Virus record (IMG/VR): IMGVR_UViG_3300026290_000001
DNA length: 64,000 bases
Source: a virus
Direction: 5' to 3' (one strand)
Shown: positions 1 through 64,000 of the stretch, in pieces
How the letters are laid out: the number at the start of each line of letters is the position of its first letter
Position numbering within the stretch: the first letter of the stretch is position 1
Position numbers and translations under genes: made by a program
The notes under the pieces: model-generated
Database searches by the model: none
The model's input: only the letters and a program-made list of their open reading frames with translations
What the model was told of the DNA's origin: nothing

Positions 1-224
1 CATATACAAGTTAATATTGGTATTAATGAGATATGGTTTAATATCTATGAATCGGAAGTATTGATAACTATTGATACAAAAAAGAAAGAAATTTACGTTG
101 ACTGTGAATTATCAAACCATCATTTAACTAGCAGTATGTTATACGAATTATATATGATTACTGAATTATTAGAAACTAAATGGGATGTGTTTGAGGAATT
201 ATTAAAATAGAAAGGAAAGGTAAA

Positions 225-896
225 TTGATTAAAGTAGAAAATATAGAAGTGTTCAATTTTCAAGGGGCTTTAAGGGGCATGCGGAATCCTTTAGAATCTT
301 GGGATAAATCAGATAGTTATTGGAATGACACTACTATTGAAAGTGTCAAAGATTTCATCATTGGTGAAAAAGATATGACACTTGCTTTAAAACTTATTAA
401 AGCAGGAAATGAACATGCAAAATTCATGCGTCAAATTTTTGTCTCAATGGATATTACTGCGCCTTTATATTGGTGGAAGGAAGCAGACACATATAAAATT
501 TCTACAGTAGCAAACAGTACATCCACTATGCACAAAATGGGCAGCAGACCATTAATTTATGAAGATTTTTCTTGGGATAAATTCTTTGAAACAAATTTAG
601 GTAATATTACTGATGAATATATCTACAACTCAATTGAAAAATACCGACAGGATACTTTATCTCACTTAAACGAATTGATAGAAATATGGCAGGAACGAAG
701 AGATAAGAAAATATGGCTGGCAATAATTCAAAACTTACCTTCTTCGTTTAATCAAATGAGAACTTGGACTGGTAATTATCAAGTATTAAGAAATATGTAT
801 TTTCAGAGACGTAATCACAAGTTAAAGGAGTGGAAAGATTTTTGTAAGGTGATTGAGGAGTTACCTTATAGTGAATTGATTATAGTGGAAAAATAA
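225..896 (+). CDS. ThyX-like protein (FAD-dependent thymidylate synthase fold suspected); canonical RHR motif not seen
   Basis: 223 aa, ThyX-typical size; C-terminal pattern LP..(12)..N.R.L...QRR resembles ThyX family; aligned region reads WWKEADTYKISTVANSTSTMH instead of RHR..S...S.RY; sits next to dNMP kinase and nucleotidase. Confidence 0.35.
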   Translation: MIKVENIEVFNFQGALRGMRNPLESWDKSDSYWNDTTIESVKDFIIGEKDMTLALKLIKAGNEHAKFMRQIFVSMDITAPLYWWKEADTYKISTVANSTSTMHKMGSRPLIYEDFSWDKFFETNLGNITDEYIYNSIEKYRQDTLSHLNELIEIWQERRDKKIWLAIIQNLPSSFNQMRTWTGNYQVLRNMYFQRRNHKLKEWKDFCKVIEELPYSELIIVEK

Positions 897-913
897 AAAG
901 AAAGGAAGAATAT

Positions 914-1444
914 ATGAAAATAATAAATATATCGGGCAAGGCGCAACACGGGAAGGACACAACGGCATTAATTTTAAAAAAGAAATTAGAATCAAAAAAT
1001 AAAAAAGTTATAATAACTCACTATGCAGACCTACTCAAATATGAAGCAAAACAATTTTTTAATTGGGACGGAAATAAAGATGAAAAAGGTAGACAAATAC
1101 TTCAGTATATGGGTACTGATGTAATAAGAAAAATAAATCCTGATTATTGGGTTAATTTCATTAAAGAATTTATGTCAATGTTTGAAAATGAATGGGATTA
1201 TGTAATAATTCCTGATTGCAGGTTCCCCAATGAGATTGAAGTGTGGGGCATTGATAATTGGCCTAATGTATCGGTTAGAATTATTAGAGATAATTTTATT
1301 AGTAATCTCACTCCTGAACAATTAAATCATCCATCTGAAACTGCTTTAGATGATTATGAATTTGATTATTACATATTTAATTCTGATGATATAAATTATT
1401 TAAATAAAGAAGTAGATTATTTAGTTGAATGGCTGGAGGTATAA
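914..1444 (+). CDS. deoxynucleoside monophosphate kinase (P-loop)
   Basis: N-terminal Walker A-like ISGKAQHGKDT, size 176 aa, typical of phage dNMP kinases; RBS aaaggaag upstream. Confidence 0.6.
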   Translation: MKIINISGKAQHGKDTTALILKKKLESKNKKVIITHYADLLKYEAKQFFNWDGNKDEKGRQILQYMGTDVIRKINPDYWVNFIKEFMSMFENEWDYVIIPDCRFPNEIEVWGIDNWPNVSVRIIRDNFISNLTPEQLNHPSETALDDYEFDYYIFNSDDINYLNKEVDYLVEWLEV

Positions 1445-2002
1445 ATGAAAAGAAAGTTTTTTATTGATTTTGATAATACAATTATAGATACAACCAACGC
1501 TTTCTGCGCAGTTTATAATGAGCTTTATTGCGATCATCCTAATTTTAAAACAGCAGAACCAGATCAAGTTAAGGTTTACAATTTTTCTGACGAATGTCCT
1601 TTAGTTACAAATGTAGAAGAAATTTTTACTCATCCATTATTCTTTCAATTTGCAGAATTTATAAATCACAATACATATGAAACTCTAGAAAAATTAAACA
1701 ATAAATATCAACTTATAGTATGTTCAATAGGTTGGCCTAAAAACTTAGCATACAAGGCACGTTGGTTGGAAGAAAAACTACCTTTTATTAAAGACTATGT
1801 TCTAATCAGTAATCCTACATGCAAAATGAATAAGAGCATTGTAAATATGGAAGGTGCAATATTTTTGGACGATATACCGTCAAACTTATATAGTTCAAAT
1901 GCTGAAAGAAAGATATTATTTGGTAAGAGATATATTTGGAATAAAGAATGGGATGGAGAATGGGTAAGAAGTTGGAGTGAAGTTGAAGGAAGGTTTTTGT
2001 AG
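1445..2002 (+). CDS. 5'(3')-deoxyribonucleotidase, HAD superfamily
   Basis: N-terminal HAD motif I FIDFDNTIID, overall similarity to NT5C-type deoxyribonucleotidases; translationally coupled to upstream kinase (stop/start overlap ..taaATG). Confidence 0.65.
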   Translation: MKRKFFIDFDNTIIDTTNAFCAVYNELYCDHPNFKTAEPDQVKVYNFSDECPLVTNVEEIFTHPLFFQFAEFINHNTYETLEKLNNKYQLIVCSIGWPKNLAYKARWLEEKLPFIKDYVLISNPTCKMNKSIVNMEGAIFLDDIPSNLYSSNAERKILFGKRYIWNKEWDGEWVRSWSEVEGRFL

Positions 2003-2054
2003 AAGAATTAAAATAGTAATATAAATATATGTTTATATAATAAACATTATTTAA

Positions 2055-2390
2055 GATTTAGTTAAATTTAGTTATAGGACAATCATAGGTGTTCATAAGT
2101 TTATATGGGAAAATGGTGAACCATATAGACCAAATTATTTAAGTGATTTATTTAAAAAGACAGTTACTGATAATAATTTACCACCAATAAGACTGCATGA
2201 TTTAAGACATACATTCGCAAGTGTAGCAAATGAATTAGGAGTTGGATTATATGATATTAGCAAAGCATTAGGTCATAGTCAAATAGGTACTACTAGCGAA
2301 ATATACACACATATGTTTGATAAGACCCATAAGAAAACCATTAGTAAAGTTGCCGATGCCTTTAAAGAAACAGAAAAAAATAAGGAATGA
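2055..2390 (+). pseudogene. 3' fragment of a tyrosine integrase (C-terminal catalytic region only, no start codon)
   Basis: Open frame without ATG translating to ...IRLHDLRHTFASVANELGVGLYDISKALGHSQIGTTSEIYTHMFDK..., the conserved R-H-x-x-R...Y box II region of phage integrases; no N-terminal domain upstream. Confidence 0.6.
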
Positions 2391-2446
2391 TATTTCTACC
2401 ATTCCTTACATTCTTTATACATTTTTTAAAGTTATCCACAGGCTAC

Positions 2447-2461
2447 AAATCCCAATATATA
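2447..2461. repeat. 15-bp motif ATCCCAATATATAGG, copy 1 (second copy at 5035-5049)
   Basis: Exact 15-mer found on both sides of the lysis cassette; each copy followed within 50 bp by ATTTGGTTCAAAT or its reverse complement. Confidence 0.4.
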
Positions 2462-2512
2462 GGCATTTGTTTTTCTGAAAATCATGATAAAAACCTTATT
2501 TGGTTCAAATTA

Positions 2513-2872
2513 TTATCTAACTTGTTCTTTCCATGCATTTCCAAATTGCTTTTTCAATGTTTTTAAAGACGATTCAATTAAAATTTGAATTTCACTTTCA
2601 GTTAAAGCAATACCTTTTTTATTCAACATTTCCGATAAAGCAATAAATGCTTCTCTATATTTAGTTTGACCATCAACATCTTTAAAACTCTTTTGAACAT
2701 ATAAAACTGCAAGTCTAGCTAATTCTTGATTAGTCTGAATTTCATGATCAATCTTTTTAAGATTCTCTATACCTAATTTTTTCTTTAAAAGTGCAATTAT
2801 AAAATATGAAAAAATCAATCCTATGATATACATAATATTTAAAAATAATTCACTAATGATTTGATTATCCAT
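2513..2872 (-). CDS. putative holin-like membrane protein (lysis cassette)
   Basis: 119 aa, single N-terminal hydrophobic helix followed by charged C-terminal region; immediately downstream of endolysin. Confidence 0.35.
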   Translation of the reverse strand: MDNQIISELFLNIMYIIGLIFSYFIIALLKKKLGIENLKKIDHEIQTNQELARLAVLYVQKSFKDVDGQTKYREAFIALSEMLNKKGIALTESEIQILIESSLKTLKKQFGNAWKEQVR

Positions 2873-2892
2873 ATGTAACCTCCCTCTACCCT

Positions 2893-3609
2893 CTACTTCT
2901 TCAATTCTTTAAGTAAATATTCAACGGCATTATCAATTAAAACAGCACATTCTATTCGTGTAATACTACTATTAGGATCTAAAATCCCATCGCCTTTACC
3001 AGAAAGTATTTTCTTCTCATATAATCTATCTGCACTTTTTGCTCCCCAATGATCTTTAGGCAAGTCTTTAAAATACTTTGACATTTCTTCAATCACCTTA
3101 CCTTTCAACAATTCCTTCTGAACTTCATTTTTAAATTTATCCCATGTCCAACCTAAATGACCTGCTCTTATTAAACGTGGACAATTTTTTCCATTCCAAT
3201 CCCAATGCTGTCTTAATGATTCTACATTTTTATTTTTAGATTTTAATAATTCTGCCACAAGTAAAACTGCATTTTCTAATGTTTTTTGGTAATTCCCACT
3301 TTCACATATTTCAATTCCTATACTACGTCTATTACCAGCACCACTTCCTCCATCTCCTGCGTGCCAAGCATTTTCAAATAAAGGAATACATTCAATTGCT
3401 TGTTTTTCATCAATGGCAATATGATAACCTGTAGAAGATGTATTTGAAGGATTGGTTAAATAATCTCTTTCATTTCTTGCAGTAGATTTTGAATTCCCTG
3501 TGTTGTGAATAGTAATATATTCCCAATCCATTTTATATTTTGGACGTTTATTAGAATTCATAGGAATGTGATCTATTACATAAGGAAAAGGTAAATTAAA
3601 TTTACTCAT
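2893..3609 (-). CDS. endolysin: N-acetylmuramoyl-L-alanine amidase (amidase_2/PGRP-like) with C-terminal SLH domain
   Basis: Catalytic region HNTGN..YHIAID..WHAGDGG..SIGIE typical of amidase_2; C-terminus FKDLPKDHWGAKSADRLYEKKILSGKGDGILDPNSSITRIECAVLI matches S-layer homology (SLH) motif. Confidence 0.75.
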   Translation of the reverse strand: MSKFNLPFPYVIDHIPMNSNKRPKYKMDWEYITIHNTGNSKSTARNERDYLTNPSNTSSTGYHIAIDEKQAIECIPLFENAWHAGDGGSGAGNRRSIGIEICESGNYQKTLENAVLLVAELLKSKNKNVESLRQHWDWNGKNCPRLIRAGHLGWTWDKFKNEVQKELLKGKVIEEMSKYFKDLPKDHWGAKSADRLYEKKILSGKGDGILDPNSSITRIECAVLIDNAVEYLLKELKK

Positions 3610-3873
3610 TTATTTTTCACCACCTTTAACTAATCTCTCAATAAAGTCCGTTCCAGCATATCCAACGGTAATAAAAACTATCATTATCAACTTGCTTGTT
3701 TCAACACCTAGTAAGGCAATAGCAGTTATAGTCCCAATAGCACAACTTACCAATAAACTTATAAATATTTGAGGTAAACTTTTATTGTTATTTACAACCA
3801 TTCGTAAGACTTGACCTGCCATTCCTAAGATTGCACCTAGCAAAATAAATGATTGAACTTCAAAAATATTCAA
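3610..3873 (-). CDS. holin
   Basis: 87 aa, two predicted TM helices, charged C-terminus, directly upstream of endolysin and translationally coupled. Confidence 0.6.
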   Translation of the reverse strand: MNIFEVQSFILLGAILGMAGQVLRMVVNNNKSLPQIFISLLVSCAIGTITAIALLGVETSKLIMIVFITVGYAGTDFIERLVKGGEK

Positions 3874-3895
3874 TTTACCACCTCAGAATTAAAAA

Positions 3896-4192
3896 TTAAA
3901 TACTAGGAATATTGTCATTATCATCCAAAGTATTTATATCATTTATATTATTACTATAATCAGGTTTATCAGGCCAAGTATTATGTTTACTTAAATTTTC
4001 AAATAATGATTTTACACAATAAATTAATGTCACTCCGATTATTTGAATGACGATTTTTTCTGAAAGATTTTCAGCAATTTGTTCTCTTCCTAGAAAGGCC
4101 AATAAATAAGAAAGATAAACCCAAATTACGCTGTTAATCATTAATAAATAAACTATTCTTTTGCTAAATTCATCTATGTTAAATATTTTCAT
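3896..4192 (-). CDS. small membrane protein (lysis cassette associated)
   Basis: 98 aa with hydrophobic segments; position in lysis cluster. Confidence 0.3.
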   Translation of the reverse strand: MKIFNIDEFSKRIVYLLMINSVIWVYLSYLLAFLGREQIAENLSEKIVIQIIGVTLIYCVKSLFENLSKHNTWPDKPDYSNNINDINTLDDNDNIPSI

Positions 4193-4203
4193 AACTCACC
4201 TTC

Positions 4204-4428
4204 TCACAAACGTATTTGTTGATGACAACTTGGACAATGTTCAATAGGTGAAGCAGGATAAGTTATTATATAATAAATAACCCATAAAATTACTAATAAC
4301 CAAAACAATGGAGAACGAATAATAGTTGATAATATATTCCAAACTAAAAACAAGATACCTTGAATAAAAGATGTAGTTATATCTGTTATGTTATTAAAAA
4401 ATATATCTACTTTGTTTTTATATTTCAT
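4204..4428 (-). CDS. small membrane protein
   Basis: 74 aa, strongly hydrophobic core, C-terminal CPSC motif. Confidence 0.3.
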   Translation of the reverse strand: MKYKNKVDIFFNNITDITTSFIQGILFLVWNILSTIIRSPLFWLLVILWVIYYIITYPASPIEHCPSCHQQIRL

Positions 4429-4435
4429 AATCTAC

Positions 4436-5017
4436 CTACTTTAAAACCATACTTATCACTGCACCAAATCCCATAGACATTGCAATTATAAATAAATTCT
4501 TTAAAATATCTGATAATTTTATTTTATTATCACCACTTACTTCATCAATCTTCTTGCTTAATTTCTCCACACTAACTTCTGTACTGTTCATTCTATTGCT
4601 TAGTACGTCTAATGAATTACTGATCTTCGCTTGATTTTCACTAATTTCAGCAATCAATTTATCTCTTTTAATTCCGTCTTCTCTCTGTAATTTTGTGAGC
4701 AATTGGAGTTCGGACAAAACACTTGTAATATCATATATTTTGTTTGTTTGGCTTTCCAAATCATCTATACGGTGATTTGCCACCTTTATTTTTTCATCAA
4801 CATTCTTAAATACTTCGGCACAAATTTTTGGTTGTTCACATTCTTGATTTATGACCAATTCACAACACCATCCAATCTTTGTATTCATTCCTCCTTTGCG
4901 GTATAATGGGTACAAGGTAATTAATTTGACCGCAAAATTAATTACCATAACGAATAAGGCAGGATACCTATTTTTATCCTGCCTTATTTTTATTTTATTA
5001 AATTTAAAAAATCTCAA
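4436..5017 (-). CDS. XhlA-like coiled-coil membrane protein (lysis associated)
   Basis: 193 aa; central coiled-coil-like region and C-terminal TM helix (LFIIAMSMGFGAVISMVL) as in hemolysin XhlA-type phage lysis proteins. Confidence 0.4.
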   Translation of the reverse strand: MRFFKFNKIKIRQDKNRYPALFVMVINFAVKLITLYPLYRKGGMNTKIGWCCELVINQECEQPKICAEVFKNVDEKIKVANHRIDDLESQTNKIYDITSVLSELQLLTKLQREDGIKRDKLIAEISENQAKISNSLDVLSNRMNSTEVSVEKLSKKIDEVSGDNKIKLSDILKNLFIIAMSMGFGAVISMVLK

Positions 5018-5034
5018 AAAATCATTTTTAAGAA

Positions 5035-5049
5035 TCCCAATATATAGGG
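5035..5049. repeat. 15-bp motif ATCCCAATATATAGG, copy 2; forms hairpin ATCCC-AATATATA-GGGAT
   Basis: Exact match to 2447-2461; lies just downstream of the recombinase gene 5113-6117. Confidence 0.4.
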
Positions 5050-5112
5050 ATTTCTAAACCCGAAAATTTGAACCAAATTAAAGATTTGTTATGATACAAA
5101 ATAAAAACATAA

Positions 5113-6117
5113 TTATTGATAGAAATATTGAGTATAACTTTGTTGCTTGTGTTCAAACGTTTGTTTTGCGTAAATGCCCGTAGTTTGAATATCATCATGA
5201 CCTAAAAGTTCTTGTAATACCGACATTGGACAACCGTTATTTAGCATCAAGGTTGCGAAAGTATGTCTGAGCATATGGGGATGAGTTCTCTTGTCAAGCC
5301 CTGCACGTTTACCTATTGCTGCTATTTCTCGTTGAATACCTCGATTGCTTAATCTTCTATATTCCTGCCGTTCTGTTACAAATAATGCTTCACAGTCATC
5401 CTTACGACTTTCAAGATATTTTTTAAGGTAAATTGCAGCTCTAGCAGAATAGAATACAATTCGCTCTTTGTTTCCTTTGCCTAATACCTTAATCGTCCGA
5501 TTTGATTGTCCTATATCATCTTTATTTAGTGCCGATATTTCAGATAATCGACAACCTGTTGAATACATAATTTCAGTTAATGCTTTTTCTCGCAAAGTGA
5601 AACAACTTTCACGGAATAGTTCCAATTCTTCAATTGTTAATGCCTTTGCCATTGCTTTTCCCACTTTATAAGGTTTAATTCTAATCATCGGATTTTCTTC
5701 AATAATCTGTTCCTCACAAAGCCATTCAAAGAAACTGCGAAGTACTGAGCGAATTGTCTCAACAGTACTTTTAGCATTTACTGTTGGGTCGCTTTCCCGA
5801 TCATCCAGATAGTTAATTATGTCCTGCTTGGTTATTTCATTTACTGGTTTTTCTTCGGTTCTATCGGTAAATATTTTAAGATGAAGTCGATAATTATCAA
5901 TAGTTATTGGACTTAATCCTTGCCGTTTTTTATCCTTCAAAAACAGTTTTATGTTTTTCCGCAAATTATAATATTCTGGATCGCTGTTTTGTTTTATAAC
6001 TCTGTATTCATCAAGAATGGAGGCTAATTGATTTTTAGCCTCCATCTTATTCATGCCTTTTTCTATGATTCCATCTACAATTTTAGCATATAGCTCATAA
6101 TTGAGATTAGGGTGCAT
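5113..6117 (-). CDS. tyrosine recombinase (XerC/XerD-like integrase family)
   Basis: C-terminal catalytic motifs ...GCRLSEISAL..., HPHMLRHTFATLML, LGHDDIQTTGIYA; N-terminal SAM-like core-binding domain. Confidence 0.8.
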   Translation of the reverse strand: MHPNLNYELYAKIVDGIIEKGMNKMEAKNQLASILDEYRVIKQNSDPEYYNLRKNIKLFLKDKKRQGLSPITIDNYRLHLKIFTDRTEEKPVNEITKQDIINYLDDRESDPTVNAKSTVETIRSVLRSFFEWLCEEQIIEENPMIRIKPYKVGKAMAKALTIEELELFRESCFTLREKALTEIMYSTGCRLSEISALNKDDIGQSNRTIKVLGKGNKERIVFYSARAAIYLKKYLESRKDDCEALFVTERQEYRRLSNRGIQREIAAIGKRAGLDKRTHPHMLRHTFATLMLNNGCPMSVLQELLGHDDIQTTGIYAKQTFEHKQQSYTQYFYQ

Positions 6118-6385
6118 AGAATACCTCCTTTTATTTAGTTGTTACTGAAGGTTCATAGTCTACTGCGAAGTAACTTCTTAATACACATTTGCGAAGTCAG
6201 AAAACTTTTTAACCAATATCAAACAACCCCGACAATTTCTCTAACTTTTTCCCTATACATATTAGGCACAAAATCAATTATAATTCGCCCACTTTCTACT
6301 GCATATACCCACATTCCTAATATAGCTTCACTCATATCATTCATCTCCTTTTAGATTAAACAATTCGGTTCTTAACATATCGATT

Positions 6386-6616
6386 TCAGCCATCATCAAA
6401 GTGAGTAGAAGTGCTATTCCTTCTGCATCTTCGTTGAAAGCCAACTTCGATATAGTCATTCTTGTTGAACACTTGCTCATCATATTCCCAACCACTAAAC
6501 CCCTTCATGGCGTCAATATCTTCTTCCTCAATTCGCACTATATTCGTCCGAACATAGACTGTATCAGCATTCACTTCAATGGGCTTAACTGTTTCCTGTG
6601 TCCCTCTTATTCTCAC
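6386..6616 (-). CDS. hypothetical protein
   Basis: 76-aa ORF between fibre gene and recombinase in compositionally distinct (higher GC) block. Confidence 0.25.
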   Translation of the reverse strand: MRIRGTQETVKPIEVNADTVYVRTNIVRIEEEDIDAMKGFSGWEYDEQVFNKNDYIEVGFQRRCRRNSTSTHFDDG

Positions 6617-6691
6617 GCTTTATCACCTCTTTATAGTATTTTCCTTGATAGGCTTCTATTCGACCCATTCGACCAATTACCACTGTTATTA

Positions 6692-7843
6692 TTAAAAATA
6701 CACGAGGCGAGCGCCGATAACCGAATACTTTTCAGACTCCGAATAACCCACATGCAGCCGAAACGCCCCCGCCTTATCCGCAGCCGACCAATCACCACCG
6801 AAACGCGGCAAGCGCGAAACATTCAGAACCGCGGAATCGGGATAATGCGTGCTTTCGCTTCCGTTTGCTGTTTTGACGATAAAACCCGTTTCCGTACCAC
6901 CTTGTATGTCGTCTATGTAACCGACTATATTCGTTGTCGCACCCTGTCCGTAATTTGTATATCCAGAACCAATATCGTTAAAACTTTCATTGCCGATTAG
7001 GATGTTTCGGTCTGCATCACTAAATAATCCGTCAATCCAATAGTAAATATTACCCCAAAAATCTTCTATGCCACAAAATTTTAATTGTTGTTTTCCTGTA
7101 GTTTCACCATAGAACATACCTTTAGCATTTGTAGCACCCGTATTAACTTTGGCACTATTCCCATCGACATAACCTCTGCCTAAAGCAGTTTGCCAATCCC
7201 TACTCTTAAACATCACCGTACCTAAGACTTGCAACATTAAAAGTTGAAAATAAGCCATTTGGTCATAACCACTGCCATTCGCCTGTGCAATAGTTCTAAA
7301 TGCACCGATAGTTTCATAAGCGGTTGTTATTTTTCCGCTTAAACTTCTTAATTTAGAACCGTCAGAATATCCTAAATAAGCTGAAATGTAACACTTGGCT
7401 TTTTCGGTTGTACCCCTCATATGTGCTAAACATTTATACCCACTATCTACCTTTGCATTAGCATATCTTACATACAAGTCAGTCCCAATGGTTTCAAATT
7501 TCCACCAAATCTTAGGAAATTCAATCATTACGTCACCATCTGCACCACTTGTAATGTCTGCATTTGTCCCGTCAATTTTTTTAGTATAATCGTTTGGATT
7601 TAGATAGTATTGCACCACTCCATTTTTAAGTAAACATGGTTTAATCTGATTAAATGGAAACTTGTCTTGCCAACTACCATAAGAAAAATTGCCATTATTT
7701 CCTTGGGCTGGAGTAAAACCTATTGCATTATCTGTATAGGCTAAAGCAGTTTCGGGGTTGCTATTTGTAGTATCAATTTTGATGCCATATATTTTAGGTG
7801 GTGATTTTACTGGTTTTCTTTTCCTAATTAATGCCTCACCCAT
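6692..7843 (-). CDS. tail fibre protein, distal part; 3' third is GC-rich
   Basis: 383 aa, Gly/Asn/Thr-rich, contiguous with upstream fibre ORF; 3' segment about 6700-6960 has markedly higher GC than the genome. Confidence 0.5.
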   Translation of the reverse strand: MGEALIRKRKPVKSPPKIYGIKIDTTNSNPETALAYTDNAIGFTPAQGNNGNFSYGSWQDKFPFNQIKPCLLKNGVVQYYLNPNDYTKKIDGTNADITSGADGDVMIEFPKIWWKFETIGTDLYVRYANAKVDSGYKCLAHMRGTTEKAKCYISAYLGYSDGSKLRSLSGKITTAYETIGAFRTIAQANGSGYDQMAYFQLLMLQVLGTVMFKSRDWQTALGRGYVDGNSAKVNTGATNAKGMFYGETTGKQQLKFCGIEDFWGNIYYWIDGLFSDADRNILIGNESFNDIGSGYTNYGQGATTNIVGYIDDIQGGTETGFIVKTANGSESTHYPDSAVLNVSRLPRFGGDWSAADKAGAFRLHVGYSESEKYSVIGARLVYF

Positions 7844-8686
7844 TTACCTCACCACCTTTAGCTGAATTGGCAAACTAACTTCAGGTTTATCCATCGCATA
7901 TAATGTTATAGAATTATTAGCAGTTGTTACACGATAAATTTTACCCCACTCATTTACTCGTTCTTTATCTGTAGCAAATGTGCCACTCATTACTACGTCA
8001 ACTATAGGATTGTCATTTGACGATATTCCAGTTACCGTTTGCGTTTTCGTATATGGGGCTTCTGTACCTGTCCAAGTAGTATCAAGTGTTGTCGTAAGCG
8101 TAGCGTGATATACGTGTCCTAATTTACTTATTGTCGCACCATCTGCCAGATGGTTAGCAAACTTTTTCCCAACCCCACTAACCAAAGGTCTTTTATCGAC
8201 AATTATATTTACAGTTTTATCCGCATTTGTACTAATAGTACCAATTAATAGACTTCCATCTGTAATTGTTCCATCTATACTACTAGCAAAATTTCCATCA
8301 TTTTTAAGATATATAGTATAGGTTATACTGGCCGATACTGGATTAATAGTAAAAGTTGTATCAGATGTTTTAGTTATAGTATTTATTGTATTTCCACTAA
8401 ATGTTTCACCAGTACCACTAGCAATAACTATACTTAATGTATCTGTACCACTCGTATAAAATGCAGATTTTATTCTAAATGGACTATCCAATTCTAATGA
8501 ATTTAATAAAAATCTCGCATCTTTCCATGTTGCTCCTAAATCTCTAGGATCAGTACCACCTAAAGTAACATTTGCATCATCAGCAACATGGATAATATCT
8601 AAACCACTATATTTATTTCTAATTTCTGCTACTTGCTCATCTGTATGTATAGCAAATACTTTGCTATTTTTAATTACACAAATCAT
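7844..8686 (-). CDS. tail fibre protein (shares a module with 8706-10469)
   Basis: Segment TFTINPVSASITYTIYLKNDGNF...LLIGTISTNADKTVNIIVDKRPLVSGVG is paralogous to a region of the upstream gene. Confidence 0.5.
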   Translation of the reverse strand: MICVIKNSKVFAIHTDEQVAEIRNKYSGLDIIHVADDANVTLGGTDPRDLGATWKDARFLLNSLELDSPFRIKSAFYTSGTDTLSIVIASGTGETFSGNTINTITKTSDTTFTINPVSASITYTIYLKNDGNFASSIDGTITDGSLLIGTISTNADKTVNIIVDKRPLVSGVGKKFANHLADGATISKLGHVYHATLTTTLDTTWTGTEAPYTKTQTVTGISSNDNPIVDVVMSGTFATDKERVNEWGKIYRVTTANNSITLYAMDKPEVSLPIQLKVVR

Positions 8687-8705
8687 AAATTTATATCTCC
8701 CTCCT

Positions 8706-10469
8706 TTACACTATTATCCATGAACCTTTATTTCCCTCAGAATTAGGTTCAGGAGAGAAAATAGGACTGCCACTATAATTAGAACAACGTACATATCCAT
8801 TGTTATATGCAAATATATCAATTAAACCTGCATCACCAACATTAGAATTTGAAGCAAATAAAGAACCTTCTTCACAACAATCTATATTGTATTCCACATT
8901 GTTTTTTGCAATAATTCCCGAACTAAATCCTTTTCCACCATTATTAACTGTTAATCCTGATTTATTTCCACAAACACATATATTTTCTGCCATCATACCC
9001 CCACCAGTAGAATCATAAGCACCTTTTTCAGAATTACCATTTGCTATACAATTATTTATATAAATCCCTGCGAAATTGGAACATTCATAACCATTTTCAT
9101 TATTGGAAGATGCTGTATATGGTGCAGTAATACCTGCTCTGTTAGTTACAAAAAAACCAGATTTAAAACCAGATACTCCAACATTTGTACCACAAGTTAT
9201 GCTTGCGCCTGTTGTTGATAATATTCCATAATTAGTACTAGCATTAGAACCAATAATTGCAACATTATTTAATAATCCTAATTCAGAACGGTCAGCAACA
9301 ATACCATTACAATTTGTAAATTTTAACGTTGTAGTTAAAACAACAAAATCTCCACCCGTTAATGCAACAGCAGGGAATGGAGTACCTTGAAAAGTATTTT
9401 TAACCGTTACTACGTTTCCATTTATATTTATAATTTCATACATTCCACGTAAAACTTCATGATTACCTGTGCCTGTAGTATTTTTTATAATAGCATATTG
9501 TCCTACTTGCATACCTACTGCACTAGCAACTGTTATAGGTACAGACCAATTTCCAGCAGTATCAGAAACACTACCTACGTTTGAAACGGTTGTGGCAATA
9601 GGAGTAGCACCAATTATTCTTATATTAGAACCATTAACATGATTTATTTTAAGTTGAGAAGTATGTTCATACATTTCTGTTAATAAAGAAATAGTTACAG
9701 TAGTTGAACTAGTTATACTAGCAGTTTTTATACTATCTAAAGCATTTGGTATTGTAGTAAAATCACATCCAGTAGAGCCAACAGTTATAGTTTTATTGGC
9801 ATCTATAATAGTATCTGTTAAATGTTTAATAAATTCACTACCTACAGCACTAACTAAAGGTCTTTTATCAGTAATTGTATTTATAGATTTATCTGCATTG
9901 GTACTAATTGTTCCTATTAAAATACTTCCATTTGGAATACTACCATTTGTACTTTTATCAAAATTACCATCATTCTTTAAATAAATATTATAGGTCACGC
10001 TAGCACTTACTGGATTAATATTAAAAGTAGTATCAGATGTTTTTGTAATAGTGTTTAAAGTAGTACTATTAAAACTTTCACCTGAACCCGAAGTAATTAT
10101 TATTGATAAAGTATCTGTTACTGAATTATATTCAGCAGATTTTATCTGAAACGGATACCCATATACATCTTCTACATTACTTTTTAAACTATCATGATCA
10201 TATGCTGTAAATAATCTTCCTATTATCGTTCCATTACTCCATGTCTGTGCTGTCCCTTGAAATCCCCTAGTTACACCAACCAAACTACTACCACTTTTAT
10301 CTGTATATAAAATAGTTTCTGCATTATTACCAGTTCCTATAGTAGCAAGATTAGGTGCATTGGGAAAAACTGAAATATCAGTTACGGGGATGGTAGTTGC
10401 AATACTATTTATATCAGAAGAAAGTGTTGTAAGAGGGGAGTTAATTTTAGCATTATACATTGTTTCCAT
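8706..10469 (-). CDS. tailspike/tail fibre with parallel beta-helix-like C-terminal domain
   Basis: 587 aa; repetitive G/N/S/T-rich segments with spaced Cys/Asn/Gly typical of right-handed beta-helix depolymerases; shared N-terminal module with 7844-8686. Confidence 0.5.
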   Translation of the reverse strand: METMYNAKINSPLTTLSSDINSIATTIPVTDISVFPNAPNLATIGTGNNAETILYTDKSGSSLVGVTRGFQGTAQTWSNGTIIGRLFTAYDHDSLKSNVEDVYGYPFQIKSAEYNSVTDTLSIIITSGSGESFNSTTLNTITKTSDTTFNINPVSASVTYNIYLKNDGNFDKSTNGSIPNGSILIGTISTNADKSINTITDKRPLVSAVGSEFIKHLTDTIIDANKTITVGSTGCDFTTIPNALDSIKTASITSSTTVTISLLTEMYEHTSQLKINHVNGSNIRIIGATPIATTVSNVGSVSDTAGNWSVPITVASAVGMQVGQYAIIKNTTGTGNHEVLRGMYEIININGNVVTVKNTFQGTPFPAVALTGGDFVVLTTTLKFTNCNGIVADRSELGLLNNVAIIGSNASTNYGILSTTGASITCGTNVGVSGFKSGFFVTNRAGITAPYTASSNNENGYECSNFAGIYINNCIANGNSEKGAYDSTGGGMMAENICVCGNKSGLTVNNGGKGFSSGIIAKNNVEYNIDCCEEGSLFASNSNVGDAGLIDIFAYNNGYVRCSNYSGSPIFSPEPNSEGNKGSWIIV

Positions 10470-11687
10470 TTACTCTATCACCCCTTCATAATTAACCTTC
10501 CAAACATCATTAACTTTGCCATAGATGCCAATGATAGGTTTCCATTTTCCATTAATTTTTACATAAACATTATTAATATTTTTCCAATTACCATTTACTT
10601 TATAAATCAGCGCAGTATTGTAAACTGAAATATCATTAATATTTAATAATAAATTATCATTAGCATTGGTTTCTACAAATACATTTGTAGTTTCATGTAT
10701 ATTTATATTTAAACTATCATTAGAATTAATATCAACATTTTTGTGAATATAACTTTCATTAATAGACAATCTAATTGAATCAGTTATATTATTAGATGCA
10801 GTTAAATTATTTACATTATCCGTTGAAGAAATATTTAATGTATCACTAACATTTGGCAAGGCAGTAACATTTGCATTGTCAGCACAATAAATATTAATAG
10901 CATCATTTTTATTAAACTCATTAATAGTTAAATCTATGCCATTAATATCTAAATTTTCAGATGTGCTAATATCTACCAATATATTTTTGGTTTCATTTAC
11001 ACCTATATTTAAATTATCACCAGTATTTATATTAGTAATTAATTGACTTTCTTCGGTAATATCTAAATATAAATTGTTTTCAATATCCTTGGATAATACT
11101 AATAAAGAATCTTCTTGTAGATTGATATCTAAAGAATCTTCTAGGTTTAAAGAAATATATGATGATTCATCTATTGTTAAATTAATATCATCTTCTACTT
11201 CAATGTTTTTATCTAAATTATTAGTTTCACTTAATGATAAATCAAGATCGTCATAAGTTTTTATATTGTAAGCATCAGGAGAATCCCATATAGATAATTC
11301 TTGTATATTTATAGACAAAGAATCATTAACATTTATATTTACATTTAATGATTGCGAATCACTTACAGTTAAGTTAAGTGCATCTTGAAGTGTATTAGTT
11401 ACTTCTAAATCCGAAACATCATTTAGTGTAATTATAGGCGGGTCAGTACCTGAAGCATTTACAAGCCTTTCACTTTCCTCTACAGATGTAATAATTAAAT
11501 TGTCAGAAACACTAAAAGTCCAAATTTTATTACTTTCTTCAGTTATAGTTATTGTTAATTCATCATGTACATTTATTTCTATAACTGCTGATTCTGTAAT
11601 ATTTAGTGTTAATTCATCCGAAGAGGAAGATGATATATCGTTTAATGTGTTGAAAGATGTTTGGTTAAAACGTCCTTGATTAAACAA
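10470..11687 (-). CDS. tail fibre-like repetitive protein
   Basis: 405 aa, low-complexity Asn/Ile/Ser-rich repeats, C-terminal YKVNGNWK / INGKWK / VNDVWK repeats. Confidence 0.4.
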   Translation of the reverse strand: MFNQGRFNQTSFNTLNDISSSSSDELTLNITESAVIEINVHDELTITITEESNKIWTFSVSDNLIITSVEESERLVNASGTDPPIITLNDVSDLEVTNTLQDALNLTVSDSQSLNVNINVNDSLSINIQELSIWDSPDAYNIKTYDDLDLSLSETNNLDKNIEVEDDINLTIDESSYISLNLEDSLDINLQEDSLLVLSKDIENNLYLDITEESQLITNINTGDNLNIGVNETKNILVDISTSENLDINGIDLTINEFNKNDAINIYCADNANVTALPNVSDTLNISSTDNVNNLTASNNITDSIRLSINESYIHKNVDINSNDSLNINIHETTNVFVETNANDNLLLNINDISVYNTALIYKVNGNWKNINNVYVKINGKWKPIIGIYGKVNDVWKVNYEGVIE

Positions 11688-11747
11688 TAAATATCACCTC
11701 CTCATTAATTAAAAATAGGACTATATATAATTTTTATATTAATAATA

Positions 11748-12128
11748 TTAACTAATATTAATTGTAAGTGTTACGGTAAGAAGCCAGTTTCCACCGGATT
11801 TTGTGCCTAAATTTTCCACCTTCCTATTCAACATAACTCCTCCACTAGAAGCATTAAAAACTCCCCATTCCTGCCATGCAAAATTAGCATCAGTAGTTCC
11901 AAAACTAGATTTAAATACTAACTGATTATTAGTTCTTGTAGGGAAAGTGGCTTCCATGCCCTTTCTTACTTTGTTAGAACTTGCTTGTAAATCAATCTGT
12001 GAAGCTGCAAAAGCAGTAGTAGAATCACCGACTCCGATATGCGAATTTGTCGAATTAAAGAATACGGGTGAATCATCATTAATTATACAAGCTGCTATAA
12101 AATCTCTACCACTATTTGTTAATGCCAT
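11748..12128 (-). CDS. hypothetical structural protein
   Basis: 126-aa ORF in tail fibre region. Confidence 0.3.
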   Translation of the reverse strand: MALTNSGRDFIAACIINDDSPVFFNSTNSHIGVGDSTTAFAASQIDLQASSNKVRKGMEATFPTRTNNQLVFKSSFGTTDANFAWQEWGVFNASSGGVMLNRKVENLGTKSGGNWLLTVTLTINIS

Positions 12129-12435
12129 TTTTATAATTCCTCCTTAAATTTATATTTGTAAAATAATAAATAATTTAATAAATATTTAAATATTAAATAT
12201 TAAAACCCATATCTTTTAAATTATCTTCTGATGCCATAAAATCATCTTCAGATATAATAACTTCAATGGGTTTTACCAAACCTTTATCAATTTGTTCCTG
12301 TGTTGCCCAATCAGGATATTTTTCTAATCTGAGCGTTGCTTTCATGCTAATTCCCATTTTTTCATTATTCATAAAATCTAATAATTACCTCCTTATTTTT
12401 CTAGTATATTTATATTAATAAAATAATTAATATCT

Positions 12436-12942
12436 TTATTCTTGATAGACGAACCAAATGTCCCCATCCTCACCGTCTTCATTACTAGGTTGTACAGTAG
12501 AAAATATAAAATGGTGTGCAGAAGTTTGTATTATATCTTCAAGTGTTTCTTTAATATCATAAGAACCACTACCATTAGATTGAAAACTACTATAAATCCT
12601 ACTTGCGGGTATATAAACTCCACCACTACCATAAAAAGAAAATTGTAATATACTTCCACTTACATCAGGATGAAAATAAACGTATCCATATACATAATCT
12701 ACTTTATATGTACCAATTTTACTTTCTGTGTCTAATGTAGGAAAACCATCAACAATTTCATACCACTGGTAAGTTTCCAATCCAAAATTACCCATGACCT
12801 GAACTTTATTTTGCCTATGCGGAATTTCTGATAATATTACTAATCCATTTATTATTTTTTTATATTCACTTAATGAAACTAAAGGTTGCTCATTATTACC
12901 TCTTCGTATTGAAATAAAAGGATCATAAAAAATTTGATTCAA
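12436..12942 (-). CDS. hypothetical protein
   Basis: 168-aa ORF, same strand as structural operon. Confidence 0.3.
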   Translation of the reverse strand: MNQIFYDPFISIRRGNNEQPLVSLSEYKKIINGLVILSEIPHRQNKVQVMGNFGLETYQWYEIVDGFPTLDTESKIGTYKVDYVYGYVYFHPDVSGSILQFSFYGSGGVYIPASRIYSSFQSNGSGSYDIKETLEDIIQTSAHHFIFSTVQPSNEDGEDGDIWFVYQE

Positions 12943-13104
12943 AATTTATCACCTCCAACCTAATTTTTCAAAAAATAGAAAAATCAAAAATGTTCAAAAA
13001 TTTATCTTCTGTTTTCTCTTGTTTTCTTCCATTTACTCTGTTTTTCAAGCACAAAATTTGAATAAAAGGAATATTTTATTGTTGAGCCAAGAACACTCGT
13101 GACT

Positions 13105-14397
13105 TCAGTCATGAGATGAATTGGCTCTGTTCTGTTCATATATAATCCATGATTTTCTTGCATTAATTCTTTGCATGTTAGATATTTTCGGTGTCTTCAT
13201 ACCTCTGGGTGCATTACTAAAATCTATTTTTTCACCATCTATACCCATAAGAATGGCATAACCCGTAGACATTCTACCTTTAATAAAATATTCATTACCT
13301 ATATACCTTACTTTATCAAACTTCCTAAATCCTTCTATTTTACCTGTAGGTATCTTCTGATGACTTCTTACTCCTTTTGCCTGTTGGTAATCGCCTTTAG
13401 GGATACACTTTTTTAATACAGCTTTTTCAGTTTTAAAGCTTACATCAATTAACCCTATATCTTCAATATTATTTAAACAGGCAATAGCTACAGCATCGTA
13501 GTAATGCTCTTTTGGTAATCCCATTAGCTGTCTATGTTCTTTGGTAATAAATCCAAAGGTTTCTTTTGCATTTGGTAGCTGTCTTAATAATTGTTGTCTT
13601 ATACTATTCATCTGTGTTGTGTGTTTTAATTGTCCTTTAATTTTACCATTCTTCTTTAATTTAATTCCTCCTTTGTGCAAACTATTATGACAAGTTTTAC
13701 AAAGTGTAATTAAATTTTCTGCATCATCTGAGCCACCATTTTTTCTAAAAACTATATGATGTACCTCTAATCTGCTGTCTTTACTTTTTCCTTTGCAATA
13801 CTGGCAAATATATTTATCTCTACTTAATACATAAGCTTTAGTATTAGCAAATCCATAATTAGTTCCTTTTTGATAAAGCCATTTATTACTTAATACTGCT
13901 GGATTTTTTAAAGCATGTGGGTCAAATGTTGCTGTTTCTATTATTATATTTGTAATGGGCATTATTGATTTTGCAAAATCAATTTCTTTTAAGTGTGAAT
14001 TAATTTTACTTGTCATTGTAGGAGAAAATCTATCTTTTTTAATGCTGTTTTTCCTATTATTAAATCTAGGTTCCCTATATCTAGTTTTCCTATTCCTTCT
14101 AGTTCTCCTATATTTAGCTCTTTTGTCCATTTTGTCAGATATATCATTTCTAATTTCTACTTCTGATATATAATACACTTCATTTTCGTCATTTGCTACT
14201 GCACTTCCTATTTTACTACTACCAGTATCAATTCCTAAAGTTAAATCTTGTGTATAGTCTGTAGCATGATATAGTAATTTAATTGTAAATGGAGTTCTTC
14301 TTATGCATTTTGCTTTACCATCTTTTAACAATAATCTTGCTATTGCTGGTTTACAAGGCATTAAAGGACTCCCATCTTCATTAATTACATAAACCAT
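13105..14397 (-). CDS. iscB: IscB, OMEGA-family RNA-guided nuclease (PLMP domain, split RuvC, HNH)
   Basis: N-terminus VYVINEDGSPLMPCKPAIARLLLKDGKAKCIRRTPFTIKL (PLMP domain); RuvC-I LGIDTGSSKIGSAV; Arg-rich bridge helix RRTRRNRKTRYREPRFNNRK; RuvC-II ETATFD; HNH CQYCKGKS...LEVHHIVFRKNGGSDDAENLITLCKTCHNSLH; RuvC-III HYYDAVAIA; domain order exactly as in described IscB proteins. Confidence 0.85.
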   Translation of the reverse strand: MVYVINEDGSPLMPCKPAIARLLLKDGKAKCIRRTPFTIKLLYHATDYTQDLTLGIDTGSSKIGSAVANDENEVYYISEVEIRNDISDKMDKRAKYRRTRRNRKTRYREPRFNNRKNSIKKDRFSPTMTSKINSHLKEIDFAKSIMPITNIIIETATFDPHALKNPAVLSNKWLYQKGTNYGFANTKAYVLSRDKYICQYCKGKSKDSRLEVHHIVFRKNGGSDDAENLITLCKTCHNSLHKGGIKLKKNGKIKGQLKHTTQMNSIRQQLLRQLPNAKETFGFITKEHRQLMGLPKEHYYDAVAIACLNNIEDIGLIDVSFKTEKAVLKKCIPKGDYQQAKGVRSHQKIPTGKIEGFRKFDKVRYIGNEYFIKGRMSTGYAILMGIDGEKIDFSNAPRGMKTPKISNMQRINARKSWIIYEQNRANSSHD

Positions 14398-14681
14398 AAA
14401 ATCAAATCCTTTCGGATAAATACTCTGCTTAAAAGCAGGTTATGCGTATCTATATACTATTACCATATATAGAATTCGTCCTCATCTCGACAATGATAAA
14501 ATAGCTTATATGTATATCACACCGAGCCTTACCCTCCAACTCTACTTAGTGATATACGATAGAGCAATGGTCTGATGCGTCAACCAAAGGTATCATAACT
14601 ATTCTATCGTAGTATAAATTTCTCTATACTAAGTCTGGTGAACTTAGACTTTAGAAGCCTCCGACTTTAGTCGGGGGTAGT
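14398..14681 (-). ncRNA. candidate omega RNA of IscB (structured 5' region; guide expected at the high-coordinate end)
   Basis: 284-bp non-coding gap directly upstream of iscB with higher GC than surroundings and several stems readable by eye (CCTCCGACT/AGTCGGGGG, TACGATAGAG/CTATTCTATCGTA, AGTCT..AGACT, CTGCTT..AAGCAG). Confidence 0.45.
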
Positions 14682-14927
14682 TCACTCTATTTCAGGATTG
14701 ATAGATAAATCATCTTTGCTTGTACTATTTACATTAGATAAATTATCTTCATTGGACAAATCATCATTAATAATTTGACTTAATTCGTCTATTTTAGAAC
14801 TTAATTTGATAATCTCTATCTGATACATATTATTTTGTAAACATAAAGTGACTACATCTAAGGGCAAATTACTATTGTTTATTAACTCTGCCAGTTTAAT
14901 ATTAAAATCACTTATAATAAAAATCAC
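14682..14927 (-). CDS. hypothetical protein
   Basis: 81-aa ORF upstream of IscB locus. Confidence 0.25.
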   Translation of the reverse strand: MIFIISDFNIKLAELINNSNLPLDVVTLCLQNNMYQIEIIKLSSKIDELSQIINDDLSNEDNLSNVNSTSKDDLSINPEIE

Positions 14928-14984
14928 TTCCTTTATATTATTTTTTTATCTTATTATATTGTTATTTTTTATCTTACTATCTTG

Positions 14985-15305
14985 CTATATTGTTATCTGC
15001 GCTTTTATTTCAATCCTACAAGTGTTATTAAAAATATCTTTGTTAATATTTATTACTTTTCCATCTAATAATCTATTTATCTCATTTTCGTATTTATCAA
15101 TAAAAACCACATCGATTTTATTATCTAGATTTAATTCTAAAAAACTACAAACATCTGAACTTTTATTTGTTGGGATTTGCCCTATAAATCTGTGATAATA
15201 AATATTTTCCATTTCATGATAATAAACATCTAAAGTTCCTTGTTGAAAATCGTCTGAATAGATATGGTTGTCTAGGCAATTAAATTTTATTTTTAATTTC
15301 ATCAC
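14985..15305 (-). CDS. hypothetical protein
   Basis: 106-aa ORF. Confidence 0.3.
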   Translation of the reverse strand: MMKLKIKFNCLDNHIYSDDFQQGTLDVYYHEMENIYYHRFIGQIPTNKSSDVCSFLELNLDNKIDVVFIDKYENEINRLLDGKVININKDIFNNTCRIEIKAQITI

Positions 15306-15335
15306 CTTCTTTCAAGTTTATTTATTTTTATATTG

Positions 15336-16262
15336 TTATTGAACTCCGTTTAATTTATCTTCAAGTGTTATAAAATATGAACCATACACTATATCACCTG
15401 GAATCCTATCTGTAATCCCTGTTGAATTCATATTTCCTATTGCTGTTCTTGCAATATTAAATTTCAAAGCAGTTAATGTTTTATTGCTAGATGAAACTTT
15501 TGCATTAGTTATATGATAAGATGTTCCACCTACTGTTACATATTCAGTTAAACCTTTGTAATTCCTAAACTCTACTATTTTATCAACAAACGAATTCCAT
15601 CGATCCCATGTCAAAGTTGTTACTGCACCATGATTATTGAAAGCATTTCTTTCTGCTGTAGTCCAAGACCAATTAGTAGGACGAGATTTTGAAGTAGTTA
15701 AATAAGTATAACCAGACCAATCCGAAACCTCATAATTATAATTACGATCCCTTGCTCTACATCTAAATCCATATTGTGTATTTGGTTGTAAATTATTAAA
15801 TGTGTCTGAAGGAGAATATGGTGAAGCAGTAATTCCATTAGTGCATTGAATATCATAAACATTAGCATTAGATACATTAGAATAGTTTATAGTAATTGAA
15901 TTAGAAGATATTGATGAACTAATATAATATGGTGTAGACAATTTTGATCTTGCTGTAGTTACATATATTGTATCTATTAAATACCAAGTTCCGTTCCATT
16001 TTCCAGATACTGAAACTTTATATTCAGTATTAGGTGTTAATTTTTGATATAAAGGAGGACTAGGCATTGAATTATAAATATCGTGCCATGTATTATAAGT
16101 AGAATTGGTTGATGTCCAATTATTCCAATATACATACTCTTGTGTACTTGACTTTACAAGCACAATCTCAAATCCACCATAATCTTTTGCAGGATATGTT
16201 AATTCAGTAACATTGATTCGCATAGAATTGGAAGTTACATTATTGGCATATATTCTAGCCAT
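15336..16262 (-). CDS. tail-associated protein with fibronectin type III-like repeats
   Basis: Repeated FN3-like signatures LTPNTEYKVSV and LQPNTQYGFRCRARD...SDWS. Confidence 0.45.
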   Translation of the reverse strand: MARIYANNVTSNSMRINVTELTYPAKDYGGFEIVLVKSSTQEYVYWNNWTSTNSTYNTWHDIYNSMPSPPLYQKLTPNTEYKVSVSGKWNGTWYLIDTIYVTTARSKLSTPYYISSSISSNSITINYSNVSNANVYDIQCTNGITASPYSPSDTFNNLQPNTQYGFRCRARDRNYNYEVSDWSGYTYLTTSKSRPTNWSWTTAERNAFNNHGAVTTLTWDRWNSFVDKIVEFRNYKGLTEYVTVGGTSYHITNAKVSSSNKTLTALKFNIARTAIGNMNSTGITDRIPGDIVYGSYFITLEDKLNGVQ

Positions 16263-16391
16263 AAAATCACCTAAATTTCTTTATAATTGAATAAATTATT
16301 TAAAAAAGAATAATAATAATTAATAAGCAAAATAGTTAAATAGTATTGTAAAAAATTAGATAATATGATAGTATAAATATATATTATTAAA

Positions 16392-16991
16392 ATGAAAGGA
16401 TGTATAATAATGAAAATTAAAAACTTATCTTATCTGTTTATTGGTTTGCTAGTTGGGTGTTTATTTCCCATTCAATCTTTATTTGCCGAACAACCTATTA
16501 CATTAATTATCAATGGTAAAACAATTACTAATGCTTCACCACAAATAGTTTCAGATAGAACGTATGTACCTTTGAGGGTAATATCCGAAGAATTAGGTGC
16601 AACAGTTGAATGGGACGGAGTAAATAGGGTAGTTAGGGTTAATAGTGGGGATGGACAAAAAATTGAAAAGATTAATCAAAATCAAACTCAAAACAATAAT
16701 GATAATAGTAATGTGGAGAGCAACCCTAGAGATAATATCAATTATATTAGTAGTGATGATATGGAAAAATATTACGAAAGAGATACAAATAAAGGTTTTG
16801 TAAAAAATCGTTGGGTAGATGGTAAATATTTTATTGACTATGATAGAAAAATTACACGTTTTGAAGATTATGAATATTATTATGATAGAGAAAGAGATAT
16901 ATTTTATTGGGCAGATTATAAGGCAATTTTAATCTTTGGAGAAACAATAAAAGATTATCCTAAATATAAATTTAACCAAATACAGCAGTAG
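16392..16991 (+). CDS. secreted lipoprotein with copper-amine-oxidase-N-terminal-like domain (moron, opposite strand); true start probably 16410
   Basis: Signal peptide with lipobox LLVGC; motif DRTYVPLRVISEELGATVEWDGVNRVVRV typical of Cu_amine_oxidN1 domains of Firmicutes; only plus-strand gene within minus-strand tail operon. Confidence 0.55.
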   Translation: MKGCIIMKIKNLSYLFIGLLVGCLFPIQSLFAEQPITLIINGKTITNASPQIVSDRTYVPLRVISEELGATVEWDGVNRVVRVNSGDGQKIEKINQNQTQNNNDNSNVESNPRDNINYISSDDMEKYYERDTNKGFVKNRWVDGKYFIDYDRKITRFEDYEYYYDRERDIFYWADYKAILIFGETIKDYPKYKFNQIQQ

Positions 16992-19845
16992 AAGAAATAG
17001 CATCTCCTTCAACTAAAACTCTTTTTGCTCCATACCAACTACTACCAACATAAACTTCATCACCTAATAAAACTTGATTAGCACTTATTTGTAAATGTGG
17101 ATAAGTAGAACCACCTGCTGAAATAATAACATTATGACCAGAAGTAGTGTACATTAAAATTTCTTTATTACTACTATTTTTTCCACCTATTTGCAAAGAA
17201 TTAAATGCAGTAAAATCTCCAGCAGTTATTTGATTAGCATATATTTTACCAGTAATAACATAATCTTTTCCTAATTGTGTAGTTAAGGCAGTATTAGTAA
17301 CATAGTTTGCTAAATCACCAGAATATACTAAATCTGTTGGTTTATCTATCACTTTGCCCCATGCTATATAAGCATTCGGACCCATTTGAATATTGTCACC
17401 AACAATTAACTCATTAACTTTTAGTTTATTTGCACCAACACTACCATTGGACAAATAATTACCATTGATTTTATTTAAAGAATCCAATACATTAGTACCT
17501 GCAATTTTTAAACTCGAACAATCTATATTACCTTGAATATCTGCTGATGTTGCCACTAAGTGACCTGAAAGGGAAACCCTGAAGGGTGCATAATTATAGT
17601 TACTACTACCTAAATATATTCCATTCGTGTCGGCTTTAAATATGGCATTACCCGATCCTATCTGCATATGTCCTTTTAATATTAAATTACCATCAATGTC
17701 AGCATATAATTTTTTGTTCCATTGAGAACCTTCATATTTTTCAATAGTGAATCCATCTGTTGCGTTAGATATGGAACGTACTTTATTGTCTGAACGGGTA
17801 ATTGTTAGTCCATCTGTTATATCTATTTTTACACCATTATAGAGTTTATTTTCTAAGAGTACTCCTTCTGCTAATTCTGAAACTGGTAATCCACCATCCG
17901 TTATTTGTAGGGAAAGACCTGAAATTTTTACTCCCGTTTCATTGACGGTGAAGAATTTTTTACCTTCGTTGTTTGATGCGTCTATTATGAGGTTTTGACC
18001 AATTAATAAAGTACCTAAAATTCTTTCTGCTACAATCCGATCTGGCAAAATCGCAGTATGAAATGTATTACCTCCATCTTGGGTAAGAGTAATTACACCA
18101 TGCATCATACGAATAAATTTATCAGAATCGTTCGGATCTATAATACTGATGCCTCTTCTATCAGTAATTACCGTCTCATTACCACAAGCAATTACTGCTT
18201 GTTTAGTAGCATCCCATGCATTATTTATAATTTTCTGTACTTCATTATTAGCATTTTCACCCAATGACCATTTATATTTTTCCATATCAACAGTAGTAGA
18301 TGTGCTCACTGCTTGATTTATTCTCTTTAAAAACAAATCATAATCACGATTAATATTTTCAATATTACTAATTACAAGATTGACACTATTTTCTTCAAAA
18401 TCAAAATCCATTTCAATAATTTTTGCCATAATGCTAATATCAAAAGTTTCATGGTCAATTCTAACCAAATCACCTAAAATCAATTTACCTTTATCTAATT
18501 GACAATCTTCATCTAAATATTGATCAATATTTATCGAATCTATCTCTATTAATATTTGTGGTGTATTTATTTTTACAAACTGTTCTTTACCCCAAGATAA
18601 TAATTCTTTAGCATCAAAGATGTATTGATTTTCAACAGTTTTTACAACTATATAATCAGTAAGTTCAAATAATTCAGATTGAGTAAAATTACTTTCCATA
18701 CGCAATGTGTCACCAAGAGAAATTATATTAGATTGTACAGAATTTATTTGTGATTGTTTATTACTAATTTCAGTGTTTTTATTATTTATTTCATTTTGTT
18801 TGGCAGATTGTTGTGCTAATAAATCATAAGCACTTTGACCCTTAGATTGTGCCAAATCTATATTGTCTTGAATTATTATTAATTCAGATTGTAGTGTAAT
18901 TAATTGACTATTTAAAATTATTAGTTCTGCTTCATATGTTTCTAATTGAGATAAATAACCTTGATATATACCATCATTATCTTGTAATTTTTTATTATAA
19001 GCCAATAAAGCATGACATAATTCATTGGACATATAATGACTACTTTGAATTACATTGCCTTGCTCATCTTCTGTATATGGATAAAGAAAATATCCAAAGT
19101 TATCTAAATAGTCAGTACCAGTTATATTGTATTCATTTATACTTAATCCCGATTTGCCATAAATTTTTAAACGAGTGCAAAAATCTGAATCATCCAAAGA
19201 TTGATTTAGTGATTTCAAATAGATACCATAATTAAAATTTAAACCAGTGTAGTTTCCGATTTGGTCTAATTTATAAAAACTTATCTTTTTATTTTCAGTA
19301 TCCCATTTAATAATTGCACTAAATGTTTCTGAAACTGTAAATATTGCATCTAGTACCGTAGCAGAAGTAATTTCTAACATGCGAAATTTAGTGTCGAACT
19401 CTGAATTCACGTACCCCAAAGACCATGTAGTTTCCTTTAACAAATCGGTCATTATTTGTGATAATGTTTTGGATTCAACTTTATATCCTCTAATTAAATT
19501 ATCTTTTAATTTAAAGGGGAGAGAAAAACATTCCACTTGAAACGAATCTATATCTTCACCCATATTTTGAATTGGTTTTTGTATAATAAACCATTCAATT
19601 TTATTATTATATTCAAATTTTATTAGGTATTTATAACGAATCATATTAAGATGTTTGTTATAAACTAATTCGTTCTCTATTTCAATATATAAAGGAAGAT
19701 CAAACGATAATTCTGAAATATTACCAAGTTTACAGTTATATTGTATATTAAATGCCTGATTAGATAAATCTGCAATAATATTTCTATCAGGTTTTGTAAG
19801 ATATAGTTTTGGTTTTTGTAGTAAGTCTATTATAAATATCACCAC
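16972..19845 (-). CDS. tail-associated lysin/minor structural protein (Tal-like)
   Basis: 957 aa, directly downstream of Dit-like gene after tape measure; central coiled-coil and C-terminal repetitive beta-rich region. Confidence 0.55.
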   Translation of the reverse strand: MVIFIIDLLQKPKLYLTKPDRNIIADLSNQAFNIQYNCKLGNISELSFDLPLYIEIENELVYNKHLNMIRYKYLIKFEYNNKIEWFIIQKPIQNMGEDIDSFQVECFSLPFKLKDNLIRGYKVESKTLSQIMTDLLKETTWSLGYVNSEFDTKFRMLEITSATVLDAIFTVSETFSAIIKWDTENKKISFYKLDQIGNYTGLNFNYGIYLKSLNQSLDDSDFCTRLKIYGKSGLSINEYNITGTDYLDNFGYFLYPYTEDEQGNVIQSSHYMSNELCHALLAYNKKLQDNDGIYQGYLSQLETYEAELIILNSQLITLQSELIIIQDNIDLAQSKGQSAYDLLAQQSAKQNEINNKNTEISNKQSQINSVQSNIISLGDTLRMESNFTQSELFELTDYIVVKTVENQYIFDAKELLSWGKEQFVKINTPQILIEIDSINIDQYLDEDCQLDKGKLILGDLVRIDHETFDISIMAKIIEMDFDFEENSVNLVISNIENINRDYDLFLKRINQAVSTSTTVDMEKYKWSLGENANNEVQKIINNAWDATKQAVIACGNETVITDRRGISIIDPNDSDKFIRMMHGVITLTQDGGNTFHTAILPDRIVAERILGTLLIGQNLIIDASNNEGKKFFTVNETGVKISGLSLQITDGGLPVSELAEGVLLENKLYNGVKIDITDGLTITRSDNKVRSISNATDGFTIEKYEGSQWNKKLYADIDGNLILKGHMQIGSGNAIFKADTNGIYLGSSNYNYAPFRVSLSGHLVATSADIQGNIDCSSLKIAGTNVLDSLNKINGNYLSNGSVGANKLKVNELIVGDNIQMGPNAYIAWGKVIDKPTDLVYSGDLANYVTNTALTTQLGKDYVITGKIYANQITAGDFTAFNSLQIGGKNSSNKEILMYTTSGHNVIISAGGSTYPHLQISANQVLLGDEVYVGSSWYGAKRVLVEGDAISSTAVFG

Positions 19846-19864
19846 CTTTCTAAATAATTAAATA

Positions 19865-20638
19865 CTAATAAAATCTGAATTCATATTTCATGTCCAAAAA
19901 ACACTTGCCATCAACCTTTAGTCTATTTTTACCATAAGGCAAACTCATATAATAATTATTTATAAGTTTGTCATATCTATAAATAGGTGGAGGTGTGCTT
20001 TCTAACGAACTTTCTATATTTCTTCTCTTACAATCGATTTGTACAATTTCATTATCTTCTAATTCTGAAAATCCAAATTCTTTACCGTTAGATAAATTTA
20101 AAATAGATACTTTACCTTTTTCTAGTTTTTTAATTGTTATTATAGGTAAAACATCCACATCTCCTAAATTATTAAATACAAAATGATTAGTACTTTCTTT
20201 GCTAAAATCATAAGATTCTAAATAGATATGCGAATGTGCATAAGAACTCTTACATCTAAATTGACAAGTTATATAACCTTGATTTATACCATTATGAGAT
20301 ATTTGTGGATCAGAAATTAAAATACAATAATAAATTTTATCAGGATTTTCCGAAAAACGCATTTTAGCATAATATGGTTTTCTTAACCATCGTTTAACCC
20401 TTTGTAAAGATTCTTCCGTCCATCCCTTTTTAAAAGCAAAAACTAAATCCAGTATTAAAGGTTTTGGTTTAACTTCTTGAAAATAAGGTTCATTTCTACC
20501 ACGTATTTCAGTTTCAATTATTTCTACTTCTGCTACAAAAGGTTCTTCTGTCATTCCAGAAGAAAGATTACAATTTATAATATCGTAATCATATGAATAT
20601 TCATTATCAAATTCAAAATACGCAGAATCTTTTATCAT
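19865..20638 (-). CDS. distal tail protein (Dit-like)
   Basis: 257 aa, position between tape measure and Tal, conserved order in siphoviruses. Confidence 0.45.
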   Translation of the reverse strand: MIKDSAYFEFDNEYSYDYDIINCNLSSGMTEEPFVAEVEIIETEIRGRNEPYFQEVKPKPLILDLVFAFKKGWTEESLQRVKRWLRKPYYAKMRFSENPDKIYYCILISDPQISHNGINQGYITCQFRCKSSYAHSHIYLESYDFSKESTNHFVFNNLGDVDVLPIITIKKLEKGKVSILNLSNGKEFGFSELEDNEIVQIDCKRRNIESSLESTPPPIYRYDKLINNYYMSLPYGKNRLKVDGKCFLDMKYEFRFY

Positions 20639-20654
20639 TGCTGTTCACCACCTT

Positions 20655-20687
20655 AAAACAAAACAGAAGGGGAGTAGATACCCCTTC
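20655..20687 (-). terminator. intrinsic terminator-like hairpin after tape measure gene
   Basis: GC-rich stem GAAGGGG..CCCCTTC followed on minus strand by TGTTTTGTTTT. Confidence 0.45.
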
Positions 20688-23600
20688 TATTTACCAAGTT
20701 TACTCATTCCATTATTTATCCGTTTAAAGAAACCATCAACACCTTTTTCTGTGTTTTCTACTTTATCTATATGAACATTCATATTATAAGTTACGTTACC
20801 TCCACCAGCAAACTGTAATTGTGGAGTTGCATTGGCAATTAATTTTTGCATATTAGGAATTAGATATCTTTCAATATTTTTTGGTGGAATTAAAATTTCA
20901 TTTGTTAGTGCTTTGATTATATGTTCATTGGCACTGGTATTGAAAAATTTATTAAATTTATCAACAAAACCAAATGATTTATCTCCGACTATACCACCTT
21001 CATGATATATCCTAATTTGTCTTTTCTTTTCATCCCATTCTACTTGATGACCTAATGCTTCTGCAACTTCCCTGATAGAAAGATATGTTGTTCCGTCAAC
21101 ATTTTTAGCTGGTTTAAATCTCTTTCCACCAATTATAATTGTCTGGTTTTGTCCATAACCTTCCCAATCAGCAGATGCTCCTAAAAGTGATGCAAGAAGT
21201 CTAGATTGCATAATTGCTCTATTATTGACAAGTTCAAAAGAACCAGAATCCAATACTGCCATAGGTTGTCTACCAGATGTGTTAGAACTAGGATTAGTAC
21301 TTTCCAAAGAGGGAATAGACATATTCGCACTATTTGCACTTTCTAATAATGCTAATGCCTGTTCCATTTTTGTAATTAAATTAGCACTAATACTATTACC
21401 AATAAACTCTAAATTGCCATTTACAAAAGTTTTAAATTCTGCAAAAGCTGATTTAACTTTATCAATATTACCATTTATAATATCAGAACGAATTTGGGCA
21501 AACTTTTGTTCGTCATTAATTAAATCGTCATAGTGTTTTTCGGTTTCTCTTTTAATTCTATCCAACCTATCTTTTTCTAAGTTAAGTTTAGTATCTTCTG
21601 CTTTTTTCTTTGCATCAATATCTTTTTTATAAGCATCTAATTGGTCTTTAAGATTTTCTTTACGTAAATCAATTGAATGGTCATGTTGATATTCATTAAT
21701 TTCATCCTCTTGTTCTGCCAATTGTTTTATTAATTCTGCTTTTTTTGCTTTTGCTTCAAAAGAATCATCTAATGATAAAACGTCAATATTTTTTTGAGTT
21801 TCTAATATTGCTTTTTGTTTCTTTTCCAATTCACGATTATAATCATGCTCATTTTCTTCTCTATCTAGTGCTTTGATTCGTGCATTGATGTAATCTTCAA
21901 ATTGTTTTAATTCATCATCAAGATTATCAGTTGCTTGTTTATGACGTTTTTCTTCTGCTTTCATTTGTTCATCTATGGCATCTAATGCAACTTGTTTTTG
22001 TTTTTCATAGATATTTTTATAGATAGAGATGATTTCGTCTGCTATGGATGCTAGTTGTTGTTTGATAGAGAATTGGAGATTGATATATTCTTGCTTTAGT
22101 TGTTTTAAAGTATTTATCAATTCTTGTTTTTGGTCAGCATTGTATCTATCACTTGCTAATTCCTGTTGAACTAATGCTATTTTATTTCTTAAAATATTAA
22201 CACTTTCAATATTAATTTGATTTTCTCGTTCTAATAATGCAATATATTCAGCAGACCCTTTTTCTAATAAAGACATTTCATTTCTAAGGTTTTCTTTTTC
22301 TTGAGTTAAATCAGATAGTTTAATATCTTCAATTGATAAATTAATTTTAAATTCAGCAAAACTCAAATCTCTTATTTCATCATCTATACCTTGAATTTCT
22401 TTTTTAAGACCTTCTGCACTATCTTTGAGTTTTTTAAAATCTTCAATCGCTTTTGCAATTTTTTCATTCTTTATATCAACTTCAATTGTATCTGTTGAAC
22501 CAGACATTATTTTGTTAAAGTCAGATTCAGACAACCCTTTTCCAATATAAGACCGTAGATTCTGTTCTGCTTGTTTTAGACTTGAATCAAAAGTGTTATT
22601 TATATCTAAAAGCAGGTTTTGTTTTTTTTGTAATAAAAGTATCATTTGGTCATATATTTCTGTTTTTTGTTCAAAAGAAGTTACATCGTCAAGTTGATCT
22701 TTAAAAGTTTCTATTTCTCTGTTAATTGCTTCGAGTGCTTCTTTCCAAACTTCAAAGGTTTTGGTAAAGGATTTGGAGGATTTAGAGGAAGAACCATATC
22801 TATCTAAAGAACTAGATACATTAAGATTTTTAAACTTAGATGCCATATCTCTAGTGGCTTTTTGAAATTCAGCATAATCTTTAAGCATCTGGTTTGTTTT
22901 AGAATCAACAGCTAAAGCACTACCGCTTTCAATACGTCTAAAATCACCCATACTCGAAGGATTTACTAATAGCGTACCTGCATTAAAAGCATCAAAATAT
23001 TTCGCCCATTCAGAACCTAATTTGCTTATTAATTGCAATTCAATTGCTTCTCTTGCTTGAGCTAAATTTGCCCATTGAGTTACATTATTGCCATATAATT
23101 TTGATAAATGATTAAATAATTCAGCATGGTTATTTTTAACACTGTTATAGAAATTAATATCTTGTTCTTTAGTTTTTATAAAGGCATCATAAATTGCATT
23201 TTGGTAATCTTCTGTGTCTTTGACAAGTTGTTGTCTTAATTTGGACTCATCTTCAAGTAGAGGAATATAATCTTGATAATCAGATATTATTTTTTCTATT
23301 GAAGATTGAGTAAGACCTTTGTCAGATAATTCATCAAGAAAACCTTTTAGGTCTTTTATTTTAGATACATTGTCTTTGTAAGTGGTTTGAAAATCGGAGA
23401 GAGCTTTTTCATATTGATTTAAAGTATTAATCGCATTTTTTGAATCAATAGTAGAAGGATATAGTGATGCAAAATTAATAGCAAATTCTTTTAAATCGGG
23501 ATTACCTTTAGTTAATGTATTAATTAAATTAGTTATTTCCTTAGATGTTTTTGATAATCCATCTCTATTTTTCTTAGAATCATCGCCACTATTAATAGCA

Positions 23601-26600
23601 GAAGTTAATTTATTATATTGTTCAATTAAAGAATCTAAATCAGAATTAGCAACTTTAGTAGCAAAATCACTTAATGCTTGTTGTTGAGTTTCTATATCTT
23701 CGGGTTGTAAAGCAAGTGATTTAGCAAATTCGGAAACAACTAATTTGGCAGAATCAGACATTTCCTTACCATTAGATTCTAAAGTTTTAATGGTTTCTTG
23801 CGCTTCGTATTCTAAATATTTTTGTTTGTTTTTAGAAAGATTATATATTTCTTCTTGTTGTCTTTGATATATATCTTTCCAATCTTCTAATTTTCTGAGG
23901 TTATACCATTCAGTTCCTTTATTATTATCAATCATTAATTGATATTCTTCTATACGTTTTTCTGCGGTGTCTCTGAGGTTAATTGCTTTTTTAATTTCTT
24001 TATTAGTTTGTTTATCTGATGCTTTAACTTTAAATTCTAATAATTCCTGTTCTTTTTTTAATTCTTCATCTAAAGCCAAAATTCTTAGTTTAATTACTTC
24101 TATAGAATCAGAATAAGCTTCTCCTTCAAGATTAATACCAGTAGCAGATACACCATATTTATCAACAAGTTCTTTTTGAATTTCTAATAATCGTTTCTTT
24201 TCTTCGGTAGTTGCGGTAAGATTTTTCTCTTTATCTTTAAGAGTTTCATATTCAGAAGTTAATTCTTTTAACCCCTCTTTTTGTTGTTTTAAATTTTGTA
24301 TTTGATTTTGACTTGTTTCTATTTGTTTTTGTTGTTCTTCTCTATGTTTTTTAGTAGCATTAGTGAGTCCATAAATAGCAACCATTGCAGTTGTTGCAAC
24401 AACTGCCAATAATCCTAATGGATTTGTTGCCATCGTTGCTTTTAAAAAATTCATTGCAGCAGTAAGTCCTTGTGTTGTTGTCAATAATGCTAAAAGGGAA
24501 ATATTGGCAGCATTAGTAGTAGTAATGAATGCGATCATTGCTTTTATACTAGAAGTAATAGCAGTTCCTTTCCAAATTAAAAAAGCCGTAGTTAAAAGTG
24601 CTACAACAACTTCTGCATTTCCAAGAACTTCAACTAAAGTTGTCATAGCAATTACAAAACCTTTAATTACGTCAGAATTTAATGCTTCTTGCCATTTCCC
24701 CATTACTGTGTTTTTGAATTGTGCAGATTTTGCCTCAATTGATTCCATATACTTTTCGTTTTCAATTAAAGCAGAATTTGTCGAATTTAAGGCAGTAGTT
24801 AGAGAGTCCTGCATATCCTTGTAATTAGTCATCATAGCCATTACTATGTTTCCTTGTCTTTTTCCTGCGACAAGTTCCGACATATTAGCCCTCTGTACGT
24901 CTGTAAGTTTTTCCCAAACTAAGGCTAATTCTAACATAATGTCATAGGTGGATTTAAAGGTATTTTCATCTTTGCGAATTTGAATACCAATATTTTTAAA
25001 TGATTCTTCAAGTTTAGGAAGATATTCTAAAACATCTTCACCATCTTCGGATACACCTCTAAGTCTCATTGAAATTGTTTTGAGGGCTGTTCCTACGGTT
25101 GCTGGGTCTTGTACCACTGCGTTAGCAGCAGTTATCAATGCAACTGCTTCTTCCATTGTATTGCCAGCAGAATATAATGAAGCAGCAGATCTACGCATAG
25201 CTTCACCAATACCTGCACTTGAAATTGCAAAATTATTTCCAACTTCATTATAAATATCTACAATTTTCTGTATATTTCTACCTTCTTCATCTACTGCAAC
25301 ACCAAAACCTTTTACTGCTGAAATAATTGCTAGACTAGCTTCTTCTACTCCAATATCACCTACATTAGAATATAATAATGCTTGTTTTGCTAATTGAGCA
25401 GATTGTTCAAGGGAATAACCCAAACGGGCAAACTCTGTCGTACTATTAATAACTTCCACACTAGTTTTTGCCAAATTTCGACCTATAGCATTTGCCTCAA
25501 GTGAAAATTTATTTAATGTTTCTCTAGTTTCGTCAGTAACTTTATTCAAATTTGTGAGAGCAGTATCTATGTCGATGATACTTTGAATACCATTTTTTAC
25601 TGCTGTTATTGTTTTGATTATTACATCACCGATGAGCAACCAACTAGCGAATTTCTTGCCCGCTTCAAGTAAACTTTGTCCAAAAAGTCCAGTATATTTA
25701 TTAGCATCTTGAATTTCTTTCTTATAAATACTTGTGGTAGTAGAAATTTCTCTAAGTTTAGAATTGGCTTCTGCCATATTCTTACTGAAATTTTTATTAG
25801 TTGGATCAAAACCACGTATTTGAGATTCAAGAGTATTTAAAGCACTTAAATTATCACCAACAATAAACTTTCCATCTACACCTCTCATGCCCCTGATTCT
25901 ATTTAATAAATCTTGTTGAGCAAGAGATTGTTTATGTATTTCACTTGTTAACTTTTGCTGTTGAATAATATCTTTATCAATATTTTTTGCTTTTATTGTA
26001 CCAACATTCCGTAATGTTTGTTCTCTAATTTTTTCAAGTTGAATTAATTTTTCAGCTTCTATTCCTTCTATTTTGGTTTTTTCACCAATGTCAATTTTTC
26101 TTCTAATAATATTATTATATTGACCTTGATGATAGGTTATTTGTTTAGTTAATTCTTTTGCCTGTTCTGTATCTTTATTTCCTAAACTATGATAATCTTG
26201 TCTTAATTTATTTAATTGTGTTAAATGCTGTTTGGCTTCATTAAAATTTTTATTTTGTGTATTTTTAATAGTTTCTAAATTAGTTTTTTCAAGATTATCA
26301 TAATAATCTGCCATTTTAACCAGTTCATCTGGTTTCTTTGTCATATCACCTACAGTTTCTTTAACTCTCTGTGACCAATATTTGGACTGTTCTTTATTTA
26401 ATTTTTCTAACTCTGTACGTTGTTTTTTATAATTAATAGTAGTTTCTGTTACTTTTTTATATACTTCGTCTGTTCCTGCTTTTAAATGTTCAATTTGTTT
26501 TACACTCTCACCATTTGCTTTTGTCCACTCTTTAGTTCTTTCAGTAATTTTTGCTTCAGCATTTTCAATTTGTACATATTTTTCTTTATACTTGTCTAAA

Positions 26601-26731
26601 CCCTTACTATCAACATCAATTTTTATTTTAGGATTAACTCGTTGTTCAATATCTTTTTTTACTTTATTTAGTTCTGATTCTGATGCTCTATCTAATAACG
26701 TTTTTATTCGGATTACAATATCATCTGCCAC
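20687..26731 (-). CDS. tail tape measure protein
   Basis: 2014 aa, long coiled-coil regions, hydrophobic TM-like cluster in middle, C-terminal Cu_amine_oxidN1-like stretch (TYLSIREVAEALGHQVEWDEKKRQIRIY). Confidence 0.8.
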   Translation of the reverse strand: MADDIVIRIKTLLDRASESELNKVKKDIEQRVNPKIKIDVDSKGLDKYKEKYVQIENAEAKITERTKEWTKANGESVKQIEHLKAGTDEVYKKVTETTINYKKQRTELEKLNKEQSKYWSQRVKETVGDMTKKPDELVKMADYYDNLEKTNLETIKNTQNKNFNEAKQHLTQLNKLRQDYHSLGNKDTEQAKELTKQITYHQGQYNNIIRRKIDIGEKTKIEGIEAEKLIQLEKIREQTLRNVGTIKAKNIDKDIIQQQKLTSEIHKQSLAQQDLLNRIRGMRGVDGKFIVGDNLSALNTLESQIRGFDPTNKNFSKNMAEANSKLREISTTTSIYKKEIQDANKYTGLFGQSLLEAGKKFASWLLIGDVIIKTITAVKNGIQSIIDIDTALTNLNKVTDETRETLNKFSLEANAIGRNLAKTSVEVINSTTEFARLGYSLEQSAQLAKQALLYSNVGDIGVEEASLAIISAVKGFGVAVDEEGRNIQKIVDIYNEVGNNFAISSAGIGEAMRRSAASLYSAGNTMEEAVALITAANAVVQDPATVGTALKTISMRLRGVSEDGEDVLEYLPKLEESFKNIGIQIRKDENTFKSTYDIMLELALVWEKLTDVQRANMSELVAGKRQGNIVMAMMTNYKDMQDSLTTALNSTNSALIENEKYMESIEAKSAQFKNTVMGKWQEALNSDVIKGFVIAMTTLVEVLGNAEVVVALLTTAFLIWKGTAITSSIKAMIAFITTTNAANISLLALLTTTQGLTAAMNFLKATMATNPLGLLAVVATTAMVAIYGLTNATKKHREEQQKQIETSQNQIQNLKQQKEGLKELTSEYETLKDKEKNLTATTEEKKRLLEIQKELVDKYGVSATGINLEGEAYSDSIEVIKLRILALDEELKKEQELLEFKVKASDKQTNKEIKKAINLRDTAEKRIEEYQLMIDNNKGTEWYNLRKLEDWKDIYQRQQEEIYNLSKNKQKYLEYEAQETIKTLESNGKEMSDSAKLVVSEFAKSLALQPEDIETQQQALSDFATKVANSDLDSLIEQYNKLTSAINSGDDSKKNRDGLSKTSKEITNLINTLTKGNPDLKEFAINFASLYPSTIDSKNAINTLNQYEKALSDFQTTYKDNVSKIKDLKGFLDELSDKGLTQSSIEKIISDYQDYIPLLEDESKLRQQLVKDTEDYQNAIYDAFIKTKEQDINFYNSVKNNHAELFNHLSKLYGNNVTQWANLAQAREAIELQLISKLGSEWAKYFDAFNAGTLLVNPSSMGDFRRIESGSALAVDSKTNQMLKDYAEFQKATRDMASKFKNLNVSSSLDRYGSSSKSSKSFTKTFEVWKEALEAINREIETFKDQLDDVTSFEQKTEIYDQMILLLQKKQNLLLDINNTFDSSLKQAEQNLRSYIGKGLSESDFNKIMSGSTDTIEVDIKNEKIAKAIEDFKKLKDSAEGLKKEIQGIDDEIRDLSFAEFKINLSIEDIKLSDLTQEKENLRNEMSLLEKGSAEYIALLERENQINIESVNILRNKIALVQQELASDRYNADQKQELINTLKQLKQEYINLQFSIKQQLASIADEIISIYKNIYEKQKQVALDAIDEQMKAEEKRHKQATDNLDDELKQFEDYINARIKALDREENEHDYNRELEKKQKAILETQKNIDVLSLDDSFEAKAKKAELIKQLAEQEDEINEYQHDHSIDLRKENLKDQLDAYKKDIDAKKKAEDTKLNLEKDRLDRIKRETEKHYDDLINDEQKFAQIRSDIINGNIDKVKSAFAEFKTFVNGNLEFIGNSISANLITKMEQALALLESANSANMSIPSLESTNPSSNTSGRQPMAVLDSGSFELVNNRAIMQSRLLASLLGASADWEGYGQNQTIIIGGKRFKPAKNVDGTTYLSIREVAEALGHQVEWDEKKRQIRIYHEGGIVGDKSFGFVDKFNKFFNTSANEHIIKALTNEILIPPKNIERYLIPNMQKLIANATPQLQFAGGGNVTYNMNVHIDKVENTEKGVDGFFKRINNGMSKLGK

Positions 26732-26845
26732 ATATATCCACTCCTTTCTTTACAAATTTAAAAATAGGCAACAAAAAAGAAGTGGATATAATAATCTCAC
26801 TTCTAAAAATTCAAACTATTAAAATTATTAAATTTTAAATTATAT

Positions 26846-27091
26846 CTAAGTAATCATTCCATGAAACAATCCACCAACCTTAACTTTTCTACCATCTTTC
26901 AATTTAATATACACAATCTTACAGCACATTCTATATCGCAACATACTCTGAGCATATGATCTAGGTGGAGGTGGAGCTAGATATGATTCTTTCCAATGCT
27001 TGTATTCATATTCAATAATTTCATCTTTGTATTTTTCAACTAATTGATTTAATGCTTGTTTATTAGTTTTGTCTGTAGGCATAATAATCAC
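26846..27091 (-). CDS. hypothetical protein
   Basis: 81-aa ORF adjacent to integrase. Confidence 0.3.
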   Translation of the reverse strand: MIIMPTDKTNKQALNQLVEKYKDEIIEYEYKHWKESYLAPPPPRSYAQSMLRYRMCCKIVYIKLKDGRKVKVGGLFHGMIT

Positions 27092-27163
27092 TTCCTTTTG
27101 ATTGTATGATTATATTATATGCGAAAAGGGGAGTGAAAATTAAGATAAAATGAAGTTTCTATC

Positions 27164-28201
27164 TTACAAATCACTTAAAGATTTATTTTCTACTTGTTTA
27201 ATCCCATCTTCATCAAAATACTTACCTAATTCCTCATCTATCTCAGTGTCATTATATAATGACACCATATTCGTACTCTCCCAGCCAACTACATCTTTAA
27301 TTACATCTGCTGGAATATTTGCTTGGCAAAGTGCGGTTGTAAAATAATGTCTATTTGAATGCCAATACCAATCTATACCTAAAATATTAGAAAAAGTTAT
27401 TGCCCAAGAATTTAATAAAGATATAGTGCCTGGTTTCCATACACTATTTCTTTTATTCCAAAATAACTCTTCCCCTTCAATGCCTAATTCTTCACGTTGC
27501 TTCATCCATAAATCAAAATAAGGTTTAAATTTAGAAACCAAGATATACCTATAAATCATTTTACCCTTAGAACTTCTACCCTTTGTTTTTATCTTTTCAG
27601 GAGTTTTATATAAAGCACCGTATTTAATATTTTCTTCTGTAAAATGACTTACTTTAAACCTTAATAATTCTGCCTTTCTTGATCCACTACTTACTGCCAA
27701 TGCAACTGCACATGCTTGTTGATATTTGCCTTTTTCAACTAAATAATTAAGCAATTCGTCAACTTGTTCATCTGCAAGGACAGTTTTATCCCTAACATTT
27801 ACTTTTACTGGTGCAGGGATTTTATTAACTATATTGCGAAAATTAGGGTGAATGTCATCTAGCATTGCCTCTATATAATTAGACATACTACTAATTGCTG
27901 ACTTCAATCTTCTTACTCTATTAGGACTAAGATTTTGTGTATTCACAAGCCAATTCTGATATTTTAAAATATCACGTTTAGTAAAATCTATAAAAAATTT
28001 ATTATCATTATATTGTAAATTCCATACCCAACAAATTTCAATATCATTTTCATAACCTTTTATAGTGGCATGAGACATATCTTTCCCTCTGCAATAATCT
28101 AAAAATTCATTAAGTAAATCTTTATTTTCTTTTGAAACTCGTTTCCACAATTCAGGAGTTACAATTGTATGTTGTTCGGTTTTCCTTGCGATTATAATCA
28201 C
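27164..28201 (-). CDS. tyrosine integrase (phage integrase family)
   Basis: Catalytic region ...SSGSRKAEL..., HSNRHYFTTAL, conserved Tyr in LYND near C-terminus; N-terminal core-binding-like domain. Confidence 0.75.
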   Translation of the reverse strand: MIIIARKTEQHTIVTPELWKRVSKENKDLLNEFLDYCRGKDMSHATIKGYENDIEICWVWNLQYNDNKFFIDFTKRDILKYQNWLVNTQNLSPNRVRRLKSAISSMSNYIEAMLDDIHPNFRNIVNKIPAPVKVNVRDKTVLADEQVDELLNYLVEKGKYQQACAVALAVSSGSRKAELLRFKVSHFTEENIKYGALYKTPEKIKTKGRSSKGKMIYRYILVSKFKPYFDLWMKQREELGIEGEELFWNKRNSVWKPGTISLLNSWAITFSNILGIDWYWHSNRHYFTTALCQANIPADVIKDVVGWESTNMVSLYNDTEIDEELGKYFDEDGIKQVENKSLSDL

Positions 28202-28263
28202 TTCCTTATGTTCTATATAATAAAATAGGGCAAGGGATAGATAAAAACATCTACCACTTACCC

Positions 28264-28776
28264 TTACACAACATCTATACCTCTAGTTTTTAAAGCACTT
28301 TTCATCGTTTGAACATGTAACCCTTTACTTCCAATTTCTTCTCGTGTATTCTTAATAAATGGTCTTGGTTTGCTCCAAGGATCATTCCCATATCCAAATT
28401 CTATATTATGTGCCAAACTTTCACCTAAATCAACACCACCATATCCACCATGATTGTATGCAAATGAATGATTAAAATCGGCATTATCAACAACTTCAAG
28501 TACTCCATCTTCAATTAAATGAGAATTCATTTGTCCTGTATCCCCAAGACCGAGTGAACCTTCAATAAAACCTCTACGTTTATACATAACTGGATTAGGA
28601 TATTTATCATAAACATCTGTTTTTACATGATCTGAAATTTTATCTTTAACCATTTCAGACATTTCTTTTTGAAGTGAAGAATTAACTTGTTGTGTAATAT
28701 ACTGCTCAAGTTGTTTTAAACTACTAAAGCTTTTACCCAATTTCCTCACCTTCACTTTGATTGCCATTTGCAACAT
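28264..28776 (-). CDS. hypothetical protein (head-tail region)
   Basis: 170-aa ORF in structural operon. Confidence 0.3.
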   Translation of the reverse strand: MLQMAIKVKVRKLGKSFSSLKQLEQYITQQVNSSLQKEMSEMVKDKISDHVKTDVYDKYPNPVMYKRRGFIEGSLGLGDTGQMNSHLIEDGVLEVVDNADFNHSFAYNHGGYGGVDLGESLAHNIEFGYGNDPWSKPRPFIKNTREEIGSKGLHVQTMKSALKTRGIDVV

Positions 28777-29371
28777 TCCACATATCCTTCAACATAGGTA
28801 ATTTATCCCAATCTAATTTATTTATATCTTTTACTAAACTTTTACTGAGACTTTTTATTTGCTTATCTGTGGGGAGTTTTTCAACCACTTTATCTAATTT
28901 ACTTGCCAATATTCCCTCAATACTATTATTTAACTTTATAATCTGAGTAAGTTCACAATCCACCAAATCCAATATAAATTCAACTTCAGTTATTGGTATT
29001 TGATTTAAAATCCTTTCTATCCCCACATTCTCACAAAGATAATCATAATCTTCAATAAGATTTTCTGAGAACTCGATATTAGTGTAATTCACCAATAATG
29101 AAACATCACTGGTTAATTTTTTATAAAAGTAATCTATTTTGCTTAAACCATTAATTTCATCTAAGACAATACAACTATCTATAATTTTATTTACTATTAA
29201 ATTTTTTTCTATAATGGATAAATACTGTTTAACTTCAAGCAGATCATCTACGAATTTACCTGCTTCAATTTGTTCTTTTATTTCTTGAACTAACATATTA
29301 AATACCTCCAATATATTTATTTTAATAATATATAAAAATCTCTGTGCGAGGCCACTCTTTGTCATAGCCAC
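28733..29371 (-). CDS. hypothetical protein
   Basis: 212-aa ORF in structural operon. Confidence 0.3.
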   Translation of the reverse strand: MAMTKSGLAQRFLYIIKINILEVFNMLVQEIKEQIEAGKFVDDLLEVKQYLSIIEKNLIVNKIIDSCIVLDEINGLSKIDYFYKKLTSDVSLLVNYTNIEFSENLIEDYDYLCENVGIERILNQIPITEVEFILDLVDCELTQIIKLNNSIEGILASKLDKVVEKLPTDKQIKSLSKSLVKDINKLDWDKLPMLKDMWNVANGNQSEGEEIG

Positions 29372-29768
29372 ATTTCAAAGTTAAACTTGTTAAATGTAAA
29401 GAATCATCATCAATTATTAATCCTGATTCAGCAATACCGTCTAAAATAAATTTAGGGACAGTATTGTCACAATCTTTACGGATTTTGGTTTTGAAGTAAC
29501 TAACAAATGTCATTTCACACTGTTCTATTTTTTTATTTGTAAGTTTGTTTTCTTCTACAAACCAGATTATGAAATCTTTCCATTTTTGTTTTAAATCATT
29601 CATTTGAGGACGTTTCATTATCATCCATTTATTGATAGATGGATGAGTAGGTTTATCAATAGGAATTTTTTTACGTTTTGGATATTTAGCAAAATAATAT
29701 TTATTGTATTTTTCTAAAACATTATTATCTATAATTAGTTTTATTTCTGAAATAATAAATTCCTCCAA
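29322..29768 (-). CDS. hypothetical protein
   Basis: 148-aa ORF in structural operon. Confidence 0.3.
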   Translation of the reverse strand: MEEFIISEIKLIIDNNVLEKYNKYYFAKYPKRKKIPIDKPTHPSINKWMIMKRPQMNDLKQKWKDFIIWFVEENKLTNKKIEQCEMTFVSYFKTKIRKDCDNTVPKFILDGIAESGLIIDDDSLHLTSLTLKCGYDKEWPRTEIFIYY

Positions 29769-29830
29769 ACAAAAAGAGAGATTATTTATAATTTCTAACC
29801 CCTCTTTATATATTAATTTATATTGTTGTT

Positions 29831-30793
29831 TTAAAACACCACATAACTCACACCACTACCAACAATTGCATCTTCACTACCACCAGCAAACGGTACTGGT
29901 TCACTTAAAATATCTAATGGGAAACCTGCTTGATAAGTACCAACCACAAATAATGCTGCTAATTCAGGGGTATTATTAATTATACTTTCTACATTACCTG
30001 GCATTATCTGGTCTGGATCGCCATCAACATTAGTAGGAGAAGTAATTGTTAATAAATTATTAGCAAAACCAACAGTCCCTTGTTGACTTATTCCCGTACC
30101 AGCAACTAATATCACCGAATAATCATTTCCACTTACACCTGCTGTTTTACAATTAATTACCATAGAACCACCTGTTGAACCTGTTACAGTTACACTTGCT
30201 GGAATGGCAAGTTGAGTATCAGCAAATCCTATAGTATCACCAATGGAAGATGTTATTGTTCTTATATATTCAGTGTTATCTACACTGAATTTTATTGTTT
30301 TTGTGTTAAGCGAATCTAATTCAAAATTTTTAGTTGAATCTATTAATGTTGAAGTTGTTCCTATAGAAGTAGATGTACCATGAAGAAGTGCAGTTTGAAT
30401 GGGAGTAGTTATGGTTGCGTTTAGATTAGTAGGGATATTGGTTATTAAACTTGCTCCTACATCAACTACACGACCTGTAATTTTTAATGTTCCTCCACTA
30501 ACGGCAGATACTCGACATCTTACTCCTGCAAAATGTGCTAAATCTATGACGAAAACCTGATTGGCATTACCTGTGACAGATGTAGCAATTGTTAATTCTG
30601 GTAATTTAACAGCAGGAATAGGAAACCAATTAGGTGTAGATGAACCATCACAACCTTCAAAATGTACAGTATAATTAGCCGAACTAATAATATAAACCGC
30701 CATTTGATTGTTTCTACCTGTTTTAAAAGTTACTCCATTACCTGTAGTTGTTACATTATCTTGGAAAATCCAAGAGTTTGTTTGTACGTTCAT
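29831..30793 (-). CDS. putative major tail structural protein
   Basis: 320 aa, Thr/Gly/Ser-rich beta-type composition; preceded by strong RBS AAGGAGG and an unusual CA-rich leader. Confidence 0.35.
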   Translation of the reverse strand: MNVQTNSWIFQDNVTTTGNGVTFKTGRNNQMAVYIISSANYTVHFEGCDGSSTPNWFPIPAVKLPELTIATSVTGNANQVFVIDLAHFAGVRCRVSAVSGGTLKITGRVVDVGASLITNIPTNLNATITTPIQTALLHGTSTSIGTTSTLIDSTKNFELDSLNTKTIKFSVDNTEYIRTITSSIGDTIGFADTQLAIPASVTVTGSTGGSMVINCKTAGVSGNDYSVILVAGTGISQQGTVGFANNLLTITSPTNVDGDPDQIMPGNVESIINNTPELAALFVVGTYQAGFPLDILSEPVPFAGGSEDAIVGSGVSYVVF

Positions 30794-30960
30794 TTTATTT
30801 GCCTCCTTTTGATTTATGGATTTATGTTGTTTTGAGTGGTTGGTTGATTGATTGGTTAGTTAGTTGGTTGATTTGATTGGTTGAATGATAGTTGATTTGA
30901 TTTGATTTGATTGTTATTTGAGTGATAGTTGAAAGGTTAATAAAATAGGGTAGATACTGT
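30794..30960 (-). promoter_or_regulatory. CA-rich, G-free 5' leader with CAA/CAAT repeats upstream of 29831-30793
   Basis: Plus strand contains essentially only G/T/A (minus strand transcript C/A/U only) with tandem (CAA/CAAAT)n-like repeats. Confidence 0.4.
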
Positions 30961-30982
30961 AGGAATGTATCTACCCATGTGA

Positions 30983-31273
30983 TTATTTTTGTGGAATAAT
31001 TTTGTCAAATGTTTTCATTGTTTCTTTTATTGTTTCTTTTACCATTTCCTTTTCTTCTGAAAAATCTACATCAACCCAATCGCAATTTTGGGGAGAAAAA
31101 AGCATTTGAATATACCAGATATCCGAGTCTTTAACATGTTCCATATAATTACCATCTGTAAAATAAAAACCTTTTTTATCTTTACCTATGGTGTAGATTC
31201 TATCCATATAAAGACCAGGGGGTGGGGCGGCAGGACAAGTATAAGTTAATTTAACTTCATTGTATTTCATCAT
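30983..31273 (-). CDS. hypothetical protein
   Basis: 96-aa ORF; followed downstream by hairpin GGGTAGATAC..GTATCTACCC plus T-run. Confidence 0.3.
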   Translation of the reverse strand: MMKYNEVKLTYTCPAAPPPGLYMDRIYTIGKDKKGFYFTDGNYMEHVKDSDIWYIQMLFSPQNCDWVDVDFSEEKEMVKETIKETMKTFDKIIPQK

Positions 31274-31339
31274 TTCGGAATCACCTCTTTTAAATTATAG
31301 GAGATTATGTAAAGACATAACCTCCTATAAAAACTATAA

Positions 31340-32095
31340 TTAAACTTCTACATAATGCATCATATCACCAGTTGAATCAGCGAGAATATCCCATTCAATC
31401 GATAATCTTGCTACGTTATCTGCGTCCATAGTAAGAGATACATTAGATTTTGGCTTAACATTTAATAATTGATACTGTACAAATGTATCAACCTGATTTG
31501 TTCCACGAACAGCACTATCAGCATAAATAGTATAACCACCAGGGAAACTTACATTATCAACGGTAAATGTATTATGAGTTCCTTCTAACATATAATAACA
31601 TACTACTTTTCCTGCGGTTGAAAATGTAGTCGGATTAAAAGTTAAGGCTTTATCTGTTATAGAATACTTATCTTCAGCACTTGCTGGAGTTCCTGCTGTT
31701 TGTTCAGCGTCATGGGTAATACCATCACTATTTAATTTAAAAATAACTAGACTACCAGCTTTGGGAAGTTCAGTTAATGATGCACCTCCACCACCGGCTT
31801 GAACATTTAAAACTTCACGTTTTGCTACAGGCATAGTTTTATTAGACATAGTTGTTCCGAAGAGCAAAGATAACCATTTAAGTTCAAAAACTTCCATCTC
31901 TGTCTTAAATGTACCCTCTCTCTGTTTATCCCATCTAATAGCTTTTGTAGTCTTATTGTAAGCATAAACGGAATCAGCAGTAAAATCTATTGAACTTGTT
32001 TTGGCGTAATCAGCATAAAGAACTGGTTTTAATCCACCACCAGCAACTTGTTCATATACATGAAGATTGGCCGCATCTTTAATACCATATAGCAT
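31340..32095 (-). CDS. putative tail structural protein
   Basis: 251 aa, beta-rich composition, position in tail morphogenesis block. Confidence 0.3.
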   Translation of the reverse strand: MLYGIKDAANLHVYEQVAGGGLKPVLYADYAKTSSIDFTADSVYAYNKTTKAIRWDKQREGTFKTEMEVFELKWLSLLFGTTMSNKTMPVAKREVLNVQAGGGGASLTELPKAGSLVIFKLNSDGITHDAEQTAGTPASAEDKYSITDKALTFNPTTFSTAGKVVCYYMLEGTHNTFTVDNVSFPGGYTIYADSAVRGTNQVDTFVQYQLLNVKPKSNVSLTMDADNVARLSIEWDILADSTGDMMHYVEV

Positions 32096-32165
32096 ATTAT
32101 AAATTCCTCCTTTAATTATTTTTGTTTAATAAAAAGAGTAGATAATAGAAATCCAATCCTTACAT

Positions 32166-32885
32166 CTATTCTTTATATTGATAATTTAACTTTAATAAAT
32201 CAGTCCAATGTTTATTTTCAATTAATGATTTTTCACCACTAACTAAATAGATTCTAAAATGATCATTATAAGTACTAATTCCCATTATCGAACTATAGCA
32301 ATTTATTATTCTCCAAATAGTCCACTTTTTTATTTCTTCAATCGGAATATAACTTCTCCCACCAAACTCACAATAGTTTATTATATCTTCTAATTTAACC
32401 TCATTATTTTTAGCATTTCTACGTCTACCTTCTTGAAGTTTTTCCCATATATCTCTTTGTCTATCATTTTTAAATACAGGTTTTTTCTCTTTTACTGGTC
32501 TTTCCCTACCACATATTTTTAATATAATCTCGGCAAATTCATCAAAATTATTTTTATTCAATCTACCTTTAAACCCATCAAAAAAAATACCTTGTTCATC
32601 AACATCGAATTTATTCTTACAGAAAAACTCTAAAGATAAAAATAAGAAACTTACAACATCCTGTGAACTACACAATAAATCAAAAGTGTTTAATCCTTCT
32701 TTTTCTTCCTCTGTTATCTCATCATCAAATAAACTATCAACTGTTATATAATAGGGAAGTAGTAACTTCTCAAATTCTTCAAGACGATAATCTAATATTT
32801 CTTCAAAACTTGGTTGATAAATCATACAAATATCATAAAAAGGAATTGGTTTCTGTAATTTAAGATAAAGATTTAAATTTTCCAT
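32166..32885 (-). CDS. hypothetical protein
   Basis: 239-aa ORF. Confidence 0.3.
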   Translation of the reverse strand: MENLNLYLKLQKPIPFYDICMIYQPSFEEILDYRLEEFEKLLLPYYITVDSLFDDEITEEEKEGLNTFDLLCSSQDVVSFLFLSLEFFCKNKFDVDEQGIFFDGFKGRLNKNNFDEFAEIILKICGRERPVKEKKPVFKNDRQRDIWEKLQEGRRRNAKNNEVKLEDIINYCEFGGRSYIPIEEIKKWTIWRIINCYSSIMGISTYNDHFRIYLVSGEKSLIENKHWTDLLKLNYQYKE

Positions 32886-32899
32886 ATTCTCACTTACTT

Positions 32900-33376
32900 T
32901 TATTGAAATTCCGTAGACCTGTACCCAATATATGCACCTGAATAATAATCATTTACAGAAAAATCTGCCATATCATAAAATTCTAATTTCCCTAAACCAA
33001 TATCTCTTGAATAATTCATTAATTCATCAATCTGATTTATTAAGAAATCATACCTTAAAAAACCATGATCTGTTTTAATCAAAGAATTATGAGAAATCAC
33101 GTAAAAATAAATAGATCCATTTTTATAAGACATACCTTTTGCTCTATAATTAAAAGATGTTGTTATGAATGTTTTAGGTGTTGTTTCAATAGTGGGTATG
33201 TACTTGTATGGATATATATTTTCGTAAATTAAACTACTGGCATCGAAATCTTCTGGTAAAGGTATATCTAAAAAATTAGATTCATTATTAACCAAGCATT
33301 TTACAATTTCTTGATCTTCAATTAATTTTGAAAGAATAATATATTTATTTGTACTAAGTTCAGCAAATCGTCCCAT
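32900..33376 (-). CDS. hypothetical protein
   Basis: 158-aa ORF. Confidence 0.3.
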   Translation of the reverse strand: MGRFAELSTNKYIILSKLIEDQEIVKCLVNNESNFLDIPLPEDFDASSLIYENIYPYKYIPTIETTPKTFITTSFNYRAKGMSYKNGSIYFYVISHNSLIKTDHGFLRYDFLINQIDELMNYSRDIGLGKLEFYDMADFSVNDYYSGAYIGYRSTEFQ

Positions 33377-33393
33377 TAGATACCCCCCTTTAC

Positions 33394-34566
33394 CTAAAAT
33401 AAATTCCTTATCATAATTCTAAATGCTGGTGTTACAAGACTTCCGCTTTCATTCCTTGCAAAAAGCTTTACATATCCAATAGTACTTCCAGCAGTTATCA
33501 CACAACTATCAGTATCATAACTTGATATAGTTGCTAAATTTGTATTACTCACACCATCATCACTTTTTAGATAAAATAGCATATCTCCAGGCACAATAAT
33601 TCCATTATCACGAACAATACAATTATAATTAGATGATTTACCTTTTATAATTGAATCACTTCCAATAATTTCTGCTGTAATATTGTGTTGGACTTCTTCA
33701 ACCACGGTTACGGTAATACTATCACTTACCCCATTGGCACTTGCAGTTATTGTACAACCACCTGTTTTTATAGCAGTTACCAAACCTGTACTGCTAACTG
33801 TGCAAATTCCTTCGTTTGAACTGATATAGGATAGGGCAGGGGAGGGAGATAATAAAAATTCATTATCATATACATTTACATTAAGTTGAAGGGTATCACC
33901 ATCTTGAAGATTTATGGTTGATCCGTTAAGGATTTCTATAGTGTAAGTGTGAGTTATAACTTCTTCAATGCAATATTCCATTTTTAATACTATTAGACCA
34001 GGCATGACTAAACGATTTATATCAATAACTCTATAATTATCATTTGATATAGAAAATACTTCGCCACGTTCAATCAAAGAAGTTATATTATCATTTTTAA
34101 TATAAACAATAATACTTGACTCAGGTATTGTTAAATATTTATTACTGTTATATCCCATTGAATATAAACGAACATTACCATCTATTACAACGGGATAATT
34201 ATATACAGTATTGTTTTTGTTTAAAGTTATATTTTGTGATGATAAATAAACTGTCCCAAATTCATAAACTGGATTAGTATCATCTATTCCAATGCACAAC
34301 CATGTTTTATTATCAAAAACAATTTTGTCCCCAACACTGATACTATCACCAGGTTTCATTAATACTTTTTTAATAAAATAATCATCAGTATCAATTACTT
34401 GTATGTCAGTTGTAAATATTGAATCATTAAAATATGCTGAACGATAGGATGGATTACTACTAAAATCTTTTGTTATAGAATTTTTCATATAATCAATTTG
34501 CCTATCGTTTATAGTATAACCATTGATTTTCAATTTTCGTTCATATAAATCCCAATTTGTAGTCAA
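33394..34566 (-). CDS. structural protein with bacterial Ig-like (Big_2-like) domain
   Basis: C-terminal region ...GICTVSSTGLVTAIKTGGCTITASANGVSDSITVTVV resembles Big_2 Ig-like domains. Confidence 0.4.
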   Translation of the reverse strand: MTTNWDLYERKLKINGYTINDRQIDYMKNSITKDFSSNPSYRSAYFNDSIFTTDIQVIDTDDYFIKKVLMKPGDSISVGDKIVFDNKTWLCIGIDDTNPVYEFGTVYLSSQNITLNKNNTVYNYPVVIDGNVRLYSMGYNSNKYLTIPESSIIVYIKNDNITSLIERGEVFSISNDNYRVIDINRLVMPGLIVLKMEYCIEEVITHTYTIEILNGSTINLQDGDTLQLNVNVYDNEFLLSPSPALSYISSNEGICTVSSTGLVTAIKTGGCTITASANGVSDSITVTVVEEVQHNITAEIIGSDSIIKGKSSNYNCIVRDNGIIVPGDMLFYLKSDDGVSNTNLATISSYDTDSCVITAGSTIGYVKLFARNESGSLVTPAFRIMIRNLF

Positions 34567-34590
34567 TAATCCACCCCCTTTTCATTTATT

Positions 34591-35124
34591 TTAATAAGCC
34601 TCAGGAATAAACTTTTTCCAAACAACTGTCGATTCAGAACCTTCTTTTTCACACCAGTAGTAATGTGGTGAAGCATAAACTACCACATTTCTCAACATAC
34701 TTGGAGTACCTAAAGAACCACTGGATAGTTTTTCTACATCATCTCCCCAAGATGCATTAGTGCAGTCTTCCGCAACTGCAACATCATTTCCGTCAGTACC
34801 TATAGTTTTATATTCAACCACAACAGTATCATCTTCTTTAGATGCTACAGCAGTTACTAATACAGAATTAGCATTTATAGCTTTTGCCAATTCTTCAACT
34901 GCCTTATCTGCTGTTAAAGTTTCTCCTAAAACAACTGCAATGTTTCCTTCTTGAGCATTCTCAGCAGCAACAACAAATTCATAAATTTCCGTTCCTCCGA
35001 TAGTAACTGTTTCTGCTACTACGGGAATTCCTTTAAAAGTAAGAGTAGCAGTAGCCTTGTGTGGATTTGTTGGGTGTTCTTCGCTAAACCATTTCTCCTG
35101 CAATTGCAAAGTTCCATATGCCAA
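34591..35124 (-). CDS. hypothetical head/neck protein
   Basis: 177-aa ORF, Ala/Val/Glu-rich. Confidence 0.3.
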   Translation of the reverse strand: MAYGTLQLQEKWFSEEHPTNPHKATATLTFKGIPVVAETVTIGGTEIYEFVVAAENAQEGNIAVVLGETLTADKAVEELAKAINANSVLVTAVASKEDDTVVVEYKTIGTDGNDVAVAEDCTNASWGDDVEKLSSGSLGTPSMLRNVVVYASPHYYWCEKEGSESTVVWKKFIPEAY

Positions 35125-35149
35125 AATTAATTACCTCCTTTTCTTTATA

Positions 35150-35190
35150 AATAAAAAGGAGAGGGAAGGTTATTATCCTTCAAATTCTCC
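35150..35190 (-). terminator. terminator-like hairpin (repeated element, second copy at 39373-39404)
   Basis: GGAGAGGGAAGG..CCTTC..TCTCC stem followed by T-run on minus strand. Confidence 0.35.
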
Positions 35191-35193
35191 TAG

Positions 35194-35514
35194 CTAGTTA
35201 TATTTATTTATCAATTTCTTAATAATATTAATACTCTTAAATACTTCTCGTTTTATCTCACTATGAGAATATTGATTTTCAGACAACGCTTGCAATGTTG
35301 CTATTAAAGATAAAAAACTAGCATCTTTTTTTAACTTCAAAATCAAATCCTTACTGCCCGTCAACTCAAGAATAAGACTATCCAAATATGATTTTAAAGT
35401 TTCTGGTTCTGACTCACTTATTGGAAGGATTTTGTACACACGACCAATCAAGAAATTCAGATAATTTAGAAAGAATTCATTGTCAATAATATTATCAATA
35501 TGTACTTTAACCAT
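35194..35514 (-). CDS. hypothetical protein
   Basis: 106-aa ORF. Confidence 0.3.
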   Translation of the reverse strand: MVKVHIDNIIDNEFFLNYLNFLIGRVYKILPISESEPETLKSYLDSLILELTGSKDLILKLKKDASFLSLIATLQALSENQYSHSEIKREVFKSINIIKKLINKYN

Positions 35515-35969
35515 TATGAATCACCATAGGTATATAAAGTATAATCTACTATCATCCTTGAAATCTCTTTATCTAGTTCTTGTGCTAAAACCGTAAGTCT
35601 CAATAAATGTTCTGCCTGGGACGTTAATTTGAAATCCTTCGTTGTCATCCTTTGTTGCAATAATTCAAGATTATAAATCTTATCATTCAACCAATATTTT
35701 CTCATTATTGTAGCAAGAATTAATTTTTCTTCTTCTGTAAGAGTTTCATTAAATTTACCTTCAATTGCTTCTCCAGTTTCACTTTCATCTTCACTAACTG
35801 GTTCAACCCTATCATTTAAATCTTTCTCACATGCTTTAAACCTTGTTATTGCCTTTAATAGTAATCCGTGTAAAATATCATCTCTTTCAGATTCCGTAAA
35901 ATCTAAAAGAGAATCATCTTTTATATCACTAAGAAACATATTATATATTTCAGAATATAGTGAGGACAT
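35514..35969 (-). CDS. hypothetical protein
   Basis: 151-aa ORF. Confidence 0.3.
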   Translation of the reverse strand: MSSLYSEIYNMFLSDIKDDSLLDFTESERDDILHGLLLKAITRFKACEKDLNDRVEPVSEDESETGEAIEGKFNETLTEEEKLILATIMRKYWLNDKIYNLELLQQRMTTKDFKLTSQAEHLLRLTVLAQELDKEISRMIVDYTLYTYGDS

Positions 35970-35983
35970 TATCTTTGCCCCCT

Positions 35984-36736
35984 TTATTTAATGTTGATAA
36001 AATTGTCAACAGGTTTACCTTCAGGTTGTAAAAGAATATCCAATTCAATACCCATTGATTCTTCGATATAATTCTTTATTTTAATAGAATCCAATTCACC
36101 ACTTTTAATCATTTTTGCCGCTTGTTCGACCACTGAATTCTTATATCCACTAGGTAATTTATCAAACTTTTTCTTAAATGAATTAAAATCAAGTCTTAAA
36201 ATATCAGATACATTATTCAATCCAAGAATTTCTTCATAATGTTTGAAAATGTTTGCATATTTCAAAATTTCAATTTCATCATCTTCTATTACTCTAATCC
36301 AAGGCTCTCGTATAAATCTTGAGTCAGTATTTTTAAGATCAATAAATTCACCAAGTTCTATATTATTTGTATCTCCAGGGTTTTCCCAAACAATTTTATA
36401 ACCAATTTTACGTTTGGATTTATAAATCAATCTACCACTGGATATATTTTTTAAGCAAATCATACGATTAAGATCTGGTTTCCAAGGTTCTTCTTTTGGT
36501 TGGATATTTTTTTTAGATGTTTGAGAAGGTTTAGATTCAAGTTGGGAAGTATCGGTATTCAATTCTAAACTTTTTTTAATTCCTTCTACCTGTTCATCAT
36601 CTAGTTTAGTCATGTGACTTTTTACTTCATATCCTAAATCTTGTGCTGTTTCAATAATCTTTTTATTCTCAATATCTAGTTCCTTTGCCAATTCAAATAC
36701 TTTCATATTAAAATTTACTCCTCTCATTCTTTGCAA
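35984..36736 (-). CDS. hypothetical protein
   Basis: 250-aa ORF. Confidence 0.3.
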   Translation of the reverse strand: MQRMRGVNFNMKVFELAKELDIENKKIIETAQDLGYEVKSHMTKLDDEQVEGIKKSLELNTDTSQLESKPSQTSKKNIQPKEEPWKPDLNRMICLKNISSGRLIYKSKRKIGYKIVWENPGDTNNIELGEFIDLKNTDSRFIREPWIRVIEDDEIEILKYANIFKHYEEILGLNNVSDILRLDFNSFKKKFDKLPSGYKNSVVEQAAKMIKSGELDSIKIKNYIEESMGIELDILLQPEGKPVDNFINIK

Positions 36737-36761
36737 TTAAAAAGAGGGGATTAACCCCTCT
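36733..36761 (-). terminator. intrinsic terminator after putative major capsid gene
   Basis: Stem AGAGGGG-ttaa-CCCCTCT followed on minus strand by TTTTTAATT. Confidence 0.5.
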
Positions 36762-36802
36762 AAATAATTACTATAAAATTATATTGATAATTTATAATTT
36801 AA

Positions 36803-37801
36803 TTAGTCAGATATTTGATATCTGCCATAAAGGTCAGTAATTACAATACCAGTACCGTACCGAGTAGCTGCAAAGTAATCTTGGGTCAAATCTTGGTTGG
36901 CAAGTGCATCACCACTGATAATTCTCATTTCACCTTCGGTTACAAATTTTACAGGTTTTGCATCAACGGATACTATATAAAGATCACTTTCAGAAAGTTT
37001 GAAATTATATGTACCAACGGTGTGAACCTGTTTGATTCTCATCATAGGAGTACCATTAAAGTTACCATAATAACCCATTTTGTACATATCATCTTTTGCA
37101 GCATCAGCTATAATAGCAGTAGTTACTTTCCGTAGTGCTTTTCTAGTTCCTGCAATCATGGCAGATTTGCCAGTGGCGGCTTCAACGTGTTCAATTACAT
37201 CAAGTAAATCTTCTTCATCAAAAGAACCATTGTCGGTGAATCCAGCAGGTAAACCAGAGAAAGCACCAGTGAAAGCGGTGTAAATATCATCGTTAATTTT
37301 CAGTTTGAAAGCCTTATCTAATGCTTCAAGCATTTCGTTAAAGTCTACACGTCCGGCGAGTAAACGAGAAAGATGTTCGTATATTTTGATGCCTTTCCAA
37401 GAGGTGGTGATAGAAACATTAGTTCCAACATCTAAACGCTGTCTACGTAGAGATTGAGTTCCATCGGCAATTTCTGAAATTACCAACATGGTGCGGTCTG
37501 GCGCATAGAAACTATTCTGATCACCAAGGGCAAGGTTCTTATATTCCACAAAATTTTCAAAGAAATTATCATCAGGAAGTCCTTCAAGGACAGTGTTTTG
37601 AAGAATCTCTTCTAATATTTCAAACATTGCTACGCCATTTCTACGGAATGATTTATAATCCAATTTGGTAGAACCACCATTGAGTTCTATAAAATGTTGG
37701 CGCAATGCCTCTGTTGCATCGGATTTACTAAATTTATCATGTGAAAATTTATTTTTATAAATATCTTTCGCTAATTTTACCAAAGTTTTATTATCTTCCA
37801 T
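36803..37801 (-). CDS. putative major capsid protein
   Basis: 332 aa, position downstream of portal/protease block, strong RBS, followed by strong terminator. Confidence 0.45.
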   Translation of the reverse strand: MEDNKTLVKLAKDIYKNKFSHDKFSKSDATEALRQHFIELNGGSTKLDYKSFRRNGVAMFEILEEILQNTVLEGLPDDNFFENFVEYKNLALGDQNSFYAPDRTMLVISEIADGTQSLRRQRLDVGTNVSITTSWKGIKIYEHLSRLLAGRVDFNEMLEALDKAFKLKINDDIYTAFTGAFSGLPAGFTDNGSFDEEDLLDVIEHVEAATGKSAMIAGTRKALRKVTTAIIADAAKDDMYKMGYYGNFNGTPMMRIKQVHTVGTYNFKLSESDLYIVSVDAKPVKFVTEGEMRIISGDALANQDLTQDYFAATRYGTGIVITDLYGRYQISD

Positions 37802-37838
37802 TTAATTTATTCCTCCTTTATTTATATTAATAGATTAA

Positions 37839-38369
37839 TTATCTAACACTAATCATCTCTACCACATTAAGATACTTCGAACCATTGTAGATTTCTCTTG
37901 CAATGATTTTTCCATAGAAAACTTCACTCTTAGCAATGTTGGCTACTTCTGCCCACTTAACACCTGTGGCGTCAGGAGCAACATAGGAATTAACTGCGGG
38001 GATGCCACTACCACTGCTAATCGGAGTAATGCAATCATCGCTGATACTAAAAGTGTCACCAACTTCAAGAGGTATTAGAGTAATATTCGCACCTGCGGCA
38101 TTTTGAAACTTGTCTAATGCCTGACCAGATTTCGTTGATTCATCATAGATGATTTCTGGACTGGCTACAAGGTAACAATTAGGAGTAGTTTCACCCCCAG
38201 GTGCCACACACTTCCAGAGTTCTCTTTCTCCCGTAATTAGGGAATGCAATTTTACGATACATCCATTGTCAATAGCAGTAGGATCAGCACCTACATAGTA
38301 CCGTCCACTCTTGATATTACCTGCTTTAGTAGCCTTGATTGCGTCTGTTCTTACGATTCCGTATGCCAT
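37839..38369 (-). CDS. hypothetical head protein (scaffold/decoration candidate)
   Basis: 176-aa ORF immediately upstream of capsid gene. Confidence 0.3.
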   Translation of the reverse strand: MAYGIVRTDAIKATKAGNIKSGRYYVGADPTAIDNGCIVKLHSLITGERELWKCVAPGGETTPNCYLVASPEIIYDESTKSGQALDKFQNAAGANITLIPLEVGDTFSISDDCITPISSGSGIPAVNSYVAPDATGVKWAEVANIAKSEVFYGKIIAREIYNGSKYLNVVEMISVR

Positions 38370-38385
38370 ATTATAAATTCCTCCT

Positions 38386-39366
38386 TTAAATTTTTAGTTC
38401 ATTTTTTAAAATTTCCTCAATATTATCAAATTCCCAATAGGGAATACGAAGCAAAATTATATTATGCTTTTTACAATATTCATTTTTTAGTTCATCATGA
38501 ATTTGTAAAGTTTCAAACTCCTTCTTGGTCATCATACCTTTAACCCATTCATAATGTTGTTTCCCGTCATATTCAATCAACATTCTTAATTGGGTTTTTT
38601 CTTTGTCCCAAAATACAGGAACATCAAATTTAAGTAAACCTCCTCCAACGCCCTTTAAATCATCAAAAGTATATTGGGTGTGATGTGGAATATCATATTT
38701 TGTAAGTAAAATATCTAATTGTTTCTCTCCTTTAGATTCTGCACACTGGGAACAACCTCTATTATTGCAACTTCTACTGAATATTTTTGCTTTCCATTCA
38801 TACCCACATTCTAAACATTTCCACCAAGCGTACTTATTACAACCATAAGTTATATCATAGGGAGTTAAATCGCCATTTTTGGTAGGATGCCACTCTAAGG
38901 TTAGGTCTGGTCTTTTAGTAGCGAGACAGTTTGATAATGTTACTTGCGCCCCTACGCAAACACCACATCCATTACCACTATAAATACCACTCCAATCAGC
39001 TAGAAAAATTTCTCCACAATCTTCTTTTAAACATCTCCATTGCATTTTAGTTTTTGCATTGCTATAATTTGTACTTATTAACTCAAAAGGTTTATTATTT
39101 AATACACACCAATTTTTCATATTTTGAATTGTGTATGGATTAGAAACATCAAATTTCATTGGATTGCTTCTTAAAAATACCGATATACTTTGAAAATAAT
39201 AATAACTATCCATATCTTTAAATGTTAATTTTGAAAGCGCATTCTTATATTTCAAATCAATCAAAATATAACCTTTTGCTAATAAAGTTTCCTTCACTAA
39301 CTCATAAGTCCATTTAGTACCACTTGTATAACCCATAAATTCCTCCTCATCCTTGTTTACAAACAA
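38386..39366 (-). CDS. homing-endonuclease-like protein: zinc-ribbon repeats plus DUF559/Vsr-like PD-(D/E)xK-type domain
   Basis: Repeated W..P..N......W.C..CG.EW zinc-ribbon motifs and C-terminal ...LRMLIEYDGKQHYEWV...LLRIPYWE motif characteristic of endonuclease-domain (DUF559-like) proteins; inserted inside head gene block. Confidence 0.5.
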   Translation of the reverse strand: MFVNKDEEEFMGYTSGTKWTYELVKETLLAKGYILIDLKYKNALSKLTFKDMDSYYYFQSISVFLRSNPMKFDVSNPYTIQNMKNWCVLNNKPFELISTNYSNAKTKMQWRCLKEDCGEIFLADWSGIYSGNGCGVCVGAQVTLSNCLATKRPDLTLEWHPTKNGDLTPYDITYGCNKYAWWKCLECGYEWKAKIFSRSCNNRGCSQCAESKGEKQLDILLTKYDIPHHTQYTFDDLKGVGGGLLKFDVPVFWDKEKTQLRMLIEYDGKQHYEWVKGMMTKKEFETLQIHDELKNEYCKKHNIILLRIPYWEFDNIEEILKNELKI

Positions 39367-39410
39367 AAATAAGGAGAGGGAAGGTTTTTATCCTTCAAAT
39401 CTCCTTTTAT
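39361..39410. terminator. terminator-like hairpin, second copy of repeated element, T/A runs on both sides
   Basis: GGAGAGGGAAGGTTTTTATCCTTCAAATCTCC flanked by A-run upstream and TTTT downstream. Confidence 0.35.
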
Positions 39411-39483
39411 ATAAAGAGGTAGTGGGAACATACCCCACCAGGAGTAACCTCCAAATCTTAATTTCTTTTAATTTTTACTCTAC

Positions 39484-40950
39484 TTACTCTTTCTTCGAAT
39501 ACTTCTCTAAAAATTCATCAACTTTACTATGATTCTCTTCAATCTTCTTACTAAAATCCAACTTCACTTTATCATTTTTATTTTTCTCTTTTGGTTTTGA
39601 AAAATTATTAGCACTCTGAATACCTAAAATCATATAACACTCTTTTTCCAAATCTTTAATTTTAAATTCAGATGCGGTTTCTTTCAATTTTTCATATTCA
39701 GGAATACCTTGAAGTTTATCATCGAATCGAGAGAAAAGATTTTGTTCGGATTCTTTGCGTTCTTCGGCAAATTTTATTGCCTGATATTCACGCAGAGCAA
39801 TTACTTCTTCTTCTAGAGCAGAATAATTGTTTCTCATAATATCAATTGCTTCTTTTTCTTCTTTTGTAAGTCTATATTGGAAAAGTTCAATTCTTTCTCC
39901 CACAAAAGATACAACATCTTCTTCCTTTTTATATCCTTGACGATATATTTTTGTACCTTCCCAATTTTCATATTCAAAACGATCATCATAAACCTGATCA
40001 ATAAAATACCATTCATTATCTTCATCTTCCACGGGAGATAATAATTGATATAAAGCATATCTTATCTCTGAATGCGAAAGTTCAAAAGATTTGATGAATT
40101 TTTCTGGTTCGTTATTATCATCGTTTTCTGAATCTAAATCATTGGTAGAATACAATTCTTTTAATTTCTCCTCGATTTCCTCAAATTGCATCTCTTCTAT
40201 ATTAAAAGGTAATTCTTCTAAAGTTACCTTATATTCAGAAAGCAAAGCAATTATCTTTTCATCCACATTACTACCTCCTTTTTCAGTTTTATCTATATCA
40301 TAATTAGAAAGAGTATTTTTTAACTCTTCCATCATTAAGATAAACTTTTGTTTTGTATATTCTTCAAATGTTCCAGTAGTACCCAAAGCATTTTCCATAC
40401 CAGTACCAGAATCTTTATTTAAAAATGTAATACCTTGATATCTATAATCAGTTATATTAAACACCTTATCTTTTGCATTAAAAGTATATCCATCAATAAT
40501 AATTTCCATAGATAATTTTATATTTTCATCTCTTTCAATTATATCTTCTGCATAATTTGAGTACTCACGCCAAATATATGCATCCACAAAAACATAATTT
40601 TTGCCATTAAATTCTTTTATTTCATGATTACAATTTTCTGGCACAAGCCCAATTGGGGTTTCCTGAAATATTACTTTATATTCTCCTTCTTTTATCTTGT
40701 TGGGTTCTAAAGTCATATCATGGCCACCAAATTGAGGTTGTCCATCTTCATCAAAAATTACATTTGCAAGAATTGGAATGTTTTTTATAGAATCTTTTGC
40801 ATTTTCCATATCTGACACTATAAAATTACTCTTATTTGGGTTCACGCCATCATGACACACCCTTAATCGCATTTTTATAAATTTTTCAGAATCAAAAGAT
40901 TCATCCACTTCATATGTGGTAGCAAGTGAAAGATGTTGCAATTCATTCAA
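39484..40950 (-). CDS. putative prohead protease/scaffold protein
   Basis: 488 aa, acidic coiled-coil C-terminal half, position between portal and capsid. Confidence 0.3.
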   Translation of the reverse strand: MNELQHLSLATTYEVDESFDSEKFIKMRLRVCHDGVNPNKSNFIVSDMENAKDSIKNIPILANVIFDEDGQPQFGGHDMTLEPNKIKEGEYKVIFQETPIGLVPENCNHEIKEFNGKNYVFVDAYIWREYSNYAEDIIERDENIKLSMEIIIDGYTFNAKDKVFNITDYRYQGITFLNKDSGTGMENALGTTGTFEEYTKQKFILMMEELKNTLSNYDIDKTEKGGSNVDEKIIALLSEYKVTLEELPFNIEEMQFEEIEEKLKELYSTNDLDSENDDNNEPEKFIKSFELSHSEIRYALYQLLSPVEDEDNEWYFIDQVYDDRFEYENWEGTKIYRQGYKKEEDVVSFVGERIELFQYRLTKEEKEAIDIMRNNYSALEEEVIALREYQAIKFAEERKESEQNLFSRFDDKLQGIPEYEKLKETASEFKIKDLEKECYMILGIQSANNFSKPKEKNKNDKVKLDFSKKIEENHSKVDEFLEKYSKKE

Positions 40951-41181
40951 TACTTAATCACCACCTTTACTAAAAAATCATTTTATTACTAAAAATAAAT
41001 TGCTTCTTATCTAGTTGATTGAAATCAAATGATATAGAAGAAGAATTCTCAAAAATAAATAAACTATCGGTAGAAACCAATAGTTTAAATCCATTTTGCA
41101 ACAATTTATTTTTTAGTTCTTGATTAAAACAGTGAATAAACTTCACATTAGGATACCTCCTTCTTTAAATTAAATATTTAA

Positions 41182-42708
41182 TTATGTCCTATTATCAGGA
41201 TTATTACTATCAACCACCTGACCTGCTTCTGTTGATCCTTCTATATTATCCCCCTTACTTTTTGCCCCACCTTTATTAGAATCCTGATAAGCTGATTTAA
41301 GTGGCACAAATTTATCCGTAATTTTCATCACATCATTTTCAAGTAGTATCGAATTCATCACATCAGAAGGAGATAGTCCCAAAGACGCACAATAATGACG
41401 TTTTACTGGAAGTCCAACTGTACTTGCTTCTCTATACATAGTTGCTAATTCATTTTTGTTATATCTTGTAATGTCCAAGAAAGTAACCTTGAAATTTATT
41501 TTTTTATTTTCATCTTTCAATCTGCGATTTATCCATCTCTCAAATTGCCGTAATAATTGAAATACAGTTGCTTCATCACTCATAATGGCTTTGTTCAAGG
41601 CGGCACCAGATGCTTTATCACTATTAAAAATAAGTTTTGGTACACCAGCCGAATTATAAATTGAATTCTCTGCCAAACTTACTCCATCTAACTCTCTTTC
41701 ACTTTTATTAAGTTTAATGGATTCTACGGAATCAAAAGGGGATAATGCGATTCCGATTTGATTAGGTAAATTACTACCCATAAGCTGATAGTACTCTTTG
41801 GCAATATCTAAACTTAAGGCGAAATTATTGGCAGAATCATCACTTTTGTTATATGGAATCTTAGCAATAAGTAGTAAATAGTTTTCTAATTCAGTTTTAG
41901 ACATCTGAATATCCTTATACTCATAAAGTGAATAAATATCTTCAAATATTCCCGCCAAAGGTGGTATAGAATAATCGGTGTTAGATATTTTAATGCAAAT
42001 AGTTTTACTAGAATCTAACTCTTGCCATTTCATATTCTTTCTATCTTTTTTATAAATTTCATATTTTTCTCTAAATTCAGGAGCATACCTTTCTAAATCT
42101 TTTGGATAGGTGTCAAAATAATTGAACGAAAAACTGTAATTGTAGCACCCATCCTCAATACTACTTATAGCACAATAATCAGGGTTTAATAAATCAAAAA
42201 AGAAAGAATTTTTAGTTGAATAAATATACCCATACGCAACATCATCTATAAATGCCCTATATGTTAATTTTGAAAATTCATGTTTAATATTCATTGTTTC
42301 TAATAAATTTAATGTTGTTATATATTTTTTTTCTATTGTTGTAATTAAATCTTTAGTAATTTCATAATCAGTTTGGTTATATATATCTACCACATAATCA
42401 AAAGTTAACATTGTGGAAAAATAATCAATTAATCTTCTATAATGAGAAGAACTATCTAACAAAAACCTTGATAAATCTCTTAGTTTCTTTTCATATTTAT
42501 GAGGATTTGCTAACCATGCAATTACATCATTTTTTGAAAATGTTTTATTAAAAGTAGAATTTGGTTGAGTATTATTTAAATCTTTTTTTATGTATTTTGC
42601 AAACTCAGCAAAATGAAGCATCATACGTTGAAACTGCATATCTTCTTTACTTAATGGTACATCGGTTTTAATAATTTCTTCTTTAATATCTGTTTTAGTA
42701 TCTGTCAA
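41182..42708 (-). CDS. putative portal protein
   Basis: 508 aa, directly downstream of large terminase, acidic C-terminus. Confidence 0.45.
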   Translation of the reverse strand: MTDTKTDIKEEIIKTDVPLSKEDMQFQRMMLHFAEFAKYIKKDLNNTQPNSTFNKTFSKNDVIAWLANPHKYEKKLRDLSRFLLDSSSHYRRLIDYFSTMLTFDYVVDIYNQTDYEITKDLITTIEKKYITTLNLLETMNIKHEFSKLTYRAFIDDVAYGYIYSTKNSFFFDLLNPDYCAISSIEDGCYNYSFSFNYFDTYPKDLERYAPEFREKYEIYKKDRKNMKWQELDSSKTICIKISNTDYSIPPLAGIFEDIYSLYEYKDIQMSKTELENYLLLIAKIPYNKSDDSANNFALSLDIAKEYYQLMGSNLPNQIGIALSPFDSVESIKLNKSERELDGVSLAENSIYNSAGVPKLIFNSDKASGAALNKAIMSDEATVFQLLRQFERWINRRLKDENKKINFKVTFLDITRYNKNELATMYREASTVGLPVKRHYCASLGLSPSDVMNSILLENDVMKITDKFVPLKSAYQDSNKGGAKSKGDNIEGSTEAGQVVDSNNPDNRT

Positions 42709-42795
42709 TAAAATTACACCACCTTTCTATGTGAAATTTATATTTATGTTTATTGATTTGTTATTTATATAATTAATTATATTTTTATTTTGTTA

Positions 42796-44670
42796 TTATC
42801 GTTTGCGAATTTGGGGTTTTTTAAATTGAAATAATTCTTGGACATTAATATCGTTGTTGGTTTTTCTTTGTGTAATATGTTTTCTTCTTAATTGTTGCAA
42901 ATACCATGCTAACATGGCAATGCAATATGCACGGTCATCGTGCATGATTCTTTCTTTATCAGGTGGAAGATTATATCTATATCCACCATTAGGACTATCA
43001 AATCTATAAATATTTACCAATTCTTCTTTTGCCAAATCAATATTTTTTAATGCTAATTCTTCATCAAAAGATAATTTATGTATTTTTTGACTAGATTGAA
43101 TATCTTTCTTTTTATTTTTATTATCATCTTCATATTCTACTTCCTGATTCTCAAATAAAGAAATATATCCCTTCATATCATACTCTTCTGTAAATGATAT
43201 TAAATCTAATCCCAACATTTCAACTAATGCATCAAACATTTCATTTTTATATTTTTTAGGACTCATTAATTTTAATTTATCTACTGCATTTGGAAATTTA
43301 GTAATATAATCAGCAGATTCTATTTTATCAATCAACCCTTTATGTGGATTGCCTTGTTGATCAATCCAATCCTCCATAAGATAGTCTGCAATATTTACGC
43401 CAGCACCGCCAGCACCCGAATCAATGAGAATTGCTTCAATATTTTCATAATCAGCACATTGTTTTCCATTGTAATCTAAAATCATTTGTTTTAAATATGC
43501 AATTTGTTCTGGTGTTCTCATTGGTGTTTTTTTCTTCTTACCAATGTCTACAAAACTAACACCATTGCAAATTCTCATTTTATATCCAACTTGTTCATCA
43601 AAATAAATTTCACCAACTAAAGATACCGAATTATCATAACTCCTAGCAGGATCATATCCTATCACAAACTTACTATTATCAGTGTTATATAAAATAGGAG
43701 GTCTAACTTCACTATTTCTAATTATAACTGATCTTTTAATTGCCTGATTTTCTCCGCCTTCATTAGAAAATTTATTATAATACTCTCTTAAGGCTTTAAT
43801 TTTATTCTTTTTCATAGCATCTTCTACAACTTCTTTTTTCAACAAAGATGGGTAAACCTTACCATTATAAGTAGAATTAAATACAATTTCTACATTTATA
43901 TCTGCAACAAAATAATTTTTATTACCTAAAAACATCTCTTTGGCATAATCTCTATATACCTTGTAAAAATATGTGTCCGTACCAGATGCTGAAGATGCAA
44001 ATATTGCTTGGTTAGGAAACTCTTTAGGTAATAAATCTAAGTTTATATCTCCACCTAATTTAAAGTTACTATCTTGTGTAATAAAGGGTAGGGAAGTAAT
44101 AAACAATTCTTCTGGTGCAAAACCACTTTCATCATAAATATTTAAATTACTTCTTTTACTTCTATTATGATCAAAAGCACCATTTAGTGAATTTAAAGCA
44201 CTTCCATTATAAAGTTTATATTGAAATGAAGAAGGATTATGTGTAAATCCATCAGTATCAGACCTACTTTTAACTGTTTCATTATAAAAAACATCTGTTA
44301 ATCCAGTAAAAGAAGCAATTTCTCTTTTTGCTATTTTTTCTATTTTCATAAATGCTTCTTGTGCTTGACTACCAACTCCACTCATTACATATGCTTGAAA
44401 ATTAGATATTAAATTAGTCTTTGCCATTGCAAAAGGTGCAATCATTGTAGTTTTACCACTACCCCTACTCTGACACCATACACAAAAAGGAGTTGTCCAA
44501 CTCATCATAAAAACATACTTTTGACTATCTAAAAAATCAATTCCATAGAAACGTTCACAAAAACGAATGGGGTATTGCCTCCCCCATTGTACAATTTGTA
44601 CTAAACGCATATATCCTTCTAATTTTCTTTGAGACATTTCTTGTTTTGTTTTTTGAATAATATATTCCAT
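42796..44670 (-). CDS. terminase large subunit
   Basis: 624 aa; N-terminal ATPase Walker A CQSRGSGKTT; size and position typical. Confidence 0.8.
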   Translation of the reverse strand: MEYIIQKTKQEMSQRKLEGYMRLVQIVQWGRQYPIRFCERFYGIDFLDSQKYVFMMSWTTPFCVWCQSRGSGKTTMIAPFAMAKTNLISNFQAYVMSGVGSQAQEAFMKIEKIAKREIASFTGLTDVFYNETVKSRSDTDGFTHNPSSFQYKLYNGSALNSLNGAFDHNRSKRSNLNIYDESGFAPEELFITSLPFITQDSNFKLGGDINLDLLPKEFPNQAIFASSASGTDTYFYKVYRDYAKEMFLGNKNYFVADINVEIVFNSTYNGKVYPSLLKKEVVEDAMKKNKIKALREYYNKFSNEGGENQAIKRSVIIRNSEVRPPILYNTDNSKFVIGYDPARSYDNSVSLVGEIYFDEQVGYKMRICNGVSFVDIGKKKKTPMRTPEQIAYLKQMILDYNGKQCADYENIEAILIDSGAGGAGVNIADYLMEDWIDQQGNPHKGLIDKIESADYITKFPNAVDKLKLMSPKKYKNEMFDALVEMLGLDLISFTEEYDMKGYISLFENQEVEYEDDNKNKKKDIQSSQKIHKLSFDEELALKNIDLAKEELVNIYRFDSPNGGYRYNLPPDKERIMHDDRAYCIAMLAWYLQQLRRKHITQRKTNNDINVQELFQFKKPQIRKR

Positions 44671-44678
44671 TAATTATT

Positions 44679-45833
44679 TCACACCTTTAAATCACCTTCA
44701 TAATTATATATTTTTGTTTTTAATAATCTATTTTCTTCTTCTAATTTATCATTAGACTCGGTAAGATTTAAAATCATTTCACGTTGCTTAGTAATCATTT
44801 CAGTATAATCATTTTCGTCAAATATTAATTGTTCAATAATACTTTTATTGCTTATATCAGCAACTTGCTTTATACCCTTGCAAGTTTCTATATCAAATAA
44901 ATTAACTTCTGAACCTGGTATTTTTTTTTCATGCAAATCTTTAATTATTCCTGATAATGTACCTGCTCCTTTTGATTTATTAGTTGCATGATTTACTGAT
45001 ATACCATTATCTTTAGCCAATGCTAATAATGAACGATACATCTTATCTTTTGCTTCAAATAATGATTTAACTCCACCTACAGAATTTGCAACATTATTAA
45101 CATCTGCTGTCATAATTGCTAACGCTTGATTAATTTTATCTATTTGATTAAAACTTTTAACTATTTCTATGACGGTTGGCAGTTTGAACGAATCCTCAAG
45201 TGTGCTTTCGTCAAGAAAATCAACTAAAGTATTATAAAGATATTTTTTATCCATAGGGTTTTCATTCTCAAATGGATCATAACCAACCATACGAATTACA
45301 TCTTCTTTATTTCTTTTATCCAACTCATTAGTATCTAAATCAATTTCCGTTTGAAATATATTTGGATCAACATTTGTATCTAATGGTACAGATTCAGAAA
45401 ATGTTTTTGATTTCCATTGTGGTAAACTATTAATTTTTTGAAAGTAGATTTGAGCTATATTACTATTACTGTTACTTGCTTGTTGTTCAGCAGTTAAATA
45501 TACCGATGAATCAAAATAATAATCTAATAATCTACATAAAAAATATAATGCCACTTTACAATCATCATGTTTTTCAACAAGATAAGCATATAAATCAATT
45601 ACACATTGTTTACAAATGACTGTACGTTGGTTATTCCCCTTTAATATTATAGAATTTGACAAATAGTAGTTTCTTTCTTGCTCTTTTTCTTCTCCACAAC
45701 AAACGCATTTAAACATAATTTTTTCTTTTTTTTCTTGTGGTACTTTTTTAGTACCAGATTTTACTTTAGGAATAAGTACCACTCCTTTTATCCTTTGATC
45801 TAAAATAAATTTTCCCAATTCAATACACAACAA
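44679..45833 (-). CDS. hypothetical zinc-finger protein (terminase small subunit candidate by position)
   Basis: 384 aa, CVCCGEEK...CKQC motif, immediately upstream of large terminase. Confidence 0.3.
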   Translation of the reverse strand: MLCIELGKFILDQRIKGVVLIPKVKSGTKKVPQEKKEKIMFKCVCCGEEKEQERNYYLSNSIILKGNNQRTVICKQCVIDLYAYLVEKHDDCKVALYFLCRLLDYYFDSSVYLTAEQQASNSNSNIAQIYFQKINSLPQWKSKTFSESVPLDTNVDPNIFQTEIDLDTNELDKRNKEDVIRMVGYDPFENENPMDKKYLYNTLVDFLDESTLEDSFKLPTVIEIVKSFNQIDKINQALAIMTADVNNVANSVGGVKSLFEAKDKMYRSLLALAKDNGISVNHATNKSKGAGTLSGIIKDLHEKKIPGSEVNLFDIETCKGIKQVADISNKSIIEQLIFDENDYTEMITKQREMILNLTESNDKLEEENRLLKTKIYNYEGDLKV

Positions 45834-45897
45834 AACACTTTCAAAATCCCAATAGAGTAGGGAAGTGAAAGTGTTTAATGTAAATTGAATTATTTAT

Positions 45898-46206
45898 TTA
45901 ATTATCTTCCAAACTTTCTATTACAATATGATCTACCATCGTCTCAAAGAAAGATTCAAGAACGTCATGTACGCACCCAGGGCATATTTGACCATCGGCA
46001 AGTTCATAAATCATTTCAACATATCTATCTATGGTACAATTCACACAATCACAACCATCGTCTTCATCATCATAATCACTAAAATTCAATTCTTCAAACA
46101 TTTCATCAAAATCATTTTCACTACATGGTTCATCATTAATAGCATACCTAGAACCTACAAATTCTCCTGTACGATCATCATAATATTCGTCAATACTTAA
46201 TTTCAT
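45898..46206 (-). CDS. hypothetical acidic protein with Cys motifs
   Basis: 102 aa, highly acidic, CDC..C and C..C motifs. Confidence 0.3.
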   Translation of the reverse strand: MKLSIDEYYDDRTGEFVGSRYAINDEPCSENDFDEMFEELNFSDYDDEDDGCDCVNCTIDRYVEMIYELADGQICPGCVHDVLESFFETMVDHIVIESLEDN

Positions 46207-46258
46207 AAATTAATCTCCTTTAATTCATTTATATTTATTTTAATAATTTAATTAAAAT

Positions 46259-47227
46259 TTAAATTGGTATCAACATCAACTTAGTTTTATCATAAATTAA
46301 TTCACCATTGTCATTCTGACACACATATATAAATCCTTGCTGTTGTGGTACAGTTAATAATCCATCGGTATAATCCATTGCTTCTGTTTCACAACAACAA
46401 CCTTGTTCATACATATATATATCACCTTGAATATAAGAACCAAGTTTATGAGTGTGGGCTAATATAATTGAATCAAAATCCCTATCAATCCTAAAAAAAT
46501 AATCAATAGCTTTTTCAGTAGTTTTTAACATTCCATTTGAAGATGTTCTAGGATGTGCAAACCATGTTTTCCCTATTTTACATTTCCAATCTTTTGTATA
46601 TTCAATATCAATATCAAAAACATTTTTAATAGGTTCATACCAAATTTCTGTTTTTTGCCTTTTATCATAATTTTTAAAACCATTATCAATAATCATATCT
46701 AAAGAAGTATCAGGCATTAATTGAAGTAAATCATCGTGTATTTTATCACTAAAATATTTTTGTAATCTCAATTCATGATTCCCATAATTTAAAATCACTT
46801 TCTTTGGTTTTAAATATTCAATTAAATCAATTATGTATTGCCTAGTTTCAATCATTTCTTCAACAAAATTAACTCTATATTTTTTACTAAATTTACTAAT
46901 TGATTGACAATCAGATATGTCTCCATTTAACTGTAAAACGTCAACTTTATTTATATATTCTCTAAAAGTTTTTACTGGAAGTTGAAATGGAACGTGAGTG
47001 TCAGATATTGATAAAATTCTAGTAGCAACACCATTGCTTTTAAGATAGTTGTCATACTCAATTAAACCATAAGCAGTTTTTCTTAAATGATCTGCACTAC
47101 AATCTAACTTTAATAAATCAACAATTTCTTGCCATTCAATATCATATTTTTCTATAAGTTTTAATTTGCATAATCTTAATTTCCATTCAAAACCCGATTC
47201 TGAATCTTTCTTATTTAAAAATTCCAT
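46259..47227 (-). CDS. calcineurin-like metallophosphoesterase
   Basis: Motifs SISDTHVPF, NGDISD, NYGNHE, LAHTHK match metallophosphatase signature D-x-H / GD / GNHE / H-x-H. Confidence 0.6.
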   Translation of the reverse strand: MEFLNKKDSESGFEWKLRLCKLKLIEKYDIEWQEIVDLLKLDCSADHLRKTAYGLIEYDNYLKSNGVATRILSISDTHVPFQLPVKTFREYINKVDVLQLNGDISDCQSISKFSKKYRVNFVEEMIETRQYIIDLIEYLKPKKVILNYGNHELRLQKYFSDKIHDDLLQLMPDTSLDMIIDNGFKNYDKRQKTEIWYEPIKNVFDIDIEYTKDWKCKIGKTWFAHPRTSSNGMLKTTEKAIDYFFRIDRDFDSIILAHTHKLGSYIQGDIYMYEQGCCCETEAMDYTDGLLTVPQQQGFIYVCQNDNGELIYDKTKLMLIPI

Positions 47228-47255
47228 AAGACCTCCTTTAATTCAAAGGTTAATT

Positions 47256-47331
47256 TGGAGCCGAGTATAGGATTTGAACCCATAATCTGTTGTTTACAAG
47301 ACAACTGCCTTATCAATTTGGCTAACCCGGC
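47256..47331 (-). tRNA. tRNA-Thr (anticodon UGU), CCA encoded
   Basis: Minus-strand 76 nt: acceptor GCCGGGU/ACUCGGC, anticodon stem GUUGU/ACAAC with loop CUUGUAA, T-arm AUGGG-UUCAAAU-CCUAU, discriminator U + CCA. Confidence 0.75.
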
Positions 47332-47533
47332 AAATTAGAAAGTTGGTATCTGCCTAACTTAATAGGTCAAATCCCACTTTCTTTGTTATTAATATTAATT
47401 CAGTCGGCGTAAAGCCTTTATAATAAAATTCAAACTTTAGTAGATTGGCACTCGCTATATCTCTTCAAAGAGCATAATTTTAATAGTTTGATAGCTGTCC
47501 ATTCTACCCTCAAAGTTTAAATTTATTAATATA

Positions 47534-47920
47534 TTATTCTTTTTCAATCAAAATCTTTTTCTTTTCAGGTCTATCTAAAATTAAAGTAATAAAAGTTAAA
47601 CCATTTTTACTTTTAACTTTTATTTTTTCAATCTCATTCATAATACTATCAGCAATGGGTAATTCAAAATATGTGTCATAAGTATATCCTTCAACCTCAG
47701 TTGAACCACTTACTTTCAGGCCAAAGTTTGTTTCTTCAACCTTTACATCACTAGGATCAATACCAATCGTTTTACAAACACACATATAGGTTTTATCGTC
47801 TTTTTTGCTCCAGTATGTAGGAAGCATGTCCTTCACAATTGAATTAAAAACTAATTTTCTAGGCTTTCCAAAACCTAAAGTAAATAAATCCTCAAAAACA
47901 TCATCAAAAATCCTACTCAT
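47534..47920 (-). CDS. Hsp20-family (alpha-crystallin-like) small heat-shock protein candidate
   Basis: 128 aa; pattern GIDPSDVKVEE..L.V.G...F.LP......IEKI.VKSKNGL..I.L resembles the alpha-crystallin domain. Confidence 0.4.
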   Translation of the reverse strand: MSRIFDDVFEDLFTLGFGKPRKLVFNSIVKDMLPTYWSKKDDKTYMCVCKTIGIDPSDVKVEETNFGLKVSGSTEVEGYTYDTYFELPIADSIMNEIEKIKVKSKNGLTFITLILDRPEKKKILIEKE

Positions 47921-48017
47921 AAAAATTCCTCCTTAAAATAATTTTAAAAAATATTGATAAAGTGGAATACCACATTTATCCTAAAAAATAAATAATAAAA
48001 TAATTTTAATTTTTATA

Positions 48018-48227
48018 TTAATAACCTAAAAAATATTCCTCCTCATCTATTTTAAATTCTTCTCCATTTTTAATTGCTAAATATTTTTTAAATTTAAACT
48101 CATCCACATATTTCTTTTTTCGCTTGCTTTTCTTTTTTACACTTGTAGTTACCCAATTTTTATTTGTTTCTTTAAGGATACCTAAATCTATCATTTCCTG
48201 AAATTGTGCTTTTGTTATTTGGATCAA
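48018..48227 (-). CDS. hypothetical small basic protein
   Basis: 69-aa ORF, Lys-rich. Confidence 0.25.
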   Translation of the reverse strand: MIQITKAQFQEMIDLGILKETNKNWVTTSVKKKSKRKKKYVDEFKFKKYLAIKNGEEFKIDEEEYFLGY

Positions 48228-48380
48228 AGTTAATCTATAACTCCTTTATTATTTATTGTAATAAAAAATAAAAACTAATAAACATATCGACCAAATATTT
48301 ATTAGCAATATTTATATTGATACTATATTCATTACATACAAATACTTATTTTTTTAAATAGTGTTGATATATTGGGATTG

Positions 48381-49202
48381 TTAAGGATTTTCTATTACTT
48401 TAGCAGGTCTATATTTATCTTTATAATTATGCCATGCTTTTCTCTGCCATTCTAATTGTTTTTCCCTCCAACAACTCCTACAAAATTTTCTTCTATTAGA
48501 TGTTGCTTTTATTAATTTTCCACATTCATTACAATTAATAATTTTTGGATTACCATTATACAAATCAAAGTAATATCCAATATTATCAAAGGTAGTTATT
48601 TCAAAAACTACTATTCCATTTTCCTTGATATTATTCATAAATATAAGATGAATTTTCCCCTTCATTCTAACATCAACCAATCCTAAAATCTCTAATTCAT
48701 TAATTATGGCATTTATTTTATACTCATTATTAGATATTTTAGACACTTCTAATATCTCATTATATGTATTTTGATTACCACTTATATAATTATATTTTAA
48801 AACATTTCCGTATTTTAATTTATGTATTTCTTTATATATCTTCATTTCTACTAACAAAACAAACAGAATTTTTTTATAATTATACTCTATATCTAAATTA
48901 TTAATGTATTCAATTTCTTCGTTTGTTATAGGAATACTATCAATAATTATTAAAGGGTTATCTTTTCTACCTCCTTTTTTGAGTGCAGTATTAATTTGTT
49001 TGAAATATAAAACATCATTGAAATTAACTATATACTTCTTGCAAAATTCATATAATTTTTCTTTTCGTTGTTTAGGTTTTATGCCAAGTTTTTTCCAATA
49101 TTTAACTAACAAAACCAATTCATAATTATGACGTTCAGTTAAAAATCCATGTTGTTCAATTTGTTTTGCATATTCTTCTTCATTGTATTTTTCTTGAATC
49201 AA
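48381..49202 (-). CDS. hypothetical protein with C-terminal zinc ribbon
   Basis: 273 aa; C-terminal CNECGK...CRSC motif; translationally coupled to upstream 934-aa gene. Confidence 0.3.
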   Translation of the reverse strand: MIQEKYNEEEYAKQIEQHGFLTERHNYELVLLVKYWKKLGIKPKQRKEKLYEFCKKYIVNFNDVLYFKQINTALKKGGRKDNPLIIIDSIPITNEEIEYINNLDIEYNYKKILFVLLVEMKIYKEIHKLKYGNVLKYNYISGNQNTYNEILEVSKISNNEYKINAIINELEILGLVDVRMKGKIHLIFMNNIKENGIVVFEITTFDNIGYYFDLYNGNPKIINCNECGKLIKATSNRRKFCRSCWREKQLEWQRKAWHNYKDKYRPAKVIENP

Positions 49203-52003
49203 ATAATCACTTCTTCCAACTTGTACTTTTTATTCAAGTAAACAATACCCCCTTCTTTATTAGGCATGGGAAAAAATATAGATTCTTTTGTGTTTGATTT
49301 AATATTTGAAAAAATATACTTACCAAAGGAATTCCATAAAATATCTTTGTTTGAACTTTTATATTCACAATAAAATATTTCAACTAAATAATTAGTTAAT
49401 TCATATGCGTATGAACATATTTCAAACATTCTACTTTTAAAGTCATCATAAATATTATTTACAATACGATCAGATTCTTCATCAAATTGCTCTTTGTTGG
49501 CATTTTGATTAATACCCATAGTATTCAAGTCTTTTAATTCTTTCATAAATTTTTTATACTCATTTAATACTTTCTGATAGGTTTCTTGATTTTTAGGAAT
49601 ATCATTTTTCATATATAATTTATACAAATCACCTATTTTACTTGTTTTTAATTTACTTTTAATATCAAAATCAACATTTTCAATATGTTTACACAATAAA
49701 TTCATTACACTGTCACTATCAATTACTGGTAAAAATCTATAATATGCATCCACAAAAGACTGTTCTTTTTCATTACAATTTTCCTTAATTAATAGTTCAT
49801 TTAATGTTAATCCAAATTTTTGCTGACTAGACAAATCGTTACTTTTGACATATTTTTTATATTTATTATAGGTATTTTTATAAAGATGAATAAAAAAATA
49901 TGGATGTTTATCCAATAATATTTTATTTAAAAATTCCTTTTCTTTTTTAACTTTTTCATCATCATCTTTATAAATTTTTTGCCTTTCAATCCAAATCTTA
50001 GGAATGCCCTTAACTTTTTTACCTATTTTTGCTTTATCAATTTGAGCAGATTGAAGTTTCGTACACATTTTTAATCTATTTATCAATGTTTGATATTCCA
50101 AACTTTCTTTATTAAAAAGAGGGAGTAAGGCATAAGCACTTGTACTTTTATTTGTTATAGAGCCTATAGTGGAACCAAAGGCGAAAAGATCAGCTTTATA
50201 TAAATCTTCTTCTGTAAATACCATAGATATAGATTTAGGTGCATCATAAACCACTGGCAACTCATCTTGAAATATTGAATTTAATATTGTTTGATCAGAA
50301 GTAGTTGCAATAATATCAAAATCCCAATCACTTCCAGCCCAATTAAGAGTTTCATAACCATGTATATTTACTATTACTCCACCATCATCACAATACTTAT
50401 ACCATTTATTTAATTTATCATGATTAATTAAATTTAATTTCAAATGTTCTGATTTATAAGTAAGTGGTGCTCTCATTGAATCTACGATACAAACATTTTT
50501 TTTATTCCAATAATTACAATAATACTCTTTTTCTTTAAGCAATCCAGTAACCTTTTGCCCGCAAATATGTTGCATCATAGCATAGGGATCACTTACTAAA
50601 ACCTGAAAATTTCCATCTAAAATAATTTCACCAAGACAACCTCTTTTTATGATATTGTTAGTATATTTATAAACTTTATCTCTGATATATTTATCATTTT
50701 TTAATTCATGATTAACTATCAAACTTTTTAACCAATAATTATTACTATACTTTAAAAAATATTGAATACTTTCTTGAGTTATATTTTCTCCTAATAAAAA
50801 TAATAACGTATAATATATATTATCAAAATTGACCCCAGTAACCCAATCAACAAAAGGAGTACAAATCTTCTTAATATCTTTTTGGTTTAAATCCAAAGTC
50901 TGTAAAAATTGATAATTCATTTTTAATATATCATTAGGTTTTTTAGGAGAAGTTAAACTAACACCCCATTTTAAATCATTCATCTCGCAATTATGTATAT
51001 ATTCTTCTAAACTACCAAACGCATTCCAAAGTTTAAATTGACTTTCCGATACAACCACATCGATATCCCTTAAATCAACCTGTATTGGATTATTATTGTC
51101 TTTGTATATAGTATTTATTATATAATTACCATGATTTTCATTTTCACAATATTCATCTATATCAAATACGCAGAGCATCCCTTTCAGAAAATTCTGCCTG
51201 ACACAAAATTGACCAGGAATATAATCTAATCCTAATTCTTCTGCCCATTCTTTAGCTTTACTTGGTTTAATCAACCCTTGACCATCAAACCTATTAAAAC
51301 TCAACTCTACTTCTTTAATTACAATATCATCATCTTTATTTTCTTCTGTTTCAGTTACAAAATTAACATTAACTTTTTGCTTAATTTCATAATCAGGCAC
51401 TACACAAAATTTAGGCGTACTTACTATTTTTGTAGATGAACCCGACAATCCTTTATATGCATTGTATTTAGAAGGGCATAGGGGTATATTTTTATCTCTA
51501 TTATTATCTAAAATTTCATTAAGTTGATTTAAAATTTTCTCGTTGCAAAATACCACTGTTGAAACTCTGGATTGACTGGCAGATGATGATAATCTAAAAT
51601 ACCGTTCAGAATTTAATAATAATCCATTTTTAAATAAATAATTATAATGTGAGTTATGTTCCATTACTATAGTTATGTACTCAGGAATAAAAAGCATATC
51701 TAAAATATTATTTTGTAATTCTATTATTCTACTTGAGTTTTCCTTTGAATATATTTGTTTTTTTAACCTATCTCTTTCTTTATACCATTGTTCAAGTTGT
51801 ATATAATTAATTTCTTTACCAGTTATTTTTCTAATACTTCTAAGAATTTGATTGTCTGATAAAGCAATTAACTCACCATTTTGTTTAGCTTGTTGTGGAG
51901 TTAATTGTATATCATACCCATATTCTTTAAGCCTAGATGATTTAAATTTCATAGTATATAATTGTCTATTTATCAATATTTTTTGCCTCCAATAAATCTT
52001 CAT
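49199..52003 (-). CDS. large hypothetical protein (replication/recombination module candidate)
   Basis: 934-aa ORF overlapping both neighbours (operon); no unambiguous catalytic motif recognised by eye. Confidence 0.4.
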   Translation of the reverse strand: MKIYWRQKILINRQLYTMKFKSSRLKEYGYDIQLTPQQAKQNGELIALSDNQILRSIRKITGKEINYIQLEQWYKERDRLKKQIYSKENSSRIIELQNNILDMLFIPEYITIVMEHNSHYNYLFKNGLLLNSERYFRLSSSASQSRVSTVVFCNEKILNQLNEILDNNRDKNIPLCPSKYNAYKGLSGSSTKIVSTPKFCVVPDYEIKQKVNVNFVTETEENKDDDIVIKEVELSFNRFDGQGLIKPSKAKEWAEELGLDYIPGQFCVRQNFLKGMLCVFDIDEYCENENHGNYIINTIYKDNNNPIQVDLRDIDVVVSESQFKLWNAFGSLEEYIHNCEMNDLKWGVSLTSPKKPNDILKMNYQFLQTLDLNQKDIKKICTPFVDWVTGVNFDNIYYTLLFLLGENITQESIQYFLKYSNNYWLKSLIVNHELKNDKYIRDKVYKYTNNIIKRGCLGEIILDGNFQVLVSDPYAMMQHICGQKVTGLLKEKEYYCNYWNKKNVCIVDSMRAPLTYKSEHLKLNLINHDKLNKWYKYCDDGGVIVNIHGYETLNWAGSDWDFDIIATTSDQTILNSIFQDELPVVYDAPKSISMVFTEEDLYKADLFAFGSTIGSITNKSTSAYALLPLFNKESLEYQTLINRLKMCTKLQSAQIDKAKIGKKVKGIPKIWIERQKIYKDDDEKVKKEKEFLNKILLDKHPYFFIHLYKNTYNKYKKYVKSNDLSSQQKFGLTLNELLIKENCNEKEQSFVDAYYRFLPVIDSDSVMNLLCKHIENVDFDIKSKLKTSKIGDLYKLYMKNDIPKNQETYQKVLNEYKKFMKELKDLNTMGINQNANKEQFDEESDRIVNNIYDDFKSRMFEICSYAYELTNYLVEIFYCEYKSSNKDILWNSFGKYIFSNIKSNTKESIFFPMPNKEGGIVYLNKKYKLEEVII

Positions 52004-53210
52004 ACTCTAAAAAATTAAGTCCTAATTCTTTAAAATCATTCATTACATTATATTTATAATTACGTACTTTATAATGTGAATACAATAAAGAACCACTTCT
52101 ACTTTCTCGAATTCGTTTTCTAGGCATCATTAAAATATATCTATTTGCACCTTTTGATTCAACAAATTTTAATTCCTTTAATATCAATTTTGCAAGATTA
52201 AGAATATTATCAGGATAATTATTAACCATTTTAAATCTAATATTATCAAGTTTATGATCATCTTCTAAAAATAATAGATAAATAGGTTTATTATTAAATC
52301 GAGATAGTTCTTGCTTTAATTTATTTAATTCTAATTTTCTTTCTTCTTTATGTTTTTGGAATTGTTTAAAATATGATTCTTCATTTTTTCTAATAGTTTC
52401 TTGTCTTTTTAACTCTTTTTCCTTCTTTTTATCAGAATATTGTTTATTTTTATTAAATACTTCTTCTGAAAGTAAAAAATTATTATTTTTAAAAATGAGT
52501 CCATTAATATCAATAATATATTTCTTAATATCTTTATCAAAAGATATTAATTTATTATGCAACAAATGTCTTTTCTCGTTATCATAATATTTACCATTTG
52601 CAATTTTAAATCTAAAATCACTTAAGCCCAATATATTCAAATGAGTATAATTAAACATAAATAATTTGTACATTGGATCAAAATAAAAACCTGTAAATTG
52701 TTCTATTGCTTTATCTCTAAACCTATTTCCTATTTCTGCTTTTTCAATATATTTATCCGTCCCTAAAATCCAAATATCATTTATATCTGCTAATTTATAT
52801 AATTCATGTCTTTCTAAACATTCTGTTGCTATTGGACTACATTGAAATTCGAAAACAAATCTTTTATCACCTATTTCAAAATACAAATCAGGTCTTTGCC
52901 TAGTTTCTGGTATATATGATTCTAACTTTATATTTGATAAACCATCTTGCTTTAACAACCAATTATAAAGCATTATTTTACCTTTAATATGTTCGTCTGT
53001 TTCAGGTTCATAATAAATACCTTCACAATTAATATTTTTTTCTTTATGTCTAAAATATGGATAAACTATTTCTCCGTGACAATACTCATAAAAATTACCA
53101 CAATCGGGACAAAGTAATCTATTTTCTTCAGACCATTTTTTTAGAATAAATTTATCATATTTACCATCAAAACAATTAATAATTGTATTACCAATCTTAC
53201 AAGTTAACAA
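51966..53210 (-). CDS. CoiA-like nuclease-family protein
   Basis: N-terminal CPDCGN...YPYFRHK...C...ETDEHIKGK..LYNWL and ...RQRPDLYFEIGDKRFVFEFQCSPI... match the competence protein CoiA family pattern (zinc finger + nuclease core). Confidence 0.55.
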   Translation of the reverse strand: MLTCKIGNTIINCFDGKYDKFILKKWSEENRLLCPDCGNFYEYCHGEIVYPYFRHKEKNINCEGIYYEPETDEHIKGKIMLYNWLLKQDGLSNIKLESYIPETRQRPDLYFEIGDKRFVFEFQCSPIATECLERHELYKLADINDIWILGTDKYIEKAEIGNRFRDKAIEQFTGFYFDPMYKLFMFNYTHLNILGLSDFRFKIANGKYYDNEKRHLLHNKLISFDKDIKKYIIDINGLIFKNNNFLLSEEVFNKNKQYSDKKKEKELKRQETIRKNEESYFKQFQKHKEERKLELNKLKQELSRFNNKPIYLLFLEDDHKLDNIRFKMVNNYPDNILNLAKLILKELKFVESKGANRYILMMPRKRIRESRSGSLLYSHYKVRNYKYNVMNDFKELGLNFLEYEDLLEAKNIDK

Positions 53211-53226
53211 TAAAATTATTCCTCCT

Positions 53227-53466
53227 TTAAACAGACAATATAAAAGCTAAAAAACAAAATGCGATAATGCCAATCACTATATTTGCAGTTGTATTTGCAA
53301 CCGGATCAATAGTATTATTATTATTTTGCTTTACACTTGAATTTAAATAAAAATTACTATTCCTTTTTGCATTTCTCTTTTTTCTATCATTCTCTCTTAA
53401 TGCATAAGTAACTCCTCTTGCTATTGACCTATTTAAAACTCCATAATTTCTGGGTCTCATCATCAT
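53227..53466 (-). CDS. small tail-anchored membrane protein (uncertain)
   Basis: 79 aa, basic N-terminus, C-terminal hydrophobic helix; overlaps other frames. Confidence 0.2.
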   Translation of the reverse strand: MMMRPRNYGVLNRSIARGVTYALRENDRKKRNAKRNSNFYLNSSVKQNNNNTIDPVANTTANIVIGIIAFCFLAFILSV

Positions 53467-53486
53467 AATTTTTATTCCAACCTTCC

Positions 53487-53702
53487 TTAATTAATACCCA
53501 CAATATCATCCATATCCTGTGCCAACTCACTATAATATTCTTTCTTACATTCCCAATCACACCAAGGTGTTTCTGATCCTTCAGGTAATTGTTTAGAACA
53601 TTTCCAACAGTATTTAAACAATTTTTCCTTAACTTTAAATCTACCGAAACTAGTATTATTAATACCATTATTATATTTATCTTTTATTTCTCTCATTTCC
53701 AT
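53487..53702 (-). CDS. small zinc-ribbon protein
   Basis: 71 aa with CWKC...C.WEC motif. Confidence 0.25.
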   Translation of the reverse strand: MEMREIKDKYNNGINNTSFGRFKVKEKLFKYCWKCSKQLPEGSETPWCDWECKKEYYSELAQDMDDIVGIN

Positions 53703-53997
53703 ATTTCCTTCTCTTTCTAATTACTATTTGCAATACCTCATCTGTATTATTAAACAACAATAAATCTAAATTATTGCCACATACAAAATTAGATACAATT
53801 CCATCTTTGTCTACTTTTTTCATAACCGCCCCATCTTCCTCAAAAAGCAAACTGCTCCCTTTAATTATTTTTATGTATGCTTGTTCTTTTGCCATATATA
53901 TACCATCTAATAAATTTGAAATATTAATTATACCTGTCTCATCTTCCAATTCAAATTCTGCATTATCGTTATAAATTAACTGACCGTATAATATCAT
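53677..53997 (-). CDS. hypothetical protein
   Basis: 106-aa ORF. Confidence 0.25.
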   Translation of the reverse strand: MILYGQLIYNDNAEFELEDETGIINISNLLDGIYMAKEQAYIKIIKGSSLLFEEDGAVMKKVDKDGIVSNFVCGNNLDLLLFNNTDEVLQIVIRKRRKYGNERNKR

Positions 53998-54186
53998 ATA
54001 TAAACCTCCAATTTTTTATTTAATTCTCAGCCTACATTCTTAAACTTTAAATCTTACCTAACCCCCCTAAATTTTTATACACATTTTTACTATACTTACT
54101 GTAGAATTTCACTCTAAATTCAACGTGAATATGTTTTATGAAGTTCTATATGGTTAGAGTAGCAAAAGCGTTTTTAGAGTGAAATT

Positions 54187-55014
54187 CTATTGATTAGATA
54201 GTAATTTTTCTTTATGTTCCCTTACACGTTTAATTGCTAAATTAAAATATTGATCATGTGGTTCACTCAGACTCCATTCAAAACCTATGTAATTTCTTTC
54301 AGTATTTAAACAAGCTATCGCTGTTGTGCCTGAACCTATGCAATTATCTAAGACTAAATCTCCTTCATTTGTATATGTTTTAATTAGATATTCAAATAAT
54401 TTTACTGGTTTTTGAGTGGGGTGTGGTAATTTTTCTTTAGAATTTGAATTAACTATAGGATTATATATTACAGTTGATGGATTTTTTAATTTTGCATTGT
54501 ACACATCATAACTTCTTCCAGCATAATCTGTATTAAAAACAATTTCATTATCTTTTCTTTTTGAGATAGAACTTCTAAAATTAATATTATTATTTTCTTG
54601 CATTTGTTTCATTCTTTCGCTTTTACGTTCTATCATTTGTCTATTATATGTATATTTATTTTTTGCAAATATTAATATATTTTCATGATATTTTAAATGT
54701 CTATATTTTGCATTTGCAAAATTACTCGCTCTATCTTTTTCCCATATTAGTTCTTCTTTAAACCAATCAATATTACTACAAATTAATTTGCTTGTAAATG
54801 GTTGACTTGCTGTTAATACTATAGCACCATTATCTTTTATAATTCTTTTATACTGTTCCCAAAGTTTATCAAAAGAAATTAAACTATCCCATTTTGCTAT
54901 TGTAGTTCCATAAGGTAGATCACATAAAATCATATCTATACTTTTATCAGGTAATAAACACATACCATTTTCACCAATACAATCTTCGTTATAAATAGTA
55001 TTTAATTTAATCAA
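54187..55014 (-). CDS. DNA methyltransferase (N6-adenine/N4-cytosine amino-MTase)
   Basis: Motif IV-like ILCDLPYGTT near N-terminus and SAM-binding LVLDNCIGSGTTAIA near C-terminus. Confidence 0.75.
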   Translation of the reverse strand: MIKLNTIYNEDCIGENGMCLLPDKSIDMILCDLPYGTTIAKWDSLISFDKLWEQYKRIIKDNGAIVLTASQPFTSKLICSNIDWFKEELIWEKDRASNFANAKYRHLKYHENILIFAKNKYTYNRQMIERKSERMKQMQENNNINFRSSISKRKDNEIVFNTDYAGRSYDVYNAKLKNPSTVIYNPIVNSNSKEKLPHPTQKPVKLFEYLIKTYTNEGDLVLDNCIGSGTTAIACLNTERNYIGFEWSLSEPHDQYFNLAIKRVREHKEKLLSNQ

Positions 55015-55089
55015 TTATGTATTATTCCTCCTATATTTATATTACTAAAATAATACTACGACTCAAAATTAAAAAATTATTTCTTACTC

Positions 55090-55413
55090 TTAATCTTTTT
55101 TCTCTTTCTTTTCCTTAGATTTTTTTGCCTTTTGTAATCTTTCTCCCATTTCTTTCTTTTGAGCCTCAGTTAACTTTTTCTTTTTGGTTGGTGCTCTAAA
55201 TGAAATCAACTTCTTATCACAAACAAATTCTTTTCCCACTAATTCATTATCTTCATCAAATTGATCACTAACATGCTGATATGATTCAGGATACTGTTTA
55301 CAAAGTTTATCCAGTTTGTTTAAATCTGCACGAATAAAAGTTATTATTTGTGCTTTTTTAGAATCTTCATCAATCCCTACGCAAGTATAACGCTCCATTT
55401 TTTCTAATGCCAT
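55090..55413 (-). CDS. hypothetical protein with Lys-rich C-terminal tail
   Basis: 107 aa, C-terminus KKKKLTEAQKKEMGERLQKAKKSKEKKEKKD. Confidence 0.3.
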   Translation of the reverse strand: MALEKMERYTCVGIDEDSKKAQIITFIRADLNKLDKLCKQYPESYQHVSDQFDEDNELVGKEFVCDKKLISFRAPTKKKKLTEAQKKEMGERLQKAKKSKEKKEKKD

Positions 55414-55454
55414 ATGTATAAATTCCTTCTTTCATTTTTATATTAATAAAATAA

Positions 55455-56204
55455 TTAAAATTCCACTAATCTATTTTTCGCTATTTCACAATATTTTTCT
55501 TCTAATTCAATTCCAATACATTTACGTTTAAGATTTCGTGCCGCCAATAAAGTTGTTCCTGAACCACAGGTAAAATCTAAAATAAGATCGTTTTCATTTG
55601 TGTATGTATTAATTAAATATTCCATTAATTCTAATGGTTTTTGTGTAGGATGAAATAAATTATTATTTGGATTTGCAAAATTTAATATATTTTTAGGATA
55701 ACCTTTAGCATTACTATTTCCAAAATGCTTTTCTTTCCCAAAAGTATATTCTCCATCCACTTTATTTTCTCTACTTGGTCTATTATTATTAAATTCTCCA
55801 TAAATTAACCCTTGCGGATTATAAATGCATTGATTTTTATAAAAAACTAAAACATCTTCTATTGCTCTCATTGGTTGTTTTTTAGCATTTAAATGACCAC
55901 TTGGTTTAGTTTTTATCCATTTCCAATCATATTTATATTCTTTAATATTACTAATTCTTAAAAAACTACTAAAAGGTTCTCCTCCAAACAATAATGTAGG
56001 TGTTGTATTTTTTGTTAATTTATGTAATCTATCCCACATGTCATTAAATTTGATAATTTCATCCCATTTACATTTAGTAGTACCGTATGGTGGGTCAGTA
56101 ATTATTGCATCAAATTTAATACCTTTCTCAATAATCTTATCCATTACCTCTAAACAATCACCTTGAAATAATCTTATGTATTCGTCTTTATAGTATAATT
56201 TCAA
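55455..56204 (-). CDS. DNA methyltransferase (amino-MTase), paralog of 56249-57034
   Basis: IITDPPYGTT motif and LDFTCGSGTTLLAA SAM-binding motif; N- and C-termini near-identical to neighbour, central region differs. Confidence 0.8.
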   Translation of the reverse strand: MKLYYKDEYIRLFQGDCLEVMDKIIEKGIKFDAIITDPPYGTTKCKWDEIIKFNDMWDRLHKLTKNTTPTLLFGGEPFSSFLRISNIKEYKYDWKWIKTKPSGHLNAKKQPMRAIEDVLVFYKNQCIYNPQGLIYGEFNNNRPSRENKVDGEYTFGKEKHFGNSNAKGYPKNILNFANPNNNLFHPTQKPLELMEYLINTYTNENDLILDFTCGSGTTLLAARNLKRKCIGIELEEKYCEIAKNRLVEF

Positions 56205-56248
56205 TTTATGTAAATATATCTCCTTTCATTTTTATATTAATAAAATAA

Positions 56249-57034
56249 TTAAAATTCCACTAATCTATTTTTCGCTATTTCACAATATTTTTCTTCTAAT
56301 TCAATTCCAATACATTTACGTTTAAGATTTCTTGCCGCTAACAATGTTGTCCCTGAACCACAGGTAAAATCTAAAATAAGTTCGTTTTCTTTTGTGTATG
56401 TATTAATAAGGTATTCTAATAGTTCAATTGGTTTTTGAGTCGGATGTAATTTTTTCCCTGACATACTAGCGTTGCTTAAAGTATAAATACTTGTTGGATG
56501 TCTATCTTTATATTCTTTATGCCCCAAGTCTTTTATGGTATGTCCTTCTCTTAATGTGCTATTTCTTGAACCATAAAATGTTTTATTAACTTTTTTTATA
56601 TCATCTCGTTTTGTTTTTTGAGGATAATAATTCATTTCATTACCTTTTGAGAAAACTGCTTTTGCTTTACTAAAAATTAAAATATTTTCATGTACTCTAC
56701 CTACTTGAAAATTCATCATTTGAAAATTAGATGGTTTTACTTTATCCCAAATAATTTCATATCTAAATAGTTGAGGATTACTCATAATTAAAGCACTCGT
56801 AAAAGGTTGAGAACCATTCAATACTATTGCACCTTTATCTTTGATTAATTGAGTAATTTTATCCCACATCTTATCAAAAGGAATTATCGTGTCCCATTTA
56901 CATGCTGTAGTACCATAAGGTGGATCAGTTATTATCGCATCAAATTCAATACCTTTCTCAATCAATTTATCCATCACTTCTAAACAGTCACCTTGAAACA
57001 ATCTTATGTATTCATCTTTATAGTATAATTTCAT
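56249..57034 (-). CDS. DNA methyltransferase (amino-MTase), paralog of 55455-56204
   Basis: IITDPPYGTT and LDFTCGSGTTLLAA motifs; upstream/downstream non-coding sequence also duplicated. Confidence 0.8.
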   Translation of the reverse strand: MKLYYKDEYIRLFQGDCLEVMDKLIEKGIEFDAIITDPPYGTTACKWDTIIPFDKMWDKITQLIKDKGAIVLNGSQPFTSALIMSNPQLFRYEIIWDKVKPSNFQMMNFQVGRVHENILIFSKAKAVFSKGNEMNYYPQKTKRDDIKKVNKTFYGSRNSTLREGHTIKDLGHKEYKDRHPTSIYTLSNASMSGKKLHPTQKPIELLEYLINTYTKENELILDFTCGSGTTLLAARNLKRKCIGIELEEKYCEIAKNRLVEF

Positions 57035-57377
57035 TTATGTAAAAATTTCACTTCCTTTTTATATTTATATTTATAAAATAATAAAATCCTAAAATCTAAT
57101 AAATAAATTATATATATCTCCTACTATCACGTTTTCCCAACTTGTCAAATAATCCACATAGTTTTAAATACCTAACCCCCTCTCTTGTTAGTTTATTATT
57201 TAAAATTAAATAGGTTTTTGGTTTGGGTGTAGTGTTAGTGTTTATTGTATTTATCATATAGTTATTCCTTTCTATATTTTGATGTTTTGTCACTTGGTTA
57301 TTTAGTTACTTAATTACTTGTATTTATTATAGCAGGGAAGAGGTGAAAAATCAAGGGTATTTATATTAAGAATTTAA

Positions 57378-58139
57378 TTAATTTTGATTATTATTTTTTT
57401 GTGTTTCACTTCTTTGTAAATTAGATTGAATTTTATCAGTGTAGACCAAACCTTGTACTTCTACCTCGCATTTAACTTGGTTATTAAAATTCTTTTTGTC
57501 GTCATATAGACCAATAAAAGTAGTGCAATAATGCTTTTCTTTTGTCCAAAAATCATTATTGTACCTAATTAAATGCAATTCATCTTGAAGTATTTTATTA
57601 TATCGTTGGATGGTACGGGAATCAGTCACCAATTGTTTTAATTTTCCTTGTGTTAAATATCCAAAATTGTTTTGAGTATTAGTTGCTCTTCTACAGGCAA
57701 TGAAATATCTTATCAAACTAAATTTTCCCAAATTGGAACTGCTCAAATATTCAAATATACTATCTATCTCTTTATTTTTAATAATCAAATAATCATTAGC
57801 AGGGGTAGGTGGCAATTCAACATAAAAAAGAAAATTTTTATTAATAATATCATCTGTAGAAATAATATTATAACGTAAATCATAAAAATTAATTATTATT
57901 TTTTTATCTTTCAAAGAAGATAGTACATTTATTAATGTTTTTACAATTCGTTTGTTAGAATTACTATTTATATACATATAATCACAAAGCATTTCTATAT
58001 TACATAAACTAATTGAATGATAATATATATAATTTCTATATAATAAAATAAGTACTGTTAATTCTTCGTTAGATATATTTAAGTCATCATACCATTTATT
58101 AGGTATTATAATAGTTGACTCTTGTAAATTGCTATTCAT
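57378..58139 (-). CDS. hypothetical protein
   Basis: 253-aa ORF. Confidence 0.3.
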   Translation of the reverse strand: MNSNLQESTIIIPNKWYDDLNISNEELTVLILLYRNYIYYHSISLCNIEMLCDYMYINSNSNKRIVKTLINVLSSLKDKKIIINFYDLRYNIISTDDIINKNFLFYVELPPTPANDYLIIKNKEIDSIFEYLSSSNLGKFSLIRYFIACRRATNTQNNFGYLTQGKLKQLVTDSRTIQRYNKILQDELHLIRYNNDFWTKEKHYCTTFIGLYDDKKNFNNQVKCEVEVQGLVYTDKIQSNLQRSETQKNNNQN

Positions 58140-58156
58140 ATAGTATAAAATCTCCT

Positions 58157-58351
58157 TTAATAGTTTTTATATTTTTCTTTAAGTAAAAGAAGATCACTAA
58201 CTGCATTATTAAATGCTGTAGTTTCAACAAATGAATATTTAATGATTTCTTTTCGAGAATTATTATCAATTTCATTAAATTTATAATATCTAAATCCTAA
58301 AAATGAAAGTGCTTCGGCCAGATATTTTTTATGTATTACCCGATAAGTCAT
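58157..58351 (-). CDS. hypothetical small protein
   Basis: 64-aa ORF. Confidence 0.2.
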   Translation of the reverse strand: MTYRVIHKKYLAEALSFLGFRYYKFNEIDNNSRKEIIKYSFVETTAFNNAVSDLLLLKEKYKNY

Positions 58352-58602
58352 GTTTTGCAGATACTCCTTTATTGTTAAAATTTTTATTGCATCACCATTT
58401 TGGTGTCAAAATCTTAGGTTTGAATGTAAAGTAACACCATTTTGGTGATGCAATACGCAGAAAGTAACACCAAAAAGGTGACAAGAACACAGTGAATATA
58501 TTATTAAATAGTATATATTATTAAATTAATTATAAATTAATATTTTTTGCTTACGCAATAACCAAATTGTTTTATGTATATATTTATATTAATGAAATAA
58601 TA

Positions 58603-59526
58603 CTAAGGAATAATACCGTATTGTTCATATAAATGTTTTTGCGGAGCAAATTCACCGAAATATTTCTTTTCTGCTTCTAGTCTTGCTTTGATTGCATCAT
58701 CTTTATTTATAAATGAACCCAAATATATTTGTTGTTTATTACATGTTATTTTAGCAACCCATTTATTATTTTGATTAAAAGAAACACCAATAAGTCCAGA
58801 AAATTTAGATACTTCTTTATTCATTCCATTTTGACTTTTAGTTGCAATTCTTAAAAATTCTTTTCTATTATCATTTACATTATGGAATATATGATCAACT
58901 TCTACTTTTTTATCATCTAAACAATTCATTACAAATCTATGCATAAAGACAATACGAGTTTCGTTTAAGTGTGTTATTAAATATCCATCTTTATCAGTAA
59001 ACCAATAATAATTTTTTATTTTATGATAATCTTCTAAATCAAAATAAAATTCTTCTCCTTTTAAAGTGTATCCAATTCCGTATTCTCCAGATAAATCATA
59101 TGTATTATATTTTTTATTAGTTTTACTTACTATTTCTTTTTGTAAACAACCGCAAGATTTAGTTTTATTTGCTCTTAATCTATTACCTGAAACTAATATT
59201 AAACTATTTTCTCCTCCGCAATCACATTGACACCACCATTGAATTTCTTTAAAACCACTTGGAGAAATATAATCTTCTCCTCGTTTTAAAACTGTCAATC
59301 TTTCAAATTTTTGTCCTGTTAAATCTTGAAAATATTTAGATGTACAACCACATGATTGAGTATTGCCTGATTTTAAATTACCTCCTTTAACAATAATTTC
59401 TTTTCCATCACAATCACATTTACATAACCATTGAGTAGAACCTTGTACATTGTTTTCTGCTCTTTCTATCACTGTTAATTTACCAAACTTTTGTCCAATT
59501 AAATTTTTAACTTTACCTTTAGGCAA
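58603..59526 (-). CDS. HNH homing endonuclease with AP2-like DNA-binding domain
   Basis: Two N-terminal repeats GQKF(G/E)(K/R)LTV...W.C.CDC.G; HNH core HRFVMN...VDHI.HN..DNR; C-terminal SGLIGVSFNQNNKWVAKI...IYLGSF...AIKARLEAE resembles AP2 domain. Confidence 0.65.
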   Translation of the reverse strand: MPKGKVKNLIGQKFGKLTVIERAENNVQGSTQWLCKCDCDGKEIIVKGGNLKSGNTQSCGCTSKYFQDLTGQKFERLTVLKRGEDYISPSGFKEIQWWCQCDCGGENSLILVSGNRLRANKTKSCGCLQKEIVSKTNKKYNTYDLSGEYGIGYTLKGEEFYFDLEDYHKIKNYYWFTDKDGYLITHLNETRIVFMHRFVMNCLDDKKVEVDHIFHNVNDNRKEFLRIATKSQNGMNKEVSKFSGLIGVSFNQNNKWVAKITCNKQQIYLGSFINKDDAIKARLEAEKKYFGEFAPQKHLYEQYGIIP

Positions 59527-59713
59527 TAGTAAACCTCCTTCAAATATATAATATATTTATATTAATAAATTAATTTTATATTTTCATATTTTCATATTTT
59601 CATAATTATCACCTCGCAATCTATATAATTAATAGTATTATAATATAAAAATAAAAATACGTCAATACTATAATTTAATTAGTTTGACGTATTAATTTAT
59701 AATTTGTTCCATA

Positions 59714-60592
59714 TTAAATAGCACAATTATTCATACTTTTTCTTATATCATCTTGTGAAGGATGTAAATATATTTGAGTAGTAGAAAGCGAACCATGACC
59801 AAGTATCTGCTGAAGAGCCTTGAGATTCCCACCATTTTCTAAAAAATTAGTAGCAAATACATGTCTTAATGAATGACAAGTTATTACATTACTATGTTTG
59901 TTAAATATTCTTTCAACACTACTACTTTCTAATTTTTCACTTTTGTTGCTTAAAAATAAATATTTACTTCCTAATACATTATAAGCATACTTATAATTCT
60001 TTCTATCATCAATCGCTTTTTTAATAATCTCAATAGCAGTTTCATTCAATGGTATTATTCTTTGCTTACTTCCCTTACCAATAACTTTAAGATTCTTTCT
60101 TTTAAAATTAATATCATCCAACTCAATATTTAATGCTTCAGATATTCTTAAGCCAGTATTCAGAAGTAAAGCAACTATATAATAATTCCTATCACATTCA
60201 TTCTTCCTTATTCTTTCCATAAATTTTATTGCTTCAGATTTAGTAATACTAGTTGGAGATGTTAATTGTTTTTGTATGCGTATATAATCCTGTCCCAATA
60301 TCACCAAACTATCCTGATACCCCATCTTAACCAAAAATTCATTATAACTTTTCAAAGCACTTAACCTTCTATTTATTGTCTTAGCATCAACATTTCTTTC
60401 TTTAAGTAAATATTCCTTATACTCCGCAATCTGATCTCTACTAATAATCTGGGGTTCAATTCCAAAATACTCAAAAAACAAACCAATATCATGAGAATAA
60501 GATTTTATTGTATTGATAGATTTACCTTGTTCTACTAGGTGGTTGATGTATTCGGTTAAATAATTTTCATTTGCAACGAGATTCATATTCAT
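59714..60592 (-). CDS. tyrosine recombinase (XerD-like)
   Basis: Motifs NTGLRISEALNI, HSLRHVFATNFLENGG, LGHGSLSTTQIYLH. Confidence 0.8.
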   Translation of the reverse strand: MNMNLVANENYLTEYINHLVEQGKSINTIKSYSHDIGLFFEYFGIEPQIISRDQIAEYKEYLLKERNVDAKTINRRLSALKSYNEFLVKMGYQDSLVILGQDYIRIQKQLTSPTSITKSEAIKFMERIRKNECDRNYYIVALLLNTGLRISEALNIELDDINFKRKNLKVIGKGSKQRIIPLNETAIEIIKKAIDDRKNYKYAYNVLGSKYLFLSNKSEKLESSSVERIFNKHSNVITCHSLRHVFATNFLENGGNLKALQQILGHGSLSTTQIYLHPSQDDIRKSMNNCAI

Positions 60593-60826
60593 AATTTATC
60601 TCTCCTTTAGATTAATAATATAATTTAATATAAGTATATGCTTTGGTTAAATTAATCATACAATATAATTTAAATTATTGCAAGTAAAATATAAAAATAA
60701 ATATAAATATTTTATTTCAATGAATAATATCCTTTCTATTGGTTAATTTATATGAAACAAGTTTCTTATGTAGTGGGTTGGGATAAACCCAATCGCAAGG
60801 AGAACACAGGTTTTATAATATTCATA

Positions 60827-61060
60827 TTAACAGATTTTGCTAGGTTCAATAGTTTGACGGTAATCAGAGAGATAAACGACTTTAGGATGGTTAATACGTT
60901 GCCATTTAAGTTGTTCTTCTCTGATCCGTCTTTTTTCTTCTATTTTAATGTTCTTGTTGTATTGCTTTATTTCTTTTCTAAATCTCTTATCTCTTTCAGC
61001 AACAATTTGAAAGTAAATCCAGGTAATTATTAGAATACCTATTCCAATTAAAATTTTCAT
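60827..61060 (-). CDS. small membrane protein (uncertain)
   Basis: 77 aa, N-terminal TM helix then basic region. Confidence 0.2.
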   Translation of the reverse strand: MKILIGIGILIITWIYFQIVAERDKRFRKEIKQYNKNIKIEEKRRIREEQLKWQRINHPKVVYLSDYRQTIEPSKIC

Positions 61061-61444
61061 TTACATCTTCCTTTCTTAAATTTTGCTCCAATCATTATCA
61101 TAATGTTTATATCCTTGTGGTTTATTTAGTAATGCTTCTTTTATAGTTGCATGTTCAGAGATAATTTTTCACTTTCAGTTTCCTATACATAACCGTTTTC
61201 ATTGATGATAAAGTTATACCAAGGTACTAATAATGCTATTGGCATTGCAACTCTCCTTAATATCATTTCCATTCATTAACATCTCCTTTATGATTTGATC
61301 TATATGGATTGTTTGAATTTCTGGAGTAAGGATTTGTGTGGGTGAACCACCATTGTTGAATGTAGAAAGAAAAATAGGATATCGTTTCTTGTGGATTAAT
61401 ACCTATCCAGTCTAGAAAAAACATTGTAGGTAAACCTCCTTTCT

Positions 61445-62160
61445 ATGTGGAAATGTGTGTAGAAATATATATGGAATTTATATAGTTAAATGTGTTATTT
61501 GATTGATTAATAATATGATTTATTTTTAGATTTTAGAAATGGTAAGTTGTGGATTGTAGGATGGGTTATAAATATGTTTTTAAAGCAAATTTAATTATTT
61601 AGTTTATTTGTAGTCGGGAAGGTATGTGGAACAGGAAGGAATAATTGAGCAGAAAGTAGAATGAATATTGATATATTGGGAGTTTAGATAGTTTTTAGGC
61701 ATGAATTTTGTGTTAATTTTGATTATTGGAAGATTGATACAGAAGGTTGATTTTTTGTTGTCGGGGAAATTGAGATGAAGTGGTGAATTTTTAGGGTGGT
61801 TTTTTATTGAGTTTATAAAGGAATTTGAGTGTAGAAATGGTGATTAGGTGGGAGGTAAGGGGTAAGGGTAGGGAGAGAGGAAATAGGGTGGTTTTAGAGT
61901 GGATTTTGTTGGAGTTTTGTTATAAAGATTGTGGGATTTTTGTTTTTGGGAGTGGGAGGATATTGGGAGAATGTAGATGGGATGGATGTAGGTGAGATGG
62001 ATGGTTTGACGAGTGAGAGACGATGTGAATTTTGGTGGTTTTAGGGATATTTTATGTTGTCGGTATGGAATTTTTGTTTATGTGTGGAATAGATGTGATA
62101 GCGAACATATGTTCGATTAAAGTGACCGGAAATTTGTAAACTGGGGGTGGTATGGGTAGG
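61445..62160. other. C-depleted (G/T/A-only on plus strand) non-coding region with G-tract repeats; canonical G-quadruplex motif at 61850-61873
   Basis: Very few cytosines across about 700 nt on plus strand; motif GGG-aggtaa-GGGG-taa-GGG-ta-GGG; no ORFs. Confidence 0.5.
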
Positions 62161-62282
62161 TATATATAATACTGATATAATAATAGCACATGACAGGCTA
62201 TAACTCCCGGTATAATGGCATTAGCAAGCTATCTGATAATGCAATATAATGTATGATTATATTGTATTGGGTGAATTGGATC

Positions 62283-62450
62283 GGGGAAATAGCAGGGAAA
62301 ATAAGTGGGAAATAACCTGGGAAGCTGGTAGGGAAATGACTGATCAGGAAGCATCAAAAAAACTGGTAGTATCGGTAATGAAAATAGTAAAGATAATAAG
62401 TTGTCGTGGAAATCGTTTTTAATAACAGAACAGATGTTCGGGAAATGATT
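62283..62450. repeat. iteron-like GGGAAAT/GGAAAT repeats
   Basis: At least six spaced copies (cGGGGAAATa, aGGGAAAAta, tGGGAAATa, aGGGAAATg, tGGAAATc, cGGGAAATg) upstream of a promoter-like element. Confidence 0.35.
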
Positions 62451-62485
62451 ATAAATTAATAAAATAAAAATAATTATAAAAATAC

Positions 62486-62520
62486 TTGCATCTATGTTGG
62501 CAATATGATAGTATAGTATA
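62486..62520 (+). promoter_or_regulatory. sigma70-like promoter candidate for plus-strand small-gene cluster
   Basis: TTGCAT followed at about 17 nt by TAGTAT/TATAGT, then RBS AAGGAGGTG and ATG at 62601. Confidence 0.35.
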
Positions 62521-62600
62521 TAGATATGATCTTTGATAATAGCATAGTAACCTTAGTTTGCCTTACGCAAGCTATCTTTACAAGAAAGGAGGTGGCACGA

Positions 62601-62726
62601 ATGATAATGACTGAAAAAATGAACATAGAAATTGAAAACATTGAAAACATTTTAGCTGATAATGAACTATCCGATACAGAAAAAATCAAGCTTATTGAAC
62701 AGACTATAAAAGCAATAAGAAGGTAA
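62601..62726 (+). CDS. 41-aa small protein, copy A (start refined to ATG with RBS)
   Basis: RBS AAGGAGGTG 8 nt upstream; MIMTEKMNIEIENIENILADNELSDTEKIKLIEQTIKAIRR; near-identical copy at 62980-63105. Confidence 0.4.
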   Translation: MIMTEKMNIEIENIENILADNELSDTEKIKLIEQTIKAIRR

Positions 62727-62760
62727 TACCTTAAATAAAAATAGGAAGGAGGTGAAAAAA

Positions 62761-62940
62761 ATGAAATTATCAAAAATTGATAACAACGGCATAACCTTAT
62801 ATCTAACAATCATAAACGGCATTAACATGCTAACCGGAAACCCTGCTAAAGCTCTAAAATTTGAAACAGCTAAAGCAGCAAACAATTATAAAAACAATCT
62901 CACTCATCCAAACTTGCAGGGATTACAAGTAAGTCTATAA
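62761..62940 (+). CDS. hypothetical small protein
   Basis: RBS GGAAGGAGGTG upstream of ATG at 62761; lies between the duplicated small ORFs. Confidence 0.35.
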   Translation: MKLSKIDNNGITLYLTIINGINMLTGNPAKALKFETAKAANNYKNNLTHPNLQGLQVSL

Positions 62941-62979
62941 AACCGAGATTTTATCTTAACAGGAAAAGAGGTGAAAAAA

Positions 62980-63105
62980 ATGATAATGACTGAAAAAATG
63001 AACATAGAAATTGAAAACATTGAAAACATTTTAGCTGATAATGAATTAACAGATAGTGAAAAAATCCAGTATATTGAACAGACTATAAAAGCAATAAGGA
63101 GGTAA
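62980..63105 (+). CDS. 41-aa small protein, copy B
   Basis: RBS AAAGAGGTG; MIMTEKMNIEIENIENILADNELTDSEKIQYIEQTIKAIRR. Confidence 0.4.
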   Translation: MIMTEKMNIEIENIENILADNELTDSEKIQYIEQTIKAIRR

Positions 63106-63199
63106 TACCTTTTACCCGATAGCACTCACACCATAACAGAGTGCTATTCGTAAAGGGTATTAAAAACCCTAAAAATAAAATTAGAAGGGAATTGATAAA

Positions 63200-63670
63200 A
63201 TGGCAAAGCAAATAACGAGTGAATTAGAGGGTAAATGGTATAAAATTCCAGATTATAAAATAATGTTAGTGCGAGATAGCAATATAACAGCCGACAAAAA
63301 AAGAATATCTCATCCTAATGATGTTGTCAATGTATTCCAAACATATTTAGAAGGTTTAGACAGAGAACATTTTTGCATTGCTATGCTAGATAGAAAAAAT
63401 AATATTTTAGGTATTAATACGGTATCAATAGGTAGTATAAGTGCAAGTATAGTTCACCCGCGCGAAGTTTTTAAACCAGCTATTATAATTGGTGCATCAA
63501 GTATTATCCTTTGTCATAATCACCCAAGTGGTGATACAATGCCAAGCAATGAAGATATAACAATAACAAGAAAATTAGTAGAAGGCGGAAAACTACTAAA
63601 TATTGAAATACTTGATCATGTTATTATTGGCGATAATTATTACAGTATGAAGGAAAAAGGAATTATTTAA
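63200..63670 (+). CDS. RadC-like JAB/MPN domain protein
   Basis: JAMM motif region ...ILCHNHPSGDTMPSNEDI... and upstream conserved E (HPREVFK), size 156 aa typical of RadC-like. Confidence 0.75.
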   Translation: MAKQITSELEGKWYKIPDYKIMLVRDSNITADKKRISHPNDVVNVFQTYLEGLDREHFCIAMLDRKNNILGINTVSIGSISASIVHPREVFKPAIIIGASSIILCHNHPSGDTMPSNEDITITRKLVEGGKLLNIEILDHVIIGDNYYSMKEKGII

Positions 63671-63778
63671 TAACAATAAAATACTAGCAGGAAATAAAAT
63701 CCTGCTACATGGTATAACAGCAATGCTATATCATGTAAGAGGATTTTAAAAAAAACATTAAGGAGGTGAATAATAACA

Positions 63779-63979
63779 ATGAGTAGAAAAACCTATATTG
63801 ATAATAACGGATTTTTGCGGTATGAAGATACATGTAAGATAGTACCAAACCAACCAGACAACAAACTAGCATTAAACGAAATGTATAATATTTTTGGTAA
63901 CAGCAGTAAGAACCAACCAGAATTATCCATAGACGAAATGAATTATCTTGAAGGTAGATGTATTAAAGACTTTAATTAA
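63779..63979 (+). CDS. hypothetical small protein
   Basis: 66-aa ORF with RBS AAGGAGGTG upstream. Confidence 0.3.
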   Translation: MSRKTYIDNNGFLRYEDTCKIVPNQPDNKLALNEMYNIFGNSSKNQPELSIDEMNYLEGRCIKDFN

Positions 63980-64000
63980 TACCTTGTTAAAGTGCATTAG

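Follow-up and report, generated by a model that had tools for sequence, protein, structure and literature searches.

GGGAAAT repeats in the non-coding hub of a distant SPbeta-like phage: candidate lineage-specific recognition motifs in a putative pac-type region

The window, i.e. the complete 64-kb stretch of DNA analysed in this study, belongs to a distant member of the SPbeta-like phages, which encodes an RNA polymerase of the YonO type. Its GGGAAAT repeats are located in the variable centre of a non-coding hub of ~1.1 kb, which lies between the gene clusters running in late and in early direction. Gene orientation diverges at this hub, which also marks the minimum of the window's cumulative GC skew, and the local skew on the + strand is first G-rich and then C-rich. 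Towards the late genes, the hub has a conserved neighbour, a gene for a Xer-like tyrosine recombinase (59714-60592, - strand). Its product contains the complete set of catalytic residues (R, K, HxxR, H, Y), its best relatives with solved structures are XerA (5hxy, 1.5e-30) and XerD, and no match to the inactive repressors MrpR/SroF was obtained. The assignment as an inactive repressor of this type was rejected on these grounds.

The late side of the hub is formed by an almost cytosine-free block (61444-62100, + strand) with a length of 660 nt and a G/T-rich composition (A189 C12 G203 T256). Cytosine is completely absent from 61763-62009 and the GC skew within the block rises up to +1.0. A C-free block was found in every relative as well as in SPbeta-type phages. 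The A/T tracts of the block are phased at 11.5 bp with an AA/TT periodicity statistic of 13.1 (184 control windows: at most 11.6; Markov shuffles: 2/1000), and in 8 of 12 lineages the global maximum lies at this same period. Since the phasing occurs in several divergent lineages, it points to a function at the level of DNA shape, and the block is predicted from it to be intrinsically bent. Embedded in this sequence are several islands, whose distances are given here relative to LexA box 1 described below. The conserved island TTTTTTGTTGTCGGGGAAAT (61751-61770, + strand) includes one TCGGGGAAAT, and in the window as well as in L015, L017, L036 and L056 a GTTGTCG following a T-run precedes the box by 336-394 nt. 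Closer to the box (~75 nt) lies the ACGA(T/G) direct-repeat pair TTTGACGAGTGAGAGACGATG (62007-62027, + strand), for which relatives have TTTTACGATGTTGGGACGATGG and the yonR-yonP region of SPbeta has TTTTACGATAGCGATTACGATG. Another conserved island, TTATGTTGTCGGTATGGAATT (62052-62072, + strand), stands 47-49 nt before the box in almost every lineage. In addition, the block carries the sole canonical G-quadruplex motif of the 64 kb, GGGAGGTAAGGGGTAAGGGTAGGG (61850-61873, + strand), which is near-identical in L017 and whose island is conserved in L056; the interpretation as a G-quadruplex array was rejected because the motif is single and not general. The restriction of C to CpG, resembling a deamination or bisulfite pattern, looks striking in 61762-62114 and is not significant in the whole window or in any relative; it mirrors the conserved TCG/ACGA islands and was discarded. 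A second 'C-free' match at 1881-2120 consists of a gene end plus an A/T-rich spacer.

LexA box 1, CGAACATATGTTCG (62102-62115), agrees in 14 of 14 positions with the LexA (SOS/Cheo box) consensus of Bacillus subtilis taken from Table 1 of PMC8270828. It is invariant in L014, L015, L017, L018 and L070, relatives that were recruited by their recombinase and not by the pattern. Only two GAAC-N4-GTTC sites exist in the 64 kb, compared with 0.5 expected, namely box 1 and a second LexA-like site. The LexA-like box 2, GAACAGATGTTC (62428-62439, + strand), is fused to TCGGGAAAT, the whole element covering 62428-62446; it is conserved in L014 and degenerate in L070. Box 1 is located 106 nt upstream of the -35 hexamer of the promoter-like element Pc and box 2 is located 46 nt upstream of that of the early promoter PE. 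In SPbeta-like phages, LexA boxes control small antirepressor genes (10.1101/2025.11.27.690993). Compared with known Firmicute LexA boxes, box 1 equals the consensus, whereas the boxes of the hub do not overlap a recognisable promoter: no promoter-like site overlapping box 1 or box 2 was found on either strand, and candidate sigma-A promoters at box 1, leftward or rightward, were rejected as not convincing after a scan and a comparison of relatives.

The invariant TTTGTAAA (62133-62140, + strand) is followed by a short G+C-rich segment. Pc itself (62221-62250, + strand) comprises TTAGCA, an 18-nt spacer and TATAAT, matches the consensus in 10 of 12 positions, and retains the -10 form nATAAT and the 18-nt spacing in all lineages. 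Its -10 region is overlapped by a 29-bp dyad, ATGCAATATAA-TGTATGA-TTATATTGTAT (62239-62267), with 11-bp arms and a 7-bp centre. ATAC in the left arm is paired with GTAT in the right arm in most relatives (both are absent from L052, and L043 and L056 keep one), and the inner ATAA/TTAT is found in all relatives but L043. Beyond the repeat array lies a boundary element, GTTGTCGTGGAAATCG...ATAACAG (62400-62428, + strand), as the window form of the clade-wide arrangement (hairpin)-AATTTCGGRRAT-ATAACAGG. ATAACAG is invariant among the aligned relatives, and TCGGRRAT stands at a fixed place before it in 8 of the 9 lineages scanned; the ninth, L070, was mis-anchored in the scan and its copy was seen separately. 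An ORF of 57 aa spanning this segment (62249-62422), called by one pipeline, was rejected as coding sequence, since it has no ribosome-binding site and is interrupted by a stop after 13 codons in L070.

PE (62486-62514, + strand) consists of TTGCAT (62486-62491), a 17-nt spacer with an extended -10 TG at 62506-62507, and TAGTAT (62509-62514). Only 7 of 12 consensus positions are matched, and therefore PE was missed by a simple promoter scanner. The first-pass annotation of this DNA had proposed the promoter together with a small-gene cluster behind it, and both are real. The position of PE is conserved in relatives, where the counterpart reads TTGACA or TTGCAT, N14, TG-A-TA(C/G/A)(A/T)AT: TTGACA-N14-TGATAGTAT in L070, TTGACA-17-TATAAT in L017, TTGACA...TGATAAAAT in L018 and TTGCA(A/T)...TGATACAAT in L043 and L052. 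The first small gene behind PE (62601-62726, + strand, 41 aa) is equipped with the ribosome-binding site AAAGGAGGTG and has a paralogous copy, 90% identical, at 62980-63105. Directly upstream of PE, a G-free and almost pure A/T stretch of ~40 nt (62447-62485) abuts the -35 hexamer in the manner of an UP element. This stretch occupies the site of the long G-free block of the relatives and is identical in L070 next to the -35 hexamer. The G-free blocks of the relatives carry their own short repeats in each lineage, namely TCCACA, TAGTGCAC and TTAACATAA.

Exact copies of GGGAAAT start at 62284, 62307, 62331 and 62440, all on the + strand, accompanied by the variants GGGAAAAT at 62295, GGGAAG at 62319, GGAAAT at 62408 and GGAAG at 62347. 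The array proper (62283-62351, + strand) is composed of GGGGAAAT, GGGAAAAT, GGGAAAT, GGGAAG and GGGAAAT at a period of 12 nt, followed by GGAAG. The copies are thus found at the places named in the first-pass annotation, and the irregular spacing stated there is contradicted by the starts of the first five G-run units (62283-62337) at 62283/4, 62295, 62307, 62319 and 62331. A chain of five units was reached in 38 of 5000 shuffles, and TRF reports a period of 12 with 3.4 copies and 72% matches. GGGAA is constant in 5 of 5 units and the last 5 nt of each unit vary. The conserved core thus measures 5-7 nt. A period of 12 nt does not bring successive sites onto one face of B-DNA.

Within 190 nt (62270-62460), four GGGAAAT copies were counted versus 0.17 expected, a number reached in none of 5000 dinucleotide-preserving local shuffles, and GGGAA[AG] occurs six times versus 0.84 expected (0/5000 shuffles). 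Over the whole window, 10 copies versus 12.7 expected indicate no enrichment. The segment 61764-62446 holds 5 of the 10 copies in the window, and the longer form TCG[GT]G?GAAAT exists in four copies in 64 kb, all four on the + strand within 61761-62446. TCG-prefixed copies dispersed outside the array are located at 61761, 62404 and 62438.

The location "immediately upstream" of the promoter, as the repeats had been described, does not apply to the array, which ends 149 nt before the -35 hexamer of PE; only the copy at 62440 is close, with its start 46 nt upstream, and the sequence directly upstream of PE is the A/T stretch. The distance to PE is not fixed either. It amounts to about 300 nt in L070, which has ~190 nt of extra sequence there, and in L014, which has no array, an insertion of ~750 nt separates the conserved element from the promoter. 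A link between the repeats and PE is thus not supported. Their place is constant relative to the promoter-like dyad element (62221-62267), with the array starting 16 nt past the dyad and Pc in the window and likewise in L070.

This constant place is one argument for operator or activator sites of a transcription regulator acting on Pc, in whose transcript the repeats would cover about +26 to +95, or on PE. The region also bears other regulatory sites, with the perfect LexA box 1 and a second box, and in SPbeta-like phages early promoters are under the control of repeated operators (SPBRE, bound by MrpR/SroF) and of LexA-regulated antirepressors (PMC10516654; 10.1101/2025.11.27.690993). We nevertheless consider such a role rather unlikely, given that the array-PE distance is not conserved, that most relatives have both promoters without the array, and that the neighbouring recombinase-like protein is catalytically intact and not MrpR-like. 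Furthermore, a second PE-type promoter is located at ~66218 in the same genome, and GGGAAAT occurs neither there nor upstream of other genes.

Among the relatives, a homologous array beside the dyad is present in the close relative L070, where individual copies have been lost and gained. Such turnover is expected where the total of sites counts for more than any single one. The array as such is missing in L014, L018, L036 and L043 and outside the window is kept only in the closest relative; being missing from most relatives, it cannot be an essential recognition site for the whole clade. In L017 and L052 the equivalent segment is GGA-rich, and phased G-run arrays as a general trait 3' of the dyad are weakly supported. 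Taken alone, the array is a modest, lineage-specific feature.

Nowhere does the hub vary more than in the segment bearing the array, in line with a neutral tandem repeat, i.e. a 12-nt unit that would have been copied by slippage within a rapidly evolving spacer and would be devoid of a function of its own. The period-12 tandem structure recognised by TRF fits this explanation, as does a separate, unrelated array of TTAACATAAnnn with a period of 11-12 nt and about 6-7 copies that is inserted nearby in L070. Between the window and L070, the substitution rate in motif bases is about the same as in spacer bases, a pattern that gives no evidence of purifying selection acting on the motif. On the other hand, 5-7 bases are the same in every unit and the other five are wholly different, which is unlike a recent duplication. 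The dispersed TCG-prefixed copies and the match of the motif to an element conserved throughout the clade also speak against slippage, and we regard a purely neutral origin as unlikely, to the same degree as the operator sites.

The hub is homologous to the intergenic region between yonR and yonP of SPbeta. A module of ~125 nt is alignable, consisting of the ACGAT pair, 75 nt, and then GTGTGGAA...GAAC/GTAC-N4-GTTC box. Both regions are divergent, non-coding and ~1 kb in length, stand at the head of a cluster with a YonO-type polymerase and structural genes, and show opposed C-free and G-free (G-poor) blocks of opposite polarity, which flank a centre of ~250-400 nt with a dyad (CCCTATATAA-GATACG-TTATGTAGGG in SPbeta). 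The differences are considerable. The proteins are very distant, with the YonO of this phage being 24% identical to that of SPbeta and 55% to that of the SPbeta-like phage BUCT082. The blocks of SPbeta measure 170-340 nt versus 660-1600 nt here, where they are also purer, and its region adjoins yonP, whereas the hub adjoins the Xer-like recombinase gene. At the homologous place of LexA box 1, SPbeta has GTACATTCGTTC with a GTAC mismatch, a site that the SOS boxes of SPbeta listed in Table 1 of PMC8270828 do not include, and its centre contains no array comparable to GGGAAAT. The late promoter of YonO was rejected as an explanation of the hub, since the YonO start of SPbeta lies upstream of yonK, outside this region (PMC5467207). 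The pac site of SPbeta, where the genome is opened, maps to the yonR-yonP region by restriction mapping and read pile-ups (10.1101/2021.11.22.469490; PMC8270828).

On this basis, we tentatively favour, at less than even confidence, a reading of the repeats as lineage-specific protein-recognition motifs in an SPbeta-type pac-region hub, representing extra copies of the TCGGRRAT element and possibly serving the initiation of packaging. The GGGAAAT copies would be amplified versions of TCGG(G/A)(G/A)AT, which every relative bears once just before ATAACAG. The confinement of the longer form to the hub and the fixed position of the TCGGRRAT core before ATAACAG support such an amplification. A DNA-binding protein, most plausibly one that initiates packaging (small terminase) or some other protein specific to the hub, might occupy the phased copies and could wrap or loop the DNA jointly with the bent C-free block across the centre.

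In the SPP1-type pac region (pacL/pacC/pacR), short direct repeats and bent, A-tract-phased DNA flank the cleavage region, and an oligomeric small terminase binds and wraps this DNA. The hub likewise possesses short direct repeats and A-tract-phased DNA. It shows no sequence similarity to SPP1 pac and is located ~15 kb from the terminase genes, whereas SPP1 pac lies in or near them. A review on SPbeta likewise reports no similarity of this phage to SPP1 pac (PMC8270828). A wrapped nucleoprotein complex is also formed at parC of plasmid R1, whose ParR-bound direct repeats with a period of ~11-12 bp flank or overlap a promoter, as the array does here. Different from parC, no ParM/ParR-like, actin-like or adaptor gene is found by the array in the window. 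In L015, a gene for an actin-like protein of the ALP type (ALP_N) and a small downstream gene adjoin the hub on the side of the C-free block, opposite to the array.

The actin-like plasmid-segregation gene of L015 is compatible with the accessory sequences of a recombination site. In that case, the Xer-like recombinase would use the dyad at 62239-62267 as its core site, for dimer resolution of a plasmid-like prophage or for integration, and the repeats would bind an accessory factor imposing directionality, as at cer/psi or the resolution site of Tn4430. The dyad resembles the sites of Xer/dif, cer/psi and Cre/loxP in its 28-29-bp length, its 11-bp arms, its 6-7-bp centre and, as in dif, its inner ATAA/TTAT. 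It is also found near a catalytically complete Xer-like gene that accompanies the hub in most relatives. Moreover, the element does not occur in 185,579 representative reference genomes of bacteria and archaea; a scan of these for the hub pattern returned 16 chance matches and no relative. These observations are counterbalanced by SPbeta, which has a similar dyad at the homologous place without a Xer-like gene there, and by L069, in which a recombinase homologue with 75% identity occurs in another context without the hub. As the dyad of this putative recombination site can also be read as the -10 and start region of a promoter-like element, and the repeat motif is unrelated to the dyad arms, we judge this role improbable.

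Replication-origin iterons bound by a phage initiator appear improbable to a similar extent. Like the iterons of P1 oriR, lambda ori, pSC101 and R6K, the repeats are non-coding direct repeats on the same strand near an A/T-rich stretch, here the 40 nt at 62447-62485. Divergent gene orientation and the minimum of the cumulative GC skew, as well as the lineage-specific short repeats in the G-free blocks of the relatives, would suit an origin. In contrast to the 17-22-bp iterons in helical phase at about 22 bp, however, a 7-nt core recurs every 12 nt. DnaA boxes of the TTATCCACA type amount to 30 in the window versus 26.9 expected, with none in 61400-62600; such repeats occur in L052, and with no cluster in the window a DnaA-box origin was rejected. 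No Rep, DnaD or initiator family is represented among the ten neighbouring proteins, one of which, a 253-aa protein (57378-58139), has its sole match in PHROG 20872, a family whose function is not known. The local skew, which on the + strand changes from G-rich to C-rich, has a polarity opposite to that of a bidirectional origin, the array is not conserved, and apart from the one A/T-rich stretch no origin features were found in the hub. Where the first-pass annotation suggested binding sites for a regulator or a replication initiator, the non-random cluster on one strand does resemble protein sites, and the iteron part fails on unit size.

Transcription from Pc would include the repeats, and GGA-rich RNA might function as a leader or, in the manner of CsrB/RsmZ, as a protein sponge. 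The position just downstream of the conserved promoter-like Pc, the GGA-rich corresponding segments of L017 and L052, and a 183-nt RNA detected in the yonR-yonP region of SPbeta (PMC2965217) could be taken as hints to such an element. We consider it highly improbable, the least probable of the explanations weighed here. A structured RNA at 62257-62486 was rejected since its fold is no better than that of shuffles (z = -0.34), and the GGA motifs lie outside hairpin loops. Rfam searches of the whole window at gathering scores yielded only a HEARO RNA and a tRNA, both elsewhere, and nothing relevant was found in 60600-62700 at E <= 1. No terminator-like site was found, the sequence is not conserved across relatives, and the SPbeta RNA runs in the opposite way, in yonP direction.

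The setting of the repeats is of greater interest than the array, given the size of the hub, its extreme and opposed strand composition and its several conserved islands. With still more reserve than for the recognition motifs themselves, we propose that the whole hub may represent a kind of cis-acting phage element not described before, in which strand purity would be a functional feature and GGGAAAT would represent the recognition sites of one lineage. Such an element would possess a centre of ~300-400 nt between flanks of 0.2-1.6 kb, in which one strand is devoid of C towards the late genes and of G towards the early genes, with A-tracts phased at 11.5 bp in the late-side flank, and would be conserved from SPbeta to very distant relatives. 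Strand-pure DNA contains no palindromes with G:C pairs and no TTGACA -35 hexamer on either strand. If the proposal holds true, separated strands or an outward G-free transcript would be free of structure and untranslatable, and the DNA could offer terminase or helicase a landing site or could insulate the surroundings of the packaging start. As the hub is common to SPbeta, a genetically tractable model phage, its concrete elements are testable in Bacillus subtilis, namely the C-free block, the pair of ACGAT repeats, the LexA-type box, the dyad and the boundary with TCGGRRAT/ATAACAG. Furthermore, paired C-free and G-free blocks offer a sequence-independent signature by which counterparts of the hub can be located in uncultured phages of the SPbeta type and in phage-plasmids.

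Nucleotide searches of a phage collection and a search of viral contigs with the recombinase yielded nothing useful, and a literature search found no documentation for the choice of the BUCT082/083 record starts. In favour of the recognition-motif reading, the linear record of BUCT082 begins exactly at the junction between the C-free block and the centre, right after ...GGGAATCGAAG. Against it, contig ends in the clade are scattered, and one assembly breaks at the 160-nt gene duplication instead.

A cluster of GGGAAAT repeats is located in a 1.9-kb divergent region of the window that is poor in genes. Exact copies start at 62284, 62307, 62331 and 62440, together with the near-copies GGGAAAAT (62295), GGGAAG (62319), GGAAG (62347) and GGAAAT (62408), all on the + strand. 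The clustering reported by the first-pass annotation at 62283-62520 was confirmed: the local 190 nt contain four exact copies versus 0.17 expected, a number reached in 0 of 5000 dinucleotide-preserving shuffles. Over the whole window the motif is not enriched (10 copies versus 12.7 expected), but five of the ten copies fall within 61764-62446. An extended version, TCG[GT]G?GAAAT, has four matches in 64 kb (61761, 62281, 62404 and 62438), all of them in the hub, a non-coding region of ~1.1 kb between the late-direction and early-direction gene clusters. The spacing, previously described as irregular, is regular for the first five units of the array (62283-62351), the starts of which are 12 nt apart (TRF period 12); a five-unit chain appeared in 38 of 5000 shuffles. 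Between units, GGGAA is constant and the final five bases are unrelated. Most simply, the repeats would represent a binding-site cluster for a hub-acting protein.

The early promoter PE, proposed to drive a small-gene cluster, is real. Its TTGCAT (62486-62491) and TAGTAT (62509-62514) are separated by 17 nt that include an extended -10 TG; at the corresponding position, relatives show either TTGACA or TTGCAT together with TG-A-TAnnAT. Downstream follow a strong ribosome-binding site, a series of very small genes and a gene for RadC. The first genes after PE are two 41-aa acidic paralogues encoded by a 160-nt direct duplication (62573-62732 and 62952-63111, 90% identity), where one of the metagenome assemblies of this phage breaks off. 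The repeats are not situated immediately upstream of PE, as had been stated, for the array stops 149 nt short of the -35 element and a 40-nt A/T stretch directly abuts the promoter. A rival reading, operator sites for PE or for the promoter-like element Pc in the hub, is weakened by the varying distance between array and PE. The earlier interpretation as sites for a regulator or replication initiator is supported in part, with regard to putative protein-binding repeats and a real promoter, and not with regard to a promoter-proximal operator or classical iterons.

The hub was compared with relatives identified by recombinase homology (contigs L014, L015, L017, L018 and L070; 52-85% identity) or by a conserved-core DNA pattern (L033, L036, L043, L050, L052 and L056). 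In window orientation, it starts with a C-free block containing conserved islands, namely a T-run with GTTGTCG, a G-rich island, an ACGA(T) pair and TTATGTTGTCGGTATG. Next are CGAACATATGTTCG (62102-62115), a full match to the LexA consensus of B. subtilis (PMC8270828, Table 1), the invariant TTTGTAAA, and Pc (TTAGCA-18-TATAAT, 62221-62250), which overlaps a dyad of 29 bp (62239-62267; arms of 11 bp). The array of the window lies in the variable segment of 150-250 nt that follows. Beyond it come a variable-sequence hairpin, then AATTTCGGRRAT and ATAACAG(G) (62400-62428), then, in the majority of relatives, a G-free block whose short repeats differ between lineages, and finally PE. The window is devoid of this second block. 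The hub of L070 is close to that of the window and has ~190 nt extra at this position, comprising 6-7 copies of TTAACATAAnnn (~180-300, - strand; G-free, 11-12-nt period) between the ATAACAG element and PE; L014 has about 750 nt there. The repeats at this position are TCCACA in L052, TAGTGCAC in L014 and L017, and GTCCCAC in L018. GAAC-N4-GTTC occurs only twice in 64 kb, at 62102-62115 and 62428-62439, both in the hub, and a third site lies 10 kb downstream among early genes of contig L001 (window-equivalent 72212); no obvious promoter overlaps any of the three. The sole canonical G-quadruplex motif on either strand of the 64 kb, GGGAGGTAAGGGGTAAGGGTAGGG (61850-61873), is formed by the conserved G-rich island and is nearly identical in L017.

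The dyad shows Xer/lox-like geometry and lies ~1.7 kb from the gene adjoining the non-coding region (59714-60592), which encodes a tyrosine recombinase of the Xer-like kind whose catalytic residues are all present. Accessory sites for this recombinase acting at the dyad are a rival explanation of the repeats. An inactive repressor of the MrpR/SroF type was rejected for this product, as all catalytic residues are kept.

Conservation of the array itself is limited. L070 has a homologous array with loss and gain of individual copies: there is an additional GGGGAAAT upstream, unit 3 is changed to GTAGTAAAT and unit 6 is gone. Motif and spacer bases are about equally conserved between the two arrays, and neutral slippage is a further rival. 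In L033 the motifs are of the AGGAT and AGGGC types, the segment is rich in GGA in L017 and L052, and a comparable array is absent from L014, L018, L036 and L043. A phased G-tract run following the dyad is weakly indicated as a general feature. A single TCGGRRAT element ahead of ATAACAG is general across relatives, and for this reason we read the GGGAAAT copies of the window as probable amplified copies of this element.

The + strand at 61444-62100 is nearly cytosine-free (12 C in 660 nt; zero C at 61763-62009), with a GC skew of up to +1.0. Such a block of 0.5-1.6 kb is found on the late-gene side in every relative of both sets (e.g. L014 3900-4850, L017 1900-3500, L018 5200-5700 and L015 500-1300), and in most of them the early-gene side has a block of the reverse polarity, with no G on that strand. 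As the block was absent from the search pattern, its conservation is an independent observation; no account of this paired architecture was found in the literature searched. Because of their strand purity, the blocks lack G:C-containing palindromes and TTGACA on either strand, and neither strand can form G-C hairpins. Outward transcripts would lack G and start codons and be rich in C, and hence ideal Rho substrates; those running inward would be rich in G and tend to form R-loops. The late-side block shows an 11.5-bp AA/TT periodicity (13.1 versus a maximum of 11.6 in 184 control windows of the same sequence), matched in 2 of 1000 Markov shuffles, and in 8 of the 12 lineages the spectrum has its global maximum at 11.5 bp. 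This A-tract phasing points to a possible DNA-shape function (bending or wrapping) rather than to RNA. On both sides the G-rich strand runs 5'->3' toward the centre, the polarity of a chromosome terminus bearing FtsK-orienting sequences and opposite to that of a bidirectional origin. Gene orientation and cumulative skew around the hub are origin-like. As a rival reading of the repeats, replication iterons do not stand up: the unit is a 7-nt core with a 12-nt period, and the window has no DnaA-box cluster.

Genes up to 60592 are nearly all on the - strand, with several DNA methyltransferases and a tRNA among them, and genes from 62601 onward are on the + strand. A 2014-aa tail-type protein and other long - strand ORFs are taken as putative structural genes on the model of SPbeta. 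The gene at 49199-52003 encodes a single-chain RNA polymerase of the YonO type (934 aa). It shares 55% identity with its counterpart in Bacillus phage BUCT082 (Spbetavirus) and 24-29% with the enzymes of SPbeta, Clostridium phage c-st and Enterocloster phages, so the window belongs to a distant SPbeta-like phage of an uncultured host. Identical proteins are encoded on metagenome contigs of 134.8-138.1 kb, in which the non-coding region is 100% identical. No relative was detected in a hub-pattern scan of 185,579 reference genomes.

The SPbeta-type yonR-yonP intergenic region has the same position as the hub, being divergent, ~1.07 kb long and at the head of the yonP-yonO-structural cluster. It consists of a C-free, G-rich block with 1 C in 150 nt, a centre of ~250 nt and a G-poor, C-rich block on the yonP strand. 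The two blocks (5331-5540 and 5770-6110 in L088, SPbeta) have no equal in 15 kb, and the pattern recurs in BUCT082. An alignment with the window and its relatives extends over about 125 nt: TTTTACGAT..ACGATG, ~75 nt, then GTGTGGAA..G(A/T)AC-N4-GTTC. Five of the six TTACGAT/ATCGTAA copies of these 15 kb are concentrated there, and the homologous centre contains a comparable dyad, CCCTATATAA-GATACG-TTATGTAGGG. A 183-nt RNA has been detected in this region of SPbeta (PMC2965217); for the repeats, an RNA element fails the tests run, the predicted fold being no better than shuffles and without an Rfam match. The YonO promoter is located upstream of yonK, outside yonR-yonP (PMC5467207). For SPbeta, restriction maps and piled-up sequencing reads locate the pac site, where the genome is opened, between yonR and yonP, followed by a fixed ~250-bp high-coverage block (10.1101/2021.11.22.469490, sections 18 and 24; PMC8270828). 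The linear BUCT082 record begins exactly where the C-free block meets the centre; a published basis for this start was not found.

Small terminases typically recognise phased direct repeats adjoining bent DNA, as in SPP1 and lambda. Given this, the homology of the hub to the SPbeta pac region, the phased flanking block and a GGGAAT-type element at a block boundary, we favour a reading in which the repeats would serve in a packaging-initiation complex, with the limits that the array is lineage-specific and its motif bases are conserved no better than spacers. The array by itself is of modest interest; the surrounding hub and its homology with the functionally undissected SPbeta pac region are the more valuable lead.

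Several further elements were observed. A full-length HEARO RNA (Rfam RF02033, 121.7 bits; 14475-14685, - strand) adjoins a 430-aa ORF (13105-14397, - strand), which suggests an IscB/omega-RNA-type mobile nuclease within the phage. The run of N6/N4 DNA methyltransferase genes at 54187-57034 comprises one gene in L001 and four in L002, contigs otherwise identical, and therefore behaves as a variable anti-restriction cassette. On the + strand, ~2100-2390 looks like the C-terminal portion of a tyrosine recombinase (LRHTFAS...LGHS...IYTH); the N-terminal portion is missing, and the stretch may be a truncated integrase remnant. The tRNA gene (47259-47331, - strand; 65 bits) lies inside the late-gene cluster. 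In L015, a gene for an actin-like (ALP_N) segregation protein, followed by a small gene (1384-2581), directly adjoins the C-free block, a hint that part of the clade may live as plasmid-like prophages.

Follow-up and report, generated by a model that had tools for sequence, protein, structure and literature searches.

Organization of the p41 locus

We analysed a window of 64,000 nucleotides of phage DNA, near the end of which two near-identical ORFs of 41 codons, here called p41A and p41B, each with its own ribosome-binding site, bracket an ORF of 59 codons (p59); all were found where a preliminary description of this DNA had placed them. A RadC-like gene and another small ORF, p66, follow, and stem-loops lie between several of these genes (Table 1). 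The Shine–Dalgarno (SD) sequence of p41B is AAAGAGGTG at 62965-62973. The two p41 peptides are identical at 37 of 41 residues; tblastn recovered both copies in the window (E=1.7e-21 and 3.4e-12) and detected no third one in the 64 kb. At the DNA level, the duplication appears as a 160-nt repeat (62573-62732 versus 62952-63111) with 90% identity and a spacing of 379 nt, which is far above chance.

The window is part of a tailed phage of ~135-138 kb that is represented in metagenomes only. The exact RadC protein is present on 18 contigs, nine of which are 50-200 kb long (the two with a listed length measure 134,847 and 135,317 bp), and a contig of 138,134 bp carries the exact p41B protein. The terminase, portal, tape measure and tail proteins are encoded on the minus strand, and the p41 locus heads a plus-strand array of small genes that adjoins a 2-kb non-coding region and is divergent from the structural, replication and recombinase genes. 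No relatives were found among the INPHARED phages or in the GTDB genomes, and IMG/VR yielded distant RadC matches only and no relatives of the locus. The relatives compared below, referred to by L numbers, are all short metagenomic contigs of a single phage group, and their arrangements are therefore not independent samples. The promoter-like site upstream of p41A lies inside a block that is 92.6% identical in the relative L040; a consensus promoter scan missed it, and we therefore treat it as a putative promoter, read from the sequence by eye.

Table 1. Features of the p41 locus and its surroundings in the window.
Feature	Position	Strand	Remarks
Xer-like tyrosine recombinase	59714..60592	-	Divergent from the small-gene array; given for context only
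Promoter-like site 5' of p41A	62486..62514	+	TTGCAT, 17-nt spacer, TAGTAT, TG at -15/-14; putative
SD of p41A, AAGGAGGTG	62586-62594	+	6 nt before ATG
p41A	62601-62726	+	41 aa; A-type copy of the two-helix protein gene
TAATACCTT after p41A	62724..62732	+	Stop codon and remnant 5' arm of a hairpin element, the remaining 72 nt apparently deleted
p59	62761-62940	+	59 aa from ATG, SD GGAAGGAGGTG; between the p41 copies
p41B leader including SD, AACCGAGATTTTATCTTAACAGGAAAAGAGGTG...	62940..62979	+	Also precedes the B-type p41 in L040 and L039
p41B	62980-63105	+	41 aa; B-type 3' half, 5' half probably converted to A type
Two-tier hairpin after p41B	63103-63162	+	60 nt, begins with the p41B stop codon
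RadC-like protein	63200-63670	+	156 aa, JAB domain only, intact HxHx7SxxD motif
Hairpin after RadC	63695..63748	+	AAAATCCTGC...GAGGATTTT, ATAACAG in the loop
p66	63779..63979	+	Small ORF, directly after p41 in most relatives
5' half of next hairpin, TAATACCTTGTTAAAGTGCATTAG...	63977..64000	+	Cut by the window end; covariance model match 63975-64000

p41 encodes a conserved helix-loop-helix protein

The comparison with relatives establishes p41 as a real protein-coding gene whose product is a helix-loop-helix protein of 41 residues. The family comprises 26 clusters with 73-100% identity and a length of 41-42 aa, the sole exception being one 66-aa call from an upstream start, and the p41A orthologue of L040 (L040A) shares 97.6% protein identity. 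Across the relatives, nucleotide conservation sets in abruptly at the SD and does not extend past the stop codon; the flanking sequences are unrelated. Variable sites number 18, 10 and 30 at the first, second and third codon positions, and diverged pairs display a pS of 0.43-1.0 and a pN of 0.03-0.20, corresponding to a dN/dS of about 0.03-0.3 with synonymous sites close to saturation. This substitution pattern indicates that p41 is under purifying selection. The preliminary description had named a lack of conservation in related genomes, along with missing translation signals in ribosome profiling, as what would speak against these ORFs; they proved to be conserved in such genomes, with the signature of purifying selection just described. 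An AlphaFold2 model (pLDDT 94.7) predicts a two-helix hairpin with helices at residues 3-19 and 25-40, of which the first is acidic and the second basic.

We considered whether the p41 unit might instead owe its conservation to a role in cis at the RNA or DNA level, or to one as a leader peptide (a uORF or attenuator), the peptide itself being functionless and the downstream genes being controlled via a hairpin that includes the stop codon. The p41 stop codon is indeed the first triplet of a hairpin in the window, L040, L039 and L029, so that a terminating ribosome would melt the lower stem, and the first 21 nt of p41 (ATGATAATGACTGAAAAAATG) are almost invariant. However, the substitutions cluster at third codon positions, with pS greatly exceeding pN, and a confident fold is predicted from the amino acids; moreover, p41A of the window and the p41 genes of L010, L021 and L025 have no hairpin behind them, and hairpins of this kind are also found behind unrelated genes. 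We consider a leader or cis-element role of this kind unlikely.

The p41 family is confined to this group of metagenomic phages. A Pfam search with E-values up to 10 gave coiled-coil noise only (ABC_tran_CTD, 0.012, in 6 of 26 members), a PDB profile search gave no match below E=0.66, Foldseek with the p41 model gave none below 2.1 (PDB) or 0.17 (BFVD), and PHROGs and PADLOC gave no match. A remote-homology search of 1.84 billion representatives recovered the family itself only, in the form of nine proteins, two of which are frameshifted variants. Three more specific readings were discarded: a Spo0E-like assignment from the sequence pattern was unsupported; an arbitrium-type secreted peptide is unlikely, judging from a reading of the protein, which has no hydrophobic signal segment; and the ORF of 42-47 aa that overlaps the p41 start in L030-L035 is not a recognizable p41 paralogue (hhalign probability 2%). 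Most likely, p41 is a small binding protein that would be expressed early and serve in host take-over or counter-defence, possibly as a homo-oligomer or as an A/B hetero-oligomer. The early timing is suggested only by the position and size of the gene.

p41A and p41B are old paralogues

The two copies are paralogues of long standing, one of A type and one of B type, on either side of p59; they do not stem from a fresh duplication. L040 displays the same triple as the window, in the order p41-hairpin-p59-p41-hairpin; L029 carries the A type only, L039 the B type only and L036 neither. The leader of p41B precedes the B-type gene in L040 and L039 as well, and in L025 a leader of this type precedes p41 behind an unrelated gene. 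In their 3' halves (57 nt), p41B and L040B are identical (57/57), and p41A matches L040A at 56/57 positions. In the 5' half (69 nt), p41B agrees with p41A at 68/69 positions (99%) and with L040B at 53/69 (77%). We infer that the 5' half of p41B acquired the A sequence when the copies recombined in the window lineage, and the near-identical look of the copies would be due to this conversion; the comparison covers two lineages, and a replacement of the 5' half in L040B would leave an identical pattern. The window also lacks L040 positions 1723-1794, directly after TAATACCTT, where the hairpin of L040 is intact. The hairpin behind p41A would thus have been deleted in the window lineage, with TAATACCTT alone left in place.

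These comparisons also bear on whether the duplication could be an artefact of misassembly or of a chimera, or else a neutral tandem event of very recent date and without significance. Contigs L005, L008 and L009 start inside a p41 copy, that is, they are broken within the repeat, and the 99% identity of the 5' halves could be read in the same sense. However, the p41-p59-p41 arrangement recurs in independent JGI, metaSPAdes and MEGAHIT assemblies of different samples, the diverged L040 has the same structure with p41 copies that are just 78% identical in protein, and the 3' halves are orthologous between the lineages, which leaves an artefact or a recent event hardly conceivable. Both copies have been kept intact in two diverged lineages, and they may have a dosage or two-paralogue role.

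The RadC-like gene and p59 as neighbours of p41

The RadC/JAB call made in the preliminary description was borne out by a match to Pfam PF04002 (E=2.5e-44; 150.5 bits versus a cut-off of 22.1), and the protein also exceeded the cut-off of TIGR00608 (136.1 versus 133.85 bits) and aligned with PDB 2QLC (E=3.4e-29) across HNHPSGD and HPRE. The JAMM motif and the upstream Glu are both present (HNHPSGDTMPSNED and HPRE). In comparison with RadC-like JAB proteins (PF04002, 2QLC), the domain is well matched and the metal-binding HxHx7SxxD is intact, whereas in comparison with full-length bacterial RadC the N-terminal part, which holds the helix-hairpin-helix region, is missing; NF000642 covers the protein at profile positions 86-211 only (147.3 bits versus a cut-off of 180). 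Phages and conjugative elements often carry solo RadC-like proteins (PMC5512222), and a nucleic-acid-processing role has been proposed for RadC (Iyer et al. 2017, PMC5512222).

Homologues of p59 form 10 clusters with 78-100% identity. Its AlphaFold2 model is a beta3-alpha-beta fold (pLDDT 94.7), and searches of Pfam, PHROG, PADLOC and PDB folds returned no match, so that p59 combines a confident model with no structural neighbour in these collections. A homology between p59 and p66, hinted at by a shared IDNNG..Y, would have implied that a module of two genes had been duplicated here, but was unsupported (BLASTP E=0.015 over 9 residues; profile-profile probability 1.8%).

The gene directly after p41 differs between relatives, being p66, p59, RadC or an unrelated ORF, and RadC itself follows p41 or p66, precedes p41 or is missing altogether; in L010-L019, a remnant of its 3' part is located upstream of p41. 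RadC is thus an independent neighbour, one cassette among others, and not a partner of p41. The preliminary description had pointed to anti-defence or toxin-antitoxin contexts of RadC-like proteins, had proposed to check the small protein for an antitoxin-like fold and had suggested that the duplication could reflect a dosage or bistable regulatory module; on such a view, p41 would be an antitoxin-like or regulatory partner of RadC or of p59. Several observations fit such a pairing: p41 is small, helical, charged and located directly 5' of other small genes, p59 is the immediate neighbour of p41, in either order, in four arrangements (window, L040, L029 and L039), several relatives have RadC within about 1 kb of p41, and two lineages retain both p41 copies. 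However, p41 occurs without RadC in L010, L015, L029 and L039 and without p59 in L010-L025 and L030-L035, and p59 occurs without p41 in L036, so that no two-gene adjacency is conserved. Because the neighbours of p41 vary and RadC moves independently, with a changing position relative to p41, a p41/RadC toxin-antitoxin or regulatory pair is unsupported. In addition, neither p41 nor p59 matched an antitoxin, toxin, DNA-binding or defence family (Pfam, PHROG, PADLOC and PDB), RadC is not established as a toxin, and nothing was found in support of bistability. We regard a partner role of p41 as improbable.

A family of covarying intergenic stem-loops

The hairpin that the preliminary description had reported before RadC, with the stem ATAGCACTC...GAGTGCTAT, is real, but this stem turned out to be just the upper tier of a 60-nt two-tier hairpin, which has a lower stem TAATACCTT.../...AGGGTATTA and a loop containing ATAACAG. 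Its folding energy is -28.3 kcal/mol, compared with -6.4 +/- 2.2 for shuffled sequences (z = -10.2, 0/200). It is one member of a covarying family of intergenic two-tier stem-loops with conserved sequences at the stem base (TAATACCTT.../...AGGGTATTA) and a variable upper stem. In the window and in its relatives, the covariance model has matches in the small-gene region only; the element cut by the window end is found in full in L003 (6776-6840). The first triplet of an element is often the stop codon of the preceding gene, and nearly all elements fold at -21 to -31 kcal/mol, a short element of L029 (5787) being weaker (-12.6). Those adjoining p41 have 20-23 pairs in two tiers and lie between cistrons. 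In an alignment that is model-fitted and includes reverse-strand rows, 93.8% of cells are paired and double changes occur in 20 of 23 pairs; none of 500 shuffles reached the level of the family, and slid controls were 32-50% paired.

Two features point to the sense RNA. The ATAACAG heptamer is 19-fold enriched and strand-specific, and a U.G wobble is conserved in the elements; three of 15 elements fold better on the opposite strand, and the sense-strand preference is therefore not universal. No Rfam match with an E-value below 0.1 was obtained for 60600-64000. A scan for intrinsic terminators found none on the plus strand and a single site on the minus strand, and what follows the elements is A-rich sequence, not a U tract. 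Promoters within the hairpins were looked for and rejected: a sigma-70 scan found 27 sites versus 22.4 +/- 4.7 expected, with no consistent placement in the elements, and a promoter like those of the stem-loops of T4-type phages was discounted because the spacing from ATAACA to TATAGA or TATTAA is inconsistent. By analogy with RNase III sites, the stem-loops most likely act in early mRNA, where they would serve in intercistronic processing or in stabilizing or attenuating the message. A further reading, which we rate as quite unlikely, is that the heptamer and the hairpin loops mark a dedicated early-mRNA regulon recognized by a phage protein.

The small-gene array as a cassette mosaic

The small-gene array is a cassette-like mosaic in which ORFs with their own ribosome-binding sites come and go and change their order from one relative to the next. 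The edges of hairpins or genes are where homology blocks break off (63107, 63171 and 63748), and several cassette junctions coincide with hairpin elements. In the comparison with L010, the RadC block ends right at the 3' end of the hairpin after RadC and homology resumes, at 98% identity, at 63748. L010 itself has no element between p41 and p66; junctions free of elements, such as this one, mean that the elements are not obligatory cassette borders. As short repeated homologies, the stem-loops would, by analogy with other phages, also provide joints for cassette shuffling.

A more elaborate explanation is an integron-like platform in which the hairpins are attC-like sites of the Xer-like tyrosine recombinase at 59714-60592. 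As in integrons, a tyrosine recombinase is divergent from an array of short ORFs, many of which have behind them an imperfect palindrome whose ends are conserved and whose centre varies, and the cassette order is permuted between relatives, with some junctions at the 3' edge of an element. Unlike in integrons, the recombinase is not IntI: it scores under every curated NCBIfam cut-off, including those of its best models, XerA/XerD, and it matches the integron-integrase model TIGR02249 in two stretches with 111.5 bits versus a cut-off of 265; it looks like a generic Xer. The elements have no RYYYAAC/GTTRRRY core such as that of attC, their ends being TAATACCTT.../...AGGGTATTA, and the conserved U.G wobble and the strand-specific ATAACAG point to sense RNA. 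Some ORFs have no element at all, and the truncated element after p41A, together with the element-free junctions, favours homologous or illegitimate recombination over site-specific exchange. An integron-like platform of this kind is very unlikely. We also rate as quite unlikely that the hairpins are folded recombination sites for the Xer-like recombinase or another phage factor in an integron-like system outside IntI/attC; if this were true, such a platform would capture, duplicate and reorder small genes, and the p41 duplication would be one visible product.

Taken together, the explanation that we find reasonably probable is that p41A and p41B are old A- and B-type paralogues in a cassette mosaic with hairpin junctions, in which RadC is one cassette.

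Comparison with known systems

Host-take-over modules of large Firmicute phages contain small ORFan proteins that are encoded at the start of early operons, and they offer a lead for p41. Although p41 has no sequence or fold relation to any characterized member, it resembles these proteins in being small, in heading a block of small genes and in having homologues only in a narrow phage group. The head of early operons is one of the principal places from which host take-over and counter-defence factors come, and most of the proteins encoded there are unannotated. In this respect, p41 is a clean candidate, as it is coding, has a confident predicted fold and exists as two diverged paralogues in one group of phages of ~135 kb. 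The attractive toxin-antitoxin reading of RadC-like genes beside small ORFs, being unsupported here, is removed from consideration.

The covarying intergenic stem-loop family is new, and a strongly enriched polar heptamer was defined alongside it. RNase III processing sites are present in the early polycistronic mRNA of phage T7. Such sites have also been described in the early mRNA of Bacillus phage SP82 (Panganiban and Whiteley 1983, as cited in PMC4838370). The elements described here are comparable to the T7 and SP82 sites in that they are intercistronic hairpins that comprise at least ~20 base pairs, contain a small internal loop, recur between putative early genes and lack a U tract; a difference is that the heptamer conserved in their loops is not among the known determinants of RNase III.

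A second comparison is with the promoter-early stem-loops (PeSLs) of T4-type phages (Arbiol et al. 2010, PMC2839356; Comeau et al. 2014, PMC4122927). The phage studied here is not T4-like, its elements carry no recognizable sigma-70-type promoter, and in place of the G/C tracts of PeSLs they have a two-tier stem that is conserved at its foot and an ATAACAG loop. Like PeSLs, however, they recur as short motifs between genes, clustered where small ORFan genes form a hypervariable block; they begin at the upstream stop codon or close to it, include a stem-loop and extend as far as the downstream SD. Some breakpoints between relatives (63107, 63171, 63748 and the 72-nt deletion) would fit the location of indels and replacements at the motifs that is seen with PeSLs, but some junctions are element-free. 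The locus thus provides a worked case, beyond the T4-like phages, of cassette reordering combined with probable gene conversion between paralogues and probable hairpin loss.

The array in its phage context

Between ~2.5 and 60.6 kb, the minus strand of the window encodes the terminase, portal, tape-measure and tail proteins along with a pair of DNA methylases, an HNH endonuclease and an Xer-like tyrosine recombinase. The interval of 60.6-62.6 kb is nearly devoid of ORFs and precedes a plus-strand array of small genes, the first of which is p41A, one of two 41-aa ORF copies. The exact RadC-like protein of the array occurs on 18 metagenomic contigs (nine of 50-200 kb; the two with listed lengths measure 134,847 and 135,317 bp), and the exact protein of the second copy, p41B, also occurs on a 138,134-bp contig, indicating that the window is part of a tailed phage of ~135-138 kb. 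No relatives were found among 50,697 deposited phage genomes, or among IMG/VR or GTDB genomes.

The minus-strand block also contains an IscB gene with an adjoining HEARO/omega RNA and a tRNA gene; its two methylase genes lie in tandem and are followed by a phrog_20872 protein and the HNH endonuclease. Between the recombinase side and the array lies a non-coding stretch with a nearly C-free plus strand; L040, a related contig, has a matching C-free run of 245 nt, and another relative, L029, has shorter ones. Upstream of a promoter-like site of p41A, GGGAAAT-type repeats, with additional copies nearby, resemble iterons or operators.

Features of the window
Feature	Position	Strand	Description
IscB RNA-guided endonuclease	13105-14397	-	NF040563, E=4e-105; 351 bits (cut-off 175)
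HEARO/omega RNA	14475-14685	-	Rfam RF02033, 121.7 bits
tRNA-Thr	47256-47331	-	anticodon TGT
N6/N4 DNA methyltransferase	55455-56204	-	PF01555, E=4.6e-33
N6/N4 DNA methyltransferase	56249-57034	-	PF01555, E=1.7e-37
HNH endonuclease	58603-59526
C-poor stretch	61444-62200	+	21 C in 751 nt; GC skew up to +0.95
C-free run	61763-62009	+	247 nt
GGGAAAT-type repeats	62284-62323	+	~12-nt period, 3.4 copies
ATAACAG	62422, 63133, 63284, 63714	+
Direct repeat	62573-62732, 62952-63111		160 nt, 90% identity
p41A	62601-62726	+	41 aa; strong Shine-Dalgarno 6 nt upstream
p59	62761-62940	+	59 aa; between p41A and p41B
p41B	62980-63105	+	41 aa; strong Shine-Dalgarno 6 nt upstream
Covariance model matches	63101-63164, 63693-63750, 63975-64000
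Hairpin after p41B	63103-63162		60 nt, two-tier
RadC-like JAB protein	63200-63670	+	Pfam PF04002, E=2.5e-44; TIGR00608 just above cut-off

p41 is a conserved small protein gene

The preliminary description had reported near-identical 41-aa ORFs with strong ribosome-binding sites on either side of a 59-aa ORF, and all of these are present. The two peptides agree at 37 of 41 residues; the direct repeat beneath them takes in the ribosome-binding site and 6-9 nt past the stop codon; the 64-kb window holds no third copy. A search of 5.8 billion proteins yielded a p41 family of 26 clusters (73-100% identity), all of 41-42 aa except for one 66-aa call from an upstream start, and a profile search of 1.84 billion representatives returned this family and no others. 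The small ORFs are thus conserved in relatives, a point on which the preliminary description had made its proposal depend. Nucleotide alignment of 17 loci shows similarity that starts sharply at the Shine-Dalgarno sequence and stops at the stop codon, the flanks being unrelated. Variable sites are distributed 18/10/30 over the codon positions, and diverged pairs show synonymous difference proportions of 0.43-1.0 and non-synonymous ones of 0.03-0.20 (dN/dS ~0.03-0.3). The alternative of a leader peptide or cis element is contradicted by this substitution pattern. p41 is a genuine gene for a small protein, and its two copies are old paralogues.

AlphaFold2 confidently predicted two helices for p41 (residues 3-19 and 25-40; pLDDT 94.7), the first acidic and the second basic. 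The homology search and structure prediction called for in the preliminary description gave conserved relatives and a clear model, and no significant match to any family, solved structure or predicted viral structure searched. p41 is an unannotated ORFan family, and our best guess is a putative early small binding protein.

p59 and p66, a small ORF after RadC, share the N-terminal motif K/T-x-IDNNG-x-x-x-Y (in the stretches 62761-62800 and 63779-63825), and each lies directly 3' of p41 in different relatives; despite this motif, homology between them lacked statistical support.

The duplication is old and its copies are mosaic

An assembly artefact as the source of the duplication is contradicted by the same structure in independent assemblies and in L040. 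L040, whose upstream non-coding DNA is 93-100% identical to that of the window, has the order p41 - hairpin - p59 - p41 - hairpin, and its p41 copies are just 78% identical in protein. In the 3' half of p41, copy B of the window equals copy B of L040 (57/57) and the A copies match at 56/57, whereas the A and B types differ by 12-14%; in the 5' half, copy B of the window matches copy A of the window at 68/69 and copy B of L040 at only 53/69. The p41 copies are themselves mosaic. The simplest reading of these alignments is that both paralogues are old and that, in the window lineage, the 5' half of copy B underwent gene conversion; alternatively, that half could have been replaced in copy B of L040. 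The duplication is old, and the near-identity of the window copies is secondary. Relative to L040, the window also lacks exactly 72 nt (L040 1723-1794) right after TAATACCTT; the missing piece is the hairpin expected after copy A, which has been deleted. The four possible states are all represented: both copies in the window and L040, A alone in L029, B alone in L039, and no copy in L036.

Two p41 variants, P0029 (53 aa) and P0030 (81 aa), lose their likeness to the family after residue 32-33, where unrelated sequence takes over; each is a frameshift or a recombination joint within p41, near the conversion breakpoint of the window.

RadC moves independently of p41

The RadC/JAB assignment of the preliminary description was upheld by the PF04002 and TIGR00608 matches and by an alignment with PDB 2QLC (E=3.4e-29) that pairs up the HNHPSGD...S..D and HPRE motifs; the protein has the JAB domain and is not a full-length RadC.

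Gene order around p41 in the window and related loci (c6, c7, c16 and c19, neighbour genes)
Locus	Order
window	p41A - p59 - p41B - RadC - p66 - p121
L010, L015	p41 - p66 - p121
L011, L013, L014, L016	p41 - p66 - RadC
L019	RadC - c16 - c6 - p41
L021	c7 - p41 - c16 - c6
L022, L023	p41 - c19
L029	p41 - p59 - p121
L030-L035	p41 start overlapped by another small ORF; unrelated genes next
L036	p59, without p41
L039	p59 - p41 - p121

A RadC 3'-terminal remnant (...EILDHVIIGDDDFCSLRARGLM*) lies directly upstream of p41 in L010 (3006-3070) and at equivalent sites in L011, L013, L014, L016 and L019; an intact RadC also lies elsewhere in loci of this group. The remnant is a scar of an earlier rearrangement and, together with the variable gene orders, indicates that RadC is just one of many mobile units. 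Within this mosaic array, RadC moves on its own. The preliminary description named toxin-antitoxin contexts for RadC-like proteins and a dosage or bistable regulatory module for the duplication; a toxin-antitoxin or regulatory pairing of p41 and RadC is contradicted by this synteny, as p41 neighbours vary and RadC shifts position or is missing; from gene order, p41 appears uncoupled from RadC, the adjacency needed for such a dedicated pair being absent.

A covarying hairpin family occupies many array junctions

The hairpin noted earlier after p41B exists, but the stem described (ATAGCACTC/GAGTGCTAT) is only the upper tier of a 60-nt structure that opens with the p41B stop codon and has an energy of -28.3 kcal/mol, compared with -6.4 +/- 2.2 in shuffles (z = -10.2). 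Scanning the following 6 kb for folds on L003, the contig extending beyond the window end, revealed similar two-tier hairpins after p41B, RadC, p66, p121, p63, p55 and p117. Their consensus lower stem, (T)TAATACCTT(G).../...(AG)AGGGTATTAA, is followed by a small internal loop and an upper stem of 10-16 bp that is unrelated in sequence from copy to copy, with ATAACAG in the loop. In four of seven intact elements the first triplet is the stop codon of the gene upstream; this is also true of the copy-A remnant and of p41 in L040, L039 and L029. With three members as its basis, a covariance model picked up more in L022, L023, L024, L029 and L033 and, in the window, only the three tabulated matches. 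In the model-fitted alignment, which includes reverse-strand rows, the paired share of cells is 93.8%, and changes on both sides are seen in 20 of 23 pairs; 0/500 shuffles attain this (slid controls, 32-50%). A U.G is conserved at one pair of the lower stem. U tracts, a consistent sigma-70 promoter and Rfam matches are all absent from the elements.

Where homology between the window and its relatives breaks off, it does so at the edge of an element or gene. Relative to L010, the window has an extra block, 63108-63747 (hairpin - RadC - hairpin), and in both the window and L011, RadC homology starts a few bases past a hairpin. An integron-like platform is very improbable: the recombinase is Xer-like rather than IntI (111.5 bits versus 265), the elements lack attC cores and one is truncated.

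GC-rich versions, CCC(T/G)CTGCTCG...CCGGGAGGG (-28 to -37 kcal/mol), come after RadC and other genes at L013 1390-1600, L016 5925-6035 and L019 615-710 and 940-1180; L013 has several strong structures in series, summing to -82 kcal/mol over 210 nt.

A polar heptamer marks the array

ATAACAG occurs 24 times in L003 (expected 2.8; reached by 0/200 shuffles), on the plus strand and in the small-gene array only, from 5223 to 11056, which corresponds to window position 62422 to past the window end. Its density is 3.3 per kb, compared with 0.17 per kb when the minus-strand (late/structural) genes are read on their sense strand, and the strand bias is repeated in relatives. Fourteen copies are intergenic, most of them in hairpin loops or a few bases from a Shine-Dalgarno sequence or start codon; ten are within genes, nine of these in frame ATA-ACA-G. 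The heptamer may be recognised by an RNA-level regulator or serve as a polar DNA signal.

Relation to known systems

The core finding is accounted for by ordinary phage mosaicism, and the hairpin family, the polar heptamer and the retained p41 paralogues are concrete testable leads. Processing hairpins in polycistronic mRNA are known from the T7 early region. By analogy, the window hairpins most likely have a processing, stabilising or attenuating role in polycistronic mRNA. The RNase III sites of SP82, cited in PMC4838370, offer a further parallel for such a role; the window elements resemble RNase III sites in structure only. As repeated homologies, the elements may also provide recombination joints, as shown for the promoter-early stem-loops (PeSLs) of T4-type phages (PMC2839356, PMC4122927). 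The window system is like PeSLs in layout and probably in evolutionary role, but lacks their promoters and differs in sequence logic and phage type; we file it as akin to the regulatory stem-loop cassettes of phage hyperplastic regions.
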